A program made the translations under genes and the position numbers. A stretch of 64,000 bases of DNA from a virus: IMG/VR virus record IMGVR_UViG_3300018080_005856, positions 86,488 through 150,487 of that record. One strand, given 5' to 3'. The notes below the pieces were generated by a model. It ran no database searches, was not told the origin of the DNA, and saw only the letters and a program-made list of their open reading frames with translations. Below, one piece after another: positions 1 through 64,000 of this stretch (the stretch's first letter is position 1; every line of letters starts with the position of its first letter).

Positions 1-369
1 CCCCTTGTAATGGCGGACGAGATTCCAGGGTTTGATCTAGTATTAACCCTTACCAACGAGTACGGGTTTGCTGCTATCACTACGCTGTATGGTGTTCAAA
101 TAGCTGACGAGGGTGGGGTCTTCGGAATGGATAACCTTATGACTGAAATGGTACTACAGTATACAGCTGTAGCTATGGATCCTATAATGGAAGTATCTCT
201 GGATGAGAATGGGGTCATAGATCCTTTTGGTATCCTACAGGGGGGTTATTCCAAAATGTGGAGAAAGCGGGAACTCATATCAGCCGGCGCTGGATTCTCA
301 GACTTGGAAGCAGCATATGAGAGGTATTATGATACAGTACTATTCACTCCGAAAGTAAGAAGTAAATAA
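1..369 (+). CDS. Tail-tube-family virion structural protein (5'-truncated by window edge)
   Basis: The frame is open from position 1 (PLVMADEIPGFDLVLTLTNEYG...TLYGVQIADEG...MDNLMTE...YTA). The D-x-I-P-x-F-D / NEYG / YGV-x-I pattern is typical of tail-tube-like proteins of large myoviruses. Confidence 0.65.
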   Translation, partial: PLVMADEIPGFDLVLTLTNEYGFAAITTLYGVQIADEGGVFGMDNLMTEMVLQYTAVAMDPIMEVSLDENGVIDPFGILQGGYSKMWRKRELISAGAGFSDLEAAYERYYDTVLFTPKVRSK

Positions 370-466
370 CTATAATGGCCACAATCAAAGATGCTACTGG
401 CCCTAGGGCCGCCAGCAAGGCAAAGCCTATTAACGCACCTATTACATGTCCAAAAGCTGATAACAT
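344..466 (-). CDS. Small 40-aa hydrophobic membrane protein (not in ORF track)
   Basis: Translates as MLSAFGHVIGALIGFALLAALGPVASLIVAIIVIYFLLSE*. Its ATG overlaps the TAA stop of the upstream lipoprotein (TAATG coupling) and it is almost entirely hydrophobic. Confidence 0.65.
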   Translation of the reverse strand: MLSAFGHVIGALIGFALLAALGPVASLIVAIIVIYFLLSE

Positions 467-1470
467 TAGGGGTACTCCCAGTTAATACCATCAGTAGTGT
501 ATCTGTTGTATAAAACGTAGTAGTGCTCCTGGTCGTCTGAATTCCACTCATAATAACCACCAACGATGTTCCATATTTTATCCTTGTATACTATTGCACT
601 ATAAGCCGGAAACGAGAAATTGTATGGGCAACCCGTACCGTAAAGTGAATCCATGGATACTCTGGACCAGTTCTCTAAATCGTCTATAGTGGTATTCCAT
701 ATATCATATAACTTTTGAGGAACTGTACCATATGCTTCTCTTCCTCCCATTACCCAGAACTTATTGTTATAAACAAGAAACGCATGGCCTGTTCTATGCG
801 GGACCAGCGTGTCTAGAGTTATGGCTTCCCACGTAACAGCATTATCTGATACAAACAGACCACTGCCTGAAGATATATATATTCTACCGTCATATACGAC
901 ACATCTAGGATGTCCAGATTCTAGGTTAGAATTATAACATCGCCAGGTTTCTCCATCGGTAGATGAACAAGCTGTACTGGCAGCTTCTAAGGAAGTGTGC
1001 ATTCCACCTATGACCCACATCGCACCATTGAAAACTATGAGAGAATGATATGCTCTTTTCCCGAAGGGGGCATGTTCTGTTACACAAGTCCAGTCTTTGC
1101 CATTAGAGGATGACCATACGTCGTCTTCATATTCGTAAGCTGGTGTAGGACCATCTGATAATTCTCCACCAGTGATCCATAGCTTCCCATTGTACTCTAC
1201 TATTCCATCCATCACCCTGGGAGGAAATTCTGGTTTGTCCTTTATAAGAGTCCAGTCTTTGCCATTCTTCGAAGAATATATTCCACCATAGTCTACTACT
1301 CCGCCGTACTCTGTGTGGTAACCACAGTGGACAAATATCTTGTCCTTGAATATTGTGACTGTAGGCCAGCTCAATGCCGGAAGTTCGTCGTATATTACTT
1401 CCTCTTCCAATCCACATCCTGGCAACAGAATGATAATGATGGCTATAATCTGAAATATCACTGGTTTCAT
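466..1470 (-). CDS. Kelch-like beta-propeller lipoprotein
   Basis: Start reassigned to ATG 1470 (MKPVIFQIIAIIIILLPGC), which follows an SD-like AGGTGAGGTG. It has the lipobox LPGC and repeated blades such as GKLWITGG...DVWSSSNGKDWT and GAMWVIGG...STDGETW. Confidence 0.8.
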   Translation of the reverse strand: MKPVIFQIIAIIIILLPGCGLEEEVIYDELPALSWPTVTIFKDKIFVHCGYHTEYGGVVDYGGIYSSKNGKDWTLIKDKPEFPPRVMDGIVEYNGKLWITGGELSDGPTPAYEYEDDVWSSSNGKDWTCVTEHAPFGKRAYHSLIVFNGAMWVIGGMHTSLEAASTACSSTDGETWRCYNSNLESGHPRCVVYDGRIYISSGSGLFVSDNAVTWEAITLDTLVPHRTGHAFLVYNNKFWVMGGREAYGTVPQKLYDIWNTTIDDLENWSRVSMDSLYGTGCPYNFSFPAYSAIVYKDKIWNIVGGYYEWNSDDQEHYYVLYNRYTTDGINWEYP

Positions 1471-1480
1471 AACTTTCACC

Positions 1481-3454
1481 TCACCTATACCAAATGTCCC
1501 ATGCCCAGCGGTCAGCTCCTTCACCTGTCAGCATAATAAGCTTATCTTTAAAAGATTCCATAGTATGCCCGCGTCTGGGTATAACTTCGCTATTAAAGCT
1601 TACAGGATTCCATGTTATACCGTCAGATGACGACCAGGTGTCGTCACGGCGGCCAAAGGTGTAAGGGCTTTCATCATCAAAATGTACCCTTAAACATACA
1701 GCAGTACAGTAGGCGTCATGTGTATATTCAATAGTGCCGTAACTTACCAGTGTGACCCCAACTTCCAAATCTGTAATTTCCGCCCAGGTCCAGGGCACCC
1801 CGGTGTCCGGGTTGTCTGTCCAGGTGTATGTTCTGCCTTCATAATTGCCTGTTGTAGATATTATTGGATCCAGATCTGTAGATTCAAATATAGAACCGTT
1901 TGTCATTATAGCTGCCCTCGCATTTGCAGAGGAACCGCTCCTTCTCACAGAAACAAACACCTCTATGCTTGCTATATAGCCGCCCCAGGCCAGAGGATTG
2001 TCCTCTACCTCGTAGAGGTCCCTGTAAGTGCCTCCGGATGGAGGACCGCCTTCAGTAGATACCCTGGTTATATCACCATCTATTTCTCCCGGATCATTTA
2101 CACTGCTGTAATGCGGAGAAGATGGGGGATACGGCATGCTGGTTTCTGAACCATCGCCAGTCACCATCAGTACACCTACTGCCGGGATCCCATACTCTCC
2201 GCCGTTGATCCATAACTTCCCGTCATGCACTGCGGAAGCAAACATTGCTCGTGTTCCAAAACCTATACCAGCTGGAGGTACTTTGTCCCATACAAGGCCG
2301 TCAGACGAATGCCACACTTCTGAACTATAGGTATAGCCAGTTATAAGACCATACGAAGACGGTGAAGAACTGTATGAGCATGACATGCCGCCGATAAGCC
2401 ACATCTCATTATTGAATACCCGCAACTCAAATAGGGTCCTGCTGGTGAATATGTCCCTGACGTGAGCCCAGTCTGCTGCATTGAATGGATAAGAAGGCCC
2501 ATGGTCAACTATGCACGTGTAATGAGAATTATAGTGTGTGACAATATCGCCTACAGAGTAGGACATATCGTACCGCCATCTTGGCGGAGTTACAAGCTCC
2601 CAGTCTACTCCGTTTGTAGACCGCCATACATCATTCTCAAATCCCATTCCGATACAGCCGCCTATAACCCACATGTAACCATCAAAAGAGACAGCTTTAT
2701 GGCCGGCCCTACCGCAGAACCCGGGACTGTTCGTTGCTCTGTGCCAGTCTGTGCCATCATAAGAGTACCATACGTCATCGTTGTATGTAGTATCCAGAGA
2801 CCGGCCTCCTATGTTCCATATTCTGCCATCATATACGCATGCTGCACTTGCATGGTTGGATATGTTTTCAAAGACAGGATGTTCTGTAGCCAGATACCAG
2901 TTGACAGCGTCATCTGTATACCATATATCATTAATGAAGTTACCCGAATCGAAGGTGGCTGTATTTACATAGTTCTGGTACCCATTAAAACCACCTATAA
3001 CCCATAACTTGTCATCAAATATAACTGACTGGTACAGACTTCTGGATCTGAACCATGACATTGAGGAAAGAGAAGCCCAGTTATCACCAACTTTTAGAGT
3101 ATGGCCGGCAGCCATTTGACTGTAATCACTGTACCCCTTACTATCACAGTATGCCTGAACCTGGTAGTAATAAAAGTATCCGTCTTTTACGTCAGTGTCA
3201 GTAAAGGACAGCTCTGTAGTTTCACCGATGTAATCTACAACTTCACAAGCTGCCCCGCTCCTGTAAATATAGTAGAGTTCAGCATACTCTACAGCATCCC
3301 AGGTTATTACTACTCTATCGGCATAATCACCGCAGGTAGCGTGTATGTTTTCCGGTGCCAGATAAGGGGGCTCCTCTTGCTCTATGTCATCATGGCATAG
3401 ACATCCTGAAAGGAGAATTAGTAGGAATTGACATAATATTGTTGCAGTCTTCAC
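1481..3454 (-). CDS. Lipoprotein: fibronectin type III + Kelch-like beta-propeller with inserted CBM5/12-like and jelly-roll-like modules
   Basis: Start reassigned to GTG 3454, with SD GGAGGT at 3460-3465 (MKTATILCQFLLILLSGC, lipobox). FN3 signature APENIHA...VITWDAVEYAELYYIYRS...YYYQVQAY. Blades KLWVIGG...DIWY, MWVIGG...DVWRSTNGVDW. Confidence 0.8.
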   Translation of the reverse strand: MKTATILCQFLLILLSGCLCHDDIEQEEPPYLAPENIHATCGDYADRVVITWDAVEYAELYYIYRSGAACEVVDYIGETTELSFTDTDVKDGYFYYYQVQAYCDSKGYSDYSQMAAGHTLKVGDNWASLSSMSWFRSRSLYQSVIFDDKLWVIGGFNGYQNYVNTATFDSGNFINDIWYTDDAVNWYLATEHPVFENISNHASAACVYDGRIWNIGGRSLDTTYNDDVWYSYDGTDWHRATNSPGFCGRAGHKAVSFDGYMWVIGGCIGMGFENDVWRSTNGVDWELVTPPRWRYDMSYSVGDIVTHYNSHYTCIVDHGPSYPFNAADWAHVRDIFTSRTLFELRVFNNEMWLIGGMSCSYSSSPSSYGLITGYTYSSEVWHSSDGLVWDKVPPAGIGFGTRAMFASAVHDGKLWINGGEYGIPAVGVLMVTGDGSETSMPYPPSSPHYSSVNDPGEIDGDITRVSTEGGPPSGGTYRDLYEVEDNPLAWGGYIASIEVFVSVRRSGSSANARAAIMTNGSIFESTDLDPIISTTGNYEGRTYTWTDNPDTGVPWTWAEITDLEVGVTLVSYGTIEYTHDAYCTAVCLRVHFDDESPYTFGRRDDTWSSSDGITWNPVSFNSEVIPRRGHTMESFKDKLIMLTGEGADRWAWDIWYR

Positions 3455-3475
3455 AATGTACCTCCAAGGTAGCAT

Positions 3476-3746
3476 GATCTAGATTTACTACCGGTGGGTT
3501 CCAGAAGTGAGCTATGTGAGATACATATCTTAATGAAGCCGTCTCCAGGGACCCATCGCGTTGTTCCCGCACGGACTCGTACTTATTAGTCATGAGTAGT
3601 TGTTCACTATGATTTGTGAACAAATATATCCAGTCAGTATCTGACTGTAATGCCTATCTCACATATGTAGGAAAGCTTTCCTAGTTGGAACTATATTTCG
3701 CGTTTCCGAGTGTTAGACCAGAAGCATCTTCTGGTTAGTGCCTTTC
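3476..3746. ncRNA. Candidate structured non-coding RNA / regulatory leader
   Basis: Intergenic stretch with nested inverted repeats: 3513-3523/3655-3665 (11 bp) and 3498-3503/3686-3691. Hairpins at 3600-3623, 3631-3647 and 3717-3735, and a 16-bp palindrome at 3668-3683. Confidence 0.45.
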
Positions 3747-4163
3747 CTATCTTGCTTCTTTACAAGCTTTATCCATTTCTTCGTTAAACTCCCGATTAAC
3801 ATGGACAGCTGTTATTGTTACATCATTCTCCTTCTCTATTTTAGATATTCTATCTTTATATGGTCTTAGCTTTCTACTCTTTACATTGTATACTCCGGTT
3901 AATTGGAGAACAACAAGTTCAGAGTCACCTATTACCCGTATCAATGTAGCATCTGGATCAGCAACCATGAGAGTTTCGATCCCAACCGTAACAGCTTCCC
4001 ACTCAGCTTCATTGTTTGTATGGATCCCATCCATTCTCCAGCTCTGTTCTATGATTGCACCAGAATCTGAAGTTGCTTTGAACGCGCAGCTGGCTTTCCC
4101 AGGATTGGGACTAGCGCCTCCATCAAATCTCAGTGTCCATACGTGTAGCTTCTTCTGTTCCAT
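3747..4163 (-). CDS. rnhA: Ribonuclease HI
   Basis: Motifs FDGGASPNPG, TNNEAEWEA, IGDSELVV and HVNREFNEEMD are present, giving the D-E-D-D catalytic residues of RNase HI. Confidence 0.9.
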   Translation of the reverse strand: MEQKKLHVWTLRFDGGASPNPGKASCAFKATSDSGAIIEQSWRMDGIHTNNEAEWEAVTVGIETLMVADPDATLIRVIGDSELVVLQLTGVYNVKSRKLRPYKDRISKIEKENDVTITAVHVNREFNEEMDKACKEAR

Positions 4164-4332
4164 TGACAGCCTCCTTATTGGAATCCTTGGCTTCCAGAGG
4201 TTCTGTCTTCTTCCTACGTACTACTAGACGTTTTCCACACTTCAGACATTCCTTCTGACTTGGGTCATCTATGAAGTTCTTTACTCCGCAGCTGCATAGT
4301 ATTTCCCTGTATTTATATCTTATCTCTTCCAA
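4123..4332 (-). CDS. Small zinc-ribbon protein
   Basis: CSCG...CLKCG cysteine pairs in a 69-aa ORF within the minus-strand operon. Confidence 0.6.
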   Translation of the reverse strand: MEEIRYKYREILCSCGVKNFIDDPSQKECLKCGKRLVVRRKKTEPLEAKDSNKEAVNGTEEATRMDTEI

Positions 4333-4342
4333 TGCAATCCCT

Positions 4343-4636
4343 CTAGTTGTATTTTATAAGTGATGTAACGGTATAGGAAAAGAACGAGGTAAGGAATCCT
4401 TGTAGCACGGGATACAGCCATGTGTCTATCCCTTCGGGTTTGATGATGAAGGATCCAAACACCCCTACCCAGAAACCTATACATTGTGAACAGTATAAGA
4501 ACTTGGATAGGTACGTATCTACGGGAGGAGATACCATCTCTATTATCTTATCTTTAATACCATCAAGGAGAAAGGCATTACTCATAGAAACAGTTACAGC
4601 TACCCATATAGTATTTACTATTATAAACTTAGTCAT
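4343..4636 (-). CDS. Small membrane protein with CxxC motif (DUF1360-like)
   Basis: Hydrophobic segments flank FLYCSQCIGFWVG. Confidence 0.55.
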   Translation of the reverse strand: MTKFIIVNTIWVAVTVSMSNAFLLDGIKDKIIEMVSPPVDTYLSKFLYCSQCIGFWVGVFGSFIIKPEGIDTWLYPVLQGFLTSFFSYTVTSLIKYN

Positions 4637-5048
4637 TTGACTCTTCTTCTAATAATGGTTTCAAAGCCAACCTCACCAGTCTGGCTATGTTAAAAGCCAC
4701 GTCGAGAAATGACCCCTCCTTTATAGCTTGTTTCACTCCGTCGTATTGATTACCACAGCCTGTCATTCCTGGCTCTTTCAGCACACAACCTTCACATCTA
4801 TCCTTGATATATATATGACATAGCGGGCACATTTCCTCAGTCGTAACGTGTCCTATATGTTGTCTGATACTCTTGTCTAAAACGGCTATAGTAAGATATT
4901 TACCAACAAGAGAATAAGCCTGGAGAAGCTCATCAGGGTACTTTCCTCTCATCTCATTTACAGTATCTACGGACAGCTGTGCGATACGTCTTATAAGTTC
5001 TTCTCCATGCATCCGTTGCGGCACCTCCTTACAACCGGGAGTTCCCAT
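4629..5048 (-). CDS. Hypothetical cysteine-cluster (Zn-binding) protein
   Basis: Contains CPLC...CEGC...GC and overlaps the next gene in operon style. Confidence 0.55.
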   Translation of the reverse strand: MGTPGCKEVPQRMHGEELIRRIAQLSVDTVNEMRGKYPDELLQAYSLVGKYLTIAVLDKSIRQHIGHVTTEEMCPLCHIYIKDRCEGCVLKEPGMTGCGNQYDGVKQAIKEGSFLDVAFNIARLVRLALKPLLEEESND

Positions 5049-5064
5049 CTCTTTCTATATACTC

Positions 5065-5301
5065 TCATTGTCCTGGGTCAAGCTCAATAATGCTGGATAT
5101 AGTATGATAGTCTATCACAGCTTTTGTATTCAGTATTATACTACTTTCCGTTATCTTTATTACTATTCCTGTCGCTATGTTTGTTGTCGGTGCTAGTTGA
5201 GTTGTAAAAGTATTGTACCATATTCCTACAATCTTTCCCACTAGACCAGAGTACCTGACTATACTCATTAAACCGCTGCTGCCAGTGTGTTCAATCCTCA
5301 T
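5065..5301 (-). CDS. Hypothetical protein
   Basis: 78-aa ORF tightly packed in the minus-strand operon. Confidence 0.5.
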   Translation of the reverse strand: MRIEHTGSSGLMSIVRYSGLVGKIVGIWYNTFTTQLAPTTNIATGIVIKITESSIILNTKAVIDYHTISSIIELDPGQ

Positions 5302-5309
5302 GGTGTTTC

Positions 5310-5576
5310 CTATCCAATAGAAACATCTATTTTAAGCTCAACTGGAACTACCTTACAATATCGAACGTTATTGGCTCCCCACTTTTCAACCGCCGTAACA
5401 TATATGGCCTTCTTTATCTTCATGTCTTGTGGTGATGATGAATATTCATCAAAACTCACAACCGTCTGCGTCTGGCCCTTCGGCGTCAGCTTTCGTATCA
5501 GAAGGAACTCCACTGTCGGGAGGTCCACCATTAGCTCCTCCTTGGTCTGGTTCTGCTCCTTTATCTTCCCCGCCAT
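5310..5576 (-). CDS. Hypothetical protein
   Basis: 88-aa ORF preceded by a strong SD (AGGAGG). Confidence 0.6.
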   Translation of the reverse strand: MAGKIKEQNQTKEELMVDLPTVEFLLIRKLTPKGQTQTVVSFDEYSSSPQDMKIKKAIYVTAVEKWGANNVRYCKVVPVELKIDVSIG

Positions 5577-5895
5577 CTTCTGGTTTCCTCCTTCTTATAG
5601 CTGATATCTCTTCTTTCATGGTATGTGTGTCCAACCATCTCTCCTTTTCCTCTTCCATAATACTATTGAGTGCCTTAGACAGAGCATACTGGAGTACCTT
5701 AGCTGGTGCTCTATTGTCACTCTTTACACTCATTCCTATGGATAACTTTCTTGTTATCCTCGACCCAGGCCCGTCTGGGCTGTCTGGGTCAGGAACAATA
5801 ATATCGATAGATTCCTGATATGTTTGCCATAAGGAATCTGTCCATAGATTATCCCGCATACCTCTGGTAGCGTCATCAAGTTCATTATCACCCAT
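5449..5895 (-). CDS. Hypothetical protein with acidic low-complexity C-terminus
   Basis: Starts just after the recA stop. Its C-terminal 128 nt overlap the next ORF in another frame. Confidence 0.5.
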   Translation of the reverse strand: MGDNELDDATRGMRDNLWTDSLWQTYQESIDIIVPDPDSPDGPGSRITRKLSIGMSVKSDNRAPAKVLQYALSKALNSIMEEEKERWLDTHTMKEEISAIRRRKPEDGGEDKGAEPDQGGANGGPPDSGVPSDTKADAEGPDADGCEF

Positions 5896-5902
5896 ATAAT
5901 CC

Positions 5903-6997
5903 TCACATTATTTCCTGTTGTTGTTCTGCAGACATCAGCTTGGTGTTGAGTACATTTGGATCCCTGCATATCGCAGCAATCTCATCTAGGATTGGCTTGT
6001 TGTTCAGAAGGAATTCTGTGACATTAGCCGCTCCCTGCCCCAGTCTTTCGCCATTGTATGAATACCAAGTACCAGCCTTGGTTATGACTCCCAATTTGGA
6101 GCCCATATCTACTATTCCAGATGCTACTGTCTTCTTGGCATCATAGTACATTGTGAACTCTTCAACAGCATAGGGAGGACCCACTTTATTCTTTATAGCT
6201 TTTACCTTTACAGTGTTTGCATACGCATCACTTCCAGATGTAAGCACACCAGTCTTTCTCATATCAAGACGAAGTGATGAGTAGAATTTCAGTGCATTTC
6301 CTCCAGTGGTTGTTTCGGGGCTACCAAACATAACCCCTATTTTGTGCCTTATCTGGTTTATGAATATGACACATGTCTTACTCTTGGCAATATTTCCGGT
6401 GAGTTTCCTTAGTGCCTGACTCATCAGCCTAGCCTGGAGACCCATATGGGAATCACCCATACTACCTTCCAGTTCAGCTCTAGGCACAAGAGATGCTACA
6501 GAGTCTATTACTATTACATCTATTACTCCCGACTTTACACCGTCCTCTACCATACTCAGAGCGTCTTCTCCAGTATCTGGTTGAGCAATGTTCAGCTTCT
6601 TTACTCCTATATTGCTTACGTGTCCAGGTTCCAGAGCATGCTCCATATCAACATATAGATGTTTTCCACCCATGGCCTGTGCCTGCTGTATCACATGTAA
6701 ACATAGGGTTGTTTTGCCAGACATTTCTGGGCCTATTATCTCGGTTATTCTTCCTCTGGGTATTCCTCCCACCCGGGTTACCCTGTCTACTGGAAGGATA
6801 CCGGTGGGTATTACTTCTACCTTAGAAGTAGTTTCTTCAGCCTCTTCAGCACTATCACCGAATACCATAATAGAACCATCTCCATAGGTCTTACGCATCT
6901 TGACAAGAGCCTCTTCATACAGTTCCTCTCTGCTCTTGTCTTTGTTTGGAGCCTCCTCAGGGGCTTTAGTAGTTTTACCTTTTGTTGCTTTACTCAT
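5903..6997 (-). CDS. recA: Recombinase RecA (bacterial type)
   Basis: Motifs GGIPRGRITEIIGPEMSGKTT (Walker A), IVIDSVASLVPRAELEG, GLQARLMSQALRKL, FINQIR, ETTTGGNALKFYSSLRLD and KNKVGPP. SD AAGGAGG upstream. Confidence 0.97.
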   Translation of the reverse strand: MSKATKGKTTKAPEEAPNKDKSREELYEEALVKMRKTYGDGSIMVFGDSAEEAEETTSKVEVIPTGILPVDRVTRVGGIPRGRITEIIGPEMSGKTTLCLHVIQQAQAMGGKHLYVDMEHALEPGHVSNIGVKKLNIAQPDTGEDALSMVEDGVKSGVIDVIVIDSVASLVPRAELEGSMGDSHMGLQARLMSQALRKLTGNIAKSKTCVIFINQIRHKIGVMFGSPETTTGGNALKFYSSLRLDMRKTGVLTSGSDAYANTVKVKAIKNKVGPPYAVEEFTMYYDAKKTVASGIVDMGSKLGVITKAGTWYSYNGERLGQGAANVTEFLLNNKPILDEIAAICRDPNVLNTKLMSAEQQQEIM

Positions 6998-7013
6998 TAG
7001 TGTTCCTCCTTGT

Positions 7014-7043
7014 TTATTTCCCTCTATAAGTTCCAGACCTCAT
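7014..7043 (-). CDS. Possible 9-aa leader peptide (MRSGTYRGK) upstream of recA
   Basis: ATG at 7043 with a GAGGA SD-like element upstream. Its stop lies just before the recA SD. Confidence 0.25.
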   Translation of the reverse strand: MRSGTYRGK

Positions 7044-7048
7044 AGTCT

Positions 7049-7070
7049 TTGTATCCTCAATATGATACAA
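7049..7070. promoter_or_regulatory. Putative operator (7-bp inverted repeat) overlapping -10/+1 of the recA promoter
   Basis: TTGTATC-N8-GATACAA is a perfect inverted repeat. Confidence 0.45.
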
Positions 7071-7096
7071 TACACCATGTAACTATATATTGTCAA
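7067..7096 (-). promoter_or_regulatory. Sigma70-type promoter for the recA operon
   Basis: Minus strand reads TTGACA (7096-7091), an 18-nt spacer, then TATTGT (7072-7067). Confidence 0.6.
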
Positions 7097-7118
7097 GCAC
7101 ATATCAACGGAGAAATAT

Positions 7119-10100
7119 ATGGGTAATAGACCCTCTAATTCTGAGAATATAATACTTCCTGACCCTATAACCTATGACGCATACAACCGTGGCTATAAAA
7201 GCGGAGCTCAAACATCCATCTTTATAGGCCCTATATGGGTAGAGGAGCTCGTCTCAGTACAGGTAAGAAGTCAGACAACCGATGTACCAGTATGGGGATA
7301 CTCGAATCCTTACTATGGTGACATACTTCAAGGAAACTATCAGGTAACAGGACAACTAGCTGTTTCTTATACTGAACCAGATTATCTGTTGAGAATAATA
7401 AACACAGCCAGGAACGCGAGTATTCAAGACGATGAACTTGCTGCTCTCATAGAGCAAAGGAAAAGCATATTTCTGGACACTGTGAAGTATAAGCTTATCC
7501 AAGAACAAAAGATGCAGGGTAATCTGGATATAGATGATATCTCTACCATACAAACTGCTGAAAGGTTTGTTCAAAGAATAACAAGAGAGGTAGAAACAAC
7601 TGTTCTGAACACTGGTGGGACTGTAAGGAATAATGCGTTCGAGATAACCATAATAACTGGGAACATAGAATCTGGTGACTCGTCCATAGACATATATGAG
7701 GGCGTTAAGATAATGGGTACTGGTAAAGTAATCAGTACAGATGATACTGCCATTATAGAAATGTATGAGTTCATGGGTAGAAAGAAACCAGATCTTAAAA
7801 AGCCAATAGTAGTCCAGGCAATATCAAATAGACTGTCTAAAGCCAATCTCATGTCTATGGCTAAAGAAGTTACAGATAAACTTATAGATAGGGTAATGGA
7901 GCCGCCAACGATGTTGGCGTCAAGCCTAACACCGCGGGCAATGGAATTAGGATCCACGGACAAAATTGCTATAGCCGGGCATCTACCAAGGAAACCAAGG
8001 TTTTATGGAAAGGAATGCTCTTTCTCAGAAATATCATTCGCTATGGAGCACCCAGATACATTTACAGAGTATACCGATGAGAATGATGAAGTAACACCAA
8101 TAGTATCGGATTCAAAGCTTAAGATATACAATAAAGACAGTATAACTCCCAGTGAAGTAGACATAAAGCTGACGTGCCCATTCGTAGATCCTGTTAATGA
8201 GGGGCAGCGGAAAGGGTTTGACAATAGATTCGGTAGACTGGTATCACCAGATAGAGAACATACTGCAAACCATGTAAATGCTGTGGCCCCTATAGAACCG
8301 GCAAGCATAATAGACCATGTAGGTGGCTCTATAGTAATGCCAAGATACGAAAGCAAAGAGTTTGAGATAGGATCATATTATCCGCCAGAAATAGTAGACA
8401 TAAGTACATTTGAATACGATGAGGAAGACCTCCCTACTCTTACTGCAGGAACATTATGGTGCAATACACTTGGGTTCAGATCTAGTACATCTAAATATGT
8501 TAGAGCAAAAGACCTGACACCGGAGGAACTTGCATCTGATGCAAGAATAGGAGATATAGCTCAGCCGATGAACACCCTGGCCATAATAGGTGGAGTAATG
8601 GCAGAGTGGGAAGAAGATGAAGACACATTCTCATTTAAGATAGATGTTCCTAGGGCTATTGACTATGTAAATACACATAAGGGTTCTGATAAAGTGACAA
8701 AGAGAGAAATGCTCCTAGGCAAGCCCGGACATTTCCTAAATATAAGAATGGATGCCTCAACCGAGGAATTTGACAGTGCATCCACAAGAAGAACAAACTA
8801 CGACAATGACTCGTCAGAAACAGCCACATATGATTGGATCTCAATTGAAGGACCATTGGTAGATGAGAGCAACAGTGCTGTAGAGAATACACAGGCTGAT
8901 GATACTTCTACTACTACCCCTCCGCCCGTTAATGACTGGAAGATATATGAGAACTCTGAGTTCGCTATATCATATGAGTCAATAGATATGCCACTTCCCT
9001 CTACAGGAGATCCTGATACATTGTCTCCACACTACTTTGAGATAACTCTTAATATAACTCAGGCTGATCTAGCTACCTCACTGAATAAGACCCTGTATAT
9101 TACACCATTTATATTTATGGATAATGACTCAGCAGAGTCTACACTTACATCATACGGGCCTCCTCCAGAATATGGTATAACAGTAACCCCGGAGAAAACT
9201 CCATCTGGGACCGATATAGATAGCTACTTTGGAAGCGACGATAAATCATCTTTTGACAGATTAGCATATTTCCTTAGCAGCAGAAATGGCAACGATGATA
9301 GTTGTGATGTAGAAATAGTGTTTGACTGTGTAGTAGCAGACCAGGCTGGGTATTATAGTACAGATGGAAGGGTAAAAATATATGGCATATATTTTATCAA
9401 AACACCAAACGACTATGATACAGTGGTAGCTGATGATGGTTCTTCTCAGAGCAGAACCAGTCTGGGAGAACCCAGACAGGTAAGAGTGTTCTTCCTAGCC
9501 GGTATAATGCCGCTTCTCGCTCTTCCCACAGGCAAGGAGGACACAGATGCTATGGTAGATATATCTCACACAGTAGAAGGCCAATCAGGAAGATATCTTG
9601 AGATATATAATATTACACGATGTGATGCTATGCTTCATAACGCCCAAGCTATTGTAGATTTGAACGCAGGCATATGGCAGGCGGTAAAGAACGCCATAAT
9701 TGCTATATTCCAGGATCTATTGAATATAGATGCCCCCGTGACCGGGTACACGTACCCTGTAAAAGCCAGCTGGGATAGATTTGCCGGTTTTCTAGATGGG
9801 TATAGTATAAGAGTAAATTATGGTATAATAGCAGACCAGATAAAGAACTGCTCCTTCACTACTGAGGGTATAGATAAATATGTCAATAGGGCAATGGAAA
9901 TAGACAGTTCAGGAAGAAAGTGGACATTAGCAAAGGCTCTTACCATAGCGGAAGAAATAGTAGAAAGCAAAGCATCAGGCCTCAACTCGGAAACTGAAGA
10001 TGAAATAGAATCTATGGTAATAGGAGCCATAGAGTCAAAAGTAACAGAGCTTGGTGGTACTATAATAGATAGAAACTCAGCCAAGCGAACATTTGTTATT

Positions 10101-10247
10101 GACATGGAAGTCCTTATGCCTGCAAGTGACGTAGTGTCATATGGATTATCATCGGCCGGATATGAATACCTGTCTTCGCTAACGACATCATCTGATGATA
10201 CTACTGTACCAACTGGTTACATAAACCTCGGAGGATATACTGAATGA
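7119..10247 (+). CDS. Tail-tube-like N-terminal domain fused to ~800-aa acidic extension
   Basis: The N-terminus YKSGAQTSIFIGPIWVEELVSV...PVWGYSNPYY...GQLAVSYTEPDYL...FEITI...IYEGVKI...IIEMYEFMGR resembles the tail-tube family. The rest is unassigned. Confidence 0.6.
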   Translation: MGNRPSNSENIILPDPITYDAYNRGYKSGAQTSIFIGPIWVEELVSVQVRSQTTDVPVWGYSNPYYGDILQGNYQVTGQLAVSYTEPDYLLRIINTARNASIQDDELAALIEQRKSIFLDTVKYKLIQEQKMQGNLDIDDISTIQTAERFVQRITREVETTVLNTGGTVRNNAFEITIITGNIESGDSSIDIYEGVKIMGTGKVISTDDTAIIEMYEFMGRKKPDLKKPIVVQAISNRLSKANLMSMAKEVTDKLIDRVMEPPTMLASSLTPRAMELGSTDKIAIAGHLPRKPRFYGKECSFSEISFAMEHPDTFTEYTDENDEVTPIVSDSKLKIYNKDSITPSEVDIKLTCPFVDPVNEGQRKGFDNRFGRLVSPDREHTANHVNAVAPIEPASIIDHVGGSIVMPRYESKEFEIGSYYPPEIVDISTFEYDEEDLPTLTAGTLWCNTLGFRSSTSKYVRAKDLTPEELASDARIGDIAQPMNTLAIIGGVMAEWEEDEDTFSFKIDVPRAIDYVNTHKGSDKVTKREMLLGKPGHFLNIRMDASTEEFDSASTRRTNYDNDSSETATYDWISIEGPLVDESNSAVENTQADDTSTTTPPPVNDWKIYENSEFAISYESIDMPLPSTGDPDTLSPHYFEITLNITQADLATSLNKTLYITPFIFMDNDSAESTLTSYGPPPEYGITVTPEKTPSGTDIDSYFGSDDKSSFDRLAYFLSSRNGNDDSCDVEIVFDCVVADQAGYYSTDGRVKIYGIYFIKTPNDYDTVVADDGSSQSRTSLGEPRQVRVFFLAGIMPLLALPTGKEDTDAMVDISHTVEGQSGRYLEIYNITRCDAMLHNAQAIVDLNAGIWQAVKNAIIAIFQDLLNIDAPVTGYTYPVKASWDRFAGFLDGYSIRVNYGIIADQIKNCSFTTEGIDKYVNRAMEIDSSGRKWTLAKALTIAEEIVESKASGLNSETEDEIESMVIGAIESKVTELGGTIIDRNSAKRTFVIDMEVLMPASDVVSYGLSSAGYEYLSSLTTSSDDTTVPTGYINLGGYTE

Positions 10248-13200
10248 GCACTGATATAAAGGATCCATCTGACCTTGGAAATTCCATAAACTCTTTCAAT
10301 ATAGTAGAGTGTTGTGAGTATACCCCTATAGATATGTACATATGTATTCCTAATCTAGGATATGGGTTCCCATCTCATGTAATAGAGACATTTGCTTCCA
10401 AATTCCATAAGATAATTCCGGATAATGCGCATTCTGTAGTAAGCGAGGAGGATTCCAAGATCCAGATCAGTGACGATGCTGGTATAATAATGGAAAAAGA
10501 CAAGTTTGCTGTAGCAGGAAAAGGGTTTCTATCAGATCATATGATAACTAGAATACCTTTGAACAGCCCTTGTGCAAAGAAGGCTAGGCTCAATCCTCCT
10601 CTGAAACTGCCGATACCTTTTAGAGTTAGAGATATAAGTGGTAGCGCAGCTACTGGTATGGTAATGACAAATCTATCTGTCAGAAACGAGCAAGCTGCTC
10701 TTTATAACATGATGAGTAGTGTAGCTGAAGATGAGACTATGGATAACATCAAGGATTCCATAGCAAAAGCAATAGCCGCTTCTCATTTTAGAGCCGCTAG
10801 TGACCTGAACAAAGAAGGTACTGATGATGCCGGAACTTCTGCTGATAAGTTCACAGGAACTGTTGGAGAGGACACAGAGAGAGTAGAATTTACACATTTA
10901 TTCAAGGGAGAAAACGGCGAGCTTAGTGCAGAAGATGTTAATTATCAATCTATTGTAAGTAAATCTAACTATGATACCCCCTGGGCAGAATGTCTCCTAA
11001 GGCCCGCTATTTTCGTATCATACGTAAACGATAATGGAGATCTTAGAGTTTACTACTCTCCAGATCTTACAGCTCAATTGATGAAAAGCATAGTAATAGA
11101 GGGAAAGTCCACCCCTCCAGAACTAAAGTTTGAGAAAACTCTATATGCCTTTGGTGTTGATTCAGCATATAGAGGACTCATGCAAGACTGGATGACTTTT
11201 GTTGATAGTGGTAATGAAGATGGGATTACAGGAAATAACGATCTCAGCTCGTTTTATATCTCATCAGAATTCGTACCATGTGAGATGTTCAGAGATGGGC
11301 TTCATATGGGAGATATTGAAGACCTAAGTGTCAGAAATAGACTGGTGGATGGGGGAGCTGATCAAACCGTTACATGTACTCTAATAACTCCATCACCTCC
11401 CTTGTTCACAAATGGTGAAATATACAGAGATAATCCTAAGAAGGATAACGAGTCATTTTACCTTCCTTTTAGCCAGGCCTACCTGCTCCCTCTGGCATCT
11501 TACAGTAAGTATGCAGTTGGCTGGGATGAATCAGAAACTTGTCAACTATGCGGAGGTACTGGAAGTATAGGATTCACTAGCTGCTTTGTATGCGATAAAG
11601 GGGAAGGAATACTATGTCCTACTTGCCTCAATAACACAGAAAGAATAGACGGTACAGATGAAGAAGTATATGGATACCAATCTTCAGAATGTAGTTATTG
11701 TAATGCACCTGGTAATCAGTGGGAGGCTGTAAGCAGATTTACTGTTGTCTTAACATATTCACTTCTAGGAAAGATACCATGCCCTAGTTGTTTTAACCAA
11801 GCCATTCAGAGTGCCAACCATGATATATATCTTGTATCTGAATACATAGGGACTAGTAGGGGAAGCGGTGCAGGAACATGCTCCACATGCAAAGGTACGG
11901 GCTATGTTCAGTGTCCGAATTGTATAGGTAATCCGGATGGTCTCAGTGAAACTCCAGGATATCAGCGCAGCAAATGTCCAACCTGCTTCGATAGTAGCAG
12001 CGGAAGCTACAGAGGAAAAAGCACACCGGTGGCTGGAAGATTGTCATGCACTTCAGATAATCTCGAGTTTGTAGCTGGGGCCCCAGAGACATCCATATAT
12101 TATGAGAATATGAGCATCAGGCTAGCGCCTACTTGCAATGATACTGGGACAGTAAGCTTAGATACATGTCCAGCGTGTGGAGGGACCGGAACATCTTATA
12201 GATTCTATGCTGGTTCGTATTGTATAGGGGGAGAATATACCTTTGATCAGAAACCACATACTTGTGTAGTACAGAGCGATCAAGAGAGTGAAACGGACTT
12301 TACATCAATGGCGTACGTATCTGGCAAGAACATGGTAAGCTGGTACAACAAATCTGCGTATCTAGAAATGCCTCTTTCCTCATCTAACGATGCTGGCTGG
12401 GCAGCTGATATGACCTTCAATAGCGAAGCATCCAACCTAAAGTGGTTACCCCCATACATGTATGAGATATATTCTAATAATAGTGTAAAGGTATATTGCA
12501 GGCTACCAGAAGGAACCAAAGTACATCTCTACAACCCCCCGGTGATGACCTTTGCTGAACTACCAGAAGACTTGGGTCATATAATACTTGACTCTACTCC
12601 TGATTTGGCTGCCACTACAGCATATGATGGTGGTACCTGGGCTTACGTAGAATCTGATTCAGATATACCTCTAGAATCTGGTATACGGTGTATTACAACT
12701 AAGAATAATGAGTTATATGATTTCACATATATGTCACCCCTGGTTGATATAACACTTTCTGGGAATGTGGAAGGAAATATGGTTCTCCATTCTGAGGGGT
12801 TCGCACACCTTTCCGAGTCTTTGAGAATGTACTATGACTTTCTGAGAGAATATAAAGATGTCTTAAAACATGTGGATACCGCTAGAGTAGAGGAAATACC
12901 TGATTACTCAACCACGACCTCTAGATTTCTGTACGCCCCAAGCAACGCGGAAGATCTTAAACTCTCTGGAGATGATATAGATAATACAACATCATGGATA
13001 TCTCTGACTGCATTTAGAGATGTTCCTAGCTTTGGTACAGGCTTTCTATTCGCAGATAAAGACAGACAGAAAACTATATCAGAATTCAGCAATACCATAT
13101 TGACTGATATGAGTAGTCTAATTGATGGCAGACCCGCCACAGACGATCAGTGCAGTCTTATTATAGACACAATACTTGGAATATCTACATCTCATTCTGA

Positions 13201-16144
13201 TATGACATACTGCGAACCAGATCACGACCATAGGCTTTCTTATGTATCAAAGGGAGTAGCTAGTGAAATAACCAGCAATTATAGTGGAGACGATATACAG
13301 GCGGTTAAGGGCGCATCTATTATATACGATACAACTTCCGGTACAGAGCCTGAGGGGGATGGAACAGATGTAAAACCTATCAAGCCGTCTATCCATACTA
13401 TAGACACTACAATAGCTGATGATGGTGGAATATCTATAAGCACTCTATTATCTGCACCCATAGAATCTGATGACCTAACAGTATGTGATAATATGAAAAC
13501 ACTGGCTACCAGTCTGAAGAAGATGATAATAGATCTTTCTGATATGGTAACACATGTATTGATAAAACTGGATGATGCTTCTGATCTATCGTCACCAGTC
13601 CCAATGTTTTCTCCTAACTATTTCAGAAGAGACACAACATACGACAACTTTCTTACCGGCAAAATAGAGGACGTGAAAGCACTATTGGGCAGTGGAGAAG
13701 ATGCTAGTCTACTTACCAGAGACTTTATAGGAGTGATTACAGAGTATGTAAAAGACCTAAAGAAGAATGGGAAAGCTGACAGGCCCAGCAATCTGATGCA
13801 ATCAGTACAAACAGCAAGAGGAGAATATACCTTTGCCGCAGCTTACCTATCATCCATAGCAGGATGGTTAGTTAAGCAAAGATACAATGTTGATGATATA
13901 GAACATACGTTCGCTGCCATAGATAGCGATGGATTATCAACAAACGTAGTGTTTACAAAGGAAGCCAATCATAAAGGTCTTCTTGTTTATAATATGAGGA
14001 AAGCATACTATGTTATTGTATCAACTATATCATTCCTGGTAGCTACAATAGAAAGGTTGTTAGTGTACATGTACTCTGTAGATCTAAGGTACGACCCCCT
14101 GCCGGCATACCTCAACGATACAACCGGCGGAAATACTGTTCCTTTACATATATACGGATTCAAATCACAGGACGGTAACCCATGCTATCCTAAAGTTAAA
14201 AGCGACATAGTAATATCTGAACTGTCGGCTAGTACTATAAACCTGAACACGATATCATACTTTGCAGATAATGACGATGATATAAAGTACGACGTTACAT
14301 TAAAGATTCCTACCCTAAGTGATATGTCCGTGAAACCTTTGCCACTTCTAGGATTCGGAGCTAACGCTACCACAAGAGCGTTAGCAAGTTGGGATGAGAC
14401 TCATAAGTATGCATTCGAGCCCAGAGGAATATTCGAGGGTTTTACCTCAGTGCCACCAACATTGGACGTATCTACATATAACATGGTTTCCCTCTCTGGA
14501 ATGGTAAACATACAGGATAATCTATCTAGAAGGGATTACATGGTATATGACGGAAACTATGTTACCTATATCAACTCTTCTGAAGAACATACGTACTCCG
14601 GTCTTATGGCTAGCACTATAAGAACCGAACTAGAAGAGGTATATGCATCAGAGGTAGTTCCTCCTATAGGCGCGTTGGAAGTAGAAGGAGAGATAAGCAT
14701 GGCAGATGCCTTTCCATTCATAGCGGGGGGTCCCCTGGTTATAGCTTTACCTACCAGTATAAGAATGGACAACGTGGATTTCTTATCGGCACGACCACTG
14801 CCGGCTCAAACCTCAGCACTTTCTGGTGTATCAATAGACTACGCCACGTCGGAATCTATACCTTCAGGTATATTTTCAGATCCAGAAGGCGCTATATCTC
14901 GTATAGGTACAGCATGCACAGATATGCTAGGCTTTGTATCGAATGCCAGGAATACCATGGTTATTTTCAGCAAGATGTCTTCTGACTCCAAGTATGAGTA
15001 TGTGTTTCCTATAGCTGGACAAGCTGATACTCTATTGGGTACTACAAGCCAAGGAGAATCTCTCATGATGTGCTACCTCGCAGAAGCACTAGGTATGAGA
15101 ATACGAACACCATTCGGTACCGGAGGAGAGGTAAGTGCATCCAAGATATCGGCTATAATGGGAAGCAGTACTGGGTGGACTGATGGTGGTACAAGTGATT
15201 ATCATATAATGAATTACAATCTATGGTTGTCCAAAAGAAGGGCATACATGATCTTTAATATAATGATGTCAGTACTGTTGCATAGACGCCGGATGCATAT
15301 AGCGGACTGGGAAAGCTCAAAATACTACTATGAATGGGACCTGGTGTTTTACTCAGACGCATATTATAAATGTACTACAGCACATACATCCTCTGGGTCT
15401 TTCGATATATCTAAGTGGACAGAAATAGCTATAGGTAGTAATGCAGAAGATGGGGAACCCCTATACAGGGAGCTGGTATCATACAAGAACCCATCTAGTG
15501 GAACAACTCTAAAATATATGGTAGAATTAGTATACGCTACAGCTCAGCCCACTGAATCAACAACAGTAAAAGCACGAAAAGCTTTTCATTGTTACGGATT
15601 TGGCTCACTGTTTCAGAGCCCAAACACTGGAGATAATGCTGCTAGACGCAATCAGAGAGTTACCGACATACATATAAACGTACCGGTTTCATTAGACTCA
15701 TCTAGAATGTGGGCATTCAACCATCTCAACAGAAGATTCGGGGCTCCATTCTGTGCAGACCTAGATATTTCTACTGTTCCTGTTACTCCTACACCACCAG
15801 GGAATAGTTACATAGGAGGATGGGCATTGCCTAAGGCAGGAAAAACCCCAGGACAGTGGGAAACGTTGAACACGCCTGTAACCAGTAGCAACACGATAGA
15901 GGCAGCAAGTGCAACCACAGAGGACTTCCTGAGGTCAAACCTAAAGTGGATGGCACAGGGATGGAATGGTATAGTTAAACAGAAGTTGAGAAACATATCT
16001 AAGGATACGGGTGGGGAAGCAATGAGTCTTAACAGTAAGATAAATAGTTTCCTTGGTTCAGAAGAAGGAATGGCAGCTTTTGCTATACCTAGATCTGGTA
16101 GGTTAACAGATCAGATATGGCTTAAAATAACAGACTTGAGTTAG
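10244..16144 (+). CDS. Giant (1966 aa) probable virion protein with DnaJ-type CxxCxGxG zinc-finger array and CBM-like module
   Basis: Nine CxxC motifs at 11540-12190 and W-x4-Y...YYKCTTAHTS...W at ~15300-15427. ATGA-coupled to the previous gene. Confidence 0.6.
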   Translation: MSTDIKDPSDLGNSINSFNIVECCEYTPIDMYICIPNLGYGFPSHVIETFASKFHKIIPDNAHSVVSEEDSKIQISDDAGIIMEKDKFAVAGKGFLSDHMITRIPLNSPCAKKARLNPPLKLPIPFRVRDISGSAATGMVMTNLSVRNEQAALYNMMSSVAEDETMDNIKDSIAKAIAASHFRAASDLNKEGTDDAGTSADKFTGTVGEDTERVEFTHLFKGENGELSAEDVNYQSIVSKSNYDTPWAECLLRPAIFVSYVNDNGDLRVYYSPDLTAQLMKSIVIEGKSTPPELKFEKTLYAFGVDSAYRGLMQDWMTFVDSGNEDGITGNNDLSSFYISSEFVPCEMFRDGLHMGDIEDLSVRNRLVDGGADQTVTCTLITPSPPLFTNGEIYRDNPKKDNESFYLPFSQAYLLPLASYSKYAVGWDESETCQLCGGTGSIGFTSCFVCDKGEGILCPTCLNNTERIDGTDEEVYGYQSSECSYCNAPGNQWEAVSRFTVVLTYSLLGKIPCPSCFNQAIQSANHDIYLVSEYIGTSRGSGAGTCSTCKGTGYVQCPNCIGNPDGLSETPGYQRSKCPTCFDSSSGSYRGKSTPVAGRLSCTSDNLEFVAGAPETSIYYENMSIRLAPTCNDTGTVSLDTCPACGGTGTSYRFYAGSYCIGGEYTFDQKPHTCVVQSDQESETDFTSMAYVSGKNMVSWYNKSAYLEMPLSSSNDAGWAADMTFNSEASNLKWLPPYMYEIYSNNSVKVYCRLPEGTKVHLYNPPVMTFAELPEDLGHIILDSTPDLAATTAYDGGTWAYVESDSDIPLESGIRCITTKNNELYDFTYMSPLVDITLSGNVEGNMVLHSEGFAHLSESLRMYYDFLREYKDVLKHVDTARVEEIPDYSTTTSRFLYAPSNAEDLKLSGDDIDNTTSWISLTAFRDVPSFGTGFLFADKDRQKTISEFSNTILTDMSSLIDGRPATDDQCSLIIDTILGISTSHSDMTYCEPDHDHRLSYVSKGVASEITSNYSGDDIQAVKGASIIYDTTSGTEPEGDGTDVKPIKPSIHTIDTTIADDGGISISTLLSAPIESDDLTVCDNMKTLATSLKKMIIDLSDMVTHVLIKLDDASDLSSPVPMFSPNYFRRDTTYDNFLTGKIEDVKALLGSGEDASLLTRDFIGVITEYVKDLKKNGKADRPSNLMQSVQTARGEYTFAAAYLSSIAGWLVKQRYNVDDIEHTFAAIDSDGLSTNVVFTKEANHKGLLVYNMRKAYYVIVSTISFLVATIERLLVYMYSVDLRYDPLPAYLNDTTGGNTVPLHIYGFKSQDGNPCYPKVKSDIVISELSASTINLNTISYFADNDDDIKYDVTLKIPTLSDMSVKPLPLLGFGANATTRALASWDETHKYAFEPRGIFEGFTSVPPTLDVSTYNMVSLSGMVNIQDNLSRRDYMVYDGNYVTYINSSEEHTYSGLMASTIRTELEEVYASEVVPPIGALEVEGEISMADAFPFIAGGPLVIALPTSIRMDNVDFLSARPLPAQTSALSGVSIDYATSESIPSGIFSDPEGAISRIGTACTDMLGFVSNARNTMVIFSKMSSDSKYEYVFPIAGQADTLLGTTSQGESLMMCYLAEALGMRIRTPFGTGGEVSASKISAIMGSSTGWTDGGTSDYHIMNYNLWLSKRRAYMIFNIMMSVLLHRRRMHIADWESSKYYYEWDLVFYSDAYYKCTTAHTSSGSFDISKWTEIAIGSNAEDGEPLYRELVSYKNPSSGTTLKYMVELVYATAQPTESTTVKARKAFHCYGFGSLFQSPNTGDNAARRNQRVTDIHINVPVSLDSSRMWAFNHLNRRFGAPFCADLDISTVPVTPTPPGNSYIGGWALPKAGKTPGQWETLNTPVTSSNTIEAASATTEDFLRSNLKWMAQGWNGIVKQKLRNISKDTGGEAMSLNSKINSFLGSEEGMAAFAIPRSGRLTDQIWLKITDLS

Positions 16145-16156
16145 GAGGAACTAACG

Positions 16157-16750
16157 ATGAGCGAAGAGAATAAGCAAGACAAGGATCATGAAACTGTGAA
16201 CGGGGACGTAGAAGAAACCACAGTAGATCATGAGGAAGATCAGAGAAACCAGGATGAAGGGTTCTTCGATAATGTGAGTGATACGGTAAAGGACGAGTTC
16301 GAGAAAGTAGAGATACTTATGAAAAGAGCTCGTGAGGAGCGTGATCGTGTGAGAGATGAGGTAAAGAAGAAGTATCCAGGAGTAAGAATGTTCTCAGTAG
16401 TTACACCATACTCTGGTGTTTACATCGTTCGCGCACAGGATGTAGCCGATATAAAAGCATCCACTAAGGCAGTGGACAAATATATCGATGACGAGATAGT
16501 GAAAGAGGGGGGCAGGGAGAAACTGTCAGCCATGCCAGAATCGGAAAGGAACATTATAGTGCAGCGTATAAATGCTGAAGCTGCTGATATAAGCAACGAT
16601 ATATCCTTATCCAGGTGCGTTCTCTATCCGTATGACTTTGGTAAAATGGTAGAAACGGGAGAAGGTATACCGGCCGGAGTATATCCCCTGCTCATAGAGA
16701 AAATATATGAGGTATCCGGGTGGCAGGATGTGGACGTAGAGGAGATATAA
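16157..16750 (+). CDS. Tail assembly chaperone-like protein
   Basis: Contains SRCVLYP...IPAGVYPLLIEKIYEVSGW and sits just upstream of the tape-measure-like giants. SD AGGAGG. Confidence 0.55.
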   Translation: MSEENKQDKDHETVNGDVEETTVDHEEDQRNQDEGFFDNVSDTVKDEFEKVEILMKRAREERDRVRDEVKKKYPGVRMFSVVTPYSGVYIVRAQDVADIKASTKAVDKYIDDEIVKEGGREKLSAMPESERNIIVQRINAEAADISNDISLSRCVLYPYDFGKMVETGEGIPAGVYPLLIEKIYEVSGWQDVDVEEI

Positions 16751-16759
16751 AGGTCCTCG

Positions 16760-17551
16760 ATGAAACAGTATGGAATTAGAATAAAGGGGAAGAAGGGTAA
16801 TGTAGAAACTCATGTTGATGTGTTCCATCTTCCTCTATCTTATATGGACTGGGCTGTGTACTCGGGAAGTGATGAGCTATTTGACCATGCCACAATAAGA
16901 TATCTCCTTTATCAATACGTAATAAGAGTGGTTGATAATGGGGTAGAGGTACCAACAGATTCTCTCTTGAAGATGGAAGTTTCTGTCATAGAGAAAGTAA
17001 TCACCAACCTAATAGAGACCTCAATATTCCACAAGCCCGAATCATTCTATGAACTCATAGAGTCATTGGATAAGAAATCAAAGACATTATCTGGCTGCTA
17101 TGATCTGTTCATTTTCCAACAACTAGGAGTTGAATCATACCTTCAGCTCATCGAGAGAGATGCATATACCCGGGCTCAAATTATAATGATGATTGAGAAA
17201 AGCACGGGTATAAATGTAAAAGCAAGGTTCGATGAAGCTGTTTCCAAGGGTATACCTCTGGATCTTATTTCTACCCCAGAACAATATAGAAAGGGAATGA
17301 AGCAAAGGGGATTCTCCAAACCAATGGAGAGAGCTAGGAAATCCCCTCTAGATGCCCATAGGGATGCTTTTGGAGATGCACAAAGGCCACCCAGAGAAGA
17401 CATGCCATCTAATATAGACTCGATGCTTCAGGAATCTCGTGACTCTCTTGCAGCAGCACTACAGGCTGGGAAGAGAAAACCATCAGGTAAGAAGCCTACA
17501 TTCGATTGGACAAAAGACCAAGGGGCATTCGACCAGTTCGACTCGGAGTGA
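16760..17551 (+). CDS. Second tail assembly chaperone-like protein
   Basis: Lies between the first chaperone and the tape-measure-like gene, and is helical and charged. Confidence 0.45.
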   Translation: MKQYGIRIKGKKGNVETHVDVFHLPLSYMDWAVYSGSDELFDHATIRYLLYQYVIRVVDNGVEVPTDSLLKMEVSVIEKVITNLIETSIFHKPESFYELIESLDKKSKTLSGCYDLFIFQQLGVESYLQLIERDAYTRAQIIMMIEKSTGINVKARFDEAVSKGIPLDLISTPEQYRKGMKQRGFSKPMERARKSPLDAHRDAFGDAQRPPREDMPSNIDSMLQESRDSLAAALQAGKRKPSGKKPTFDWTKDQGAFDQFDSE

Positions 17552-17559
17552 GGTAAACT

Positions 17560-20500
17560 ATGATAGGTGGCCTCCTTAAAATAGCTGGTCAAATGGCAGC
17601 ATGGGGAGTATCCGTATCTGCCACAGCTGGTGTTGCAAAATGGATGGGTTCACGGTTATCTCAGGCAGCTACCAACTATGCTGTAAGGGGTGCCCAGAGT
17701 ATACGGGTCAGAGATAGGATAACTAGAGGTCTTCTCACCCATCTTACCGGTAGAGCAAATCCAAAATCTCAAGTAGAGCGTGCAAGAACGCTCATGTCTG
17801 CATCCAGAGCTAGAGCTCACAGCAGTTACAGCCAGGCTATTAGAAGATTCAACGAGAAAGGCCGGAGGAATGCCGGGTTCTTCATGAGAACTATGAGGGA
17901 TGAAGCTCTGGCTCTTCCTATGAACTACACAATGTATCGTCTTGAAAGACACAAGGCTGTAAGTCCAGAGGAACGAGAGCAGACCGAATCATTCCGAAAG
18001 TGGTATATGGGAACTCCAATGGCAATGAGTGTTGGCATTGGCTTTGCTATGGAAAGAATGCGCCATGGGAGAACAATGCGGGCAGCCACAGCTAAGCTTG
18101 CCAAGAAGCTTGGTTCATCTAGGGTTAAATCTGCCCTGAGACCTTTTGCTACACATGGTGGATCAAGCTCAAAGGCCTTATATAGTGCTGGCAAAACCTA
18201 CCAGAACGTAACTTCAAGATTGGGAAGAATGGCTAGGGCCAAATTCGTGGCTACAGAAGGAAGGCCCATGCTTGGTATGCTAGGTACAATGGGGCCAGTA
18301 GCTCTTACAAAGAAGATATGGGATGCATATAAGAGTGAGGTAGTTCACGTAGCTGGAGGAGATAGGTCTGTATTTCTTGATAGAGTTATGCGAGATCATG
18401 AAAGTCTTCTAGAGACCACTAAGCAAATGTCCCTAAGAAGAGTAGCAGATGGTGAATTCTCAAACAAAGAAGCGTCAGCGTATGTTAAAACTATGACTTC
18501 CAAGATATCTGATCTTACCCGTATGAGGGTAGACAAATTCAGAGATAAGATAGTTTCCAAGAACAGGTTTACACAGTTCTGGAATAACATGGTCAAGAGT
18601 CTTAAAGATCCGTCAGCTCAGTTAAACCCAGAGATGATGCAGGTAGATGGTAAGTGGTCAAAGGTACTCAACCGCAATGAGACCATACCAACCGGAAGAT
18701 ACATACTGGGCGGTAAGATGAACGAGAATGGTCTTATCACTGGTGGGACCACAATAGACTTTGGTGCACTCTCCATAGCTCGTGTCAAAGATATGGCACT
18801 CGGAATGGCCACCAAAGGTACAATGGGTAAGTTTCTACATCTATTTGGTGCTCGAGATGTGTTGGCTGCTAAAGATAGTGAACACGCTATGGTAGGTGCC
18901 GTTACAATGACCGGAAGTAACCCTCTATACTTTCCTATGGCATACTTTGATGAAAGCGGGGAATATTCTGCCAAAGATATTATGGCACAAATGATGGGAT
19001 TCCATGATTACGGCTCAGCTCAGAAAGCCGATAGAACAAAGATAGAGGACTTCCTTAATACCCGTCTTGACATATATCAAAGAGAATATGGTATAAAAGA
19101 TGACAGACAAATATTAGAGAAGGCATTTCTGGCATCAGCTAGGCATGGTGAGCTAAAGATGAAAGCAGACGATATGCTGATTCATCAGCCTGGAGGAAGA
19201 CTTCAGATACTCACTATGCAAAAGAAGGATCAAATGTGGCAACCTCTTTCCGTGGATGTCGGAGGATTCAATGGTCAGTTGCTAGAGTTCATGAAGTTCA
19301 CAAGGGAACATGATAGCGTTCCTGCTAAGCTAATACGCAGTTTCACCGGTTATGAGAAAGCATCATACACTGCTGCTGCTGGTGGAGTCGTTGACGTAAC
19401 CCATGGAATAGGCATGCTTGGTAAAATAGTAGATGCTGCATCTATGGAAGAACAACAGGGGTTGATGTACAAACTAAAGAACCTGTTAGACTTTGGATAT
19501 GCTCAAGATAGGTCGATATTTACCAGGGTAAAATCCATATTTACCAAACATACTGACCCGAGGTACCCAACTACATTCTTCTCCAAGGACTTTGTAGGAT
19601 CTCCTGAATGGAAAGATAAGCTTATCAGAGGAGAGCGAAGTAGAGAGGACCTAGTAGAATTCTTCAGGACCCAGGCTGACAATGCTATGAATGAGTATTG
19701 GCAAGGTGCTGTAAGGAGATACGGGGGGTCAGATGAAGTTGTGCAAGTGTTCAAAGAGCTGAGCCAAAAACATGCAGACAAAGGCATGGGTGGATTTGCT
19801 GATTACATGATTACTAAGAATACAAGTGTAGGCGAAGCCAAAAGAACCGTAGATGATCTGTTAGAAGCCATCAAGGCATTTCCAGATATAGACTCTGACC
19901 CAGGAGAGCTCAGAAGGCACTTTATGTTCAGAGATATAGAAGATCTCAAAGCGATAAGAAGAATGTTTACCGCCCCCACTGGTAAAACAGTTCTGGACGT
20001 AATGGGTCATATATCATCCAGAAGAAGAACAGTATTCGGGGGAAGATGGACAGCACCTAACAAGCTCGATGAATATAATGCTCTAGTTCTCAGATTGGAA
20101 ACTGGGATATATCAAAGTGGAAGACTACCCGTAGTTCCGGAAACCAGTAAGATGATAGGAGTCATGAGAGACTTTGGTGATTTGCCGGCACCATTGACAA
20201 ATGCAGAAAGGTCAGCATGGTATGCCGGTTCTCATTTGGCCAGGGAGTATCACAACCTGGCTTCTATAGTAAATGAAGCAACTGAGGGAGCCCTATCTGA
20301 TAATTCCAAGGGAAGAATAATGGGAATATTAGACAGCGTTGCCAATGTGAATGGAGCAACCTATAAGGACATCACAAGATACTATAGGAAACGGAAAAGG
20401 TTCGCACCGTGGGCCATGTGGGATTATGACCACAGAATGAAGTGGGAAGATTCGCACAATGTCAAGACGGGAATATACCTTGTACCTAAGAAAACTACAC

Positions 20501-23500
20501 ACGGGTTTGTCAGCAAGGAAACTGTTCCTCTTGGTAGCGGTGAGGAACTGAGTATAGCTCGAGGAGTAATGGATGCATCAAACATATCAGTAATGAGTAT
20601 GTTTCATGCATTTAACCGGGCTGCTTCTGAAATGTTGGGAATAGGTTTCGATGAAACAAATCTGAGTACCCCATTCCAGTACTTTGAGAAGATGTTGTTT
20701 CAGAGAGTAGTTCCATTTACAGCCATGTATATGGGCTATAGCGTGCTAGACCGACTGGCAGATAGATACATGGACGGCACCCCTTTCGGTGAGGGGCTTA
20801 CAACATTTGGAGCTAATGTTCTAGCTGGAGCAAGAGTAGGCGCGCAAGGGTTCCTAGATGTTACCGGGGCTACTGGTATAGCGTCATATATGGAAGATTT
20901 GATGCCAGGTATTGTCACTTCTCCTATGGGTGGTCTGACGAGAGGTATTGCTCCTCTGGGTGCTGGAATGTCTATAGGGATGAGAATGGCTGGACCTAGA
21001 GGTGCCCTGACTGGTGGCATCGTAGGATCTGCCGTTAGCATGCTAGTAGGTGGCGGGCCATTAGGTGCCTTTGGAATGTGGGACATAAGTAAGACTAGAT
21101 CAGAACTGGTTCAAGAGCTCCTGGGAGAGAAACAGGTTCCTGTAAGAAAGGGAAGATGGTGGGAGTTATCATCGAGCCCCTTCGAGGGAACAAGAATACA
21201 ATATTACAGGCCACATATATATTCTCTCATGAGATCTGATTACAAGGAAACTCCCGGGTTTAAGGACTCGCTGTTTACTGAAATGGTAGGTAATATAGCA
21301 CCAGACTGGTACGCTATGAAGAACTACTATTCTAGGCCATACCCAGTAACGGCAGGGCTTTTCTCAAACCTTCCTGTATTTGGTAACATGTTTGATCTCA
21401 TGGCATCTACTACCAGTCTAGGCCGCCTAGCCTCTTTAAGAGGCATACCTATGCATCGCGGAGAAGAATCTCCTCTATACATGCAGAGGATGGGGGAGGA
21501 AACAGGGTTTAGTTCAGAAACAGTGGCAAGAGACTTCGTATCCAGGGAGGGATATTTCTCTCAAACAGATGGTTCAGCCGGCACATCTGTAGGAGCTATG
21601 ATGAGTTCTTATACTGGACAAAGTCCAGTTCAGGCAGGAACTACTGCTAATTATACTGCAGCACCAATGATGAGGTCCTCCTTTGAATGGGGACTTGGTG
21701 AATCTGTCGAGAATGTAAAGGATATAGTAGGTATCAGAGGTTTTATGCTAGGCTCTATGTTCGAAAACATGACAGGGCGCAAGAGTTTATTCGATTATGC
21801 TCCGCAGCTTGCATCTCCAGTTGAGATACCCGGCATACAGCGTGAATATTGGGACTACGAGCTTGGAGGCATCCTTGGGATGTCTGAGATCATACGTAGG
21901 TATATAAACCCAAAGCGCGGGAATATGGAAATATACAACCCTATAAGAAATACTATGCCGCCATGGCTCCCGGGGCATGATTATTATATAGATTTCCAGC
22001 ACGGGGATCCATATACTATGGTTCCCATGGGAGAGGCTCGTCTTCCTGGCGCCTCATACGAAACTCTACATGATGTTGATCTTACTATGCCTATAACCTC
22101 AGAAATCATGGGAGAGAGTGCTGAAACTCAGGCATCATATTATCTGGGCATACCAAACTATATGGCAGAAAGAAACCGCGCTATGGAGGTTGCTAAGGAG
22201 ATTGCTATAAGCTATAGGGCAGATGCACAGAAATACGGTGAACTCTTATCAGAAGAGAGAACTGTATACAATGTAAACTTTGATGCATCAGCTACTGTAG
22301 ACGCAATAGTGTCCCAAAAGAGGTCAGGAAGTTATATACCGGTAAAAGTAGTACCAAAGGGATTTGCCGGCCAATCTAATCTGAACGCCTTTCTCGTTAT
22401 GGCCGATGTTGATAAGGGTATCCTAGTGGAGGTAGACCCTAGAAGTGGAGGTATATCTGAAAGAATAGTCAAGAAAGACGTAAAGAGGTTCACACGGGAT
22501 ATAAAGGCGGCTACCGCCGCCAGGACCCTAGCCTATAACCAAGTAACCTCTTTAGAGGACGAAAACAAAGCATTCAACCTAGCTAACGCATACTCATGGT
22601 TTGACAGATATAGAATTCTGGCCGACGTGGCTCATTATTCAAGAGAATACAGAGAAGCCAAAAGTATTGTGCGCAAACAGATAAATGCAGGCAGGTTACC
22701 AGTTGATAAGATCTCTGAATTCGAGATGATAGAAGAACAGGTAGAGAATAAGAAGAAGGCATTCGAGTTCTCTGAATATAGATTTAAAGATCTAGGGGAG
22801 GGGCTGACTCCGTACACTAAGGCCCGGGACAGGTTCGTTGAAGACGAATATAATACTCTAGAACAGAATGTAGGTGCTCTATGGGAAAGAGCTTCACACA
22901 TAAGAAATCCACTGCAGAGTAAGTTCTATCATAACCTGGATGCATTAGAGGAATATGAAAGGAATGCAATATATGGTAAAACACTAAAGATGTGGCAAAA
23001 CCCTATAGAAGACTGGGTAAAGTCATACTATCTTAGTGCAGTTGGTGAGGATAACCCGGTGCAGGCCTCTGTTAACTGGGCCACTGCTGGATATCTTTTG
23101 GGAGGGGGCCCTCTAGCAGCACTAGGAGCAAGTGCCGGTGGCGCCTTCACAAGCATAATGAATCTTGGAGATGAGGCTTACATACCCGAGAGGACAATGA
23201 AAGTCCGGGATATTGTATCCCAAGCTGATGCAGTAAAGTACTCAAAGTACATGAAACTGTATCAGGAGACTGGGGATGAGCAGTACTTATCGAAAGCCAA
23301 TCGTACTCTAACAGGAAAGTCATTGGAGGGAGAAGCTCTTACAGCCAGGAAGATAGGCAGATCATTAGGCCGCCCAGAGAAAGACTATGTTGAAGATATC
23401 ATAAACAATGTTACCAGATCAAACATATCCCGGGTAACACAGTTACTACCTACTCCAGCAGTTGCATCAGTTTACCATACAATGGGAGAAGTAGGTTATG

Positions 23501-23877
23501 CTGAAGATATGATGAGACAATTCAGCCGTGCCCAGAAGGAAAGATATGTTCCGAGTATGGATTCTCCCATATATTCAGCTGATGTTCCTATAGAGGCGCC
23601 AATAATCTCTTCGTTCGAGCAGGAGGGTCTTAATGCTCATGATGCAGGATATGGCTGGTATAGCCAGATGGCTCAGATAGAGAGACTAAAATCTATGGGT
23701 GTATATGGTGGGGAAGGTATATATAATGAATTCGGTAGTCGTGTTTCAGTTAAAAGCTTTGAGAGATCTCTCAGTACGACTGAGTCTATTAGGAAATTAC
23801 TGTCTAGATTCAGTACAAATGTACAAATAACTCAGGACGGTTCCGATAGAGTAGAAGTTGAGATAATAACGAGGTAG
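17560..23877 (+). CDS. Tape-measure-like / ejection protein with glycine-zipper hydrophobic segments
   Basis: 2105 aa with no cysteine, directly after the chaperones. Gly-rich hydrophobic stretches (GIAPLGAGMSIG...GALTGGIVGSAVSMLVGGG; WATAGYLLGGGPLAALGASAGG) and the motif PVRKGRWWELSSSPFEG. Confidence 0.6.
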   Translation: MIGGLLKIAGQMAAWGVSVSATAGVAKWMGSRLSQAATNYAVRGAQSIRVRDRITRGLLTHLTGRANPKSQVERARTLMSASRARAHSSYSQAIRRFNEKGRRNAGFFMRTMRDEALALPMNYTMYRLERHKAVSPEEREQTESFRKWYMGTPMAMSVGIGFAMERMRHGRTMRAATAKLAKKLGSSRVKSALRPFATHGGSSSKALYSAGKTYQNVTSRLGRMARAKFVATEGRPMLGMLGTMGPVALTKKIWDAYKSEVVHVAGGDRSVFLDRVMRDHESLLETTKQMSLRRVADGEFSNKEASAYVKTMTSKISDLTRMRVDKFRDKIVSKNRFTQFWNNMVKSLKDPSAQLNPEMMQVDGKWSKVLNRNETIPTGRYILGGKMNENGLITGGTTIDFGALSIARVKDMALGMATKGTMGKFLHLFGARDVLAAKDSEHAMVGAVTMTGSNPLYFPMAYFDESGEYSAKDIMAQMMGFHDYGSAQKADRTKIEDFLNTRLDIYQREYGIKDDRQILEKAFLASARHGELKMKADDMLIHQPGGRLQILTMQKKDQMWQPLSVDVGGFNGQLLEFMKFTREHDSVPAKLIRSFTGYEKASYTAAAGGVVDVTHGIGMLGKIVDAASMEEQQGLMYKLKNLLDFGYAQDRSIFTRVKSIFTKHTDPRYPTTFFSKDFVGSPEWKDKLIRGERSREDLVEFFRTQADNAMNEYWQGAVRRYGGSDEVVQVFKELSQKHADKGMGGFADYMITKNTSVGEAKRTVDDLLEAIKAFPDIDSDPGELRRHFMFRDIEDLKAIRRMFTAPTGKTVLDVMGHISSRRRTVFGGRWTAPNKLDEYNALVLRLETGIYQSGRLPVVPETSKMIGVMRDFGDLPAPLTNAERSAWYAGSHLAREYHNLASIVNEATEGALSDNSKGRIMGILDSVANVNGATYKDITRYYRKRKRFAPWAMWDYDHRMKWEDSHNVKTGIYLVPKKTTHGFVSKETVPLGSGEELSIARGVMDASNISVMSMFHAFNRAASEMLGIGFDETNLSTPFQYFEKMLFQRVVPFTAMYMGYSVLDRLADRYMDGTPFGEGLTTFGANVLAGARVGAQGFLDVTGATGIASYMEDLMPGIVTSPMGGLTRGIAPLGAGMSIGMRMAGPRGALTGGIVGSAVSMLVGGGPLGAFGMWDISKTRSELVQELLGEKQVPVRKGRWWELSSSPFEGTRIQYYRPHIYSLMRSDYKETPGFKDSLFTEMVGNIAPDWYAMKNYYSRPYPVTAGLFSNLPVFGNMFDLMASTTSLGRLASLRGIPMHRGEESPLYMQRMGEETGFSSETVARDFVSREGYFSQTDGSAGTSVGAMMSSYTGQSPVQAGTTANYTAAPMMRSSFEWGLGESVENVKDIVGIRGFMLGSMFENMTGRKSLFDYAPQLASPVEIPGIQREYWDYELGGILGMSEIIRRYINPKRGNMEIYNPIRNTMPPWLPGHDYYIDFQHGDPYTMVPMGEARLPGASYETLHDVDLTMPITSEIMGESAETQASYYLGIPNYMAERNRAMEVAKEIAISYRADAQKYGELLSEERTVYNVNFDASATVDAIVSQKRSGSYIPVKVVPKGFAGQSNLNAFLVMADVDKGILVEVDPRSGGISERIVKKDVKRFTRDIKAATAARTLAYNQVTSLEDENKAFNLANAYSWFDRYRILADVAHYSREYREAKSIVRKQINAGRLPVDKISEFEMIEEQVENKKKAFEFSEYRFKDLGEGLTPYTKARDRFVEDEYNTLEQNVGALWERASHIRNPLQSKFYHNLDALEEYERNAIYGKTLKMWQNPIEDWVKSYYLSAVGEDNPVQASVNWATAGYLLGGGPLAALGASAGGAFTSIMNLGDEAYIPERTMKVRDIVSQADAVKYSKYMKLYQETGDEQYLSKANRTLTGKSLEGEALTARKIGRSLGRPEKDYVEDIINNVTRSNISRVTQLLPTPAVASVYHTMGEVGYAEDMMRQFSRAQKERYVPSMDSPIYSADVPIEAPIISSFEQEGLNAHDAGYGWYSQMAQIERLKSMGVYGGEGIYNEFGSRVSVKSFERSLSTTESIRKLLSRFSTNVQITQDGSDRVEVEIITR

Positions 23878-23879
23878 TA

Positions 23880-26800
23880 ATGGCATTTACAGACCCCAGA
23901 AGGGCAATAGCGAAGGCTGAACAGGGAGAAATGTCTGAATTCAGTACCATAAAGAACCTTGGTCTGATAGGAATGATATCTGTTACTGGTATACGGCTTA
24001 GTAATTACATGGAACGTCAAAGAGCGGCCATAGAGGAAAACGTCCTAAGAGCAAAAACAGAGATAGAAAGAGCTGCTCTTATCTTTACTGACGATACTAA
24101 TATGAAACTGAATACCAAGGAAGGTACAGTAAGTCGAGTAGAGTACATAGATACCGGTGAAGGTTATGACCCTATGGCTGAGTGGCAAGCGTTAAAGGAG
24201 AAAGGACTAAGTGAACCAGCTCCATTCACCGACACGATGATGCCAGCTGAGATGTCAGATGAATTATATGAACAGGCAAAGTTGGTAGATGATCTCAATA
24301 TGAGACTTGCCGGCAGGGAACCAATGACTGCCAGTGAAGCAAGTCAATCTATGGCAAGATATAGGAGACTGAGTGATAGACTCCAAAAGGAGTACCCTGG
24401 ATTACAAGCTTCCGTAGAAAGTGTAGAAGGTTTACGAATAACAAAGGTTACAGAAACTGGTACAGACTTTCTGATGCATGTACATGATGGTGTACGTCAC
24501 GAGGTCATAAACCTACCTAAGTGGTCATCTGGTATATTGTCATGGGGTGGTAATATGTATGCTACCAAACAACCAGCCCAGATAACGGGAAATATGATAC
24601 AGGTGGGCGGCACAATAGAGAATGTTATCAAGAGAGTAGCGGAAAGATTAAGAAAAGGAACATTTGGAAGAGTAGGAAAAGCCAGAGAACTAAGGGATAT
24701 AATAAGAAACCAACTGCACGTAAACATAGGCAAACTAGTAGATGGCCATAGTATAAAGCATTTACTGACCAAGGAGGTCAGCTTTGAATCTCTGGCAGCA
24801 AAGTTTGGTGGAAAACCATCAGAAGCAGGTTCCCAAGCTAGGGAATGGGTAGCTTCTCTAACAGATAGGCTCAGTGTATATGCTAAAACAGGGCCGGGCC
24901 TCAGAAGACTGGACAAGATATTTCCAGGTAATATACCTACAATAAGTCTTACATCATCATCAGAGGCTTCTTTCGTAAAAGGCTTTAACATGAGAACCAG
25001 GCTGCCATACGGCGTTGGACCATTGGATACACGAGCCAAAGCATCAACCACAAGGGCTAACTACATAAAGGGAAAATATATGTTTGACGCTCGTATGAGT
25101 CCAACAAAGGTTGCCTCCAAACTTGGGCCTCTTCCCATGGATGCTGCAGATCTACTATCTAAGGAAATGGTGGAAGGGCTCCCTGGTGGATTTATGAACA
25201 TGGGAGTATATCTTGGAAAGGGGGAGATAGAAAAGTTAGGACCTGGTGGTGGTGTATATTTGCTAAGGAACCTGATGGATCCTACTGGACAAATGTCAGA
25301 AGACTTGCTGAATGCCAGAGAGTTCGATGGTGTAAGAGAACGTGTGCATAGAATTCCTATAACTAGCAGACAGGAAGGGATGCAAATCCTGAGGGATATG
25401 AAAGCTATGATAGGAGATAAGAAAGAGCTCATTCTCAGAAAAGGTTCTCAGATAGGCCCGATAGGCTCACCGAGAGCCGTAGTAATGGATGAAAGACAGA
25501 AAGTTACCTATACTAATATCATAGAAGATGAATTGATAATAAGGACAGAAGCAGACAGACCTCTTGGACTCATGACAAAAGCCACCCAGAGTAAAGTTAT
25601 GATTCAGAGAGTAGAAATGGCCGGAACATCTTCTGAACTATTTTCCTCGCTACATCCGGAATCTACGCTAATAGGAAAGATGGTGCAACAGACAAAAGCA
25701 GCACAGCTTGGTGCAGAAATGCTCGTGAACATGGATGCCCTAATGAAATATCAAGGGGGTGGCCTAGGATGGGGAATTATCCAAAAGACCATGTCCGACC
25801 TCATAAACCTAAAGAAAGCTGAGATAGCTCGAATACATAAGGAGAATGCCTCTAAGATATTACCAACAGAGATGAAGAAATTAGAGGGGGAGCTTAAGGA
25901 CCTCCTGAGAACATTCTTAGGGGCTGATATAGATAACGTTGTACATAGTGTAGGTATAGTCCAGGATGCCAATAGACCATATATCATTCTAAAGGGTGCC
26001 GATCAGATGCCATCAGGGGTAGCAGCAACTATGGCAGACCCCGCATTCTACAAACTCATCGATATAGAAGACGCATTCTTTAAAGCATCAGCAGGGGATT
26101 GGAGCAAACTAGAAGAGTATGAAAGAAGAGTTTCCACACATGCAAAGAATGTAGGATTACCACAGTATCGCATGATCACTACTGTGAGTAATGTAGAACG
26201 AGAAATGGCAAGCATGGTGGAAAAGTCAGAACAGTTCATGCCCACTATAGTCAGAACCAGATTATCTAAGGGAGGAAAAGTAGGTCATAAAATGATATGG
26301 GCAATGGCCCAAGTCCCATGGATGACCCACCAGCAGAATGCCTATGAGTATGCTAGATTTGGTGGGCTAGTACGTTCCAAGGGTGGATACAGTGGGGGGT
26401 TTAGATCAACACTTGATCACTACGAAATAGCCAAAACGGCTGGTTGGCATCAATATGCCAGGTATCTGGATATGCTTATGGATCATGATATGGACTATAT
26501 CAGAGATAAAATGTATACAGCTGAAGCCATGCTACTAGGTCCCAAAGCGTCATTACAGAAGCCACCCATAGGGACTATAAACGTTAGTGGGATGACAGTC
26601 ATAAAGCAAGCCCAGCTGAACCAAACCGGTATAAACAAGCGTCTTGCCGAGTACAATTTCCATGAAGGAGCAATGAAATATGCCGGAATATGGAGAGTAC
26701 ACCATAGCAATTTATCTGGACTGCAGGGAGCTATAGATGATCCAGAAGTGAAACATCTAATAGATGATGGAATTATCCAGTTTGATGACCTGAGGACTAC

Positions 26801-29800
26801 CGCGCACGCTGCGTCAGGGCGCCACTCAGTAGATGTTACTGACTCAGCACTTGTACATGATATAGTAGACCTGATGAAAGGAGCAAAACCAGATGAAGCT
26901 GTGTTCTTAGAGTTACCGGAAACAATAGTTATGAACGGAAAGGAGGTAAGATACATACCTATAGATAAGTTCGATGTAGCTGATACCTTCGAACTAGAAG
27001 CACGAAGAGGACCAGATGGTACCACCCTGGATGATTATCTGCATAAGAAGTTTACAACCGGTTCTGGGTTTCACAGTAACCGAATGTACATAATGAAAGA
27101 GACAGCACGGATATCCGAAGAGATGAGAATGTTGAAGAGAAATAGGAAGGGTACCTCTCATTTGAAAGAAGAAATGAAAATAGCTGTATCCAGGTATTAT
27201 GCTGAGTTGGATAGACTTCTCAATATGAAGAACAGCCCGGCTCTAAAAGCAATGTTCTCATATAATATGCCTTTCAGTATGAGAGGGGTAATAAACAGTT
27301 TATCAAAACATGACGCTGGCAAACTCGTAAAGGGAGTAGATGGTATACCGGTAGATCAAATGTATATACATGCTGACTATGCTACGCAACTTATATCAGG
27401 TGGAAAGATAAAGAGCATGTCACATGCCAGGAACTTGGCTAGAAGCACCGAGGCTATATTAAAAGTCCAGGAACTTCTAAAAGGAGTTGATACTTCGTTC
27501 TTCGAAACATCATCAGTAGATGATATGGCAGAACTAACAGTCAAACTGGGTAAGAGCTTGGGGAGAATGACAAGAGAAACCAAGGCAACTATGGATCTTC
27601 AAACTGTCAAGGAACTAATAGGCCTGGGCTATGCTGCCAGAAAGCGGGGATCTACTATGCTAAGGTCAATGTTGGAGTCTAAGGATGGACGCTCAAGAAT
27701 GGGAAGGCTGGCAAATGAACTCAAGAACTCTTCATTGATGAAAGGTGAACTAGACGGCATGGCTGCAGACGATCTTAAAAGAGTAAGGGCCATGAGTAAA
27801 TACACTCTAGAAACAGTTCAGGCTATTCAAGAGGGTACCTTGGAAGTTGGGGGAGTCATGGTACGGGCGCCTGAGCTTTCCCAGATGTCCATGAACTATT
27901 TCAAAATGAAGGTCCTTGGAGCTACAGAGTTTTCCCAAAAGACTGTAAACGATAAGTTGGTCAAGGAAATACTAAGCCGCATGAAGGATGATAAGGGAAA
28001 GGGAGGCATGTATATAGCCAAAGAGGCGGCAAAGCAGATAAGCGGTGACCAGGATATGGACCCTAGCGGGTTTGTTGTTACTACCCTAGATGTGCTTGAA
28101 AACCAATCAAAGAAGGTTGCTCAGCTATCTATATTAAAGGAGGCAAAGCTTCTAGGAGTAAAGGGTAGTGATATACAGAAAGCACTGTATCATGACGTCA
28201 CAGAAGAGACTCTAGTAAATCTTACCATGTCAAGATTATTCCAAACAGCTACAGACGACGAGGGAAAGATCATACTACAAAGACCAGCTAGTATATCCGC
28301 TATCACACAAATGGATGCCATGGGAGACCTTCTAAAGGAAGCCAGAGTAGATATAAAGGGAATAGAACAGTACGTAGGAGAATCGCTGTTGGGATTCTAT
28401 CCGGATCCGGCTGACCTAAAGGCACTAGGTCTTACTCATGTGCAGGTAAGAGACAATGTTGTTGATAAGATAATGAAGGAGGCCAGAAAGTATCTGGGAA
28501 ACAACGCAAGGCTGGAAAACCTTTCTGTTATAGTAGGAACCAGGGAGTTACCTAATAAGTCCATAAGAAAGACTGTAGAGCAGCCGAGTATAGCTGTAAA
28601 AGATCCCCAGAAACTTATATCTGAGACGCCCGAAGCAGCTCCAATAGTTGCCAAGCAGGCCATTACTGCTGATGAACTTTATGTTCGTGATGCAATATCA
28701 AAAGTAGACGCGTCAGAGTTCAAGGCTTATCAGGAAAGAGTTATAAGAGAAGAAGCCCCAAGGTTCCAAATAATAAAGGAGCAGGTACCGACTGGATACA
28801 ACGCTGCAAAGGCCTTATACACTCTGAACTACAGTTACGTAACAAATGAAGCAGACAAGGCATTCCTTACATGGATGGCAGATAAAGTACTAGCACAGAA
28901 TGTAATTTCCTCCAAGCATGGTACTCCCCAGGTTCTCGTAGACATGACTAAGACTCTTAGGAAACTTGGCAGCATACATAACGAAGTGATGGAAGCTGAT
29001 ATAACAAAGCTTGTTACGCAGAATGCGTATCTTACTGTGAGCCAAGCTGAGAAAGAGGACATGGCAAGATTAGGGTTCAAAACGGAAGATGTGAATATGG
29101 ATCTTTACCAGGACTATATTGACAAGAAGTTGGTCAATCTTACTGAGTTGAATAACATACATGAGACAGTTACCAATGATATGATAACAAACGCCTCTAC
29201 TCTCCGTAGCAGCGAGATGGATATAGAGAAAGTGTTCCGTTCAACTGTAGATCTTAAAGTGAAGAACAGTTCTCTTCTCAAGAATTATCAAATGCTGGAG
29301 ATGGATTTCACTCCTCTATTAGTATCTAATGAATTAAGAAGAGCTAAGGAAGCTAAAGAGAACGTAGCCAAGTTTAGAAAGAAGATGACAATGGCTAGTG
29401 TTCTGGGAGAACCTGAAGATGTGATAAGACAGAGATATATTACTATGATAGGAGCTATGAGAGAATACTCTTTTAAGAACAGGGGAATAAGTGTATTTGA
29501 TGACCCAGCAGTTAGCACGTTCAGACATATGGAGGGAGGGGAAAGATCTGCCCTGGAGCTCATAAAACGATTCGTAAGCAGAGAATCAACAAGAACAAAT
29601 AGCGCTGACGGGATTGTCACAGTAAGAGCTCAAAATACCATAGAGGGAAGGCTCATTAAACTAGGAGCAGTTATCACAGGACGCAACGATATAAACCGTA
29701 TGATAATAGGCGGAGATACGTTATCTGACCGCCAAATGAGATTAAATTACCTCCACAGCCGAGAATTACGGCAACTCAGAAGAAGCTATGCTGAAAGAAT

Positions 29801-30245
29801 AGTAGAAGAGAGCAGTGTATTCCGTACTGGATCTATGTTTAATCTGATAGAGAAGAAAATAGTGCAGAGTACTGACACAGTAGCCCAGGATATGGCTCTA
29901 AAAAGAGTAGGTAAACTGAAAGGGGCCAGTTTGCTTGTAGGTCTTTTAGCTGGTACAATAATAGGGCAGTCAATAAATCAGATTGCACATGGATATCCTG
30001 TTCCAGATCTAGGAGGAATAAGAGAAGGTCTTGGGGGAGAATACTTTGAGAATAGATCGGGTTACCTCGGAAGAGAAATAGAGGCAACCATGGGGCACAG
30101 ACCAACCAAGATAACCTCCAACAGAATATACGAGAATGTGGTTAATCGAGAACTTGGTTCTATAGGCGACGCTGAGGTGGCTGCCGGGTCCACGGTGGGA
30201 GTACGGAACCTTTCACCATATCTCAAAGGTACTATAATAAGATGA
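23880..30245 (+). CDS. Putative single-chain two-barrel (beta+beta'-like) virion RNA polymerase
   Basis: Collinear motifs: beta-like MTKATQSKVMI, AEMLVNMD and GGFRSTLDHYE; beta'-like SMRGVI...DQMYIH, VRAPELS and GDQDMD (DxDxD); bridge-helix-like IKEQVPTGYNAAKAL; trigger-loop-like AQNVISSKHG. No cysteines. Confidence 0.65.
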   Translation: MAFTDPRRAIAKAEQGEMSEFSTIKNLGLIGMISVTGIRLSNYMERQRAAIEENVLRAKTEIERAALIFTDDTNMKLNTKEGTVSRVEYIDTGEGYDPMAEWQALKEKGLSEPAPFTDTMMPAEMSDELYEQAKLVDDLNMRLAGREPMTASEASQSMARYRRLSDRLQKEYPGLQASVESVEGLRITKVTETGTDFLMHVHDGVRHEVINLPKWSSGILSWGGNMYATKQPAQITGNMIQVGGTIENVIKRVAERLRKGTFGRVGKARELRDIIRNQLHVNIGKLVDGHSIKHLLTKEVSFESLAAKFGGKPSEAGSQAREWVASLTDRLSVYAKTGPGLRRLDKIFPGNIPTISLTSSSEASFVKGFNMRTRLPYGVGPLDTRAKASTTRANYIKGKYMFDARMSPTKVASKLGPLPMDAADLLSKEMVEGLPGGFMNMGVYLGKGEIEKLGPGGGVYLLRNLMDPTGQMSEDLLNAREFDGVRERVHRIPITSRQEGMQILRDMKAMIGDKKELILRKGSQIGPIGSPRAVVMDERQKVTYTNIIEDELIIRTEADRPLGLMTKATQSKVMIQRVEMAGTSSELFSSLHPESTLIGKMVQQTKAAQLGAEMLVNMDALMKYQGGGLGWGIIQKTMSDLINLKKAEIARIHKENASKILPTEMKKLEGELKDLLRTFLGADIDNVVHSVGIVQDANRPYIILKGADQMPSGVAATMADPAFYKLIDIEDAFFKASAGDWSKLEEYERRVSTHAKNVGLPQYRMITTVSNVEREMASMVEKSEQFMPTIVRTRLSKGGKVGHKMIWAMAQVPWMTHQQNAYEYARFGGLVRSKGGYSGGFRSTLDHYEIAKTAGWHQYARYLDMLMDHDMDYIRDKMYTAEAMLLGPKASLQKPPIGTINVSGMTVIKQAQLNQTGINKRLAEYNFHEGAMKYAGIWRVHHSNLSGLQGAIDDPEVKHLIDDGIIQFDDLRTTAHAASGRHSVDVTDSALVHDIVDLMKGAKPDEAVFLELPETIVMNGKEVRYIPIDKFDVADTFELEARRGPDGTTLDDYLHKKFTTGSGFHSNRMYIMKETARISEEMRMLKRNRKGTSHLKEEMKIAVSRYYAELDRLLNMKNSPALKAMFSYNMPFSMRGVINSLSKHDAGKLVKGVDGIPVDQMYIHADYATQLISGGKIKSMSHARNLARSTEAILKVQELLKGVDTSFFETSSVDDMAELTVKLGKSLGRMTRETKATMDLQTVKELIGLGYAARKRGSTMLRSMLESKDGRSRMGRLANELKNSSLMKGELDGMAADDLKRVRAMSKYTLETVQAIQEGTLEVGGVMVRAPELSQMSMNYFKMKVLGATEFSQKTVNDKLVKEILSRMKDDKGKGGMYIAKEAAKQISGDQDMDPSGFVVTTLDVLENQSKKVAQLSILKEAKLLGVKGSDIQKALYHDVTEETLVNLTMSRLFQTATDDEGKIILQRPASISAITQMDAMGDLLKEARVDIKGIEQYVGESLLGFYPDPADLKALGLTHVQVRDNVVDKIMKEARKYLGNNARLENLSVIVGTRELPNKSIRKTVEQPSIAVKDPQKLISETPEAAPIVAKQAITADELYVRDAISKVDASEFKAYQERVIREEAPRFQIIKEQVPTGYNAAKALYTLNYSYVTNEADKAFLTWMADKVLAQNVISSKHGTPQVLVDMTKTLRKLGSIHNEVMEADITKLVTQNAYLTVSQAEKEDMARLGFKTEDVNMDLYQDYIDKKLVNLTELNNIHETVTNDMITNASTLRSSEMDIEKVFRSTVDLKVKNSSLLKNYQMLEMDFTPLLVSNELRRAKEAKENVAKFRKKMTMASVLGEPEDVIRQRYITMIGAMREYSFKNRGISVFDDPAVSTFRHMEGGERSALELIKRFVSRESTRTNSADGIVTVRAQNTIEGRLIKLGAVITGRNDINRMIIGGDTLSDRQMRLNYLHSRELRQLRRSYAERIVEESSVFRTGSMFNLIEKKIVQSTDTVAQDMALKRVGKLKGASLLVGLLAGTIIGQSINQIAHGYPVPDLGGIREGLGGEYFENRSGYLGREIEATMGHRPTKITSNRIYENVVNRELGSIGDAEVAAGSTVGVRNLSPYLKGTIIR

Positions 30246-30394
30246 AGATAACATTGTATGTACGACCTGATGCCAATGTATCATCATATGCCAGGTCCAT
30301 AAAGTCACTCATAGAAGAAGAAACCGGGCAGTTGTGTATAGTGAAGGTTTCTGAAAGTAAATTTAAGCCTGTGAAGGTAAAAGAAGAGAGTTAA
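30242..30394 (+). CDS. Small 50-aa protein (not in ORF track)
   Basis: Translates as MKITLYVRPDANVSSYARSIKSLIEEETGQLCIVKVSESKFKPVKVKEES*. It has an ATGA overlap upstream and a TAATG overlap downstream. Confidence 0.7.
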   Translation: MKITLYVRPDANVSSYARSIKSLIEEETGQLCIVKVSESKFKPVKVKEES

Positions 30395-32280
30395 TGAGTA
30401 CTTCCTCGGATAACATAAGAAGGATGGCTGCCGGAGAACCTATAGCTAGGATAGGCGCTATATGGTACGGTGATGTAAGCGGGACAACTATTCCTAACAT
30501 ATACTATTTCGGGAATAAGAATATGCAGAGTGTTATGCCACTGCGGGCAGAGTCAGCTATATCGTTCTCAACTTCTAGTCCTCCTGTAGATATGTTACAG
30601 ATGGAAATAGTGATCAACTACAGCAAGTTCGTCACACATCTCCAGCGCCTTATGGCACAGATACAGATATCTCCAGTGCTACCAGTACAAAACCCGGTTG
30701 TTGCTGCAATGACACAGCCTGTACAGACCAACAAAGAGGTGTACGTTGCCTATGGTTTCATGAATGTCAATGATAAAGATATAAAAGACTCCTCAAATCG
30801 CAGGGCACTTATGAACATGTATGCTACTGTGCCTGTCAATATGAAAATAGACAACGCAGTTATAGAAACTATTCCTGGCAATCCCAGAGATGTAAGAGTA
30901 ATCCTGAGGCTTACCAGGACATTAACAGCTACTGTATATGGTGATAAAACACAGTATATCAGAACTATGGAAGGGGCTGTAAATCAGAACAAGTACATAG
31001 AGAAACTTCTATCAGAAAGTGGCGATAATGAGCAAATAGCTGCTATGGCTACTATGATGGGAGTGAATACCCCAGCAATACAGGATGCTATAGATGCTAT
31101 GTCTACTCCAATATCGTTAGGAGAGGACATAGGTATAACTATAGGAGCAGAAGTGAATGAAGTACTTGCACCAGACCTATACCGGGTTACCACAGATGAT
31201 GGTAATAGTGCTCTTATTATGCCATATGGTATTGAATGTTTTAACAGCAGAGAAAAGATAAGACTATTTATGGATGTAAGTCACTATGATGATTACCCAG
31301 TAAAAGGAGCAGAGAAGAACAGTGTAGAGGCTTTAGGATACTTTATAGGGAGTATGTTTGGACTTACCATTCCCAATGAAAGGTTGAGAATAACTGGACC
31401 TGATTTCTCAGGGGCCAATAACAGAATAACCATGCATACTATACAGAAGGGGCCAATAGGTCTTCTCGATAATCCCAATGCAAGCAATGAAGATGTTTCT
31501 ATACATTATTGCATCATAACTCATGATCAAATGGGAGATATAGGTAATACCTTATTATCGTTGGGAGAAGCTTTCGACTCTCCATTATATGATAGTGAGA
31601 TAGTTCCAGAAGGATACACAACAGCTAGGATTGCAGCAATAAAGGCTGGGGAAGAGACCGTATCAAAGCAAGAAGCTGGAGACACCTATAGTACGTATTC
31701 ATGTGCCAAGGTATTGACTAGGAATGCCAAGGCAGAAATACCATGGACACAAAGAAGAAACATGAGGAACAAGATTTCTACTGGGGTAGACCCATCTGTA
31801 GGATTTATATCAAGTCCATATACAGCTACGGTGGAATCTATAACTAATGGCGATACTATTGTTGTCAAGAAGTCAGACAATTCTTCAGTAACTCTTGGAT
31901 TGTTTGGTATAGATGCGCCGGAAACTGGACAACCTGGAGGAAATGAGGCAACAGCCTGTCTTTCTAGCTTGCTTCCAATAGGTAAAACTGTAACAATTCA
32001 ACATGTTCCATCTGGTCCAGCCGGGGGTGAAGTAGATATATTTTCCAGATATTCATCAATAGTGAAATCAGGAAGACTTAATATAAATACAGAGATGCTG
32101 AAAAGGGGTATGGCGTGGGCATATCCTAACAAACGTTTTGATGTATTGAATGAAGAATACGAAAACCTTATGGTTGCTGCAAGAGATAGAAAGATAGGTA
32201 TATGGGCATTGACAGAGAAGAAAGCAAAATGGACTCCTGCCGAATACCGTAGATACATGCAGTCCAAGGGAAGGATATAA
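30394..32280 (+). CDS. Tail/baseplate protein with C-terminal thermonuclease (SNase-like) domain(s)
   Basis: Contains ATVESITNGDTIVV...LFGIDAPETGQPGGNEA...DIFSR...INTEMLKRGMAWAY...AARDRKIGIW. Confidence 0.75.
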   Translation: MSTSSDNIRRMAAGEPIARIGAIWYGDVSGTTIPNIYYFGNKNMQSVMPLRAESAISFSTSSPPVDMLQMEIVINYSKFVTHLQRLMAQIQISPVLPVQNPVVAAMTQPVQTNKEVYVAYGFMNVNDKDIKDSSNRRALMNMYATVPVNMKIDNAVIETIPGNPRDVRVILRLTRTLTATVYGDKTQYIRTMEGAVNQNKYIEKLLSESGDNEQIAAMATMMGVNTPAIQDAIDAMSTPISLGEDIGITIGAEVNEVLAPDLYRVTTDDGNSALIMPYGIECFNSREKIRLFMDVSHYDDYPVKGAEKNSVEALGYFIGSMFGLTIPNERLRITGPDFSGANNRITMHTIQKGPIGLLDNPNASNEDVSIHYCIITHDQMGDIGNTLLSLGEAFDSPLYDSEIVPEGYTTARIAAIKAGEETVSKQEAGDTYSTYSCAKVLTRNAKAEIPWTQRRNMRNKISTGVDPSVGFISSPYTATVESITNGDTIVVKKSDNSSVTLGLFGIDAPETGQPGGNEATACLSSLLPIGKTVTIQHVPSGPAGGEVDIFSRYSSIVKSGRLNINTEMLKRGMAWAYPNKRFDVLNEEYENLMVAARDRKIGIWALTEKKAKWTPAEYRRYMQSKGRI

Positions 32281-35200
32281 TGGCAAATAAGGTACATATA
32301 ACTGACGAAGATAGAAAAGCAGCTGCCGACGTTTTCTCTGCATATACCGGTGAACTGGATGAAGATCAATATATAGATCCAGGTACTATACCAGTCACTG
32401 ATGATATGAGTGAGTGCCAACCATTCATAGACCTTGTTAAACAGCTTACTGGAGAATCCACTACCGACATAGCTGATCTTCCGTTTGATAAGTACACACC
32501 ATTTGACCAAACACGTTTGGATCATCAGTTCAGGATAACAACAGTACATAAGGATCTTACAGCTATTGTACCAGAGGTAGACAGGTTCAAGGAATTCTAC
32601 AGGATAGCTGAGCAATTTACTAATGAGAGTTCTCTGATAGTATCAGCAGCAATGGACTCCAATATCAAAGATATCACATGTATGCCTCCCTCTTATGTGT
32701 TTTCATATGCAGCAAAGAAGATCAGAGAAGTCATTACTATGCTGCAGAAGGAGAACATACCAGGGTTATCTGACCTGAAGGACTATGCCGGCAGATTTGA
32801 TCGGCTAGCCTCAGACGCGAAACATATGCAGGCACCATATCCTGACACATCTACTCCTGCGTTTGATCCAGATGATTATGCTATCAGAATAGTTGCAGAT
32901 AGTGTTACGTTCCCGCTTGTACCACGACTTAACGAAACGGAACCAACTGGGGACTTTGGATTTATGACTCCTGAGAGACCCTCACATAGAGGACTAGATC
33001 TTAAAGTCTACACCGAGCAGGCAGTAAGCAATACGGGGAAAATATATTATACTTCTTCACACCCTGTTGTTGCAATTGCAGAAGGCAAGGTAATACATTG
33101 TACCTCTTCTAACAATCTAGCTAAACCATGTGTACGATTCGATACTGATACTAATCATGGAGAAGATGTAGACGGGAAGATATTCGAGGGTAGAGACGGT
33201 GGGAACATCGTAATCATATGGCATCCTGATCTTGGTAAAATGTCAGCATACATGCACCTTAGTGAAATATCTGTAAAGAAAGGTAACAGTGTATTAGCCG
33301 GTGATGTAATAGGAGTAGCAGGAAATACTGGTGGATCTACCGGACCGCATCTCCATTTCGAGATGAGAGATCCTTCCCTAGCCAAGGGAGCGGCAGCAGA
33401 TATCTCATCGTGGAGAAAAGGAGTACCAATAAACCCATGGCCATACATTGGTGGAGGATATAATGGGGATCCCACAAACTCTGAACCAGCCATAAAGCTT
33501 GAAGCAACTCAGGGAAACCTGAAGGCTGAGGATACAGTAGAAGACTTCAGAGAATATCTCAATTCTTTAACAATGTCACCGGCGGAGAACCCCGAAGATC
33601 AATCAAATGTACTATATGCAATTCACAGACAGATAATGGCTAGGGTAACTTCTTCCGTTCACTCTGTGTATGTTAATGATATCAGCGGGAAAGCTGAACA
33701 AGTGACAATAAACTGGATGCCGGGAACAAGCAAAGCTATTCCTATAGAGGGGCAAAGTGCACCGGTTATACAATCACTTGGTGGAAGAAACGTGCAGGTT
33801 TCTATTTCGTTAAAAGGCATTAGTCCTGTAGAAGTGGCCAAGATAGCTCTTATGTTTAAGGTTCCCAGTACTGACGAAACAATAGCAGGTATGCTGACGC
33901 TAGCAAGAAGTGGCATGTTCGGAGAAACATCCATCAGAAACAGTTACCTGCAAAGATGGTACAGAACTGATCAAATAGAGAGCATGTTACGTGGCATAAG
34001 TGGTTCCACCCAAAAAGTACATCTAGATGAACCAGTAATCGTAGATAATGAATACCTTAACTCTATGGGGCTTAAAACCTTTCATCCTATAAGTATGGAA
34101 GTGAAAACAGTTCCCCAAGCATCAGAAGCATATGACATACTTCTAACGCTATCATATATGAACCTCAGAAATAGAAGCTTAGAATCTTTGAAGAAAAGCA
34201 GACATGGTATTCAGGCACCAGTTTTACCTGTAACGGCTAGAGTTTTTCCAGAAAAGGCAACGGGAGATTCAGGGTTCGGACTAGAATCCGATTATCAAGC
34301 ATATGGGATACTGAGTAGATTGTCCATTGTAAACTGTCTTGCTGAAATATTACCTCTGTATATCATGTCCAGAGTGTATAGGTTGTATAAAACTATGTCA
34401 GAATATACTCCAGGATCAGTAATAGATCTAGACGGACTAGATATCATGACAAAGATCCTAGCACCAACCGGCATAGATACGGCCATAGAGAAAGTATTCT
34501 CCACAGTAAGAGATTACGATACGGATGTTCCCTCCTTCTCCAGTGCTATACTCGATGCATCTATGGAACTTGCCAACCTGGGGACTGTTGCAGCATTGTC
34601 ACGTTACACTGAAAAGACAATAGAAGTAGCAAAACAGGGTACAGGCAGCAATAAGTTCTCAAAGATTGTTGCCGCAACACTTGGTGCTGTTACTACGTTA
34701 AACAGTGTTCTGAAATACGCTTTTGGTCCTGTTGGCACCCCAGAAGTAAACAGAGGAGCGGAGACAAGAACACTTTATATGAACATTCCCAGCCTTGCTC
34801 CTATAATGATATGGTCATTGTTAGCGGAATTTATAGACAGATTATCAGCCGGGAAGGAGAATGAGTTCTTTTCAGAAATATCCAATGATGTCATAGATAT
34901 GTTGAATGATTCCTATGCTGAGCCCAATGTCAGAACACTCAGAATTGGTGGGAGCGATGAAGTATTCGTAGAAGTAAAGGGAGCTATAGGACAAGAAGCA
35001 GCTGGTGGAGAATACAAACCTCTGTTTATCGGAGAGATAAAACTCTCTATGATAATGGGAGGAGAACACGATGATAGTGAACGCAATACTCTATTCGGAA
35101 GCATAGATGTCAGTGAAGGTCTTGGTCAAATATGGTTCGGATCCGAAGATGCTAAAGCTTTAAGGAAGAAGCTTGTGGATGAAATCGAAACCATGGCCAG

Positions 35201-38200
35201 GAATCCGAGAGGAAACTACGATACGAGATTCCTATATCCGGCAGCTTATGGTGCTGTAGAGATAAACTGGTTAGCAATAGATGCTATAAGAGCTGCAGCT
35301 TTAGCTATAGGACCAATGCTGGCCAATGATAATATGAAGCCGGGAGGTGATATTCCCGATGGACATATGAGTGAGTTCTTCCAAACCGCAGCAGAGCTTC
35401 TTAGAGATGAAAGTGCTAGAAACCATTGCTCCGACGTTCTTACATCTGTTCTCACGTATTCTATGGCAGATGTACTAGCAAATGGAATGATAGCTACTCA
35501 TGGTAGAAAAGCGGCATATGCTCATAATGACTCTGTACTAAGAGCGTTTAACAAGATGTCCAGTTTAGAAACAGAGGATACAGTTGTTACAGCTCTGCAG
35601 TATTTGGGATCCAGAATACAATCACATATAGTGAAAGCCAGAAGAGTTACACAAAGCAGAGATATGTGCACACAGGTAGTATCCGGAGTGTTTGCCGATA
35701 GATCTTTCGGTGGTTCCAAGGACCTAAGGAAAGGATATTGCTGTGCTCTCGGCTCTGTTCTTAATTATATGTATCAAGTTGCCTATGCCGGCACAGAAAC
35801 AGTGAGCAGCCTTCCGCCTGAATATAATGACTATACTATCCCAGCCATGCTACAGATAATAGATAGGGATCGTGGTGAGCTCATGATAGACGAGCTATTG
35901 CATCGTGGCAAAAGCTTCTTCGCTGCTACGGTCGGTTTTCTCCCTGACATAATAATAGGAGCAGCTATAGCTTTGTCAGGTCCTGGGGCAGTGCTAACCA
36001 CTATATTCTATATAATACGCGGAGCCATGGATATATGGGCAGTATGGGATCTAGTCATGAGTATATTCAAAGAGAATGCTATAGAATTTGCATTCGGAAG
36101 AGGTAACATATTTGCCATGTCCAGATGGTGTTCAGGAAGAATATCAGATGCAATGGATCAATCACAATTGCTAGAATGCTGTATTAAGAGCGGAATCTGG
36201 ATGCCGGCAGCTCTAAAACCAAGGGGTGATACATTTGATGAAGAAAGAACATCATATAGAGATTTCCCTACTGTGCATAGGGGCGGAAAACCATTACCCC
36301 CAGACTTCTTCGTATATAAAGTAGGCATTTTATCTAAGGCGTATGACGATATGAAATCGTACATAAACTCGGCTGTAGAGTCTACTAGAGACCGTTACGC
36401 CGACTTGGATAACGATAATGTTGAGGCACTAAAGACTGAGCTAAAGCAAGAAATAGACGAATCGAGAGAACTATCTAGGGCTAGAGTTCAGGATGCTCTT
36501 ACCAGAGCGCTAATAGATAGTACTCCTGAGGACAAATCACTAAAGAAAGACTACATGCAGGCTGTAGGGAAATCTGGGGATATCATAAGCTATGTAGTAT
36601 ATGGTAATAGAACAGATGCAGCAAAGAAAGGGCATATATGTTCTACAAAGTATGGGTCATATAGTAGTACAGTCAGCAAGGCCGGATCTATGTTGCATCT
36701 TGATATGAGTGACGTAGGTGTAGTAGTAAAGATAGGCAGTTCTTTCACTCCTATATCGAAGGGACCAGAACTGTCAGAACTCATAACTAATAAAGGCGAG
36801 CTAATGCAAATGATCGTAGAGGCCGCTAACTCGAGCCCCTATGGTAAAGTAAGAGAAAACCTGAAGTCATTCCTACAGAGATCTATAAGAGAAATACTAG
36901 ATTATATAGCAGCTACAAAGGCTCTAGGGGGACAGTTCGTATACGGTCTTGATACCATGCCAGGAACTATAGGAAACTTGATATTAATCAAGAACATTGT
37001 TGGTTCCAACATAAGGGCTATAGGGAAACCGGGACTGGCATTGTTCAAGAGCCAGATGGATAAGGTTGGACGAGATTCTCTAAGAAGATCCTCTACTCTA
37101 CAAACCCAATATATATTCCCAACTGTGAAGCTATACTTTATAGAAGAAGACAGCGAGAACTTTTATCTATTTGATGATTTGTATTCATATGCATCTATAG
37201 TAGAAGTATCAGTTCATATGGATAAATACAGCCCGGTCCGTACATCTGAGATAAAGATAACAAACCTATTTGGTATGTTGAACGATATACTATCTGACTC
37301 AAAGAACAAGGAGTATAACTTCTTTAGCGGTCCAGATGAGAACGCTCCTCTAAACTCTGTTATGTTGAGACCGGGATGCAAGATAAAGATCCAAGCCGGC
37401 ACTACTCCAATCCTAGACGAGCATGATACTATATTCACTGGAAGAATAAGCACTATAGATTTCAATGTTATCACAACTATTACAGCGGTAAGCGCTGGGG
37501 ACATGTTTACAGAAAGCTTAAGCATGGACGTGGTAAAGGTCTATGGTAGTCAGGCCAATGCAACAGGCGGACTAGGTACTAAACTGATACAGGCACCTAT
37601 CCGTGAGGGAATACAGTCTATGGTTGGTGATGACTACATGGCTCCAATTACAAAGCTAAAGACTGTCATAGGGTATGTATTGTATGATGTTGTACAGTCC
37701 ACGGAGAGGCTCACAGATTTCTCGCTAAGGCCACCTGTAGAAGTACAGGATCCTGAAATATCTCCTGCTACCAGTAATCTCATGGATATACTGAAGAAGA
37801 AGCTTATTATAACTCAGTCATCCTCGTTCATAGAATCAGTGAGCGGGGCCAGGGTAGATCTTCAGGAGAACCAACAACTGTTTGAAAACATATACCTTGA
37901 TACCGATGTTATAGGGTCATCATGGTTCGGAAACTTGACGTTTATAGGAGAAGGTGTGTGGGTTTCTAGAGATGAGTCAGCATGGGATATAATGAGTGAA
38001 CTAAATCTTCTCTTACCCAACCACGATGTTCTAGTGAGACCATATGATACTAGATCTACTCTAGTTTGGAATAACGACGATGGTTATTACCGGTTCAGGA
38101 GATGTGTAGACCTTGATAATATCCTTACTAATGCTCTTACAACCAAGCTTAGAATAGCAGGCCGGGACCCAAGGTTCAAACTTCTCCCTCTATTTGACGT

Positions 38201-40562
38201 AATAAATCAGGGTATGAATGGTGGGAGCCCAAGAAGGAAAGCCGCGGCCATAGCGCTGCTTACGCAGCTGGCTTACATATCACAACGAATATATGGGAGT
38301 TTCATGCTTACTGCCCCCACAGAGTACAGGGCTGAGATTCCTGATGATAAACTAATTCTAATGTCACCAGATATATCAAACGAGGAAATGATACCTAAAG
38401 CTCTAGATTGGTTATCCCCTGAACTCATAAAGAACACGGGATCTGTGTCTGTAGATATAGCAGAAATTCTTGAGAACATTGCAGACGAAAATGAAGAGGA
38501 GGACGAGTTCATACAAAATGGTGTCAGTAACCTAAAGCTCGAAGATGTATCAATATCACCAGACTCATCACCAATACCGAGCTATATAAAGAAAGACGAG
38601 GCCAAGACTGCTTATCTGTTGTCATTAAACCTTGCTGCTGATAGTACAATGAACTTTATGAGAGAATTAGCATTCACAAGGAGCAAGAACCACAGGAAAG
38701 TATCTGATATGCACATTAAGGTGTCGGGTAGAGATATAATAAAGAACGATATAACACTCATGGAGCCATATAACACGGTGAGAATGTCATATCCGAAAGA
38801 GGACCTAAGCGATGACGAGCTCTCAGCTGCAGCACTTTTGGGTGTGAGCGGAGAGGGAAATGAAATCATGGTACCCATTCATTATAAGCTTAAACCATGG
38901 GGAAGGAAGATATACCAGACACATTTTAAGAATGCGAATGTTCTTCCCACAGCACGTACCAGTGCTATATCCACCGCGACTACAAGCGTGTTGGCTAATC
39001 TTATGAAGGAAACATATGGTGGGACAATTACTCTGCTTGGGGACTCCAGAATAATGGAGGGAGATAGGATATTCCTATGGGATGAAAACAGGGATCTATA
39101 CGGGGTAGTTGGAGTAAAATCACATACTTTCATAATGAGTCCAGAATCAGGTTGTATGAGTGTGATAGAACCGGAAATGATTACTAGGAACGATGGAAAG
39201 CTGAAGAGGAACCTGTATGATACTACTGTTACCACACTCAACATAATAACAAAGACACTAGGGACCTTGGTATTAATAGGCGGTTCATACCTGTTGTTCA
39301 GATATGCACGATCAAGATATAGAATGTCAAGTGCTCTACTGGATGTAACAGAACAGTCAGGATTCTGGGTGAGATTGTTAACGGGTATAGGAAGATCCTT
39401 GAGAAATCTAAGAGATAATCTTCCTCTTGCCAAACTCATAGGAAGAGGTTTTACTTCATGGTTCCATACTCTTGATAACGGTAAACTAGCGAAAGGGCTT
39501 TACCGTAGTTACATGAAGACGTCCAGTACACTGAGGGAAATATTCGATCCTAACTTTGTAACAGATACAACAACGGCACTAAGAACTTGGGCAAGAGGGG
39601 TAAGTGAAACATACAAGGATCTCCCTCTAGTTGGATCTATCATAGGCAGTAAACTTACTGATAGAAACCTCAACCGGGTAATAGAAAAGGCTGTAGATAC
39701 TGCCATGGACAGTCTAGTTACATTGAAATCAAGCAAAATGGCAGCCAGCATAGATATACCAACAGGTGAGTCTTTTAGAAGAATAGTAAAAGACAATGTG
39801 ATAAAAGAACTAGACAACTATCTCCTTACTTTACCTACACCAGTTATTATACCTGACAATAGACTCCTCAGAAGTGGACTGGAAACAGCCGTCTCAACAG
39901 TTATCGACTCACGTATAAAGATCTCAAAAGGAACTGCAGTATCTATGGTAGAGGATTTCGATAGCACATTGAGGAACCTTGTAAAGGAAATGGAGGTTGG
40001 AGAGAATACGGTTAGAGAATACGTTAGGAACCTTAACCCGTCTCAATATCCTTCGGGTATCCTAGGCAGAGGACTACACCTAAGAACTGCAAAGGAGAAG
40101 GACTTTATAGTAAAAGCAACAGAGGGAATGATAACTGAAACAAGGAGAATGTGTATATCCGACTCTAAATCTCTGTTATCTATGGTAAAACGGTACGGGG
40201 GAATGCTTACAAAAGTAGCAATAGGCGGGAGTATAGCTTACGAAGCGTTCTCTGCGGCAGCCAGTGCTATAGAACTATACATGTTTATAAGGGAAACAGC
40301 AGACAAAATAGTGTTATCTCCTCTCATGTTCAGAGGAGAACCATTCATGGCTGGCCTAGAAGGTGTTACAAAGCAGGATGGTGAACAAGCAGGTTTTGCT
40401 GGTATAATGGTTTCCAGGTTCACCGATGTTGTAGAGGCCTTTGGAGATAGATTATCATCTCCTGTATTATCAGCTTTGGTAGAACTGGAAAAGATGAAAA
40501 GGGGCACAGTCAGGGATATAGGTGGAGGAAACAGGCCAGGACCTGTAGTAGAGAGAGATTAA
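32280..40562 (+). CDS. Giant baseplate hub-like protein with M23 peptidoglycan endopeptidase and hydrophobic segments
   Basis: M23 motifs HRGLD, YMHL and STGPHLHFE at ~32950-33450. Hub-like C-terminal part (LRPGCKIKIQAG...IFTGRI; YGGTITLLGDSRIMEGDRIFL) and TM-like stretches. Confidence 0.7.
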   Translation: MANKVHITDEDRKAAADVFSAYTGELDEDQYIDPGTIPVTDDMSECQPFIDLVKQLTGESTTDIADLPFDKYTPFDQTRLDHQFRITTVHKDLTAIVPEVDRFKEFYRIAEQFTNESSLIVSAAMDSNIKDITCMPPSYVFSYAAKKIREVITMLQKENIPGLSDLKDYAGRFDRLASDAKHMQAPYPDTSTPAFDPDDYAIRIVADSVTFPLVPRLNETEPTGDFGFMTPERPSHRGLDLKVYTEQAVSNTGKIYYTSSHPVVAIAEGKVIHCTSSNNLAKPCVRFDTDTNHGEDVDGKIFEGRDGGNIVIIWHPDLGKMSAYMHLSEISVKKGNSVLAGDVIGVAGNTGGSTGPHLHFEMRDPSLAKGAAADISSWRKGVPINPWPYIGGGYNGDPTNSEPAIKLEATQGNLKAEDTVEDFREYLNSLTMSPAENPEDQSNVLYAIHRQIMARVTSSVHSVYVNDISGKAEQVTINWMPGTSKAIPIEGQSAPVIQSLGGRNVQVSISLKGISPVEVAKIALMFKVPSTDETIAGMLTLARSGMFGETSIRNSYLQRWYRTDQIESMLRGISGSTQKVHLDEPVIVDNEYLNSMGLKTFHPISMEVKTVPQASEAYDILLTLSYMNLRNRSLESLKKSRHGIQAPVLPVTARVFPEKATGDSGFGLESDYQAYGILSRLSIVNCLAEILPLYIMSRVYRLYKTMSEYTPGSVIDLDGLDIMTKILAPTGIDTAIEKVFSTVRDYDTDVPSFSSAILDASMELANLGTVAALSRYTEKTIEVAKQGTGSNKFSKIVAATLGAVTTLNSVLKYAFGPVGTPEVNRGAETRTLYMNIPSLAPIMIWSLLAEFIDRLSAGKENEFFSEISNDVIDMLNDSYAEPNVRTLRIGGSDEVFVEVKGAIGQEAAGGEYKPLFIGEIKLSMIMGGEHDDSERNTLFGSIDVSEGLGQIWFGSEDAKALRKKLVDEIETMARNPRGNYDTRFLYPAAYGAVEINWLAIDAIRAAALAIGPMLANDNMKPGGDIPDGHMSEFFQTAAELLRDESARNHCSDVLTSVLTYSMADVLANGMIATHGRKAAYAHNDSVLRAFNKMSSLETEDTVVTALQYLGSRIQSHIVKARRVTQSRDMCTQVVSGVFADRSFGGSKDLRKGYCCALGSVLNYMYQVAYAGTETVSSLPPEYNDYTIPAMLQIIDRDRGELMIDELLHRGKSFFAATVGFLPDIIIGAAIALSGPGAVLTTIFYIIRGAMDIWAVWDLVMSIFKENAIEFAFGRGNIFAMSRWCSGRISDAMDQSQLLECCIKSGIWMPAALKPRGDTFDEERTSYRDFPTVHRGGKPLPPDFFVYKVGILSKAYDDMKSYINSAVESTRDRYADLDNDNVEALKTELKQEIDESRELSRARVQDALTRALIDSTPEDKSLKKDYMQAVGKSGDIISYVVYGNRTDAAKKGHICSTKYGSYSSTVSKAGSMLHLDMSDVGVVVKIGSSFTPISKGPELSELITNKGELMQMIVEAANSSPYGKVRENLKSFLQRSIREILDYIAATKALGGQFVYGLDTMPGTIGNLILIKNIVGSNIRAIGKPGLALFKSQMDKVGRDSLRRSSTLQTQYIFPTVKLYFIEEDSENFYLFDDLYSYASIVEVSVHMDKYSPVRTSEIKITNLFGMLNDILSDSKNKEYNFFSGPDENAPLNSVMLRPGCKIKIQAGTTPILDEHDTIFTGRISTIDFNVITTITAVSAGDMFTESLSMDVVKVYGSQANATGGLGTKLIQAPIREGIQSMVGDDYMAPITKLKTVIGYVLYDVVQSTERLTDFSLRPPVEVQDPEISPATSNLMDILKKKLIITQSSSFIESVSGARVDLQENQQLFENIYLDTDVIGSSWFGNLTFIGEGVWVSRDESAWDIMSELNLLLPNHDVLVRPYDTRSTLVWNNDDGYYRFRRCVDLDNILTNALTTKLRIAGRDPRFKLLPLFDVINQGMNGGSPRRKAAAIALLTQLAYISQRIYGSFMLTAPTEYRAEIPDDKLILMSPDISNEEMIPKALDWLSPELIKNTGSVSVDIAEILENIADENEEEDEFIQNGVSNLKLEDVSISPDSSPIPSYIKKDEAKTAYLLSLNLAADSTMNFMRELAFTRSKNHRKVSDMHIKVSGRDIIKNDITLMEPYNTVRMSYPKEDLSDDELSAAALLGVSGEGNEIMVPIHYKLKPWGRKIYQTHFKNANVLPTARTSAISTATTSVLANLMKETYGGTITLLGDSRIMEGDRIFLWDENRDLYGVVGVKSHTFIMSPESGCMSVIEPEMITRNDGKLKRNLYDTTVTTLNIITKTLGTLVLIGGSYLLFRYARSRYRMSSALLDVTEQSGFWVRLLTGIGRSLRNLRDNLPLAKLIGRGFTSWFHTLDNGKLAKGLYRSYMKTSSTLREIFDPNFVTDTTTALRTWARGVSETYKDLPLVGSIIGSKLTDRNLNRVIEKAVDTAMDSLVTLKSSKMAASIDIPTGESFRRIVKDNVIKELDNYLLTLPTPVIIPDNRLLRSGLETAVSTVIDSRIKISKGTAVSMVEDFDSTLRNLVKEMEVGENTVREYVRNLNPSQYPSGILGRGLHLRTAKEKDFIVKATEGMITETRRMCISDSKSLLSMVKRYGGMLTKVAIGGSIAYEAFSAAASAIELYMFIRETADKIVLSPLMFRGEPFMAGLEGVTKQDGEQAGFAGIMVSRFTDVVEAFGDRLSSPVLSALVELEKMKRGTVRDIGGGNRPGPVVERD

Positions 40563-40565
40563 CAT

Positions 40566-41606
40566 ATGGCAGAGAACAAACCTAAAAGTATGGAAGGCCC
40601 TCCCCAGGGTACGTTCAAGACCACTGGAGTATTAGTAGATAGTCCTAGTGGTGAAAGAACCCAGCACAGTGGTTCTCTCATAGATAATACTATAATGGGA
40701 GGTAGCCTGTATGTGAGTCTGATGGTAAAAGACCCATATACTGGCCAAGCTGTAAGATTGGATGGGATAAAGGTGGAGAGAACATTAGGTACTATTGTAT
40801 CGGGTATCCCGGAAGAAGGATTCTTCGAATTAACATGCCCAAGCTACAGTAAGTTCAAGGCCCGGGATCCAGAAGGTATGACTGCTCTCCCGAAGAGCAA
40901 GGCTACTGTAGTACAGAATACAGCACTACCCACCCCTATAAAGGTAAAGGACTCAGTTGATAATTTCTCTTCTACTTCCAACAGCCCAGTGTGCAAGAAG
41001 TTCAATGAGAACGTCAATGTTGCACAAAGACATCTTGGTTTGGTTCATGAAAGAGATGACCTAGAGATAGTACAGGGGCCCGAGAACGGAGCATCTCCTG
41101 GTATGGCAATAAACCAGAGAGCTGGTTCAGTGTACCTATTTGGGAATGACGGAAAACAGAATATGAATATAAGCCCAGGTGGTGGAGTAAAGATGAACGC
41201 AGCTACGGTGGATTCCGGTTCTGCACAGAAAGAACTGACTACAATGAACTATGGTGGCATGCCACAAGTAGAGAATCCAATGAATAACGTTGTACCTCAG
41301 GGTACTATTCTAATGCCACAGCCGCGTACTGTTCCAAACGTACTGAAAATACTCAACATGGTAGCCACTATTGTGGACATGGCAGATCTCATAAAAGCAT
41401 GTTCTGATGCTGTAAAGGCAGTGAAAACTGCACAAGGAGCAGAGGAAGATCAGCTTCTCAACGATATATACAACGATGCGGCAGGGTATAGTTCTTTCGA
41501 AGAACAATTCATGACTGAGGAAGAAAAGGAGATAGCGAATAATCCAAACATGAGCCCTAGTGAGAAAGAGAGCGCTATGAGACGTCTTAAGGAAAGTAGA
41601 AGGTAA
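40566..41606 (+). CDS. Putative baseplate central spike (gpV/gp5-like position)
   Basis: Lies between the hub and wedge genes and has short beta-repeat-like segments (GMAINQRAGSVYLFGNDGKQNMNISPGGGVKMNA). Confidence 0.4.
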   Translation: MAENKPKSMEGPPQGTFKTTGVLVDSPSGERTQHSGSLIDNTIMGGSLYVSLMVKDPYTGQAVRLDGIKVERTLGTIVSGIPEEGFFELTCPSYSKFKARDPEGMTALPKSKATVVQNTALPTPIKVKDSVDNFSSTSNSPVCKKFNENVNVAQRHLGLVHERDDLEIVQGPENGASPGMAINQRAGSVYLFGNDGKQNMNISPGGGVKMNAATVDSGSAQKELTTMNYGGMPQVENPMNNVVPQGTILMPQPRTVPNVLKILNMVATIVDMADLIKACSDAVKAVKTAQGAEEDQLLNDIYNDAAGYSSFEEQFMTEEEKEIANNPNMSPSEKESAMRRLKESRR

Positions 41607-42580
41607 TGAACTACGATATCAAAATAGGCCAGGATGGGAGCCCAATCATAAAGAAGGGGGACTTTCAACCTGTAAACTTCGCTGGATTTGTCTCTCAGAA
41701 GATTTACAAGGCCCTCATGAATATGGATATCTCTGTGGTAAGCGGCATCCAGCTTACAAAGAGGGATGAACTTCAGCAAGCCCTCAGCGGGTATCTTGTA
41801 ACGTATTTCGCTGGAGACATGGCTGTAAACCCGCAAGGGATAACAGTAACAGTTATACCGGTCCCTGGAGATGATAACATAAAGTATACAGTAGAATATG
41901 AAGGTACATCTCCTGACGGGGAGCCCATTGCTATATCCAGTGACTTAATGTACTCAGTGTCTGCTGGTGCTGTTCTGAGTGTAGATTATGAACCAGCATG
42001 GTTGACCACTGCTCCAACAGATGATACGATTAGTGTACAGTTTCCTATTACGATAGAAGCCATAACTACAGATGTGGAGTTACCAATTGCACCATCTTAT
42101 ACAGAAGATTTGACATATGGTATCTTTGGCAAAAGCACAGTAACAAAGCCTATATATCTTCTTACAGAATCACAGCTTACAACCATTAATAATACAATAG
42201 ATACGACATTTTCTATACCGATAAGAACTGGTAGAACAAAATATCAGTTATCATCACATATAACAGACTTCGAAAGGCTTGGTCATATTATAGACTCATA
42301 TAGTTTTACAACCCTAGTATCAGACATAGAGTTCTATGTTAGAGAAGAATACGGTGATATAGTAGTCATAGTGCCGGCTGGCGAAAGTGGTACAATCACC
42401 GGGAATGTTACACTGAGAAAAGCAGCTCAGGTTACCACTAAGTATAGGGTACGTGAAACACTAGTTGCCGGGAAAGCATTCCCATTGAGGAGACATTCCG
42501 GTAAGTACTATGCCATATTTCCTAGAAGCATTCAACTAGGTGATTACTATATTAAATATACAGCTTTAGCGGAGGGATAA
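41606..42580 (+). CDS. Baseplate wedge protein, gp25/gpW-like N-terminus
   Basis: Starts MNYDIKIGQDGSPIIKKGDF... and precedes the baseplate J-like gene. Confidence 0.45.
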   Translation: MNYDIKIGQDGSPIIKKGDFQPVNFAGFVSQKIYKALMNMDISVVSGIQLTKRDELQQALSGYLVTYFAGDMAVNPQGITVTVIPVPGDDNIKYTVEYEGTSPDGEPIAISSDLMYSVSAGAVLSVDYEPAWLTTAPTDDTISVQFPITIEAITTDVELPIAPSYTEDLTYGIFGKSTVTKPIYLLTESQLTTINNTIDTTFSIPIRTGRTKYQLSSHITDFERLGHIIDSYSFTTLVSDIEFYVREEYGDIVVIVPAGESGTITGNVTLRKAAQVTTKYRVRETLVAGKAFPLRRHSGKYYAIFPRSIQLGDYYIKYTALAEG

Positions 42581-42582
42581 CA

Positions 42583-43731
42583 ATGGCTCTCGTTACATAT
42601 GGAAGAGTTAATAATATTTCATCATCACTTCAAACTGTACTAAATAGTACAGGATATAGTGATGTGACTGGATCACCGTTCCTTGGTAGTATAGTTGGAG
42701 CCATACAAAATGCTCTGAGAACCGAGTATGGGAAGCTATATGATATAGCTGATAACGTAGACATAGGAAGGGCAAAGGGGAAATATCTAGACAGATGGGG
42801 AAGATTCCATAGTGAGGATAGACAGGTTATGAGTAGTGCAAAGGACTTGTCTCTAACAAACTGCAGTGTGTACCTGGATCCAGAGGTCACAGCAGGGGAG
42901 ATAACTTCTCTGGGTGATGGTATTACCCTGACAGATCTCGTGCTAACAAACAATGATGAGTCACTTGCATTCGAATGTATAGATCAGGTATATATACGGC
43001 CCAACCGCAGTGAAGCATTTGTAAGGGTAATATGTACTACTCCCGGGGCAATTGATATAGCAGCAGGAGAACTTACAAAAGTAAGTATGTCACTATCAGA
43101 TTTGGAAAATGTACTTCCCTCTGCCATGGCAACATATTCACTCAAGTGCAGAAACCACTATGCTATATCCAGTGGCACTGAAATGGCGTCAGAAGAGGAC
43201 TATAGATATGTTATCATGAGAAAGAGCGAATCTGTGGGCCTATTCAATGAGGCTAAAGTTTACTCGGCTATGGATGCCACAGATGTTGTCAAAATAGCCA
43301 TACATGAGTATCGTGGAGGTGCCAACGTATATTTGGAAACCCAGAACATGCAAAACGTGGACTCAGTTATAGCAGTTGTAAGAACTGCACTAAAACAATA
43401 CAGAAGTCTAGGGGCATGTGTAAATGTTTACTCACCTGTAGTAAGATATCTTCTTCCCACCATAAAACTATCTCTACGGAACGAAGACTTGCTGAGTACA
43501 ACACAGACTCAGTTCGCCTCCGACTTTACTACCGCAGTAAATTCCCTCGAGATGGGGTCTGTGGTCAATATAAATGATATCATAGACACAGTTATGGCAG
43601 GAATTCCAAATATTCTTTCCTCCAGGATAGTCAAAGCCACATATGGCGGAAGGACACTTGCCAAATATAATATAGGACAGTCTTTCAATGAGAAAGTACT
43701 CACGTCTACCGATAGGCTAACTATAACATGA
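42583..43731 (+). CDS. Baseplate J-like wedge protein
   Basis: Motifs DIGRAKGKYLDRWG, VICTTPG and AISSGTEMASEEDYR are typical of gpJ/gp6. Confidence 0.75.
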   Translation: MALVTYGRVNNISSSLQTVLNSTGYSDVTGSPFLGSIVGAIQNALRTEYGKLYDIADNVDIGRAKGKYLDRWGRFHSEDRQVMSSAKDLSLTNCSVYLDPEVTAGEITSLGDGITLTDLVLTNNDESLAFECIDQVYIRPNRSEAFVRVICTTPGAIDIAAGELTKVSMSLSDLENVLPSAMATYSLKCRNHYAISSGTEMASEEDYRYVIMRKSESVGLFNEAKVYSAMDATDVVKIAIHEYRGGANVYLETQNMQNVDSVIAVVRTALKQYRSLGACVNVYSPVVRYLLPTIKLSLRNEDLLSTTQTQFASDFTTAVNSLEMGSVVNINDIIDTVMAGIPNILSSRIVKATYGGRTLAKYNIGQSFNEKVLTSTDRLTIT

Positions 43732-45941
43732 GAAGACAGACTCCTGATTTAACATACAAAGATAGAACTGCTTCTATCGTAGAGGATCACTTTGACCTAT
43801 GGCAACTTACAAGAAGAGACCCTAGGGACGGAACACATCGTCTAGTAAACACAATAGTTTCACTGATTGAAGAACTGGACGTAGAGGCGGATTATATCGA
43901 AAGAATGTTCATACCGGACAGGATGGATCTATCGGAACCATGGGTAATGTACCACTCGTATCCCGAGTATCCTATGGCTGACCTATATATATCTGGTCAA
44001 ATAGCTTCTGGTACTGTCAGTTTGGTTACATCGATAGATGATTTCCTAGCGGGCGATATAGATGAGCTTGATCATGAGTTCACTATATCGGGTACACCAT
44101 ACGCTGAGAGCATTTTGGCTATCAGCATGGATCAGATCTTTCTTCTGGGTAGTGGAATAATAACAGAATACGATTTACAAGATCAGGAATATGTTTCGTC
44201 AGGAGAAGTAGACTATACCATAGAAGTAATCAGGACCTTCTACGCAGATAAGGATCATCCAGTATTCCCAATAAGAGAAGACTTCCGGGAGGATTCTCTA
44301 ACAGTAGAAATCAGCGGGCAAGTTGTATCTTACGAGTTGGAGATGGCTGAAGATATGACAGGTTCGTGGAATGATGAGTTCGATGTGAACAAGGATGGAT
44401 ATATAGGCGACTATGAGCGTGGAATAATAGAGGCTTCCATGGGAGTTAGCCAGCAACAGGTTAGCCCAACCGTATGGGAAACATATGACTGGATGGATGT
44501 AAATAAGGATGGAACTATAAGTGAGTCAGACTATAATGCGGTAATGACGTCCGTAACATCAGCAGCCCCAGATGTAACCGGGGTTGTAAAGGTTCCAAGG
44601 AGCGTCATAGGTGCCCTAGAGGTTTCCTATGATAAGAAGTTACCTATATCTAAACACTTATTCAGAAGTGGCAATAGTTATTCCAGGCTAACTGACTTGG
44701 ATACAATATATGATTCCTTCAGCAAGGTTACATATGATACAAAGACCGATGTATATTATGGGATAAACTCAGATGGAACTGAGCTTAGAGTCTTCAAGTA
44801 TGATGCTCTCAACGATTCAATAGTTAATGATTTACTCGTATTAGTAAATAGATGGGACCATGATTGTGTTCTCATAGACCTTGATGCTGTAGACGGTTTT
44901 CTATATGTACTGGCCTCTGACTCAAGCACAACCAAGATGTTCTATGGTAATATATGGGGAGAGGCAACATACAGACTTCCAAACGAGGTAGATATACCAG
45001 ATCTCGACGGGGAAACTCCTATTGCTATGACCAGTATGGAGAATGGGTACTTTGTAATACTTGTTGGTAATACTCTAAAGGTATTCAGTCCTGTTAGAGA
45101 TAAAGCAATAGACTTGGAAGGAGTAGGATATTTCAATAAAAGATATGATCTAGAACTGGAAGACGGAACAAATCTGAAGACTATTCCGAGCTATATATTC
45201 AACAGTTTTGACTCTTTTGCATATTCTGCTATGGGGCTCAGCCGGCCACCAGGCTGTGATAATTTCCAGATGAGAAAACTCATCATGGATTTCTGGCAGC
45301 ATCCTCCCGGGAACGATAAGCTGGGCATGAACTTTGGGATAATGAGAGAACTGGGATTAGTAAACGATGATACAATCGTTAGTGGGACAGTATATCACTT
45401 ACCAGCCGAACTCACGTACTCAGGAGAACCCCCAGACAATTCGTGGGATCTTATCATAAATGACTGTCCTATGTCGGCCATAGAACAATCTGATGGTAGC
45501 TACATGTTAAGTGGTAGTATAGGTACACTCACTCTTATCAATGGTGACGAGTTAATACCCGGGGAAACCGTTACCACAGTATATGACTCATTAGTTATAG
45601 AAGGATACTTTCTAGATGGAAACAACGATGTGAATTATCTTTCACATACTCTTGATATAGACAAAGGAAAGCATACTCCTGATATATCTGTAAGAACATA
45701 TGGAGATATGAACTTCCTAGAGGATGTTGGATACGTTGTAAGTGGAGAACCGATTCAAGAATTCATAGATATTGTGTTTGATGCTGAAGATACAAACCCA
45801 TTTGTCTATGGTAATGCTGTTACAAACCAAACTCCTATGGATAGTAATCGAGTATCAGATGATCCAGTAATGTACACAATATATGACGTTTCTCTATCAG
45901 GATTGTTAACTACTCTTGAAGACGTGGAAGTAGATCTATGA
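43728..45941 (+). CDS. Baseplate protein with dockerin/EF-hand-like Ca-binding pair
   Basis: Follows gpJ. Contains DVNKDGYIGDYE and DVNKDGTISESD (44382-44545). Confidence 0.55.
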   Translation: MRRQTPDLTYKDRTASIVEDHFDLWQLTRRDPRDGTHRLVNTIVSLIEELDVEADYIERMFIPDRMDLSEPWVMYHSYPEYPMADLYISGQIASGTVSLVTSIDDFLAGDIDELDHEFTISGTPYAESILAISMDQIFLLGSGIITEYDLQDQEYVSSGEVDYTIEVIRTFYADKDHPVFPIREDFREDSLTVEISGQVVSYELEMAEDMTGSWNDEFDVNKDGYIGDYERGIIEASMGVSQQQVSPTVWETYDWMDVNKDGTISESDYNAVMTSVTSAAPDVTGVVKVPRSVIGALEVSYDKKLPISKHLFRSGNSYSRLTDLDTIYDSFSKVTYDTKTDVYYGINSDGTELRVFKYDALNDSIVNDLLVLVNRWDHDCVLIDLDAVDGFLYVLASDSSTTKMFYGNIWGEATYRLPNEVDIPDLDGETPIAMTSMENGYFVILVGNTLKVFSPVRDKAIDLEGVGYFNKRYDLELEDGTNLKTIPSYIFNSFDSFAYSAMGLSRPPGCDNFQMRKLIMDFWQHPPGNDKLGMNFGIMRELGLVNDDTIVSGTVYHLPAELTYSGEPPDNSWDLIINDCPMSAIEQSDGSYMLSGSIGTLTLINGDELIPGETVTTVYDSLVIEGYFLDGNNDVNYLSHTLDIDKGKHTPDISVRTYGDMNFLEDVGYVVSGEPIQEFIDIVFDAEDTNPFVYGNAVTNQTPMDSNRVSDDPVMYTIYDVSLSGLLTTLEDVEVDL

Positions 45942-47791
45942 GCAGAGTTCTAAACACATATAAAGAGTTTAACTTCGGAACAGGCGTTGGGCCCCTTGAT
46001 ATGAAAATCATGGGTATAGCTGCAGCCGAGGAGATAGAATATTCAGCTGAGGCTATACTAGGCTCGGGAATACCTGATGCTGATATAGAAGCGGCAATGG
46101 ATATAGCTCTTGGCACTTGTGTTGTAGCTGTACCAGGGTACCTCTATGTTGGAGACAGAGAATTATACTCATACGGGAGAAAGGCAACTCAAATAACCAG
46201 ACCGGTAACAAGTAGTGGGGGAATCAGTGATCCCTATGGTGTAGGGGTAGTATATATACCCTTAATAGATATACCAGATGGTTCAACTTTATTCTATCCT
46301 CCTAGTGAGCAGGACCCTTATGGATCTATGGTAGAAAACACAGGTGCGGCTCCTATATTGGTAAGTGCATACCAGTCTGGAGAGCTTACAGATCTTTTTG
46401 CTATAACCGGGGAGGTTATATATCACGATTATGGTATGGATGGGCAAGAGGGATATACGTATGATATAAGCGGGGAAGTACGTTCAGGGGAAGTATCAGA
46501 ATGGCCAGCATACTTTTCTCCATTGAGCCGGTTTACTGTGTTACCATCATATTGGAGAGAGAATGAGCCAATGCTGGCTCTAGATGAATTCTACTATGAC
46601 TTACAGTATAACTGTATAGTCCTGTATAACAGTGGAGCAGCAGACTACGAGTATATCGTAGAATATGAGGCAGCTAACGAGTCATTCAAGATAACCGATA
46701 TAGACCTGAATCCTCTAGTAACATATCCAGGAAACAGTATTCTATGTATCTCAGCTGATAATGATAATACTGTGTTTAAGGAAGATCCCTCCAGTGTGCA
46801 CTTACATACTATAAACACGGCAGCCAGTGGGGAAAGAACTACTATAACAGCGGAAGTATTGTCTGAAAGGGGAAATAGACTTGATAATGAGTCAGTAAGA
46901 TTTCGCATAAAGAGAAAGGACGTAGGTACACTTTCAGGAGAAGTTATATATAATCTCGATGAATTTGTAGAAGGTGGGCCATGGTTCCTATGCAATAGTG
47001 GTACTATAAGTGGAGTTATCATAGATGAAGTAGAGTTCCCTACTGGGAAAATATACGAGGGAGACGTTCTCATTGCTAACAGCAATAGGATAAATGGAAA
47101 AGCATATGTGAGAAGTGCGGGATATCTTTGCTCAAACGGCGATGCCCCAGATTATGCGTCTGGTGAGATTCCTGACACAGCTGGGTACGAAGTCACAGTA
47201 ACAACTGATATAAATGGCATGGCTTCTGTAGACTACATGTTTCCAACTACCAACTCGTCTAGCTTCGATGTGAGGATAGAAGCGAGTATACCCACTATGA
47301 GTGGAGCCAATAATGGCAGCGGGATCGTGAGTTACGTAGACGTTGTTCTCATGTCTGATGACGAAACAACAATCTACGCTAAAGATATAAACGATTTGTG
47401 GAGGACCCTCGTAGTAGTAAGTGGAGAACCATATTACGAAGGTATTAGCGCATCTGGAGAAGTTTCTGCGGTAGGTAGTATAGCAAGATTACCAATCTCA
47501 TGTACAAGCCCATCGTCAGTGGAAGTAATAACTATGTCTGGGTATGTATCGGCATTGTATAGTAACACAGAACCCAGTTTCTGTAGCCCTATTAGCGTGA
47601 ACAGCGGAATAGTTGAGAATAGTGGCACAATACCGTCAGTGGAAGATGGTGAAGTAGAATATTATACCCAGTATAAGTATATAGAGGTAGAGTATGATAG
47701 CATAGATTTTGACACTGGTATATATATCATGAGGTATTTGGATCATGAAAAGATAACCAGAGGAGATGCAAGGGATACCTATGAGCTATAG
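45938..47791 (+). CDS. Virion structural protein with split Ig-like (Big-1-like) domain; Ser-Gly rich
   Basis: Contains TTITAEVLSERGNRLDNESVRF...VTTDINGMASVDY and many SG(E/I/T) motifs. Confidence 0.5.
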   Translation: MSRVLNTYKEFNFGTGVGPLDMKIMGIAAAEEIEYSAEAILGSGIPDADIEAAMDIALGTCVVAVPGYLYVGDRELYSYGRKATQITRPVTSSGGISDPYGVGVVYIPLIDIPDGSTLFYPPSEQDPYGSMVENTGAAPILVSAYQSGELTDLFAITGEVIYHDYGMDGQEGYTYDISGEVRSGEVSEWPAYFSPLSRFTVLPSYWRENEPMLALDEFYYDLQYNCIVLYNSGAADYEYIVEYEAANESFKITDIDLNPLVTYPGNSILCISADNDNTVFKEDPSSVHLHTINTAASGERTTITAEVLSERGNRLDNESVRFRIKRKDVGTLSGEVIYNLDEFVEGGPWFLCNSGTISGVIIDEVEFPTGKIYEGDVLIANSNRINGKAYVRSAGYLCSNGDAPDYASGEIPDTAGYEVTVTTDINGMASVDYMFPTTNSSSFDVRIEASIPTMSGANNGSGIVSYVDVVLMSDDETTIYAKDINDLWRTLVVVSGEPYYEGISASGEVSAVGSIARLPISCTSPSSVEVITMSGYVSALYSNTEPSFCSPISVNSGIVENSGTIPSVEDGEVEYYTQYKYIEVEYDSIDFDTGIYIMRYLDHEKITRGDARDTYEL

Positions 47792-48584
47792 CAACTATGT
47801 AAATATAGACGGTGATATTGATCAGGTTACTCCATGGTATCTAGAACCATATGAACAATATGGTGATGATATTTCGTATAGAAGCGAATACCATAAGGGA
47901 TATACTACTGTGGAGAAAGAGATACCTACTGTAAGCGGTGCTGTAATGAGTGACTCAGAGTACTGGGAATCAGCTCCATACTTGCAGTCAAAACTATCCA
48001 CACACAACGTGTTCTGCACTTCCGTTGATCATTATTCCGGGTCTTTGGAGGCATTCATAAATGGTATAAAGGTAGATGATGCCCATGTTACAGACCTTGG
48101 AGACGCAAGCTTCTCTATATCACCGGATGCTGGGAATGGTTTTCTATATGTTTCATATGTACCTACGCCGGACAATTGTATGGGAGATAATTCTAGTGCA
48201 TTGTCTTCCTCCAAGGTGGAAAGCGAATACCACGGAGGGACTGTAAGAATAGCAGATATAGTAAGATGTAGACAGGCTATAAATGCACTTCAGATATACT
48301 CGGAATATCCTTTGACAAACTGGATAGGAGGGGTAGGTAATAACATAAAGTCAAGGGCGACAAATATCGTTAAGGGTAGAACCGGCATATATTCTGAGCA
48401 TATTATAGAAATGCAAAATGCGCTTACTGAGTTGGCGGATCATCTCGATGGGTTGTCTACAACTGATATAACCTCTGCTACGTTTACAGACGTAGTAGAG
48501 AGTGACAATTACAGTGTACAATGGATAGAAGAGATAAGGGCAGATATAAACCGTCTAGAGTTGTATCTGATAGGCATATTATAG
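47781..48584 (+). CDS. Virion structural protein
   Basis: Operon-coupled acidic protein. Start moved to ATG 47781 on SD spacing. Confidence 0.5.
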   Translation: MSYSNYVNIDGDIDQVTPWYLEPYEQYGDDISYRSEYHKGYTTVEKEIPTVSGAVMSDSEYWESAPYLQSKLSTHNVFCTSVDHYSGSLEAFINGIKVDDAHVTDLGDASFSISPDAGNGFLYVSYVPTPDNCMGDNSSALSSSKVESEYHGGTVRIADIVRCRQAINALQIYSEYPLTNWIGGVGNNIKSRATNIVKGRTGIYSEHIIEMQNALTELADHLDGLSTTDITSATFTDVVESDNYSVQWIEEIRADINRLELYLIGIL

Positions 48585-48593
48585 GAGACACTG

Positions 48594-50555
48594 ATGGAAT
48601 TCAGGCTAAAACGAGCAGCTACCCCGTATGATATACCCCTAGCGTATATCTCTATGGTAGAGGTAAGCGCTAACAGTGTTATTCAAATACAGGACTTTTC
48701 TTCCTACTTAGATGGAAACGCGTCCGCCGCATTCAGAAGTATAAATACCTATCCTACAACTGGCAACAGGTTACTTACTGGGAACTATTTTGGGAAGATA
48801 CTACTCACTGATGAATACTACTATGATAACGAAACTGGAAGTGAGATTGCCCTATGGTTTGCTCATCATCTAAAGACTCCATATTATAGCCCAAACGCTA
48901 TGGCACGTACATCTACAAAGATTGTACGCACAGATAAAGTCCTGACTGACCGTATAGTTACAGGGTTAATACCGTCTTCCGGAAACTATGTGATAGCAAC
49001 AGGGAGTGTTAAAGTATACAAGAAGAATACAAGTCTTTCCTCCTACGAGGAACTGGACCGAGACAGTTTCTATATGAACTATTCCATCGGGAGTCTTATA
49101 GTAGCTGAGGACGCTATGTACCACCTATCTGTACCAATACACTCTTTCAAGATAGAGTACATAATAGTACCTGTAGATATTATTGTTACAAGCCAATTGG
49201 GGGCACCTTATAGAATAGAACTCATCCAGATAAACCCTATGAGCTTGGAATATTTCAGTGCTAGTATACTCACAGTGGTGGATGAACAGTTATATGTCCA
49301 GTATAGAAGCAGACTGAATACCGGTTCTATAGGAGAGTCCAGGGAATATACCACGGCTGTTCCTATATTTGACGAGGTGGAAGAATCAGTCAGAAGCGAG
49401 ATAACCTCTGATAGCACTTTTGATATTGATGCCAGAAGAGTATATAGTCTTGTGGACAATAGCATATATGTTACAGATGGTAACACTGACCATGAATTTA
49501 CATACAAGCCTAAATATATCACTTCTACTCGTGTGAATGTGAAGAAACCCTACGTTGGAGACTTCACATCGGAATGGCAACTAAGAATATCAGCCGGAGA
49601 CGTTTCCAACAGTGATGGAGAATATTCAGTTTCTCCCTCTGGCACCGAGATAACTGTAAAGGAGCCAGCAAGGATTATAGATAAGAATACGATTGCTGTT
49701 TCAGGTACAGACCTAGCAGTTATGTTAAAAGCAGATGGGTCATGGAGTGGGATCTACGCGACAAAGAGATCTAACGGTTTAGAGCTAGACATAGAAGCAG
49801 TAGATGCTAAACATGGCGTATTGATAATATCCCAGGATGTTTCCAGGAAAGAGATAATAGATGTTGAGTATTCTATGCATACTAATGATCTCATACTTAA
49901 GACTCCATGTGTAAGCCCTATGCCACATCATTCAGGAACACATAGTGAGATGGAGAATAAAGCCGCTATATTATTCGTTATAGATAGTCGGAGGACCCCT
50001 CCAGAACGGCCAAACTCTATATATATAAAGTATATAAATAAGTTGTCTGGCAATAGGCCTGTTACATTTACTTATGCTATGCTAGACCAATGGTACAATA
50101 GTGATTCCCAAGTGGTGAGGAACGCCTATAGAAGTGACATGGGTCTTCCCTCGGACTATACGGGATCAGAACTTATAAGAATAGAGCCTTTAGCCATAGT
50201 CCAAACAGTAAATCCTCTTGACAGCGACGCATATGAAATAGGAGATATGAGGGTATTGGGAGGGGGTTATAGTGAAAGACAATACTCTTTTCATGATTAT
50301 TCTCTCTACGATGGTGAGAATACAGACATGGAAAGTTCTCTGGTTATAGAAATACCACAGTGGGTTAAGGATGACTTGAAAGCCAGGGCCAAACTATGGG
50401 ATATTGATGTATTAAAGAGCGATGCTGAAAGTCAAGATACCCATGCCGAGGCTCGCGCTATGGAGATTATTAGAGAGAAAGTAAAGAAGTATTCTATGCT
50501 GGGTACTACACAGGAGATAGTTATTGGAACAAAGACGATTACAGATAACTCGTAG
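48594..50555 (+). CDS. Baseplate/virion structural protein
   Basis: 653 aa, SD AGGAG, with C-terminal DMRVLGGG...YDGE motif. Confidence 0.5.
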   Translation: MEFRLKRAATPYDIPLAYISMVEVSANSVIQIQDFSSYLDGNASAAFRSINTYPTTGNRLLTGNYFGKILLTDEYYYDNETGSEIALWFAHHLKTPYYSPNAMARTSTKIVRTDKVLTDRIVTGLIPSSGNYVIATGSVKVYKKNTSLSSYEELDRDSFYMNYSIGSLIVAEDAMYHLSVPIHSFKIEYIIVPVDIIVTSQLGAPYRIELIQINPMSLEYFSASILTVVDEQLYVQYRSRLNTGSIGESREYTTAVPIFDEVEESVRSEITSDSTFDIDARRVYSLVDNSIYVTDGNTDHEFTYKPKYITSTRVNVKKPYVGDFTSEWQLRISAGDVSNSDGEYSVSPSGTEITVKEPARIIDKNTIAVSGTDLAVMLKADGSWSGIYATKRSNGLELDIEAVDAKHGVLIISQDVSRKEIIDVEYSMHTNDLILKTPCVSPMPHHSGTHSEMENKAAILFVIDSRRTPPERPNSIYIKYINKLSGNRPVTFTYAMLDQWYNSDSQVVRNAYRSDMGLPSDYTGSELIRIEPLAIVQTVNPLDSDAYEIGDMRVLGGGYSERQYSFHDYSLYDGENTDMESSLVIEIPQWVKDDLKARAKLWDIDVLKSDAESQDTHAEARAMEIIREKVKKYSMLGTTQEIVIGTKTITDNS

Positions 50556-53238
50556 AACCAGTAATGCTGCGAGAGAAATAATAGCTGATCTTATTAAGAA
50601 GGCTGTTGTCAATATACGTGGGGAATACCCGGATGAGATATTGAAAATAGTCAACAATTTCAGTTTTGATAAGAGCCATATCCCAGAGGGTGGGTTAAAT
50701 ATAGAATGTCTTTTCAGGGACAGGAACATAAATAATCTGCTGGAGCTCATATACATAGACCTATTAATACAATACAGGGATATATTTGACGCTCAGGACC
50801 ATCTTAGGAATATAAAGAGGTCATTTGAAGCTTCAATCAACACTAATGTTATAAAAGCAGCAGAGATAATGTCCAGGGCAGGTGAGTACAGAGAACTATC
50901 CCTGCGAAGATTTGAGTATACAGATATTCTTCACGAAAGTTTCAATAGTGCAAGAAACATGACACTCTCCGATTATCCTCTGGTTGTAAATAACGGTTCT
51001 GGTATTCTGAAACTGCAGGGGACTATAGAAGAATATGCTAAGCCAGCAACCTCTGATGTGTTTTTGAATGTCCAGTCCAATGATGTTCTTACTATAGATG
51101 AGTCCAGTAGTAGCTCGGCTTACAAAGACGACATGACTGATCCATATTTTATAACGATGGCAGCTACTGACTTTCCAGACAATGATATAACCAGGGAATA
51201 TGACTTTACATCATATGATGGAGTTATAGTAGACTTGGTAATAAGGTTCAACACAACACAGCCTGTAACCCGGGTTAGCTTCGTTCCGTTCTCAAATAAG
51301 AGCGTAGATATACCACAGGTGTACTATTCAAACGTCGTAAATGCTGACTGGGATTCTGGTGATTTCAAATACATTAAAGACATAGACATAGCCTATGATA
51401 CTAATACAGTTGAGATCAATTTCGAACGAGTATATGCCAGAGAAGTACATGTTATTATACACCAAGAGGCTTATAACTTGGCCAGATCAGATGTAGAGAT
51501 AGAAGAGACTCTGTCTGCTAGCGATTACGTGACTACTGTGGCAGATAACATGAAAGATATTCTCCCTGGTGGATTCCTTGAACCGATCAATCTGAACATG
51601 CAGATGACAGAACTAGTTAATGATGTGAGGGATAAGGCCTCCGTAGAAACTACCAAGCTTGCTCCCAACACCAAGGTGTACTCTGTAGGACTATGCAGTC
51701 TAGAGGTTTCAAACGTTTCATACTCGCATTTTGGGGAATATCTAGACTCTCCTCGGAAGTTAAACGGTAACCTTCATTCAATGAGCTATGTTCAGACTGA
51801 TAATATGGAAGAGATGGAAGAGCTGACTACGTCCGGGATCATAGATATGTGTACCCTTATGTTCGTAAACGCAGGGGAGAATTCTATATATATGGGGGAA
51901 ACCACTGACGATGGTAAAGCAATCGATGGAGCAGTTATAGAACCAAATCTAGAGTATAGTGAGGGAACAACAGTCAGAAGTACCACTGTTCCTTATAAAT
52001 TGACAACACATTTCTTACCAACAGATGAATTCACAGGATTCAGAATGTTTGCTGATGGTGAGGAACTCACCTTACCAGGCACAGAGGAGAAAGAAGTTAG
52101 TGATTATAATGCTACCATAAGCTTCCCTGCTTCTTTCGCTGAGGAGAACAATCTTCTAGAGGGAACTATAGTTACAATGGTGTATAATACCCCCTCTTAC
52201 GATTACTTCGGGAACAGTTACTCTGTGGGGTCAGCGAACATGGAGAACAGAATAGGAAAGCCAAACATTGCTGTCAACTCGGCCTCAAATATAGATGATA
52301 ACTTTCTATATGTTCCACTATCTGCCTCTGGAGCTATAAGCTATGCTGAAGATGAGTATACCAAGGTAATGATCAGTGGTGAGATATTCTACCAAACCAG
52401 TGAGGATAAAGGACTGGAGATTGACGGGGAAACCATACTAAGCAACGGATCATCTTATTACATACACAACTCTGCGGCCGGCGGGCCATTTAGCAGCTTT
52501 TACTATGGATCACTGAGAGAAGTGCCGGAGGTTACATTATCAGGAGAGACGAATGAATTCGTCACAGAAGTACCATACATGAAAGGCACCCTGACAGTTT
52601 ACTCAGAAGGTAAATTGGTTACCTCAGTGACGGAATATGCTACTGATACAGTTGGAACCATAGTAGGAGACGAAGGCAAGAGAGAATTCTCTATACCCGG
52701 GACATATGATCCGTCTGGTATAACTGTTTGCTACGTACCGGTATACCCGGAAGCTACTACAGATTATATAGGCTCCAATATAGCCCAGTATAATGCCACA
52801 GAGAAGTTTACCAAAACTACAGACATGAAGATAAGCCTAGCTAACCACCCTCATATAGATAGTGACATAGTATCTTCAGATCTCTTTAACTTCTCTGATG
52901 GAGCGTTCTATCTAAAATGGAAGTACAGTGTAGTATATGAGCCTATTGCAGTATACATAAACGGTATTAAGGCAGTCAATATAACGAAATACCGAGAGGA
53001 TATTCTAGCTAAACCCTCTTTTGGAAAATCCTACAGGGAAGACGACTACCAATTCTACGTAGAGAATGGTAACACGTTGGTGTTTAATAAGGATATAGCT
53101 GGTACAATTCTTGTATATTATTATAAGTTCATAGATACAATCCAAACTGGAATAGAAATGTATAGGTCTAATTATAACAGGGATGACCTGAGTCCCGAGA
53201 TATACAGCTATACTCTTCTGGAGAATATACAGGTATAA
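50524..53238 (+). CDS. Baseplate-associated structural protein (paralog family member 1)
   Basis: TTG start with SD AGGAG. Helical N-terminus, YSVGLCSLEVSNVSYSHFGEY and C-terminal SPEIYSY. Confidence 0.5.
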   Translation: MEQRRLQITRRTSNAAREIIADLIKKAVVNIRGEYPDEILKIVNNFSFDKSHIPEGGLNIECLFRDRNINNLLELIYIDLLIQYRDIFDAQDHLRNIKRSFEASINTNVIKAAEIMSRAGEYRELSLRRFEYTDILHESFNSARNMTLSDYPLVVNNGSGILKLQGTIEEYAKPATSDVFLNVQSNDVLTIDESSSSSAYKDDMTDPYFITMAATDFPDNDITREYDFTSYDGVIVDLVIRFNTTQPVTRVSFVPFSNKSVDIPQVYYSNVVNADWDSGDFKYIKDIDIAYDTNTVEINFERVYAREVHVIIHQEAYNLARSDVEIEETLSASDYVTTVADNMKDILPGGFLEPINLNMQMTELVNDVRDKASVETTKLAPNTKVYSVGLCSLEVSNVSYSHFGEYLDSPRKLNGNLHSMSYVQTDNMEEMEELTTSGIIDMCTLMFVNAGENSIYMGETTDDGKAIDGAVIEPNLEYSEGTTVRSTTVPYKLTTHFLPTDEFTGFRMFADGEELTLPGTEEKEVSDYNATISFPASFAEENNLLEGTIVTMVYNTPSYDYFGNSYSVGSANMENRIGKPNIAVNSASNIDDNFLYVPLSASGAISYAEDEYTKVMISGEIFYQTSEDKGLEIDGETILSNGSSYYIHNSAAGGPFSSFYYGSLREVPEVTLSGETNEFVTEVPYMKGTLTVYSEGKLVTSVTEYATDTVGTIVGDEGKREFSIPGTYDPSGITVCYVPVYPEATTDYIGSNIAQYNATEKFTKTTDMKISLANHPHIDSDIVSSDLFNFSDGAFYLKWKYSVVYEPIAVYINGIKAVNITKYREDILAKPSFGKSYREDDYQFYVENGNTLVFNKDIAGTILVYYYKFIDTIQTGIEMYRSNYNRDDLSPEIYSYTLLENIQV

Positions 53239-53240
53239 CT

Positions 53241-55070
53241 ATGTCATTACTAACAAGGAAAGAGAAAGCTGATCTAACCCGGACTGAAGAATACGTTAGG
53301 GAACGGATAGAAAGAACCATAAAGGGAATAAGTACAGGTGACGTCACCTTCCTTGATGAGATATACTATCTCATAGATGCGAGGGTAGAAGGCCTTGATA
53401 ATATAGGAAATGTTGATGTACCATTTATAGATGATCAAACCCCAGTTGAAACATCATTATATAATACTCTCTCTGAGGACATCAGAGAACTTTCAGAGCT
53501 GAATATAGAGACCATCAAAGACGTCTTCGATGGTATGAATGATGTTTACAATGATATATACTCAGCAGGAGAAAGCATAACTAACAGCTTGTCTTCCTGT
53601 AGCGAACTACTGAGTAAAGTTGAAGGCAATCTCAAGAGAAAGATGAGCTTGGTTTCAGTCAAAGATGAGGTTACTGTTTTGGCCATGGATAATGCTATAA
53701 ATATAGGTAGCAGTTTTGTTCCATCTACATCGGAAGACTCTGAAACAAGTAACGCGATATCTGCAGAAGAAGCAGGGGCCATATATTCCGGACTAGGAGA
53801 TGCAACAGCTGAGGAAGTAGAAGAACAAGGCGAGAACAGTCTGATAGTGGATCAGAACGGTGGTTTTATAACTCTAGATAGCGATAGCATTGAAATAATA
53901 GATTACTCCATTGATGATATAACATTCAATATGCCAAAGGGGAAGATATCCAAACCAAGAAGCAATATAGTAGATGCTAAAACCTTTGACTTTGTGCAAA
54001 ATGGATATTTCAATAGCAGAATATTCTCAACGGATCCTGTATTTGAGAATCAGTATTCCTCTAGTACTAATGCTTTAACTGATGGAGACCTGGGTACAAC
54101 ATACCTAGCGGAATATAATTCTCTGAGTAGCAGAACTCCTCTTATTATGAACATGATGCTAGATGTAACTGATAACAATGGAAATCCCAGGAGAGTGGAC
54201 CATATACTAGTAGAACTTTCTCCTGGATATAGGACATCAATCCTATCTATGGATGTCAAAACACCAAAGCTATCAAAGTTATCAGTTGACCAAGTTGACG
54301 TTTCCTCTGAGGTTTTGGATAACAGTGTGTATATACAAGGGACAAGAGTAGGAAATACTAGAAACAGAGGATTCAAGACAGCAGTAGGGACTACTTACCC
54401 GGTTGGCTCTTATCTTATAAGCAAGCCTAACGTGCGCAACATATCTATAGGGATAACAGCAGATCTACCGGAAGATATATTCTACCCGGAGAAGGTTCTA
54501 AAGGGCCCAACTGGTAACATATTGAGAACAATGAACTATTTCGAAACCTTAATTCTTAATGGGTATGAGCCACCTACTGGGTGTCCCGATCCCCGGGACT
54601 TGTTCTCTATGTACCAGATATCTTCTCTTGAGGCAGAAGAGAATGCTGCATACGAAACATATGACCAATCCATTGGTCTATATAGATACTTTATAGAAAT
54701 TAGCGATATCACGCTATACTCAATTTCATATAAGACCAGCGGAAAGATTGTTATAGGGAACCTTAATCAGAATGTTGATAAGAAGGTAGCTAGTATAGAA
54801 CTATACACTAATGAAACAATACCAGAAGGAACAACGATAAGATACTATATAAGCAGTGACAAGGTACAGTGGTATGAGATAAAACCAGTAAACAGGGCAT
54901 CCAGTTCCGATCTACCAACTAGAATAGTATACACTAATATTTCCAGTAAAGATGGGGATCTGTTTGTTAACATAGATTCCTCTGGGGTGTATATGAAAAT
55001 AGAGATGACTGGAGATGGTACCGTTACACCTAAGATAAAGGCATATGCTGCCAGGATAAAGCTAGTATGA
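53241..55070 (+). CDS. Baseplate-associated structural protein (paralog family member 2)
   Basis: Helical N-terminus, YFIEISDITLYSISYKTSG, ETIPEGTTIRYYIS and C-terminal TPKIKAY. Confidence 0.5.
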   Translation: MSLLTRKEKADLTRTEEYVRERIERTIKGISTGDVTFLDEIYYLIDARVEGLDNIGNVDVPFIDDQTPVETSLYNTLSEDIRELSELNIETIKDVFDGMNDVYNDIYSAGESITNSLSSCSELLSKVEGNLKRKMSLVSVKDEVTVLAMDNAINIGSSFVPSTSEDSETSNAISAEEAGAIYSGLGDATAEEVEEQGENSLIVDQNGGFITLDSDSIEIIDYSIDDITFNMPKGKISKPRSNIVDAKTFDFVQNGYFNSRIFSTDPVFENQYSSSTNALTDGDLGTTYLAEYNSLSSRTPLIMNMMLDVTDNNGNPRRVDHILVELSPGYRTSILSMDVKTPKLSKLSVDQVDVSSEVLDNSVYIQGTRVGNTRNRGFKTAVGTTYPVGSYLISKPNVRNISIGITADLPEDIFYPEKVLKGPTGNILRTMNYFETLILNGYEPPTGCPDPRDLFSMYQISSLEAEENAAYETYDQSIGLYRYFIEISDITLYSISYKTSGKIVIGNLNQNVDKKVASIELYTNETIPEGTTIRYYISSDKVQWYEIKPVNRASSSDLPTRIVYTNISSKDGDLFVNIDSSGVYMKIEMTGDGTVTPKIKAYAARIKLV

Positions 55071-57667
55071 GAACCATAAGAGAAATACAGTTCGAGAAAG
55101 CCAAGGACCTATACAGGCGCCTGTTAACATTTAGGAATGAGAAACCTGATATGTTAACTCTGGAAAGACTACTAAGGGAAATAGTACTATCTACTCAGAG
55201 AACTCCTATGAGTGGTAAGTACCGTTTACCTAGCAATGATACAGTTGACACCAATTCTCTCAATGTAGAACTTGGTCTTATCAAAGCTGATGCTGAAACA
55301 ATATATACATTTCTGGATGAGATGCAAAAGCGCCTTCGTACGCTCCGCTACGTGGCTGATGTATGGAAACAGAACGCAAGGAACAAGGTAAACAGTGCTA
55401 TGTTAACATTAGCAAAGCTTACCTCTCCTGTTTACATCCAGGGGTTTACTGAAGAGCTAAACACCTCTGAGATAGTATCCCAGGCTGATACAGACCTGGT
55501 TATAGATGAAGATGGTGCTATTTGCTTACCGATGATCACAAACGAGTCAAAGCCTTACAAGCATTTGCCGTCCGATATATCTATAAGCAGGATAGGTACA
55601 AACCTAACGGCTACAGTTCTTGGTACCCCTACCAATATAGTGAATCGTGCGGAGCGTGGTTCTGTTGTGATGAATCTTTCCGGTAACATAATAACGGAAG
55701 CGGGGTTCAAGATAGAGATCAAGACCGATACCCAAGATGTAAACCTTATATACCTGCAGCTCGCTGATGTGAAGGCAGGAATAAAGGTAAAGGTCGAAGT
55801 GTCATCCAACTTAACTGATTTTACAACTGTTTATGATACTGTTACAACTAGGGAACGTATAGATATACCCATTGAAGAGATGGATATCAAGAAGATTATA
55901 GTTTCCCTAACTATGGATGCTCCAAACATAGTACTAACAGATAATGTACAGTATGAGTTTAAAGTAGAAAAGATCCTAATGATGAATGATAGAAGACATA
56001 TGAGCGGGACCTTTCAGAGCTCAGCAATATCTGTAGAGGACGACATTACTTCTATATCCCTGGTAACCGATGAAACTACTGTTGGCAATTGTACTATATC
56101 ATACTATATGACATCAGAGGTAGACACTAATGGTGACCCTATTGCTTTTACATATATGGACACTAAGGAAGAAGGGTCATTCCTATCTTTGAGGTCGGGG
56201 ACCTCAAAGACATACATAAACACTCCGGATGATTCACTCTTGTGGAAGCTCTCCATAATAAAGACTTTTGGTTCCCGGTTATACAACTTGCTCGAAATAA
56301 TGACAGAGGGAGAGGAAACAGAGGATTATACTATAGAGAATGGAGCAGTTACTATAACCGATGGAAATCTTATACAGGATTCTATAAAACTCTACCGAGG
56401 AGTTGGAGACTATGTTAAACTAGAGAAAGACATAGTATTGGAGAGACACGTAGACTGGGTAGCGGTACTCCCAGACCTATATGATGAAATAGAGTGGGTG
56501 AAAAGGGTCCCATTAAGGTTTGTTGCAAACGAGTTAATAGAAGTTATAGGCAATGCCAATGGATCCTATTACAACCAGTTCACAGTACCATACACTGTAT
56601 TAAACTACGAAGAGTTCCGGATAGTAAGAAGTGATGGAAAACAGGTAAACTCTTTGATAACAGACATATCGTTTGGGACTAGTACTACAACAATAACCCT
56701 AGCTGCCGCAACTGGTGCTACCATACTCGACCCAGCATATAAGTACCATGCTATGTATGCAGTATCTTTGAAAGAGTACTCAGAAGCTAACGATATGACT
56801 ATAACCCTGGATACAGATAGCTTTGAAATAACAGCAGCTGGTTTGCCTCTTAGCTATGAAGTTGACTACTACATAGATGAAGACGAGCTGGAAATAGAAC
56901 TATTGAAATCTGGTGTATACCAGGGGCAATATGGTGCTGACTACTCAGATATCGATAATCCCGTGAACCTTAGTGAGCATATTAACATGAAGTACACATT
57001 CACTGCGGTTATAGAAGCAGAAACATCATACTACGAAACCTATGTATATGTGAATTCCCCTACCGAAATTACAATTCTGCCATTCACCGCATCAGAGATA
57101 GCAGCTGGTAATTTCCATTCTATAAACGGAGAATATATAAGTGCTAGTCAATCCTATGTCCTGAAGAAGGGTTGGAATCAGATTGAGACCACACAGCCAT
57201 TTCCATCACTCAATGAGTATGATACTAATGAAATAACATCAGCGGAGAGCAGTGCAGGTATAGTAATACCCGAGGATCTGGAGATGAGGGCATACATGGA
57301 TAGTATGAGGCAAGTTCCCCCACATAGATTGGCTACCATGGATATAGAGGAAGGCTCAAAGTGCTTTGCCTATTCTGATGGGAGAATACTGGTAAACTTT
57401 GTGCCTTCTTTCCTTGATGAAGACTTTCTAGCTACAGAAACTACATCGGATATGAAAGGAGAGAAGTTTCTCAATAAGAAAGCTTCCTATGGTACAAGCT
57501 ATGAAAACCTAGGGTGGGTTTCGCTGCCAGAGAAGTTTGGTCTAGAGTTTGGATATACTGAGTCCGGAGATAACCAAGTGTTCATTAGGGCCACCATAGA
57601 GTGCGATGAACCCGGGGATTTTGGCAAAATACTAATGCTAGGTCTTAACAAATACAAGGAAATATAA
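55067..57667 (+). CDS. Baseplate-associated structural protein (paralog family member 3)
   Basis: Helical N-terminus, YEFKVEKI...SGTFQS and ETTVGNCTISYYMT. Confidence 0.5.
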   Translation: MRTIREIQFEKAKDLYRRLLTFRNEKPDMLTLERLLREIVLSTQRTPMSGKYRLPSNDTVDTNSLNVELGLIKADAETIYTFLDEMQKRLRTLRYVADVWKQNARNKVNSAMLTLAKLTSPVYIQGFTEELNTSEIVSQADTDLVIDEDGAICLPMITNESKPYKHLPSDISISRIGTNLTATVLGTPTNIVNRAERGSVVMNLSGNIITEAGFKIEIKTDTQDVNLIYLQLADVKAGIKVKVEVSSNLTDFTTVYDTVTTRERIDIPIEEMDIKKIIVSLTMDAPNIVLTDNVQYEFKVEKILMMNDRRHMSGTFQSSAISVEDDITSISLVTDETTVGNCTISYYMTSEVDTNGDPIAFTYMDTKEEGSFLSLRSGTSKTYINTPDDSLLWKLSIIKTFGSRLYNLLEIMTEGEETEDYTIENGAVTITDGNLIQDSIKLYRGVGDYVKLEKDIVLERHVDWVAVLPDLYDEIEWVKRVPLRFVANELIEVIGNANGSYYNQFTVPYTVLNYEEFRIVRSDGKQVNSLITDISFGTSTTTITLAAATGATILDPAYKYHAMYAVSLKEYSEANDMTITLDTDSFEITAAGLPLSYEVDYYIDEDELEIELLKSGVYQGQYGADYSDIDNPVNLSEHINMKYTFTAVIEAETSYYETYVYVNSPTEITILPFTASEIAAGNFHSINGEYISASQSYVLKKGWNQIETTQPFPSLNEYDTNEITSAESSAGIVIPEDLEMRAYMDSMRQVPPHRLATMDIEEGSKCFAYSDGRILVNFVPSFLDEDFLATETTSDMKGEKFLNKKASYGTSYENLGWVSLPEKFGLEFGYTESGDNQVFIRATIECDEPGDFGKILMLGLNKYKEI

Positions 57668-58458
57668 TGATAATACTAGAAGACATTGCTGTGGATTATA
57701 TAAACATACTTGGAGATCTATATCCTAGAATATCTATGATAGGTGGAGTAATACCTGGGTCATTCTACCCTGATGATTTCTTCTATTTGGAGAAGTTCGA
57801 GATTGATAGAAGTGATGCTATTAAAGTAGCTAACGCCGCTGCAGCTGAAGGAAGTCAGATAGTAATGTACTACGTTGGGGCACATATATTTATGTCATTA
57901 AGCCTGTTCAGCCTTGGAGGAGAAGACTTGGGTGTTTCTACATATTACGATATACAACCATCCATGGCTATAGGTGAAACAAGATTCATAGACTCCGACG
58001 CTGATATTGATACGTATATGTATATGTACAGAATCATATATAAGTCTGGATCAGATGTAGAGGCTAGCAGTTACGTATTGGCCGCCGAAGTTCCCTCTGG
58101 GATGGAAGCCGAGGAAGAATTAGCACTTCTTGCTGATGAATATGCTTCTGGGTTTTCTCTTGTTGAGCGCCCTGGGTCCCTATTCAGAATAGGTAAAACA
58201 CAGGAATCGTTGTACCGGGTAACTGGCAGTGGTATAATTGTCGAGAAGGGTACACCAATGGTTCATGCCACCCCCAGGTATCGTGGACCCATAGAACTTT
58301 CCAAGGAAAGAGCAAGACGGACAGCGATGATGGGGGCAAGAGAATACCTTGATAGTGTTAGCACCGAGATGGAGGAAAACATAGAAGAATTACTAGATTC
58401 TCTTACAACTACTGGAAACACTCTTGTACAAAATATGACCAGGTACTCCGAGGATTAA
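57667..58458 (+). CDS. Virion structural protein
   Basis: TAATG-coupled, with a C-terminal PRYRGP motif. Confidence 0.5.
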   Translation: MIILEDIAVDYINILGDLYPRISMIGGVIPGSFYPDDFFYLEKFEIDRSDAIKVANAAAAEGSQIVMYYVGAHIFMSLSLFSLGGEDLGVSTYYDIQPSMAIGETRFIDSDADIDTYMYMYRIIYKSGSDVEASSYVLAAEVPSGMEAEEELALLADEYASGFSLVERPGSLFRIGKTQESLYRVTGSGIIVEKGTPMVHATPRYRGPIELSKERARRTAMMGAREYLDSVSTEMEENIEELLDSLTTTGNTLVQNMTRYSED

Positions 58459-58462
58459 AGCT

Positions 58463-59581
58463 ATGATTAGAAGCATAGAAAACGTAACACGTGGCAGCAG
58501 AGTTTCATCTGAAGATATAAGAGAGATGACAGATGGGCTATACCAGAAACACTCTGCCGGTTACCATAAAATACTACAGCTATATGGATTACTGAGAACA
58601 GCATCTCTCGGTCTTGAAATGACCAACTCAGCTATGTCATCAGTGATCAGTTCTCTGGTCACAGAAGACGCTAATGTGTTGATATATGATGCGGCTGATA
58701 CCCCTACCTATCCTTCATCCATAGGAGCTGGAGAGAAAGCTGAATGTCATCAAGAGTTTATGACTATAATAGGTAAAAGAGTAAACACGAAACTTGTTTT
58801 CACTGACGACGATAATGTCATAGACTCAGCAATCACAGTGAGGAAAGCACTGTCTACTGCTGACAATAGTATACCTACTGGGGTAGTAGAGAATGCTGTA
58901 GAGAACGCTCTCACTGGGGACGCTCCCTATATTGCCAGATACCTAATGGATTCCGCAGTAAGGACTACTCTTACGTTGGATATGAAGTCGACTGCTAAAC
59001 CCATGTATATAAATGCCCTGAGGTTTATCCCCATTCCTTCAGTTGGTATGGTAACCTTGGACAATATCACATATGGTAGTGGCTCCAGTATTATACTCAA
59101 CGGTGGGTCAGCTCTACCAGAGATAGAGGAGTTTAGTCTGGATAGATCATACCAAGGGTATATCCATTTCAGACCCATAACTACGACAGACTTTTACATA
59201 GCTCTCTCATCTGAAACATATATGTCAAACTTTGAGGCAGTGGCTATAGGACTTTCCAGATTAATAGGGGAGATAAATACATATGCTTCTACATCCTATA
59301 TAGGTTGGGAAGTAGAATACCCAACAGGATACACTAAGATAAACAGGCTTAGGATAATACCAGGAAAGTATAGCAATGGCGTCGATAATACACGGGTAAA
59401 GGTATATGACAACGTCGATGACTTTAATGCTGTCAACGATAGCTATATAGAACTATGCGGGTCAAATACGTCCCTGAATATATCTTCTACCAGTGTTCCA
59501 ACTCCATATATCCTCCTGGAGATAGATAACGACAACGGCACCACTCCATGTGTAAGCCAAGTCAAGCTTGAGTTCGAGTAG
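58463..59581 (+). CDS. Baseplate-associated structural protein (paralog family member 4)
   Basis: Helical N-terminus, AIGLSRLIGEINTYASTSYIG and C-terminal TPCVSQV. Confidence 0.5.
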   Translation: MIRSIENVTRGSRVSSEDIREMTDGLYQKHSAGYHKILQLYGLLRTASLGLEMTNSAMSSVISSLVTEDANVLIYDAADTPTYPSSIGAGEKAECHQEFMTIIGKRVNTKLVFTDDDNVIDSAITVRKALSTADNSIPTGVVENAVENALTGDAPYIARYLMDSAVRTTLTLDMKSTAKPMYINALRFIPIPSVGMVTLDNITYGSGSSIILNGGSALPEIEEFSLDRSYQGYIHFRPITTTDFYIALSSETYMSNFEAVAIGLSRLIGEINTYASTSYIGWEVEYPTGYTKINRLRIIPGKYSNGVDNTRVKVYDNVDDFNAVNDSYIELCGSNTSLNISSTSVPTPYILLEIDNDNGTTPCVSQVKLEFE

Positions 59582-59590
59582 GGGGTAAGA

Positions 59591-62500
59591 TTGAAGACTA
59601 TTGTTCCCAAGTTTGATTTCTCTGAAACCACCCCGGCTGTCGGCGATGGGCAAAACCACGAAGAAGGAGAAGTAACCTCTCTTGATTCCTCTGTATTTAA
59701 CGAATACGAGCGAGTACTTTCTCAGATAGCTATCGCTATAGGTGATTATTCAGTAACAGATACTATACCGAGTTCTGACGAAACCCTGGCTGGTTCTCTC
59801 AAGTGGGCATATGATTGGTTTACAAATGCCAAATGGCCTATAGATAATACGGTATTCAGTGGGGTCGTAGAATACTCCGGGAATACTGAGCTAGTATACC
59901 ATGTCCAACTACATTCAGATAGTGCTAGACACGATGTAGGGTTTCTAAATATAGGTTGTTCCCAGTCTAGTGAACCTGTTCTTTCTCCTTTTGTAAGATA
60001 TAGCGAAGTCGAGGGGCTGGATCCTGAAATAGCATTTTACTCCAGTGGAGAAATCGTAGTAAGAATATCCCTGAATGATGGAGAGGAAGACCAGCATACC
60101 TCGTTGAAACCACATGTACATTTGCTATATTCAGCTGATCAGGTACCACCAACAACCTTATTCAGTATAGGCCTTTCTAGTTATAGTGATCCCTATGGTA
60201 TTTCTATAGATATAGGTGAATATAACACAAATGATATGGTCCATATAGGAGCAAATGCTCATGGAATATATGGAACACAACATTGGGGTATTAACGGATT
60301 TGGTTTCCATGGACCATTAATAGGTTCCGTGACTAGAGAAGGAGAATCCAGACTAGATAGCCAATCTAACGTGCGACATCTATTTGGATTCGTGGACAGT
60401 TATGATGACTCATTGTCTGTCCCTATGTACGTGAGAATGGATGACGTTGTGGTTATAGATGATAGTATTTCTCCGTTGAGCGGTGAAGTACTTGATATAC
60501 CTTCAGATATATACGTTTCCGGTGAACTAACTGTAGGGGTGCTAAACGACAGTCAATATGTAGTATCCGATAATATTCTATATGATCAAACAATGCTGTG
60601 TAACTCCGGGATAGTAGGCAGCGGAATAATAGAGCTTCAAACCATTACGGTTGAAGAACCCTATATTTCGGGGTATCATTATACCAACTTAGGTAATACA
60701 GTTGCACTAATGGGGAATGTAGTGATCCCTTACCAGGCCATTGGGGACAATGTATACTCTCAAATATTTGCAAAGAAAGGAAAGAGATACGAACGGCTCC
60801 AATTCGGAAGCATAGTAGGAGAGGGAATAGGAAATGCAGCAGTGTATGGTAATAGTATAGCATACACTGAAGAGGGAGCTTATAATGATAATCTATTTAT
60901 ATCAGTAAGGAACGAGTCAGGCTGGGAATTAGTCCAAACACTAACCGAAGACGATCTTCTTCCTGAGGGTACCAACTACGATTTCGGTACAGCAGCTGAA
61001 TATATAATGACTGATAATTTACTGGTAACCGGGTGCTATCCTTCATACGCTTCTAATGATGTTCCAGTAATAGCTATATTTGAGAAGGACACTAGCAAGA
61101 GAAACAATCCCTATGTGTTCTTACAATCATTCGATCCGCAACCTAATGTATTATATGGGCCAACCTACTACTATGGTCTCAGAGATATGTTCTTGGTAGA
61201 TAACATGCTTGTGGTGTCTTACGCTGGAGACGCGTTTACCCCACCAGCACAAGCATGTGCTGATATTTTCTATAGGCCAGGCCCAGGAGAAAGATTCTCT
61301 CTGTTTCAGAATATTACTCAGCCAAACGGTAATGCTGAAGGTAACGATTACGCTTTCGGAGATAGTGTGGCTGGGGATAAGAATACTCTGTTTATATCAG
61401 AACCCAATTATAGTGGAGGAAGAGTTCACGTATACGAGAAGCATAAAACCTGGGAGCTAACACAGACAATAACTGCATCAGATGTAGTATATGGTGATTA
61501 CTTTGGGAGCGGTATATATTATGACGGAGATAATACTCTTATTGTATCTGCACCAAGGCAGGATGTTGGTGAGCAGGAGGAAGCTGGAGTATTATATTTC
61601 TTCAGAAAAGTAAACGGTACATGGACAGAGTGGACACATATTGATGCCCCACAATCTGGGTCCAACGGTCACTTTGGTGGAACACTAAGAGGAGACGGAT
61701 CAATAATATATTGTCGGACCTATCACTCATCAGATGACCAAGCTAATAGTAACGGAAGACTGCATATAATGGAGCTCCCATATCCTGCCAAAGACGACGT
61801 AGTTATATATAATAGAGAAAGGAGCGGCTGGGAGAAGTACCGTATAGGTATGAGGGGAACAACAGGAATGTACCTGGGTAGAGGACAGGTAGCTCTCGCT
61901 GGGGCAAGAATAGAATACAGATGTGGAGACAAACTGGCTTATATAACTGATACCGGACAATTGTCACATCTCCACAGTATAGATGGCATCTTCAATAGAG
62001 AAACCGTAGGAAAATACATTGGGGATACTAAAATGGAGGTCACAGAAATACAGAGACACCCGAGTGGGCTCCCAGATATGGGCCCAGTTAGTATAATCCA
62101 TGATGATATATCTAGTGGTGTCTTAGATATATCAGCCGATAGAAACTTGATAGCAGCCGGAATACCTACACATGATACAAGTAAAGGAGAGGTACTTATA
62201 TTTTCTGTATCAGAAGAGTATGCTTCTGGTTCTGTATGTGAAAGCACGATAACGGCAGATGATGGAAGCGCTAATGACTTCTTTGGGTATTCGGTCAGTC
62301 TATGGGGGAATCTCCTAGCGGTTGGGTCTCCTGAATACAATAGTGGTGCAGTAGATGGGGGAGCTGTCTATGTTTACTGTGAACATCCAGATTCTCCTGG
62401 AACGTGGATGGAAGAGGAAATAGTAATGCCGGGAATATCCTACGCTAACGCTAGATTTGGGTTATCATTGGCCGGTAGCTGTGACCTACTTGCTGTAGGT

Positions 62501-63226
62501 GAACCTTTTCACGATGGAACTACATCATATGGGAGTGGTATAGTACATGTATTCGAACGCCATTTCTCTAATGAAACTGGGTCTGGATTTTGGACTGATG
62601 AACAGATAATAACTGCTAGTGATGCTGAGGACGGAGCAATGTTTGGCAGAGCAGTAGATATAGATAAAGATATTCTTGTAGTAGGCGCCCCCGCGGCAAC
62701 TACCGATAGTTCGATAACCGGAAGAGCATATGTATACAGAAGAAATCTGCTAAATAGAGAATGGACCGAGGAAGCCGTACTGGATACTACCGGTGTTGTA
62801 CCCGGTGGATCAATCTACTCTTTTGGTACATCGGTGAGTGTATCAAATAATATGATAGCAGTAGGATCTTTCGCAGAGGATAGTCTGAGAGGGGCTGTAT
62901 ATGTTTACAAGTATGACGGCTCAGAGTGGGGACTATACAGCAAACTAACGTACCAATCTCTAGAAGAAAAGGACTCTATACAGCCAGGAATGGGATACGG
63001 TGTAAATCTGAAGGACGGAGTTCTCACCGTCAATGGTGGAAACAGGACAAAGATATATATAATGAAGGAGAACGGGCCAGAACTGGCAGCATCTTTGGAA
63101 GACCTGTTAGGCTGCTTTCAGCAAAGTGCCTCTATCGGATCTATGGTATATGTTTCCGGTATAACGTTTCCATTCACAGACTATGTAGGTTCATTGGATA
63201 TGATAAATATAGAGAGGCATATATAA
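59591..63226 (+). CDS. Tail fibre/receptor-binding protein with FG-GAP beta-propeller repeats
   Basis: TTG start. Repeats such as QTITASDVVYGDYFGSGI, TITADDGSANDFFGYSVSL...VGSP and IITASDAEDGAMFGRAVDI...VVGAP. Confidence 0.75.
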   Translation: MKTIVPKFDFSETTPAVGDGQNHEEGEVTSLDSSVFNEYERVLSQIAIAIGDYSVTDTIPSSDETLAGSLKWAYDWFTNAKWPIDNTVFSGVVEYSGNTELVYHVQLHSDSARHDVGFLNIGCSQSSEPVLSPFVRYSEVEGLDPEIAFYSSGEIVVRISLNDGEEDQHTSLKPHVHLLYSADQVPPTTLFSIGLSSYSDPYGISIDIGEYNTNDMVHIGANAHGIYGTQHWGINGFGFHGPLIGSVTREGESRLDSQSNVRHLFGFVDSYDDSLSVPMYVRMDDVVVIDDSISPLSGEVLDIPSDIYVSGELTVGVLNDSQYVVSDNILYDQTMLCNSGIVGSGIIELQTITVEEPYISGYHYTNLGNTVALMGNVVIPYQAIGDNVYSQIFAKKGKRYERLQFGSIVGEGIGNAAVYGNSIAYTEEGAYNDNLFISVRNESGWELVQTLTEDDLLPEGTNYDFGTAAEYIMTDNLLVTGCYPSYASNDVPVIAIFEKDTSKRNNPYVFLQSFDPQPNVLYGPTYYYGLRDMFLVDNMLVVSYAGDAFTPPAQACADIFYRPGPGERFSLFQNITQPNGNAEGNDYAFGDSVAGDKNTLFISEPNYSGGRVHVYEKHKTWELTQTITASDVVYGDYFGSGIYYDGDNTLIVSAPRQDVGEQEEAGVLYFFRKVNGTWTEWTHIDAPQSGSNGHFGGTLRGDGSIIYCRTYHSSDDQANSNGRLHIMELPYPAKDDVVIYNRERSGWEKYRIGMRGTTGMYLGRGQVALAGARIEYRCGDKLAYITDTGQLSHLHSIDGIFNRETVGKYIGDTKMEVTEIQRHPSGLPDMGPVSIIHDDISSGVLDISADRNLIAAGIPTHDTSKGEVLIFSVSEEYASGSVCESTITADDGSANDFFGYSVSLWGNLLAVGSPEYNSGAVDGGAVYVYCEHPDSPGTWMEEEIVMPGISYANARFGLSLAGSCDLLAVGEPFHDGTTSYGSGIVHVFERHFSNETGSGFWTDEQIITASDAEDGAMFGRAVDIDKDILVVGAPAATTDSSITGRAYVYRRNLLNREWTEEAVLDTTGVVPGGSIYSFGTSVSVSNNMIAVGSFAEDSLRGAVYVYKYDGSEWGLYSKLTYQSLEEKDSIQPGMGYGVNLKDGVLTVNGGNRTKIYIMKENGPELAASLEDLLGCFQQSASIGSMVYVSGITFPFTDYVGSLDMINIERHI

Positions 63227-64000
63227 ATGTCTACCGTAGGATCAAAGCTAGATTTCTCTACTACAGTTCCCTCTACTGGAAGTGGTCAAGTTCATGATAA
63301 TAGCGCTTCTCTGAAGAATCAGATAAGGCCGGAAATGTTCAACGAGTATGAACGTATTATGGCTACTGTATCTACAGTAATAGGAAATTATGAGGTTTCA
63401 GATACGATCCCTTCTTGTTCTGATAATATAGGAGCTGGGATTAGGGAAGTATATGGCCTGAAAGATACACATGTAGATAATTCAGGACATGTGATCATCC
63501 CCCCTCAGAACAATGTAGGCACGTATTGCACAGAGATAAATTGTGTTACCCTTTCAGGGGAGATTGAAAGTGCAATATCTTCGTCAGACTACCTTGTCAT
63601 GGTAGCTTCCGGTATAGTAGAAGGAGACCCTGCTTACTTTTCTCTTCTAGACCAAGATGATCATATAGTAAACTACGGTTCGTTCAACACACTGTCTGAA
63701 ACGTTTCTATATGGCCTTGGTGGTGTTTCCACGGATCCCCAAACTGGGGTATCATATGTTGGGGGATCTATACTTGTAGATGGTATTTCTAGAGTTTCAT
63801 ATTTTGAGATACAGCAAGATGGTTCATACGTCCAGCATAATGGAGACTTATCAGATGCTTCCACTACAATCATTGGTGGAGTTGCGTATGCCGGTGATTT
63901 CTATATGATAGGGTTCGAGGAGAATAGCGATCTAGACGACACAGTATCCGCTGCTGTATGGCGAAACGGAACCAGATCGTGGCTAGAAAGGACAGGAACA
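63227..64000 (+). CDS. Second tail fibre/receptor-binding protein (3'-truncated; not in ORF track)
   Basis: ATG immediately after the previous stop, and the frame stays open to the window end. The N-terminus KLDFSTTVP...FNEYER...IGNYEVSDTIPS is paralogous to the 59591 protein. Confidence 0.75.
   Translation, partial: MSTVGSKLDFSTTVPSTGSGQVHDNSASLKNQIRPEMFNEYERIMATVSTVIGNYEVSDTIPSCSDNIGAGIREVYGLKDTHVDNSGHVIIPPQNNVGTYCTEINCVTLSGEIESAISSSDYLVMVASGIVEGDPAYFSLLDQDDHIVNYGSFNTLSETFLYGLGGVSTDPQTGVSYVGGSILVDGISRVSYFEIQQDGSYVQHNGDLSDASTTIIGGVAYAGDFYMIGFEENSDLDDTVSAAVWRNGTRSWLERTGT

Follow-up and report, generated by a model that had tools for sequence, protein, structure and literature searches.

A gene located in the 64,000-nt stretch of viral DNA analysed here (the window) probably encodes a very divergent single-chain two-barrel RNA polymerase (RNAP) that would be packaged in the virion, injected, and used to transcribe the first phage genes. 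The evidence comprises a structural model with RNAP-like fold, catalytic residues that are invariant in a family of metagenomic homologues, and the position of the gene in a phage tail cassette. The initial annotation, made from the sequence of the window, had interpreted the product as a divergent virion RNAP, and this interpretation is supported.

Candidate RNA polymerase gene and its family

The open reading frame of the candidate gene, P0001, was confirmed. It starts 2 nt past the stop codon of the preceding 2105-aa gene and has a GAGG ribosome-binding site on its 5' side. The encoded protein contains no cysteines over its 2121 aa. Searches of Pfam, PHROG, PDB sequences, and cultured phages with P0001 returned no matches, and conventional significance for a relationship with any RNAP was not attained by any sequence method. 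The gene and its regions are as follows:

23880..30245, + strand, candidate virion RNA polymerase gene (P0001), 2121 aa
23880..25436, + strand, N-terminal region, residues 1-519, kept across the P0001 family
25437..26519, + strand, beta-like region with candidate barrel DPBB-B and a large helical insertion in the model, residues 520-880
25578..25595, + strand, K567...K572 loop between two predicted strands
26526..27254, + strand, putative clamp core/connector region, residues 883-1125, aligned with the N-terminal/clamp core part of beta' and the connector of QDE-1 and gp66
27255..28079, + strand, predicted metal-binding double-psi beta-barrel DPBB-A, residues 1126-1400 (AF2 model, structural alignment, hhalign)
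27864..27881, + strand, RAPELS motif, aligned with beta' RAPTLH
28047..28061, + strand, putative DQDMD catalytic loop with D1390, D1392, and D1394, corresponding to beta' D460, D462, and D464
28668..28838, + strand, long helix at the bridge-helix position, residues 1597-1653 (AF2 model, structural alignments)
28893..28928, + strand, AQNVISSKHGTP motif at the trigger-loop position (conservation, structural alignment)
29925..30083, + strand, C-terminal hydrophobic stretch, residues 2016-2036, and the conserved block after it (conservation, hydropathy)

Searched as a profile against 1.84 billion representatives, the P0001 family yielded 29 matches; the relatives, all metagenomic, number about 25 and are 2000-2300 aa long. 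Conservation was analysed in 24 full-length homologues collected from these matches and from another search; all but one were 2000-2300 aa long (23/24), and their identity to P0001 ranged from 16 to 46%. Only 25 columns were invariant in this set. They included all three aspartates, D1390, D1392, and D1394, as the initial annotation would predict for an active site, along with K572, P1331, K1633, Q1673, K1679, and G1681, among other positions. H1680 and K567 were conserved in at least 90% of the sequences (K567 in 23 of 24). One D.D.D pattern in 2121 residues, with about 0.5 expected, is unremarkable alone; the signal lies in its conservation. The invariance of the Asp triad, K572, and the trigger-loop-type Q/K/H/G residues at identities down to 16% indicates selection on catalysis. 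For the same reason, the strong conservation of catalytic residues, a partly degenerate enzyme, suggested earlier, is not favoured. The GG proposed to stand in place of the beta 'ED' residues falls outside the part of the protein that was modelled.

All motifs quoted in the initial annotation were found in P0001 where it had placed them, including the three aspartates at 28047-28061. P0001 itself does have the DQDMD sequence described as a non-canonical active site, but it is an outlier in its family, where the consensus is [GR]D[F/L/I/V/M/N]DxD, or RDFDxD in short. Some members carry DFDGD (seen in P0018 and P0027), DIDGD, or DMDGD. R1329 of the RAPELS motif, proposed as a residue of the same site, is variable and replaced by Gly in many members. 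The sequence analogies drawn for AEMLVNMD and SGGFRSTLDHYE received no support from profile-profile comparison.

In members of the family, which exceed 2000 residues, cysteines number 0-1. P0001 has a single moderately hydrophobic C-terminal stretch, residues 2016-2036, and the block that is best conserved in the family, GYxVPDL...GLGGEYYE, comes after it. The stretch falls under the hydropathy cut-off of the scan; at a guess, it may serve as a membrane or assembly anchor.

Predicted RNA polymerase core

Residues 520-1700 were covered by an AF2 model with pLDDT 72.7 and pTM 0.59; it is a single model based on only 24 sequences, and the motif may bias AF2 toward an RNAP fold. In four independent fold searches, only two-barrel RNAPs were present among the top matches of this model. 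The best 50 Foldseek matches in the PDB were all RNAP largest subunits or the nvRNAP of phage AR9. Likewise, 10 of 10 rows from the ESM Atlas were RNAP clusters, the first being a viral single chain with PF00562 and PF00623 (Rpb2_6 and Rpb1_2) that matched model residues 188-1043. RDR2 and QDE-1 were also among the best fold matches. Together with the agreeing hhalign register described below, these results support the single-chain RNAP core with a two-barrel-type fold that had been read from the sequence.

The P0001 family was compared by hhalign with an alignment of 29 RpoC sequences and with four controls. The two best matches paired residues 1096-1189 with beta' 296-403 and residues 1325-1400 with beta' 421-470; their scores were 38.2 and 34.9, respectively, versus at most 30.0 in the four controls, with all probabilities below 5%. 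In these alignments, K334, S350, R352, and D460/462/464 of beta' are paired with P0001 residues. The register is the same as in the structural comparison, where model residues 607-609 (P0001 1126-1128) correspond to beta' 343-345. The structural alignment to beta' begins at residue ~14-28 and extends as far as the trigger loop, and the alignments reach beta' ~927-934 and 1141-1152, QDE-1 residue 1140, and gp66 residue 1651.

In the predicted fold, residues ~883-1700 form a beta'-like module, in which the clamp core, the metal-binding barrel, the bridge helix, and the trigger loop are well supported as features of the model. The clamp core/connector region contains a helix resembling [8 protein letters not shown] and the near-invariant K1117, the counterpart of beta' K334. 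DPBB-A is interrupted by a helical insertion (residues ~1180-1318) and matches the DPBB-A of beta', the designed DPBB 7dww_A, and CDC48 N domains. PFSMRG of P0001 is paired with DYSGRS of beta', and the D1390-x-D1392-x-D1394 loop would hold the catalytic Mg2+. C-terminal to this barrel, the bridge helix and trigger loop are found at the fold level only. The long helix 1597-1653 includes the invariant K1633 and the near-invariant P1637 and Y1640, and QNxISSKHG is located in a predicted helix-loop-helix; model residues 1152-1169 were placed against E. coli beta' ~927-934. Profile-profile comparison gave no support for the bridge helix and trigger loop; what backs these two analogies of the initial annotation is how far the structural alignments extend.

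Residues ~520-880 likely supply the second barrel, with K567 and K572, although the structural comparisons gave no alignment to a beta/Rpb2 chain. This region ends near GGFR (839-842), where the structural alignments with QDE-1 and RDR2 start. The K567/K572 loop is the best hhalign match in the whole protein to the GDKxxxRHGNKG lysine loop of beta (RpoB K1065/K1073), with a score of 25.8, barely above the controls (at most 23.3), and its pLDDT in the AF2 model is below 50. The order of elements, a beta-like lysine loop followed by a beta' module, fits a beta-beta' fusion.

Genomic context and proposed role

The source phage belongs to the 0305phi8-36/ME3 lineage of contractile-tailed myoviruses. 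Homologues of the 0305phi8-36 tube and sheath proteins were found, the latter being weak (E 4.6e-09), in agreement with the contractile tail assumed in the initial annotation. The gene order (tube, tube paralogue, chaperone-position genes, gp145 homologue, P0001, hub) matches 0305phi8-36 gp140-gp147 and ME3_30-37. The neighbours of the polymerase gene in this cassette are:

16157..17551, + strand, two small genes, 197 and 263 aa, at the tail assembly chaperone position as in 0305phi8-36 and ME3
17560..23877, + strand, upstream partner g2105, 2105 aa, no cysteines, homologue of 0305phi8-36 gp145 and ME3_35
30242..30394, + strand, 50-aa ORF, overlapping the polymerase stop codon with its start (ATGA) and the following gene's start with its stop
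30394..32280, + strand, 628 aa, staphylococcal-nuclease domain at the C-terminus, conserved in a relative, where it is also downstream of the polymerase gene
32280..40562, + strand, g2760, 2760 aa, M23 peptidase domain, baseplate-hub position, with baseplate wedge genes next

The 197- and 263-aa genes had no family match and are labelled chaperones by position only. The synteny around the polymerase gene is kept in relatives, two of which have a small ORF at the same place as the 50-aa ORF. The g2105 product is related to 0305phi8-36 gp145 with E 5e-48, and gp145 has been recorded in virions by mass spectrometry. P0001 itself sits in the slot of 0305phi8-36 gp146, which places it at the tape-measure locus, as was proposed earlier: the GenBank record of gp146 reads 'hypothetical tape measure protein', detected in virions by mass spectrometry. 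Homology between P0001 and gp146 was not detected, and no Pfam or PHROG match to a tape-measure domain was found in P0001. DxDxD is absent from 0305phi8-36 gp145 and gp146; therefore, this slot is not always occupied by a polymerase. ME3_36 of the cultured Acinetobacter phage vB_AbaM_ME3 is a probable distant relative of P0001, which makes the virion-RNAP idea open to direct bench testing.

From the position of the gene in the tail cassette and the near-absence of cysteine in the family, we infer that P0001 is packaged and injected. It would be assembled into the virion, and gene order suggests that its most likely location is in or at the tail lumen. At infection, the protein would exit the virion in an extended form and refold inside the cell, where it could transcribe the first phage genes without host RNAP, similarly to phi14:2 gp66 and P23-45 gp96.

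An active two-barrel polymerase that is encoded among the tail genes yet not injected, and that works inside the cell late in infection, for instance in late transcription, in primase-like synthesis, or on RNA templates, appears unlikely. RDR2 and QDE-1, to which the fold is closest, are RNA-dependent or dual-activity enzymes, and the downstream SNase-domain protein hints at nucleic-acid processing, but the P0001 gene lies between the tail-tube-side genes and the hub and is tightly coupled to the homologue of gp145, recorded as a virion protein in 0305phi8-36. Cysteine avoidance is common to the P0001 family, gp66, and the tail-lumen proteins gp145, gp146, and ME3_35, which also argues for a virion protein, and the ~940 residues outside the modelled region (1-519 and 1701-2121), with the conserved hydrophobic C-terminus, better fit a packaged or ejected protein than a cytoplasmic enzyme.

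Another possibility is that an RNAP-derived fold was exapted as a scaffold, and P0001 is a structural protein of the tail lumen or tape-measure type devoid of polymerase activity. It would explain the occupation of the gp146 slot, and the size of P0001, its lack of cysteine, and its C-terminal hydrophobic segment are similar to those of tail-lumen proteins; the unusual DQDMD loop, the variable R1329, and a beta-like barrel that is only a candidate are also in line with it. We consider this quite unlikely because the Asp triad, K572, and the trigger-loop-type Q/K/H/G belong to the 25 invariant columns, several members of the family have the canonical DFDGD, and it is g2105, rather than P0001, that directly follows the chaperone-position genes. 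Finally, it is very improbable that the RNAP likeness results from chance and model bias and that P0001 is an unrelated giant virion protein, since two-barrel RNAPs were every top match in four fold libraries, the sequence and structural alignments concur to the residue, the catalytic residues brought into register are those that do not vary in the family, and the control hhalign runs scored lower.

Taking P0001 as an injected polymerase, a broader scenario may be tentatively outlined. Injected single-chain RNAPs could have arisen in a third independent lineage, represented by P0001, which would be the first in contractile-tailed phages and would resemble a cellular beta-beta' fusion in motif and fold more than it does the QDE-1/crAss type. 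The chain, extended and free of cysteine, would pass through the tail lumen with a gp145-type partner. With a conserved 814-aa candidate second polymerase encoded elsewhere in the genome, it might constitute a two-polymerase cascade like that of P23-45, which would free the phage from host RNAP.

Injected RNAPs occur in N4-like podoviruses, where the enzyme has a T7-type fold, in PhiKZ-like jumbo phages, which carry a multisubunit enzyme in the capsid, in crAss-like phages, and, fused to the tape measure, in one group of Thermus siphoviruses. To our knowledge, a virion-carried, injected RNAP has not been described for contractile-tailed phages of this kind. A separate giant two-barrel polymerase in a myovirus tail cassette, if true, would mean that this strategy is more widespread and that contractile tails are compatible with it. 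P0001, whose motifs are unusually beta'-like, would then represent a very deep new branch among two-barrel polymerases, and it would become a sharper question how a tail can store an enzyme of 240 kDa and let it pass. Giant phage proteins annotated as 'minor tail' or 'hypothetical' merit screening for conserved DxDxD.

Comparison with known systems

The precedents for injected or virion RNAPs are phi14:2 gp66 and P23-45 gp96 (10.1101/2020.03.07.982082, PMC10770324). Both P0001 and gp66 are single chains, about 2100-2200 aa long, in which DxDxD occurs at similar positions (1390 and 1361, respectively) and position 4 of the loop is not Gly. Both have very few cysteines (none in P0001, two in gp66), and each gene adjoins other genes for giant virion proteins. 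However, gp66 belongs to a crAss-like podovirus, whereas P0001 comes from a contractile-tailed phage of the 0305phi8-36 type. Sequence searches between the two gave no match, with an hhalign probability of 0.1%. Loop position 4 is I/V in the gp66 family, while it is M in P0001 and variable among its relatives. With no homology detected and this position variable, P0001 does not qualify as a member of the crAss-like gp66 family. The P0001 motifs GK...PFSxxG, RAPELS, and QNxISSKHG are more like those of cellular beta' than the gp66 ones, and in fold comparisons P0001 scored lower against gp66 than against beta', RDR2, and QDE-1.

P0001 and P23-45 gp96 (PMC10770324) are both two-barrel RNAPs, if the fold assignment of P0001 holds, with genes in the region of the tape measure in phages that have long tails, and the proposed delivery of both is via the tail. 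The 5002-aa gp96 includes a tape measure, with its peptidase and transmembrane domains, in the same chain and belongs to a phage with a non-contractile tail, whereas P0001 is a stand-alone protein of 2121 aa preceded by a gp145-type giant gene. P0001 is not a gp96-type tape-measure fusion: it has no peptidase domain, M23 is located on g2760, and its one C-terminal hydrophobic stretch is below the cut-off.

Relative to RpoB/RpoC and their derivatives in phages PhiKZ and AR9, P0001 shows colinear matches to beta' 296-403 and 421-470 at an identity of ~10-13%, but Pfam RNAP domains were not detected, DPBB-A has the ~140-residue helical insertion, and large N- and C-terminal extensions are present. 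The RNAi polymerases QDE-1 and RDR2 and phage enzymes of the YonO type are much smaller, cytoplasmic, and not associated with virions, and the part of P0001 aligned with them is only about 220-260 residues. The virion RNA polymerase of N4 (Schitoviridae) is a functional analogue, being a giant ejected protein that transcribes early genes, but its T7-like (palm) fold is unrelated, and the podovirus carries it in the capsid.

Sequence searches and the homologue family

The 2,121-aa product P0001 (g2121), a candidate virion RNA polymerase, lies in the tail gene cluster of a 64-kb window that forms the end of the 150,487-bp viral record, which IMG/VR classifies as linear and ~79% complete. Its gene starts 2 nt past the stop codon of the gene for the 2,105-aa product and is preceded by a GAGG site. 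The gene order is listed below.

Genes around P0001, in window coordinates where given
plus strand: 1,042-aa product (g1042), no feature found (Pfam, PHROGs)
10244-16144, plus strand: 1,966-aa product (g1966), no feature, upstream of the genes in the chaperone position
plus strand, after g1966: 197-aa product, no feature found
plus strand, after the 197-aa product: 263-aa product, no feature found
plus strand, directly before P0001 (g2105 and P0001 together span 17560-30245): 2,105-aa product (g2105), no feature found
23880-30245, plus strand: P0001, 2,121 aa
30242-30394, plus strand: 50-aa ORF directly after P0001, no feature found
30394-32280, plus strand: 628-aa product with a C-terminal SNase domain (Pfam E 1e-09)
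plus strand, after the 628-aa product: 2,760-aa product (g2760), M23 peptidase domain
plus strand, after g2760: 346- and 324-aa products, no feature found
plus strand, after the 346- and 324-aa products: 382-aa product, baseplate wedge

P0001 had no Pfam or PHROGs match in searches that also covered its neighbours. A search of PDB sequences with a four-sequence profile of P0001 returned nothing relevant, tblastn against 50,697 phage records gave no match, the related-locus search of IMG/VR found no relatives, and a search of ESM Atlas by features gave no usable match. Three full-length homologues (35%-45% identity) were found by a word-index search; a second such search with the family alignment returned two proteins, the candidates being too numerous. 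The profile of residues 520-1700, run against 1.84 billion cluster representatives, retrieved 29 proteins, nearly all of 2,000-2,300 aa; for 23 the E value was < 1e-30. P0030 (901 aa) was considered as a short form and rejected: it is a fragment from the C-terminus of one of the family members. The back-translated QNxISSKHGTP pattern occurred at one IMG/VR locus and six metagenome loci; four of these encode family members, including two new partial sequences.

Conservation was assessed in 24 full-length members with identity to P0001 down to 16%; Pfam detected no RNA polymerase (RNAP) family in any of them. Just 25 columns are invariant, and these include D1390, D1392, D1394, K572, K1633, P1331 of the RAPELS motif, and Q1673, K1679 and G1681 of AQNxISSKHGTP, while K567 is kept in 23 of the 24. 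The loop takes the form [GR]D[FLIVMN]DxD, and the DFDGD, DIDGD or DMDGD found in several members is essentially the universal NADFDGD. Since the family loop is conserved, the DQDMD of P0001 is an outlier of a catalytic-type loop and not a chance D.D.D. Of the non-canonical DQDMD active site proposed in the initial annotation, the three aspartates proved invariant, and DQDMD itself departs from the family consensus. The arginine at 1329, listed there with the aspartates and K567/K572 for a check of convergence on one site, is not conserved, many members having glycine instead. Beyond the polymerase core, a hydrophobic stretch, LLVGLLAGTIIGQ, leads into GYxVPDL...GLGGEYYE, where conservation in the family is highest (P0001 residues 2016-2068, window 29925-30083).

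Predicted structure and correspondence to cellular RNA polymerases

An AlphaFold2 (AF2) model of residues 520-1700, built without templates from the shallow 24-sequence alignment, reached a pLDDT of 72.7 and a pTM of 0.59; this single model was used; the one from four sequences (pLDDT 38.5) was unusable. The Foldseek search of PDB bore out the proposed likeness to RNAPs: all of the top 50 matches were RNAP largest subunits or the phage AR9 nvRNAP (E values of 6e-3 to 5e-2, probabilities up to 1.0). Further rows of the fold search included ASFV RNAP (7.5, rank 16) and phage phi14:2 gp66 (6.7, rank 28; 302 residues, chain 1100-1651). Model residues ~609-959 matched the designed double-psi beta-barrel (DPBB) 7dww_A and CDC48 N-domain barrels. 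With the model as query, all 10 matches listed by ESM Atlas were RNAP clusters, the first being a viral cluster of single chains in which Rpb2_6 and Rpb1_2 occur together, its alignment covering model residues 188-1043. BFVD ranked an unnamed protein first (E 3.7e-7) and a "minor tail protein" second (4.3e-6); next came a segment of an Acinetobacter phage ME3 protein (1.4e-3) and then jumbo-phage beta' subunits.

The family was also compared by hhalign with RpoC and RpoB C-terminal alignments of 28 proteobacterial loci plus E. coli. The best RpoC match placed P0001 1096-1189 on beta' 296-403, a stretch that includes HQCGLP (score 38.2), and the second placed 1325-1400 on beta' 421-470, spanning NRAPTLH and NADFDGD (34.9); one reversed and three column-shuffled controls scored 30.0, 19.1, 20.6 and 17.7. 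In this register K1117, S1133, R1135 and D1390 correspond to K334, S350, R352 and D460 of beta'. Structural alignment placed model residues 607-609 (P0001 1126-1128) on beta' 343-345, which coincides with the hhalign register. Of all the arguments for the RNAP reading, this agreement between independent methods weighs most. Against the RpoB C-terminus, the best match was the lysine loop, with K567/K572 on GDK...NKG (25.8 versus at most 23.3 for controls). In sub-region comparisons with RpoB and RpoC, scores for the VLNP, GGQRFGEME, bridge-helix and trigger-loop blocks did not exceed those of reversed controls. The first two analogies, drawn initially from motif resemblance in the beta-like part, are therefore left without profile support. 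For the bridge helix and trigger loop, likewise proposed from motifs, the sequence profile gives no support and the ranges of the structural alignments do: these reach beta' ~927-934 and 1141-1152, QDE-1 residue 1140 and gp66 residue 1651, and so take in the segments that form the bridge helix and trigger loop in each of these enzymes.

Anatomy of P0001, in residues
1-519: outside the AF2 model
520-880: probably beta-like; strand, K-loop, strand, helical insertion, more strands
883-1125: supported as beta' N-terminal/clamp-core or connector
1126-1400: supported as DPBB-A, into which a helical segment is inserted at ~1180-1318
1597-1653: helix of the bridge type, with fold-level support
1657-1697: helix-loop-helix of the trigger type, with fold-level support
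1700-2121: outside the AF2 model; hydrophobic stretch 2016-2036 and the family's most conserved block

The region of residues 520-880, which ends near GGFR 839-842, the start of the QDE-1 and RDR2 alignments, is probably a beta-like region carrying a candidate second barrel. Taken as predicted, the structure shows that P0001 has an RNAP-type fold with conserved catalytic-type residues.

Phage lineage and tail slot

Judged by terminase and major capsid protein, the closest phages are Acinetobacter phage vB_AbaM_ME3, Bacillus phage 0305phi8-36 and Moorella phage MTATph1 (21%-28% identity). Local phmmer searches identified the tail tube with 0305phi8-36 gp140 (E 2e-28), its paralogue with gp141, the sheath weakly with gp139, g1042 with gp142, and g2105 with both gp145 (E 5e-48) and ME3_35 (E 1e-25). 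The chaperones gp143/144 of 0305phi8-36 are followed by gp145, then by gp146, which is labelled "hypothetical tape measure protein", and by the hub gp147; P0001 occupies the gp146/ME3_36 slot. The 0305phi8-36 record annotates gp145 and gp146 as found in virions by mass spectrometry. Both lack D.D.D, which means that not every member of the 0305phi8-36/ME3 lineage has the polymerase.

ME3_36 is a 1,603-aa cysteine-free "hypothetical protein" encoded in the same slot (L016:24173-28984) of the cultured phage vB_AbaM_ME3. It carries ...SREPAQG...GGDHDQD at residue 1217, its LKAALDSY...GDNS block aligns to the beta'-like helix of the family, and the ME3 segment matched in BFVD, at 802 aa, fits its second half in length. 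By hhalign, the family had no significant match to the single gp66 sequence, g2105, an 814-aa ORF of the same genome, ME3_35, ME3_36, ME3_37, gp145 or gp146. ME3_36 is probably a distant relative of the P0001 family, the resemblance being weak at the sequence level; coming from a cultured phage, it is open to bench testing.

Proteins of the tail-lumen slot are nearly free of cysteine: g2105, P0001, ME3_35, ME3_36, gp145 and gp146 have none and each of the 24 family members has 0-1, while gp66 has 2 and g2760 has 17. Such avoidance would fit ejected proteins that cross the envelope unfolded. The cysteine-rich g1966 (40 Cys) weakly matches a zinc-finger region and also a CBM_5_12 module.

The synteny is conserved in a relative with products of 1960-166-268-2110-[2125]-51-630(SNase)-2585 aa, including counterparts of g1966 (1,960 aa) and of the SNase-domain protein (630 aa). 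The start of the 50-aa ORF overlaps the P0001 stop codon (ATGA); this ORF is translationally coupled to the P0001 gene and to the SNase-domain gene after it, and two relatives have ORFs of 51 and 58 aa in the same place. The 628-aa SNase-domain protein, encoded between the P0001 and hub genes, may be another ejected enzyme.

Proposed role and comparison with known systems

P0001 would be built into the virion together with its gp145-type partner, leave through the tail on contraction, refold after release and then transcribe the earliest genes. A further ORF was found 35 kb left of the window.

49014-51458 of the genome (L003:9017-11458), minus strand: 814-aa ORF

Its six homologues (34%-65% identity) share invariant R496-x-P498 and D536-C-D538-D539, and searches with Pfam, PHROGs, PDB sequences, tblastn and hhalign tied the ORF to no polymerase. 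By analogy with P23-45, the ORF might encode a second polymerase that is not part of the virion.

Our literature search found no description of a polymerase in this 0305phi8-36/ME3-type slot, and for 0305phi8-36 only a YonO-like enzyme is listed by Iyer et al. (PMC7824862). The proposed role of P0001 parallels those of phi14:2 gp66 (10.1101/2020.03.07.982082) and P23-45 gp96 (PMC10770324).
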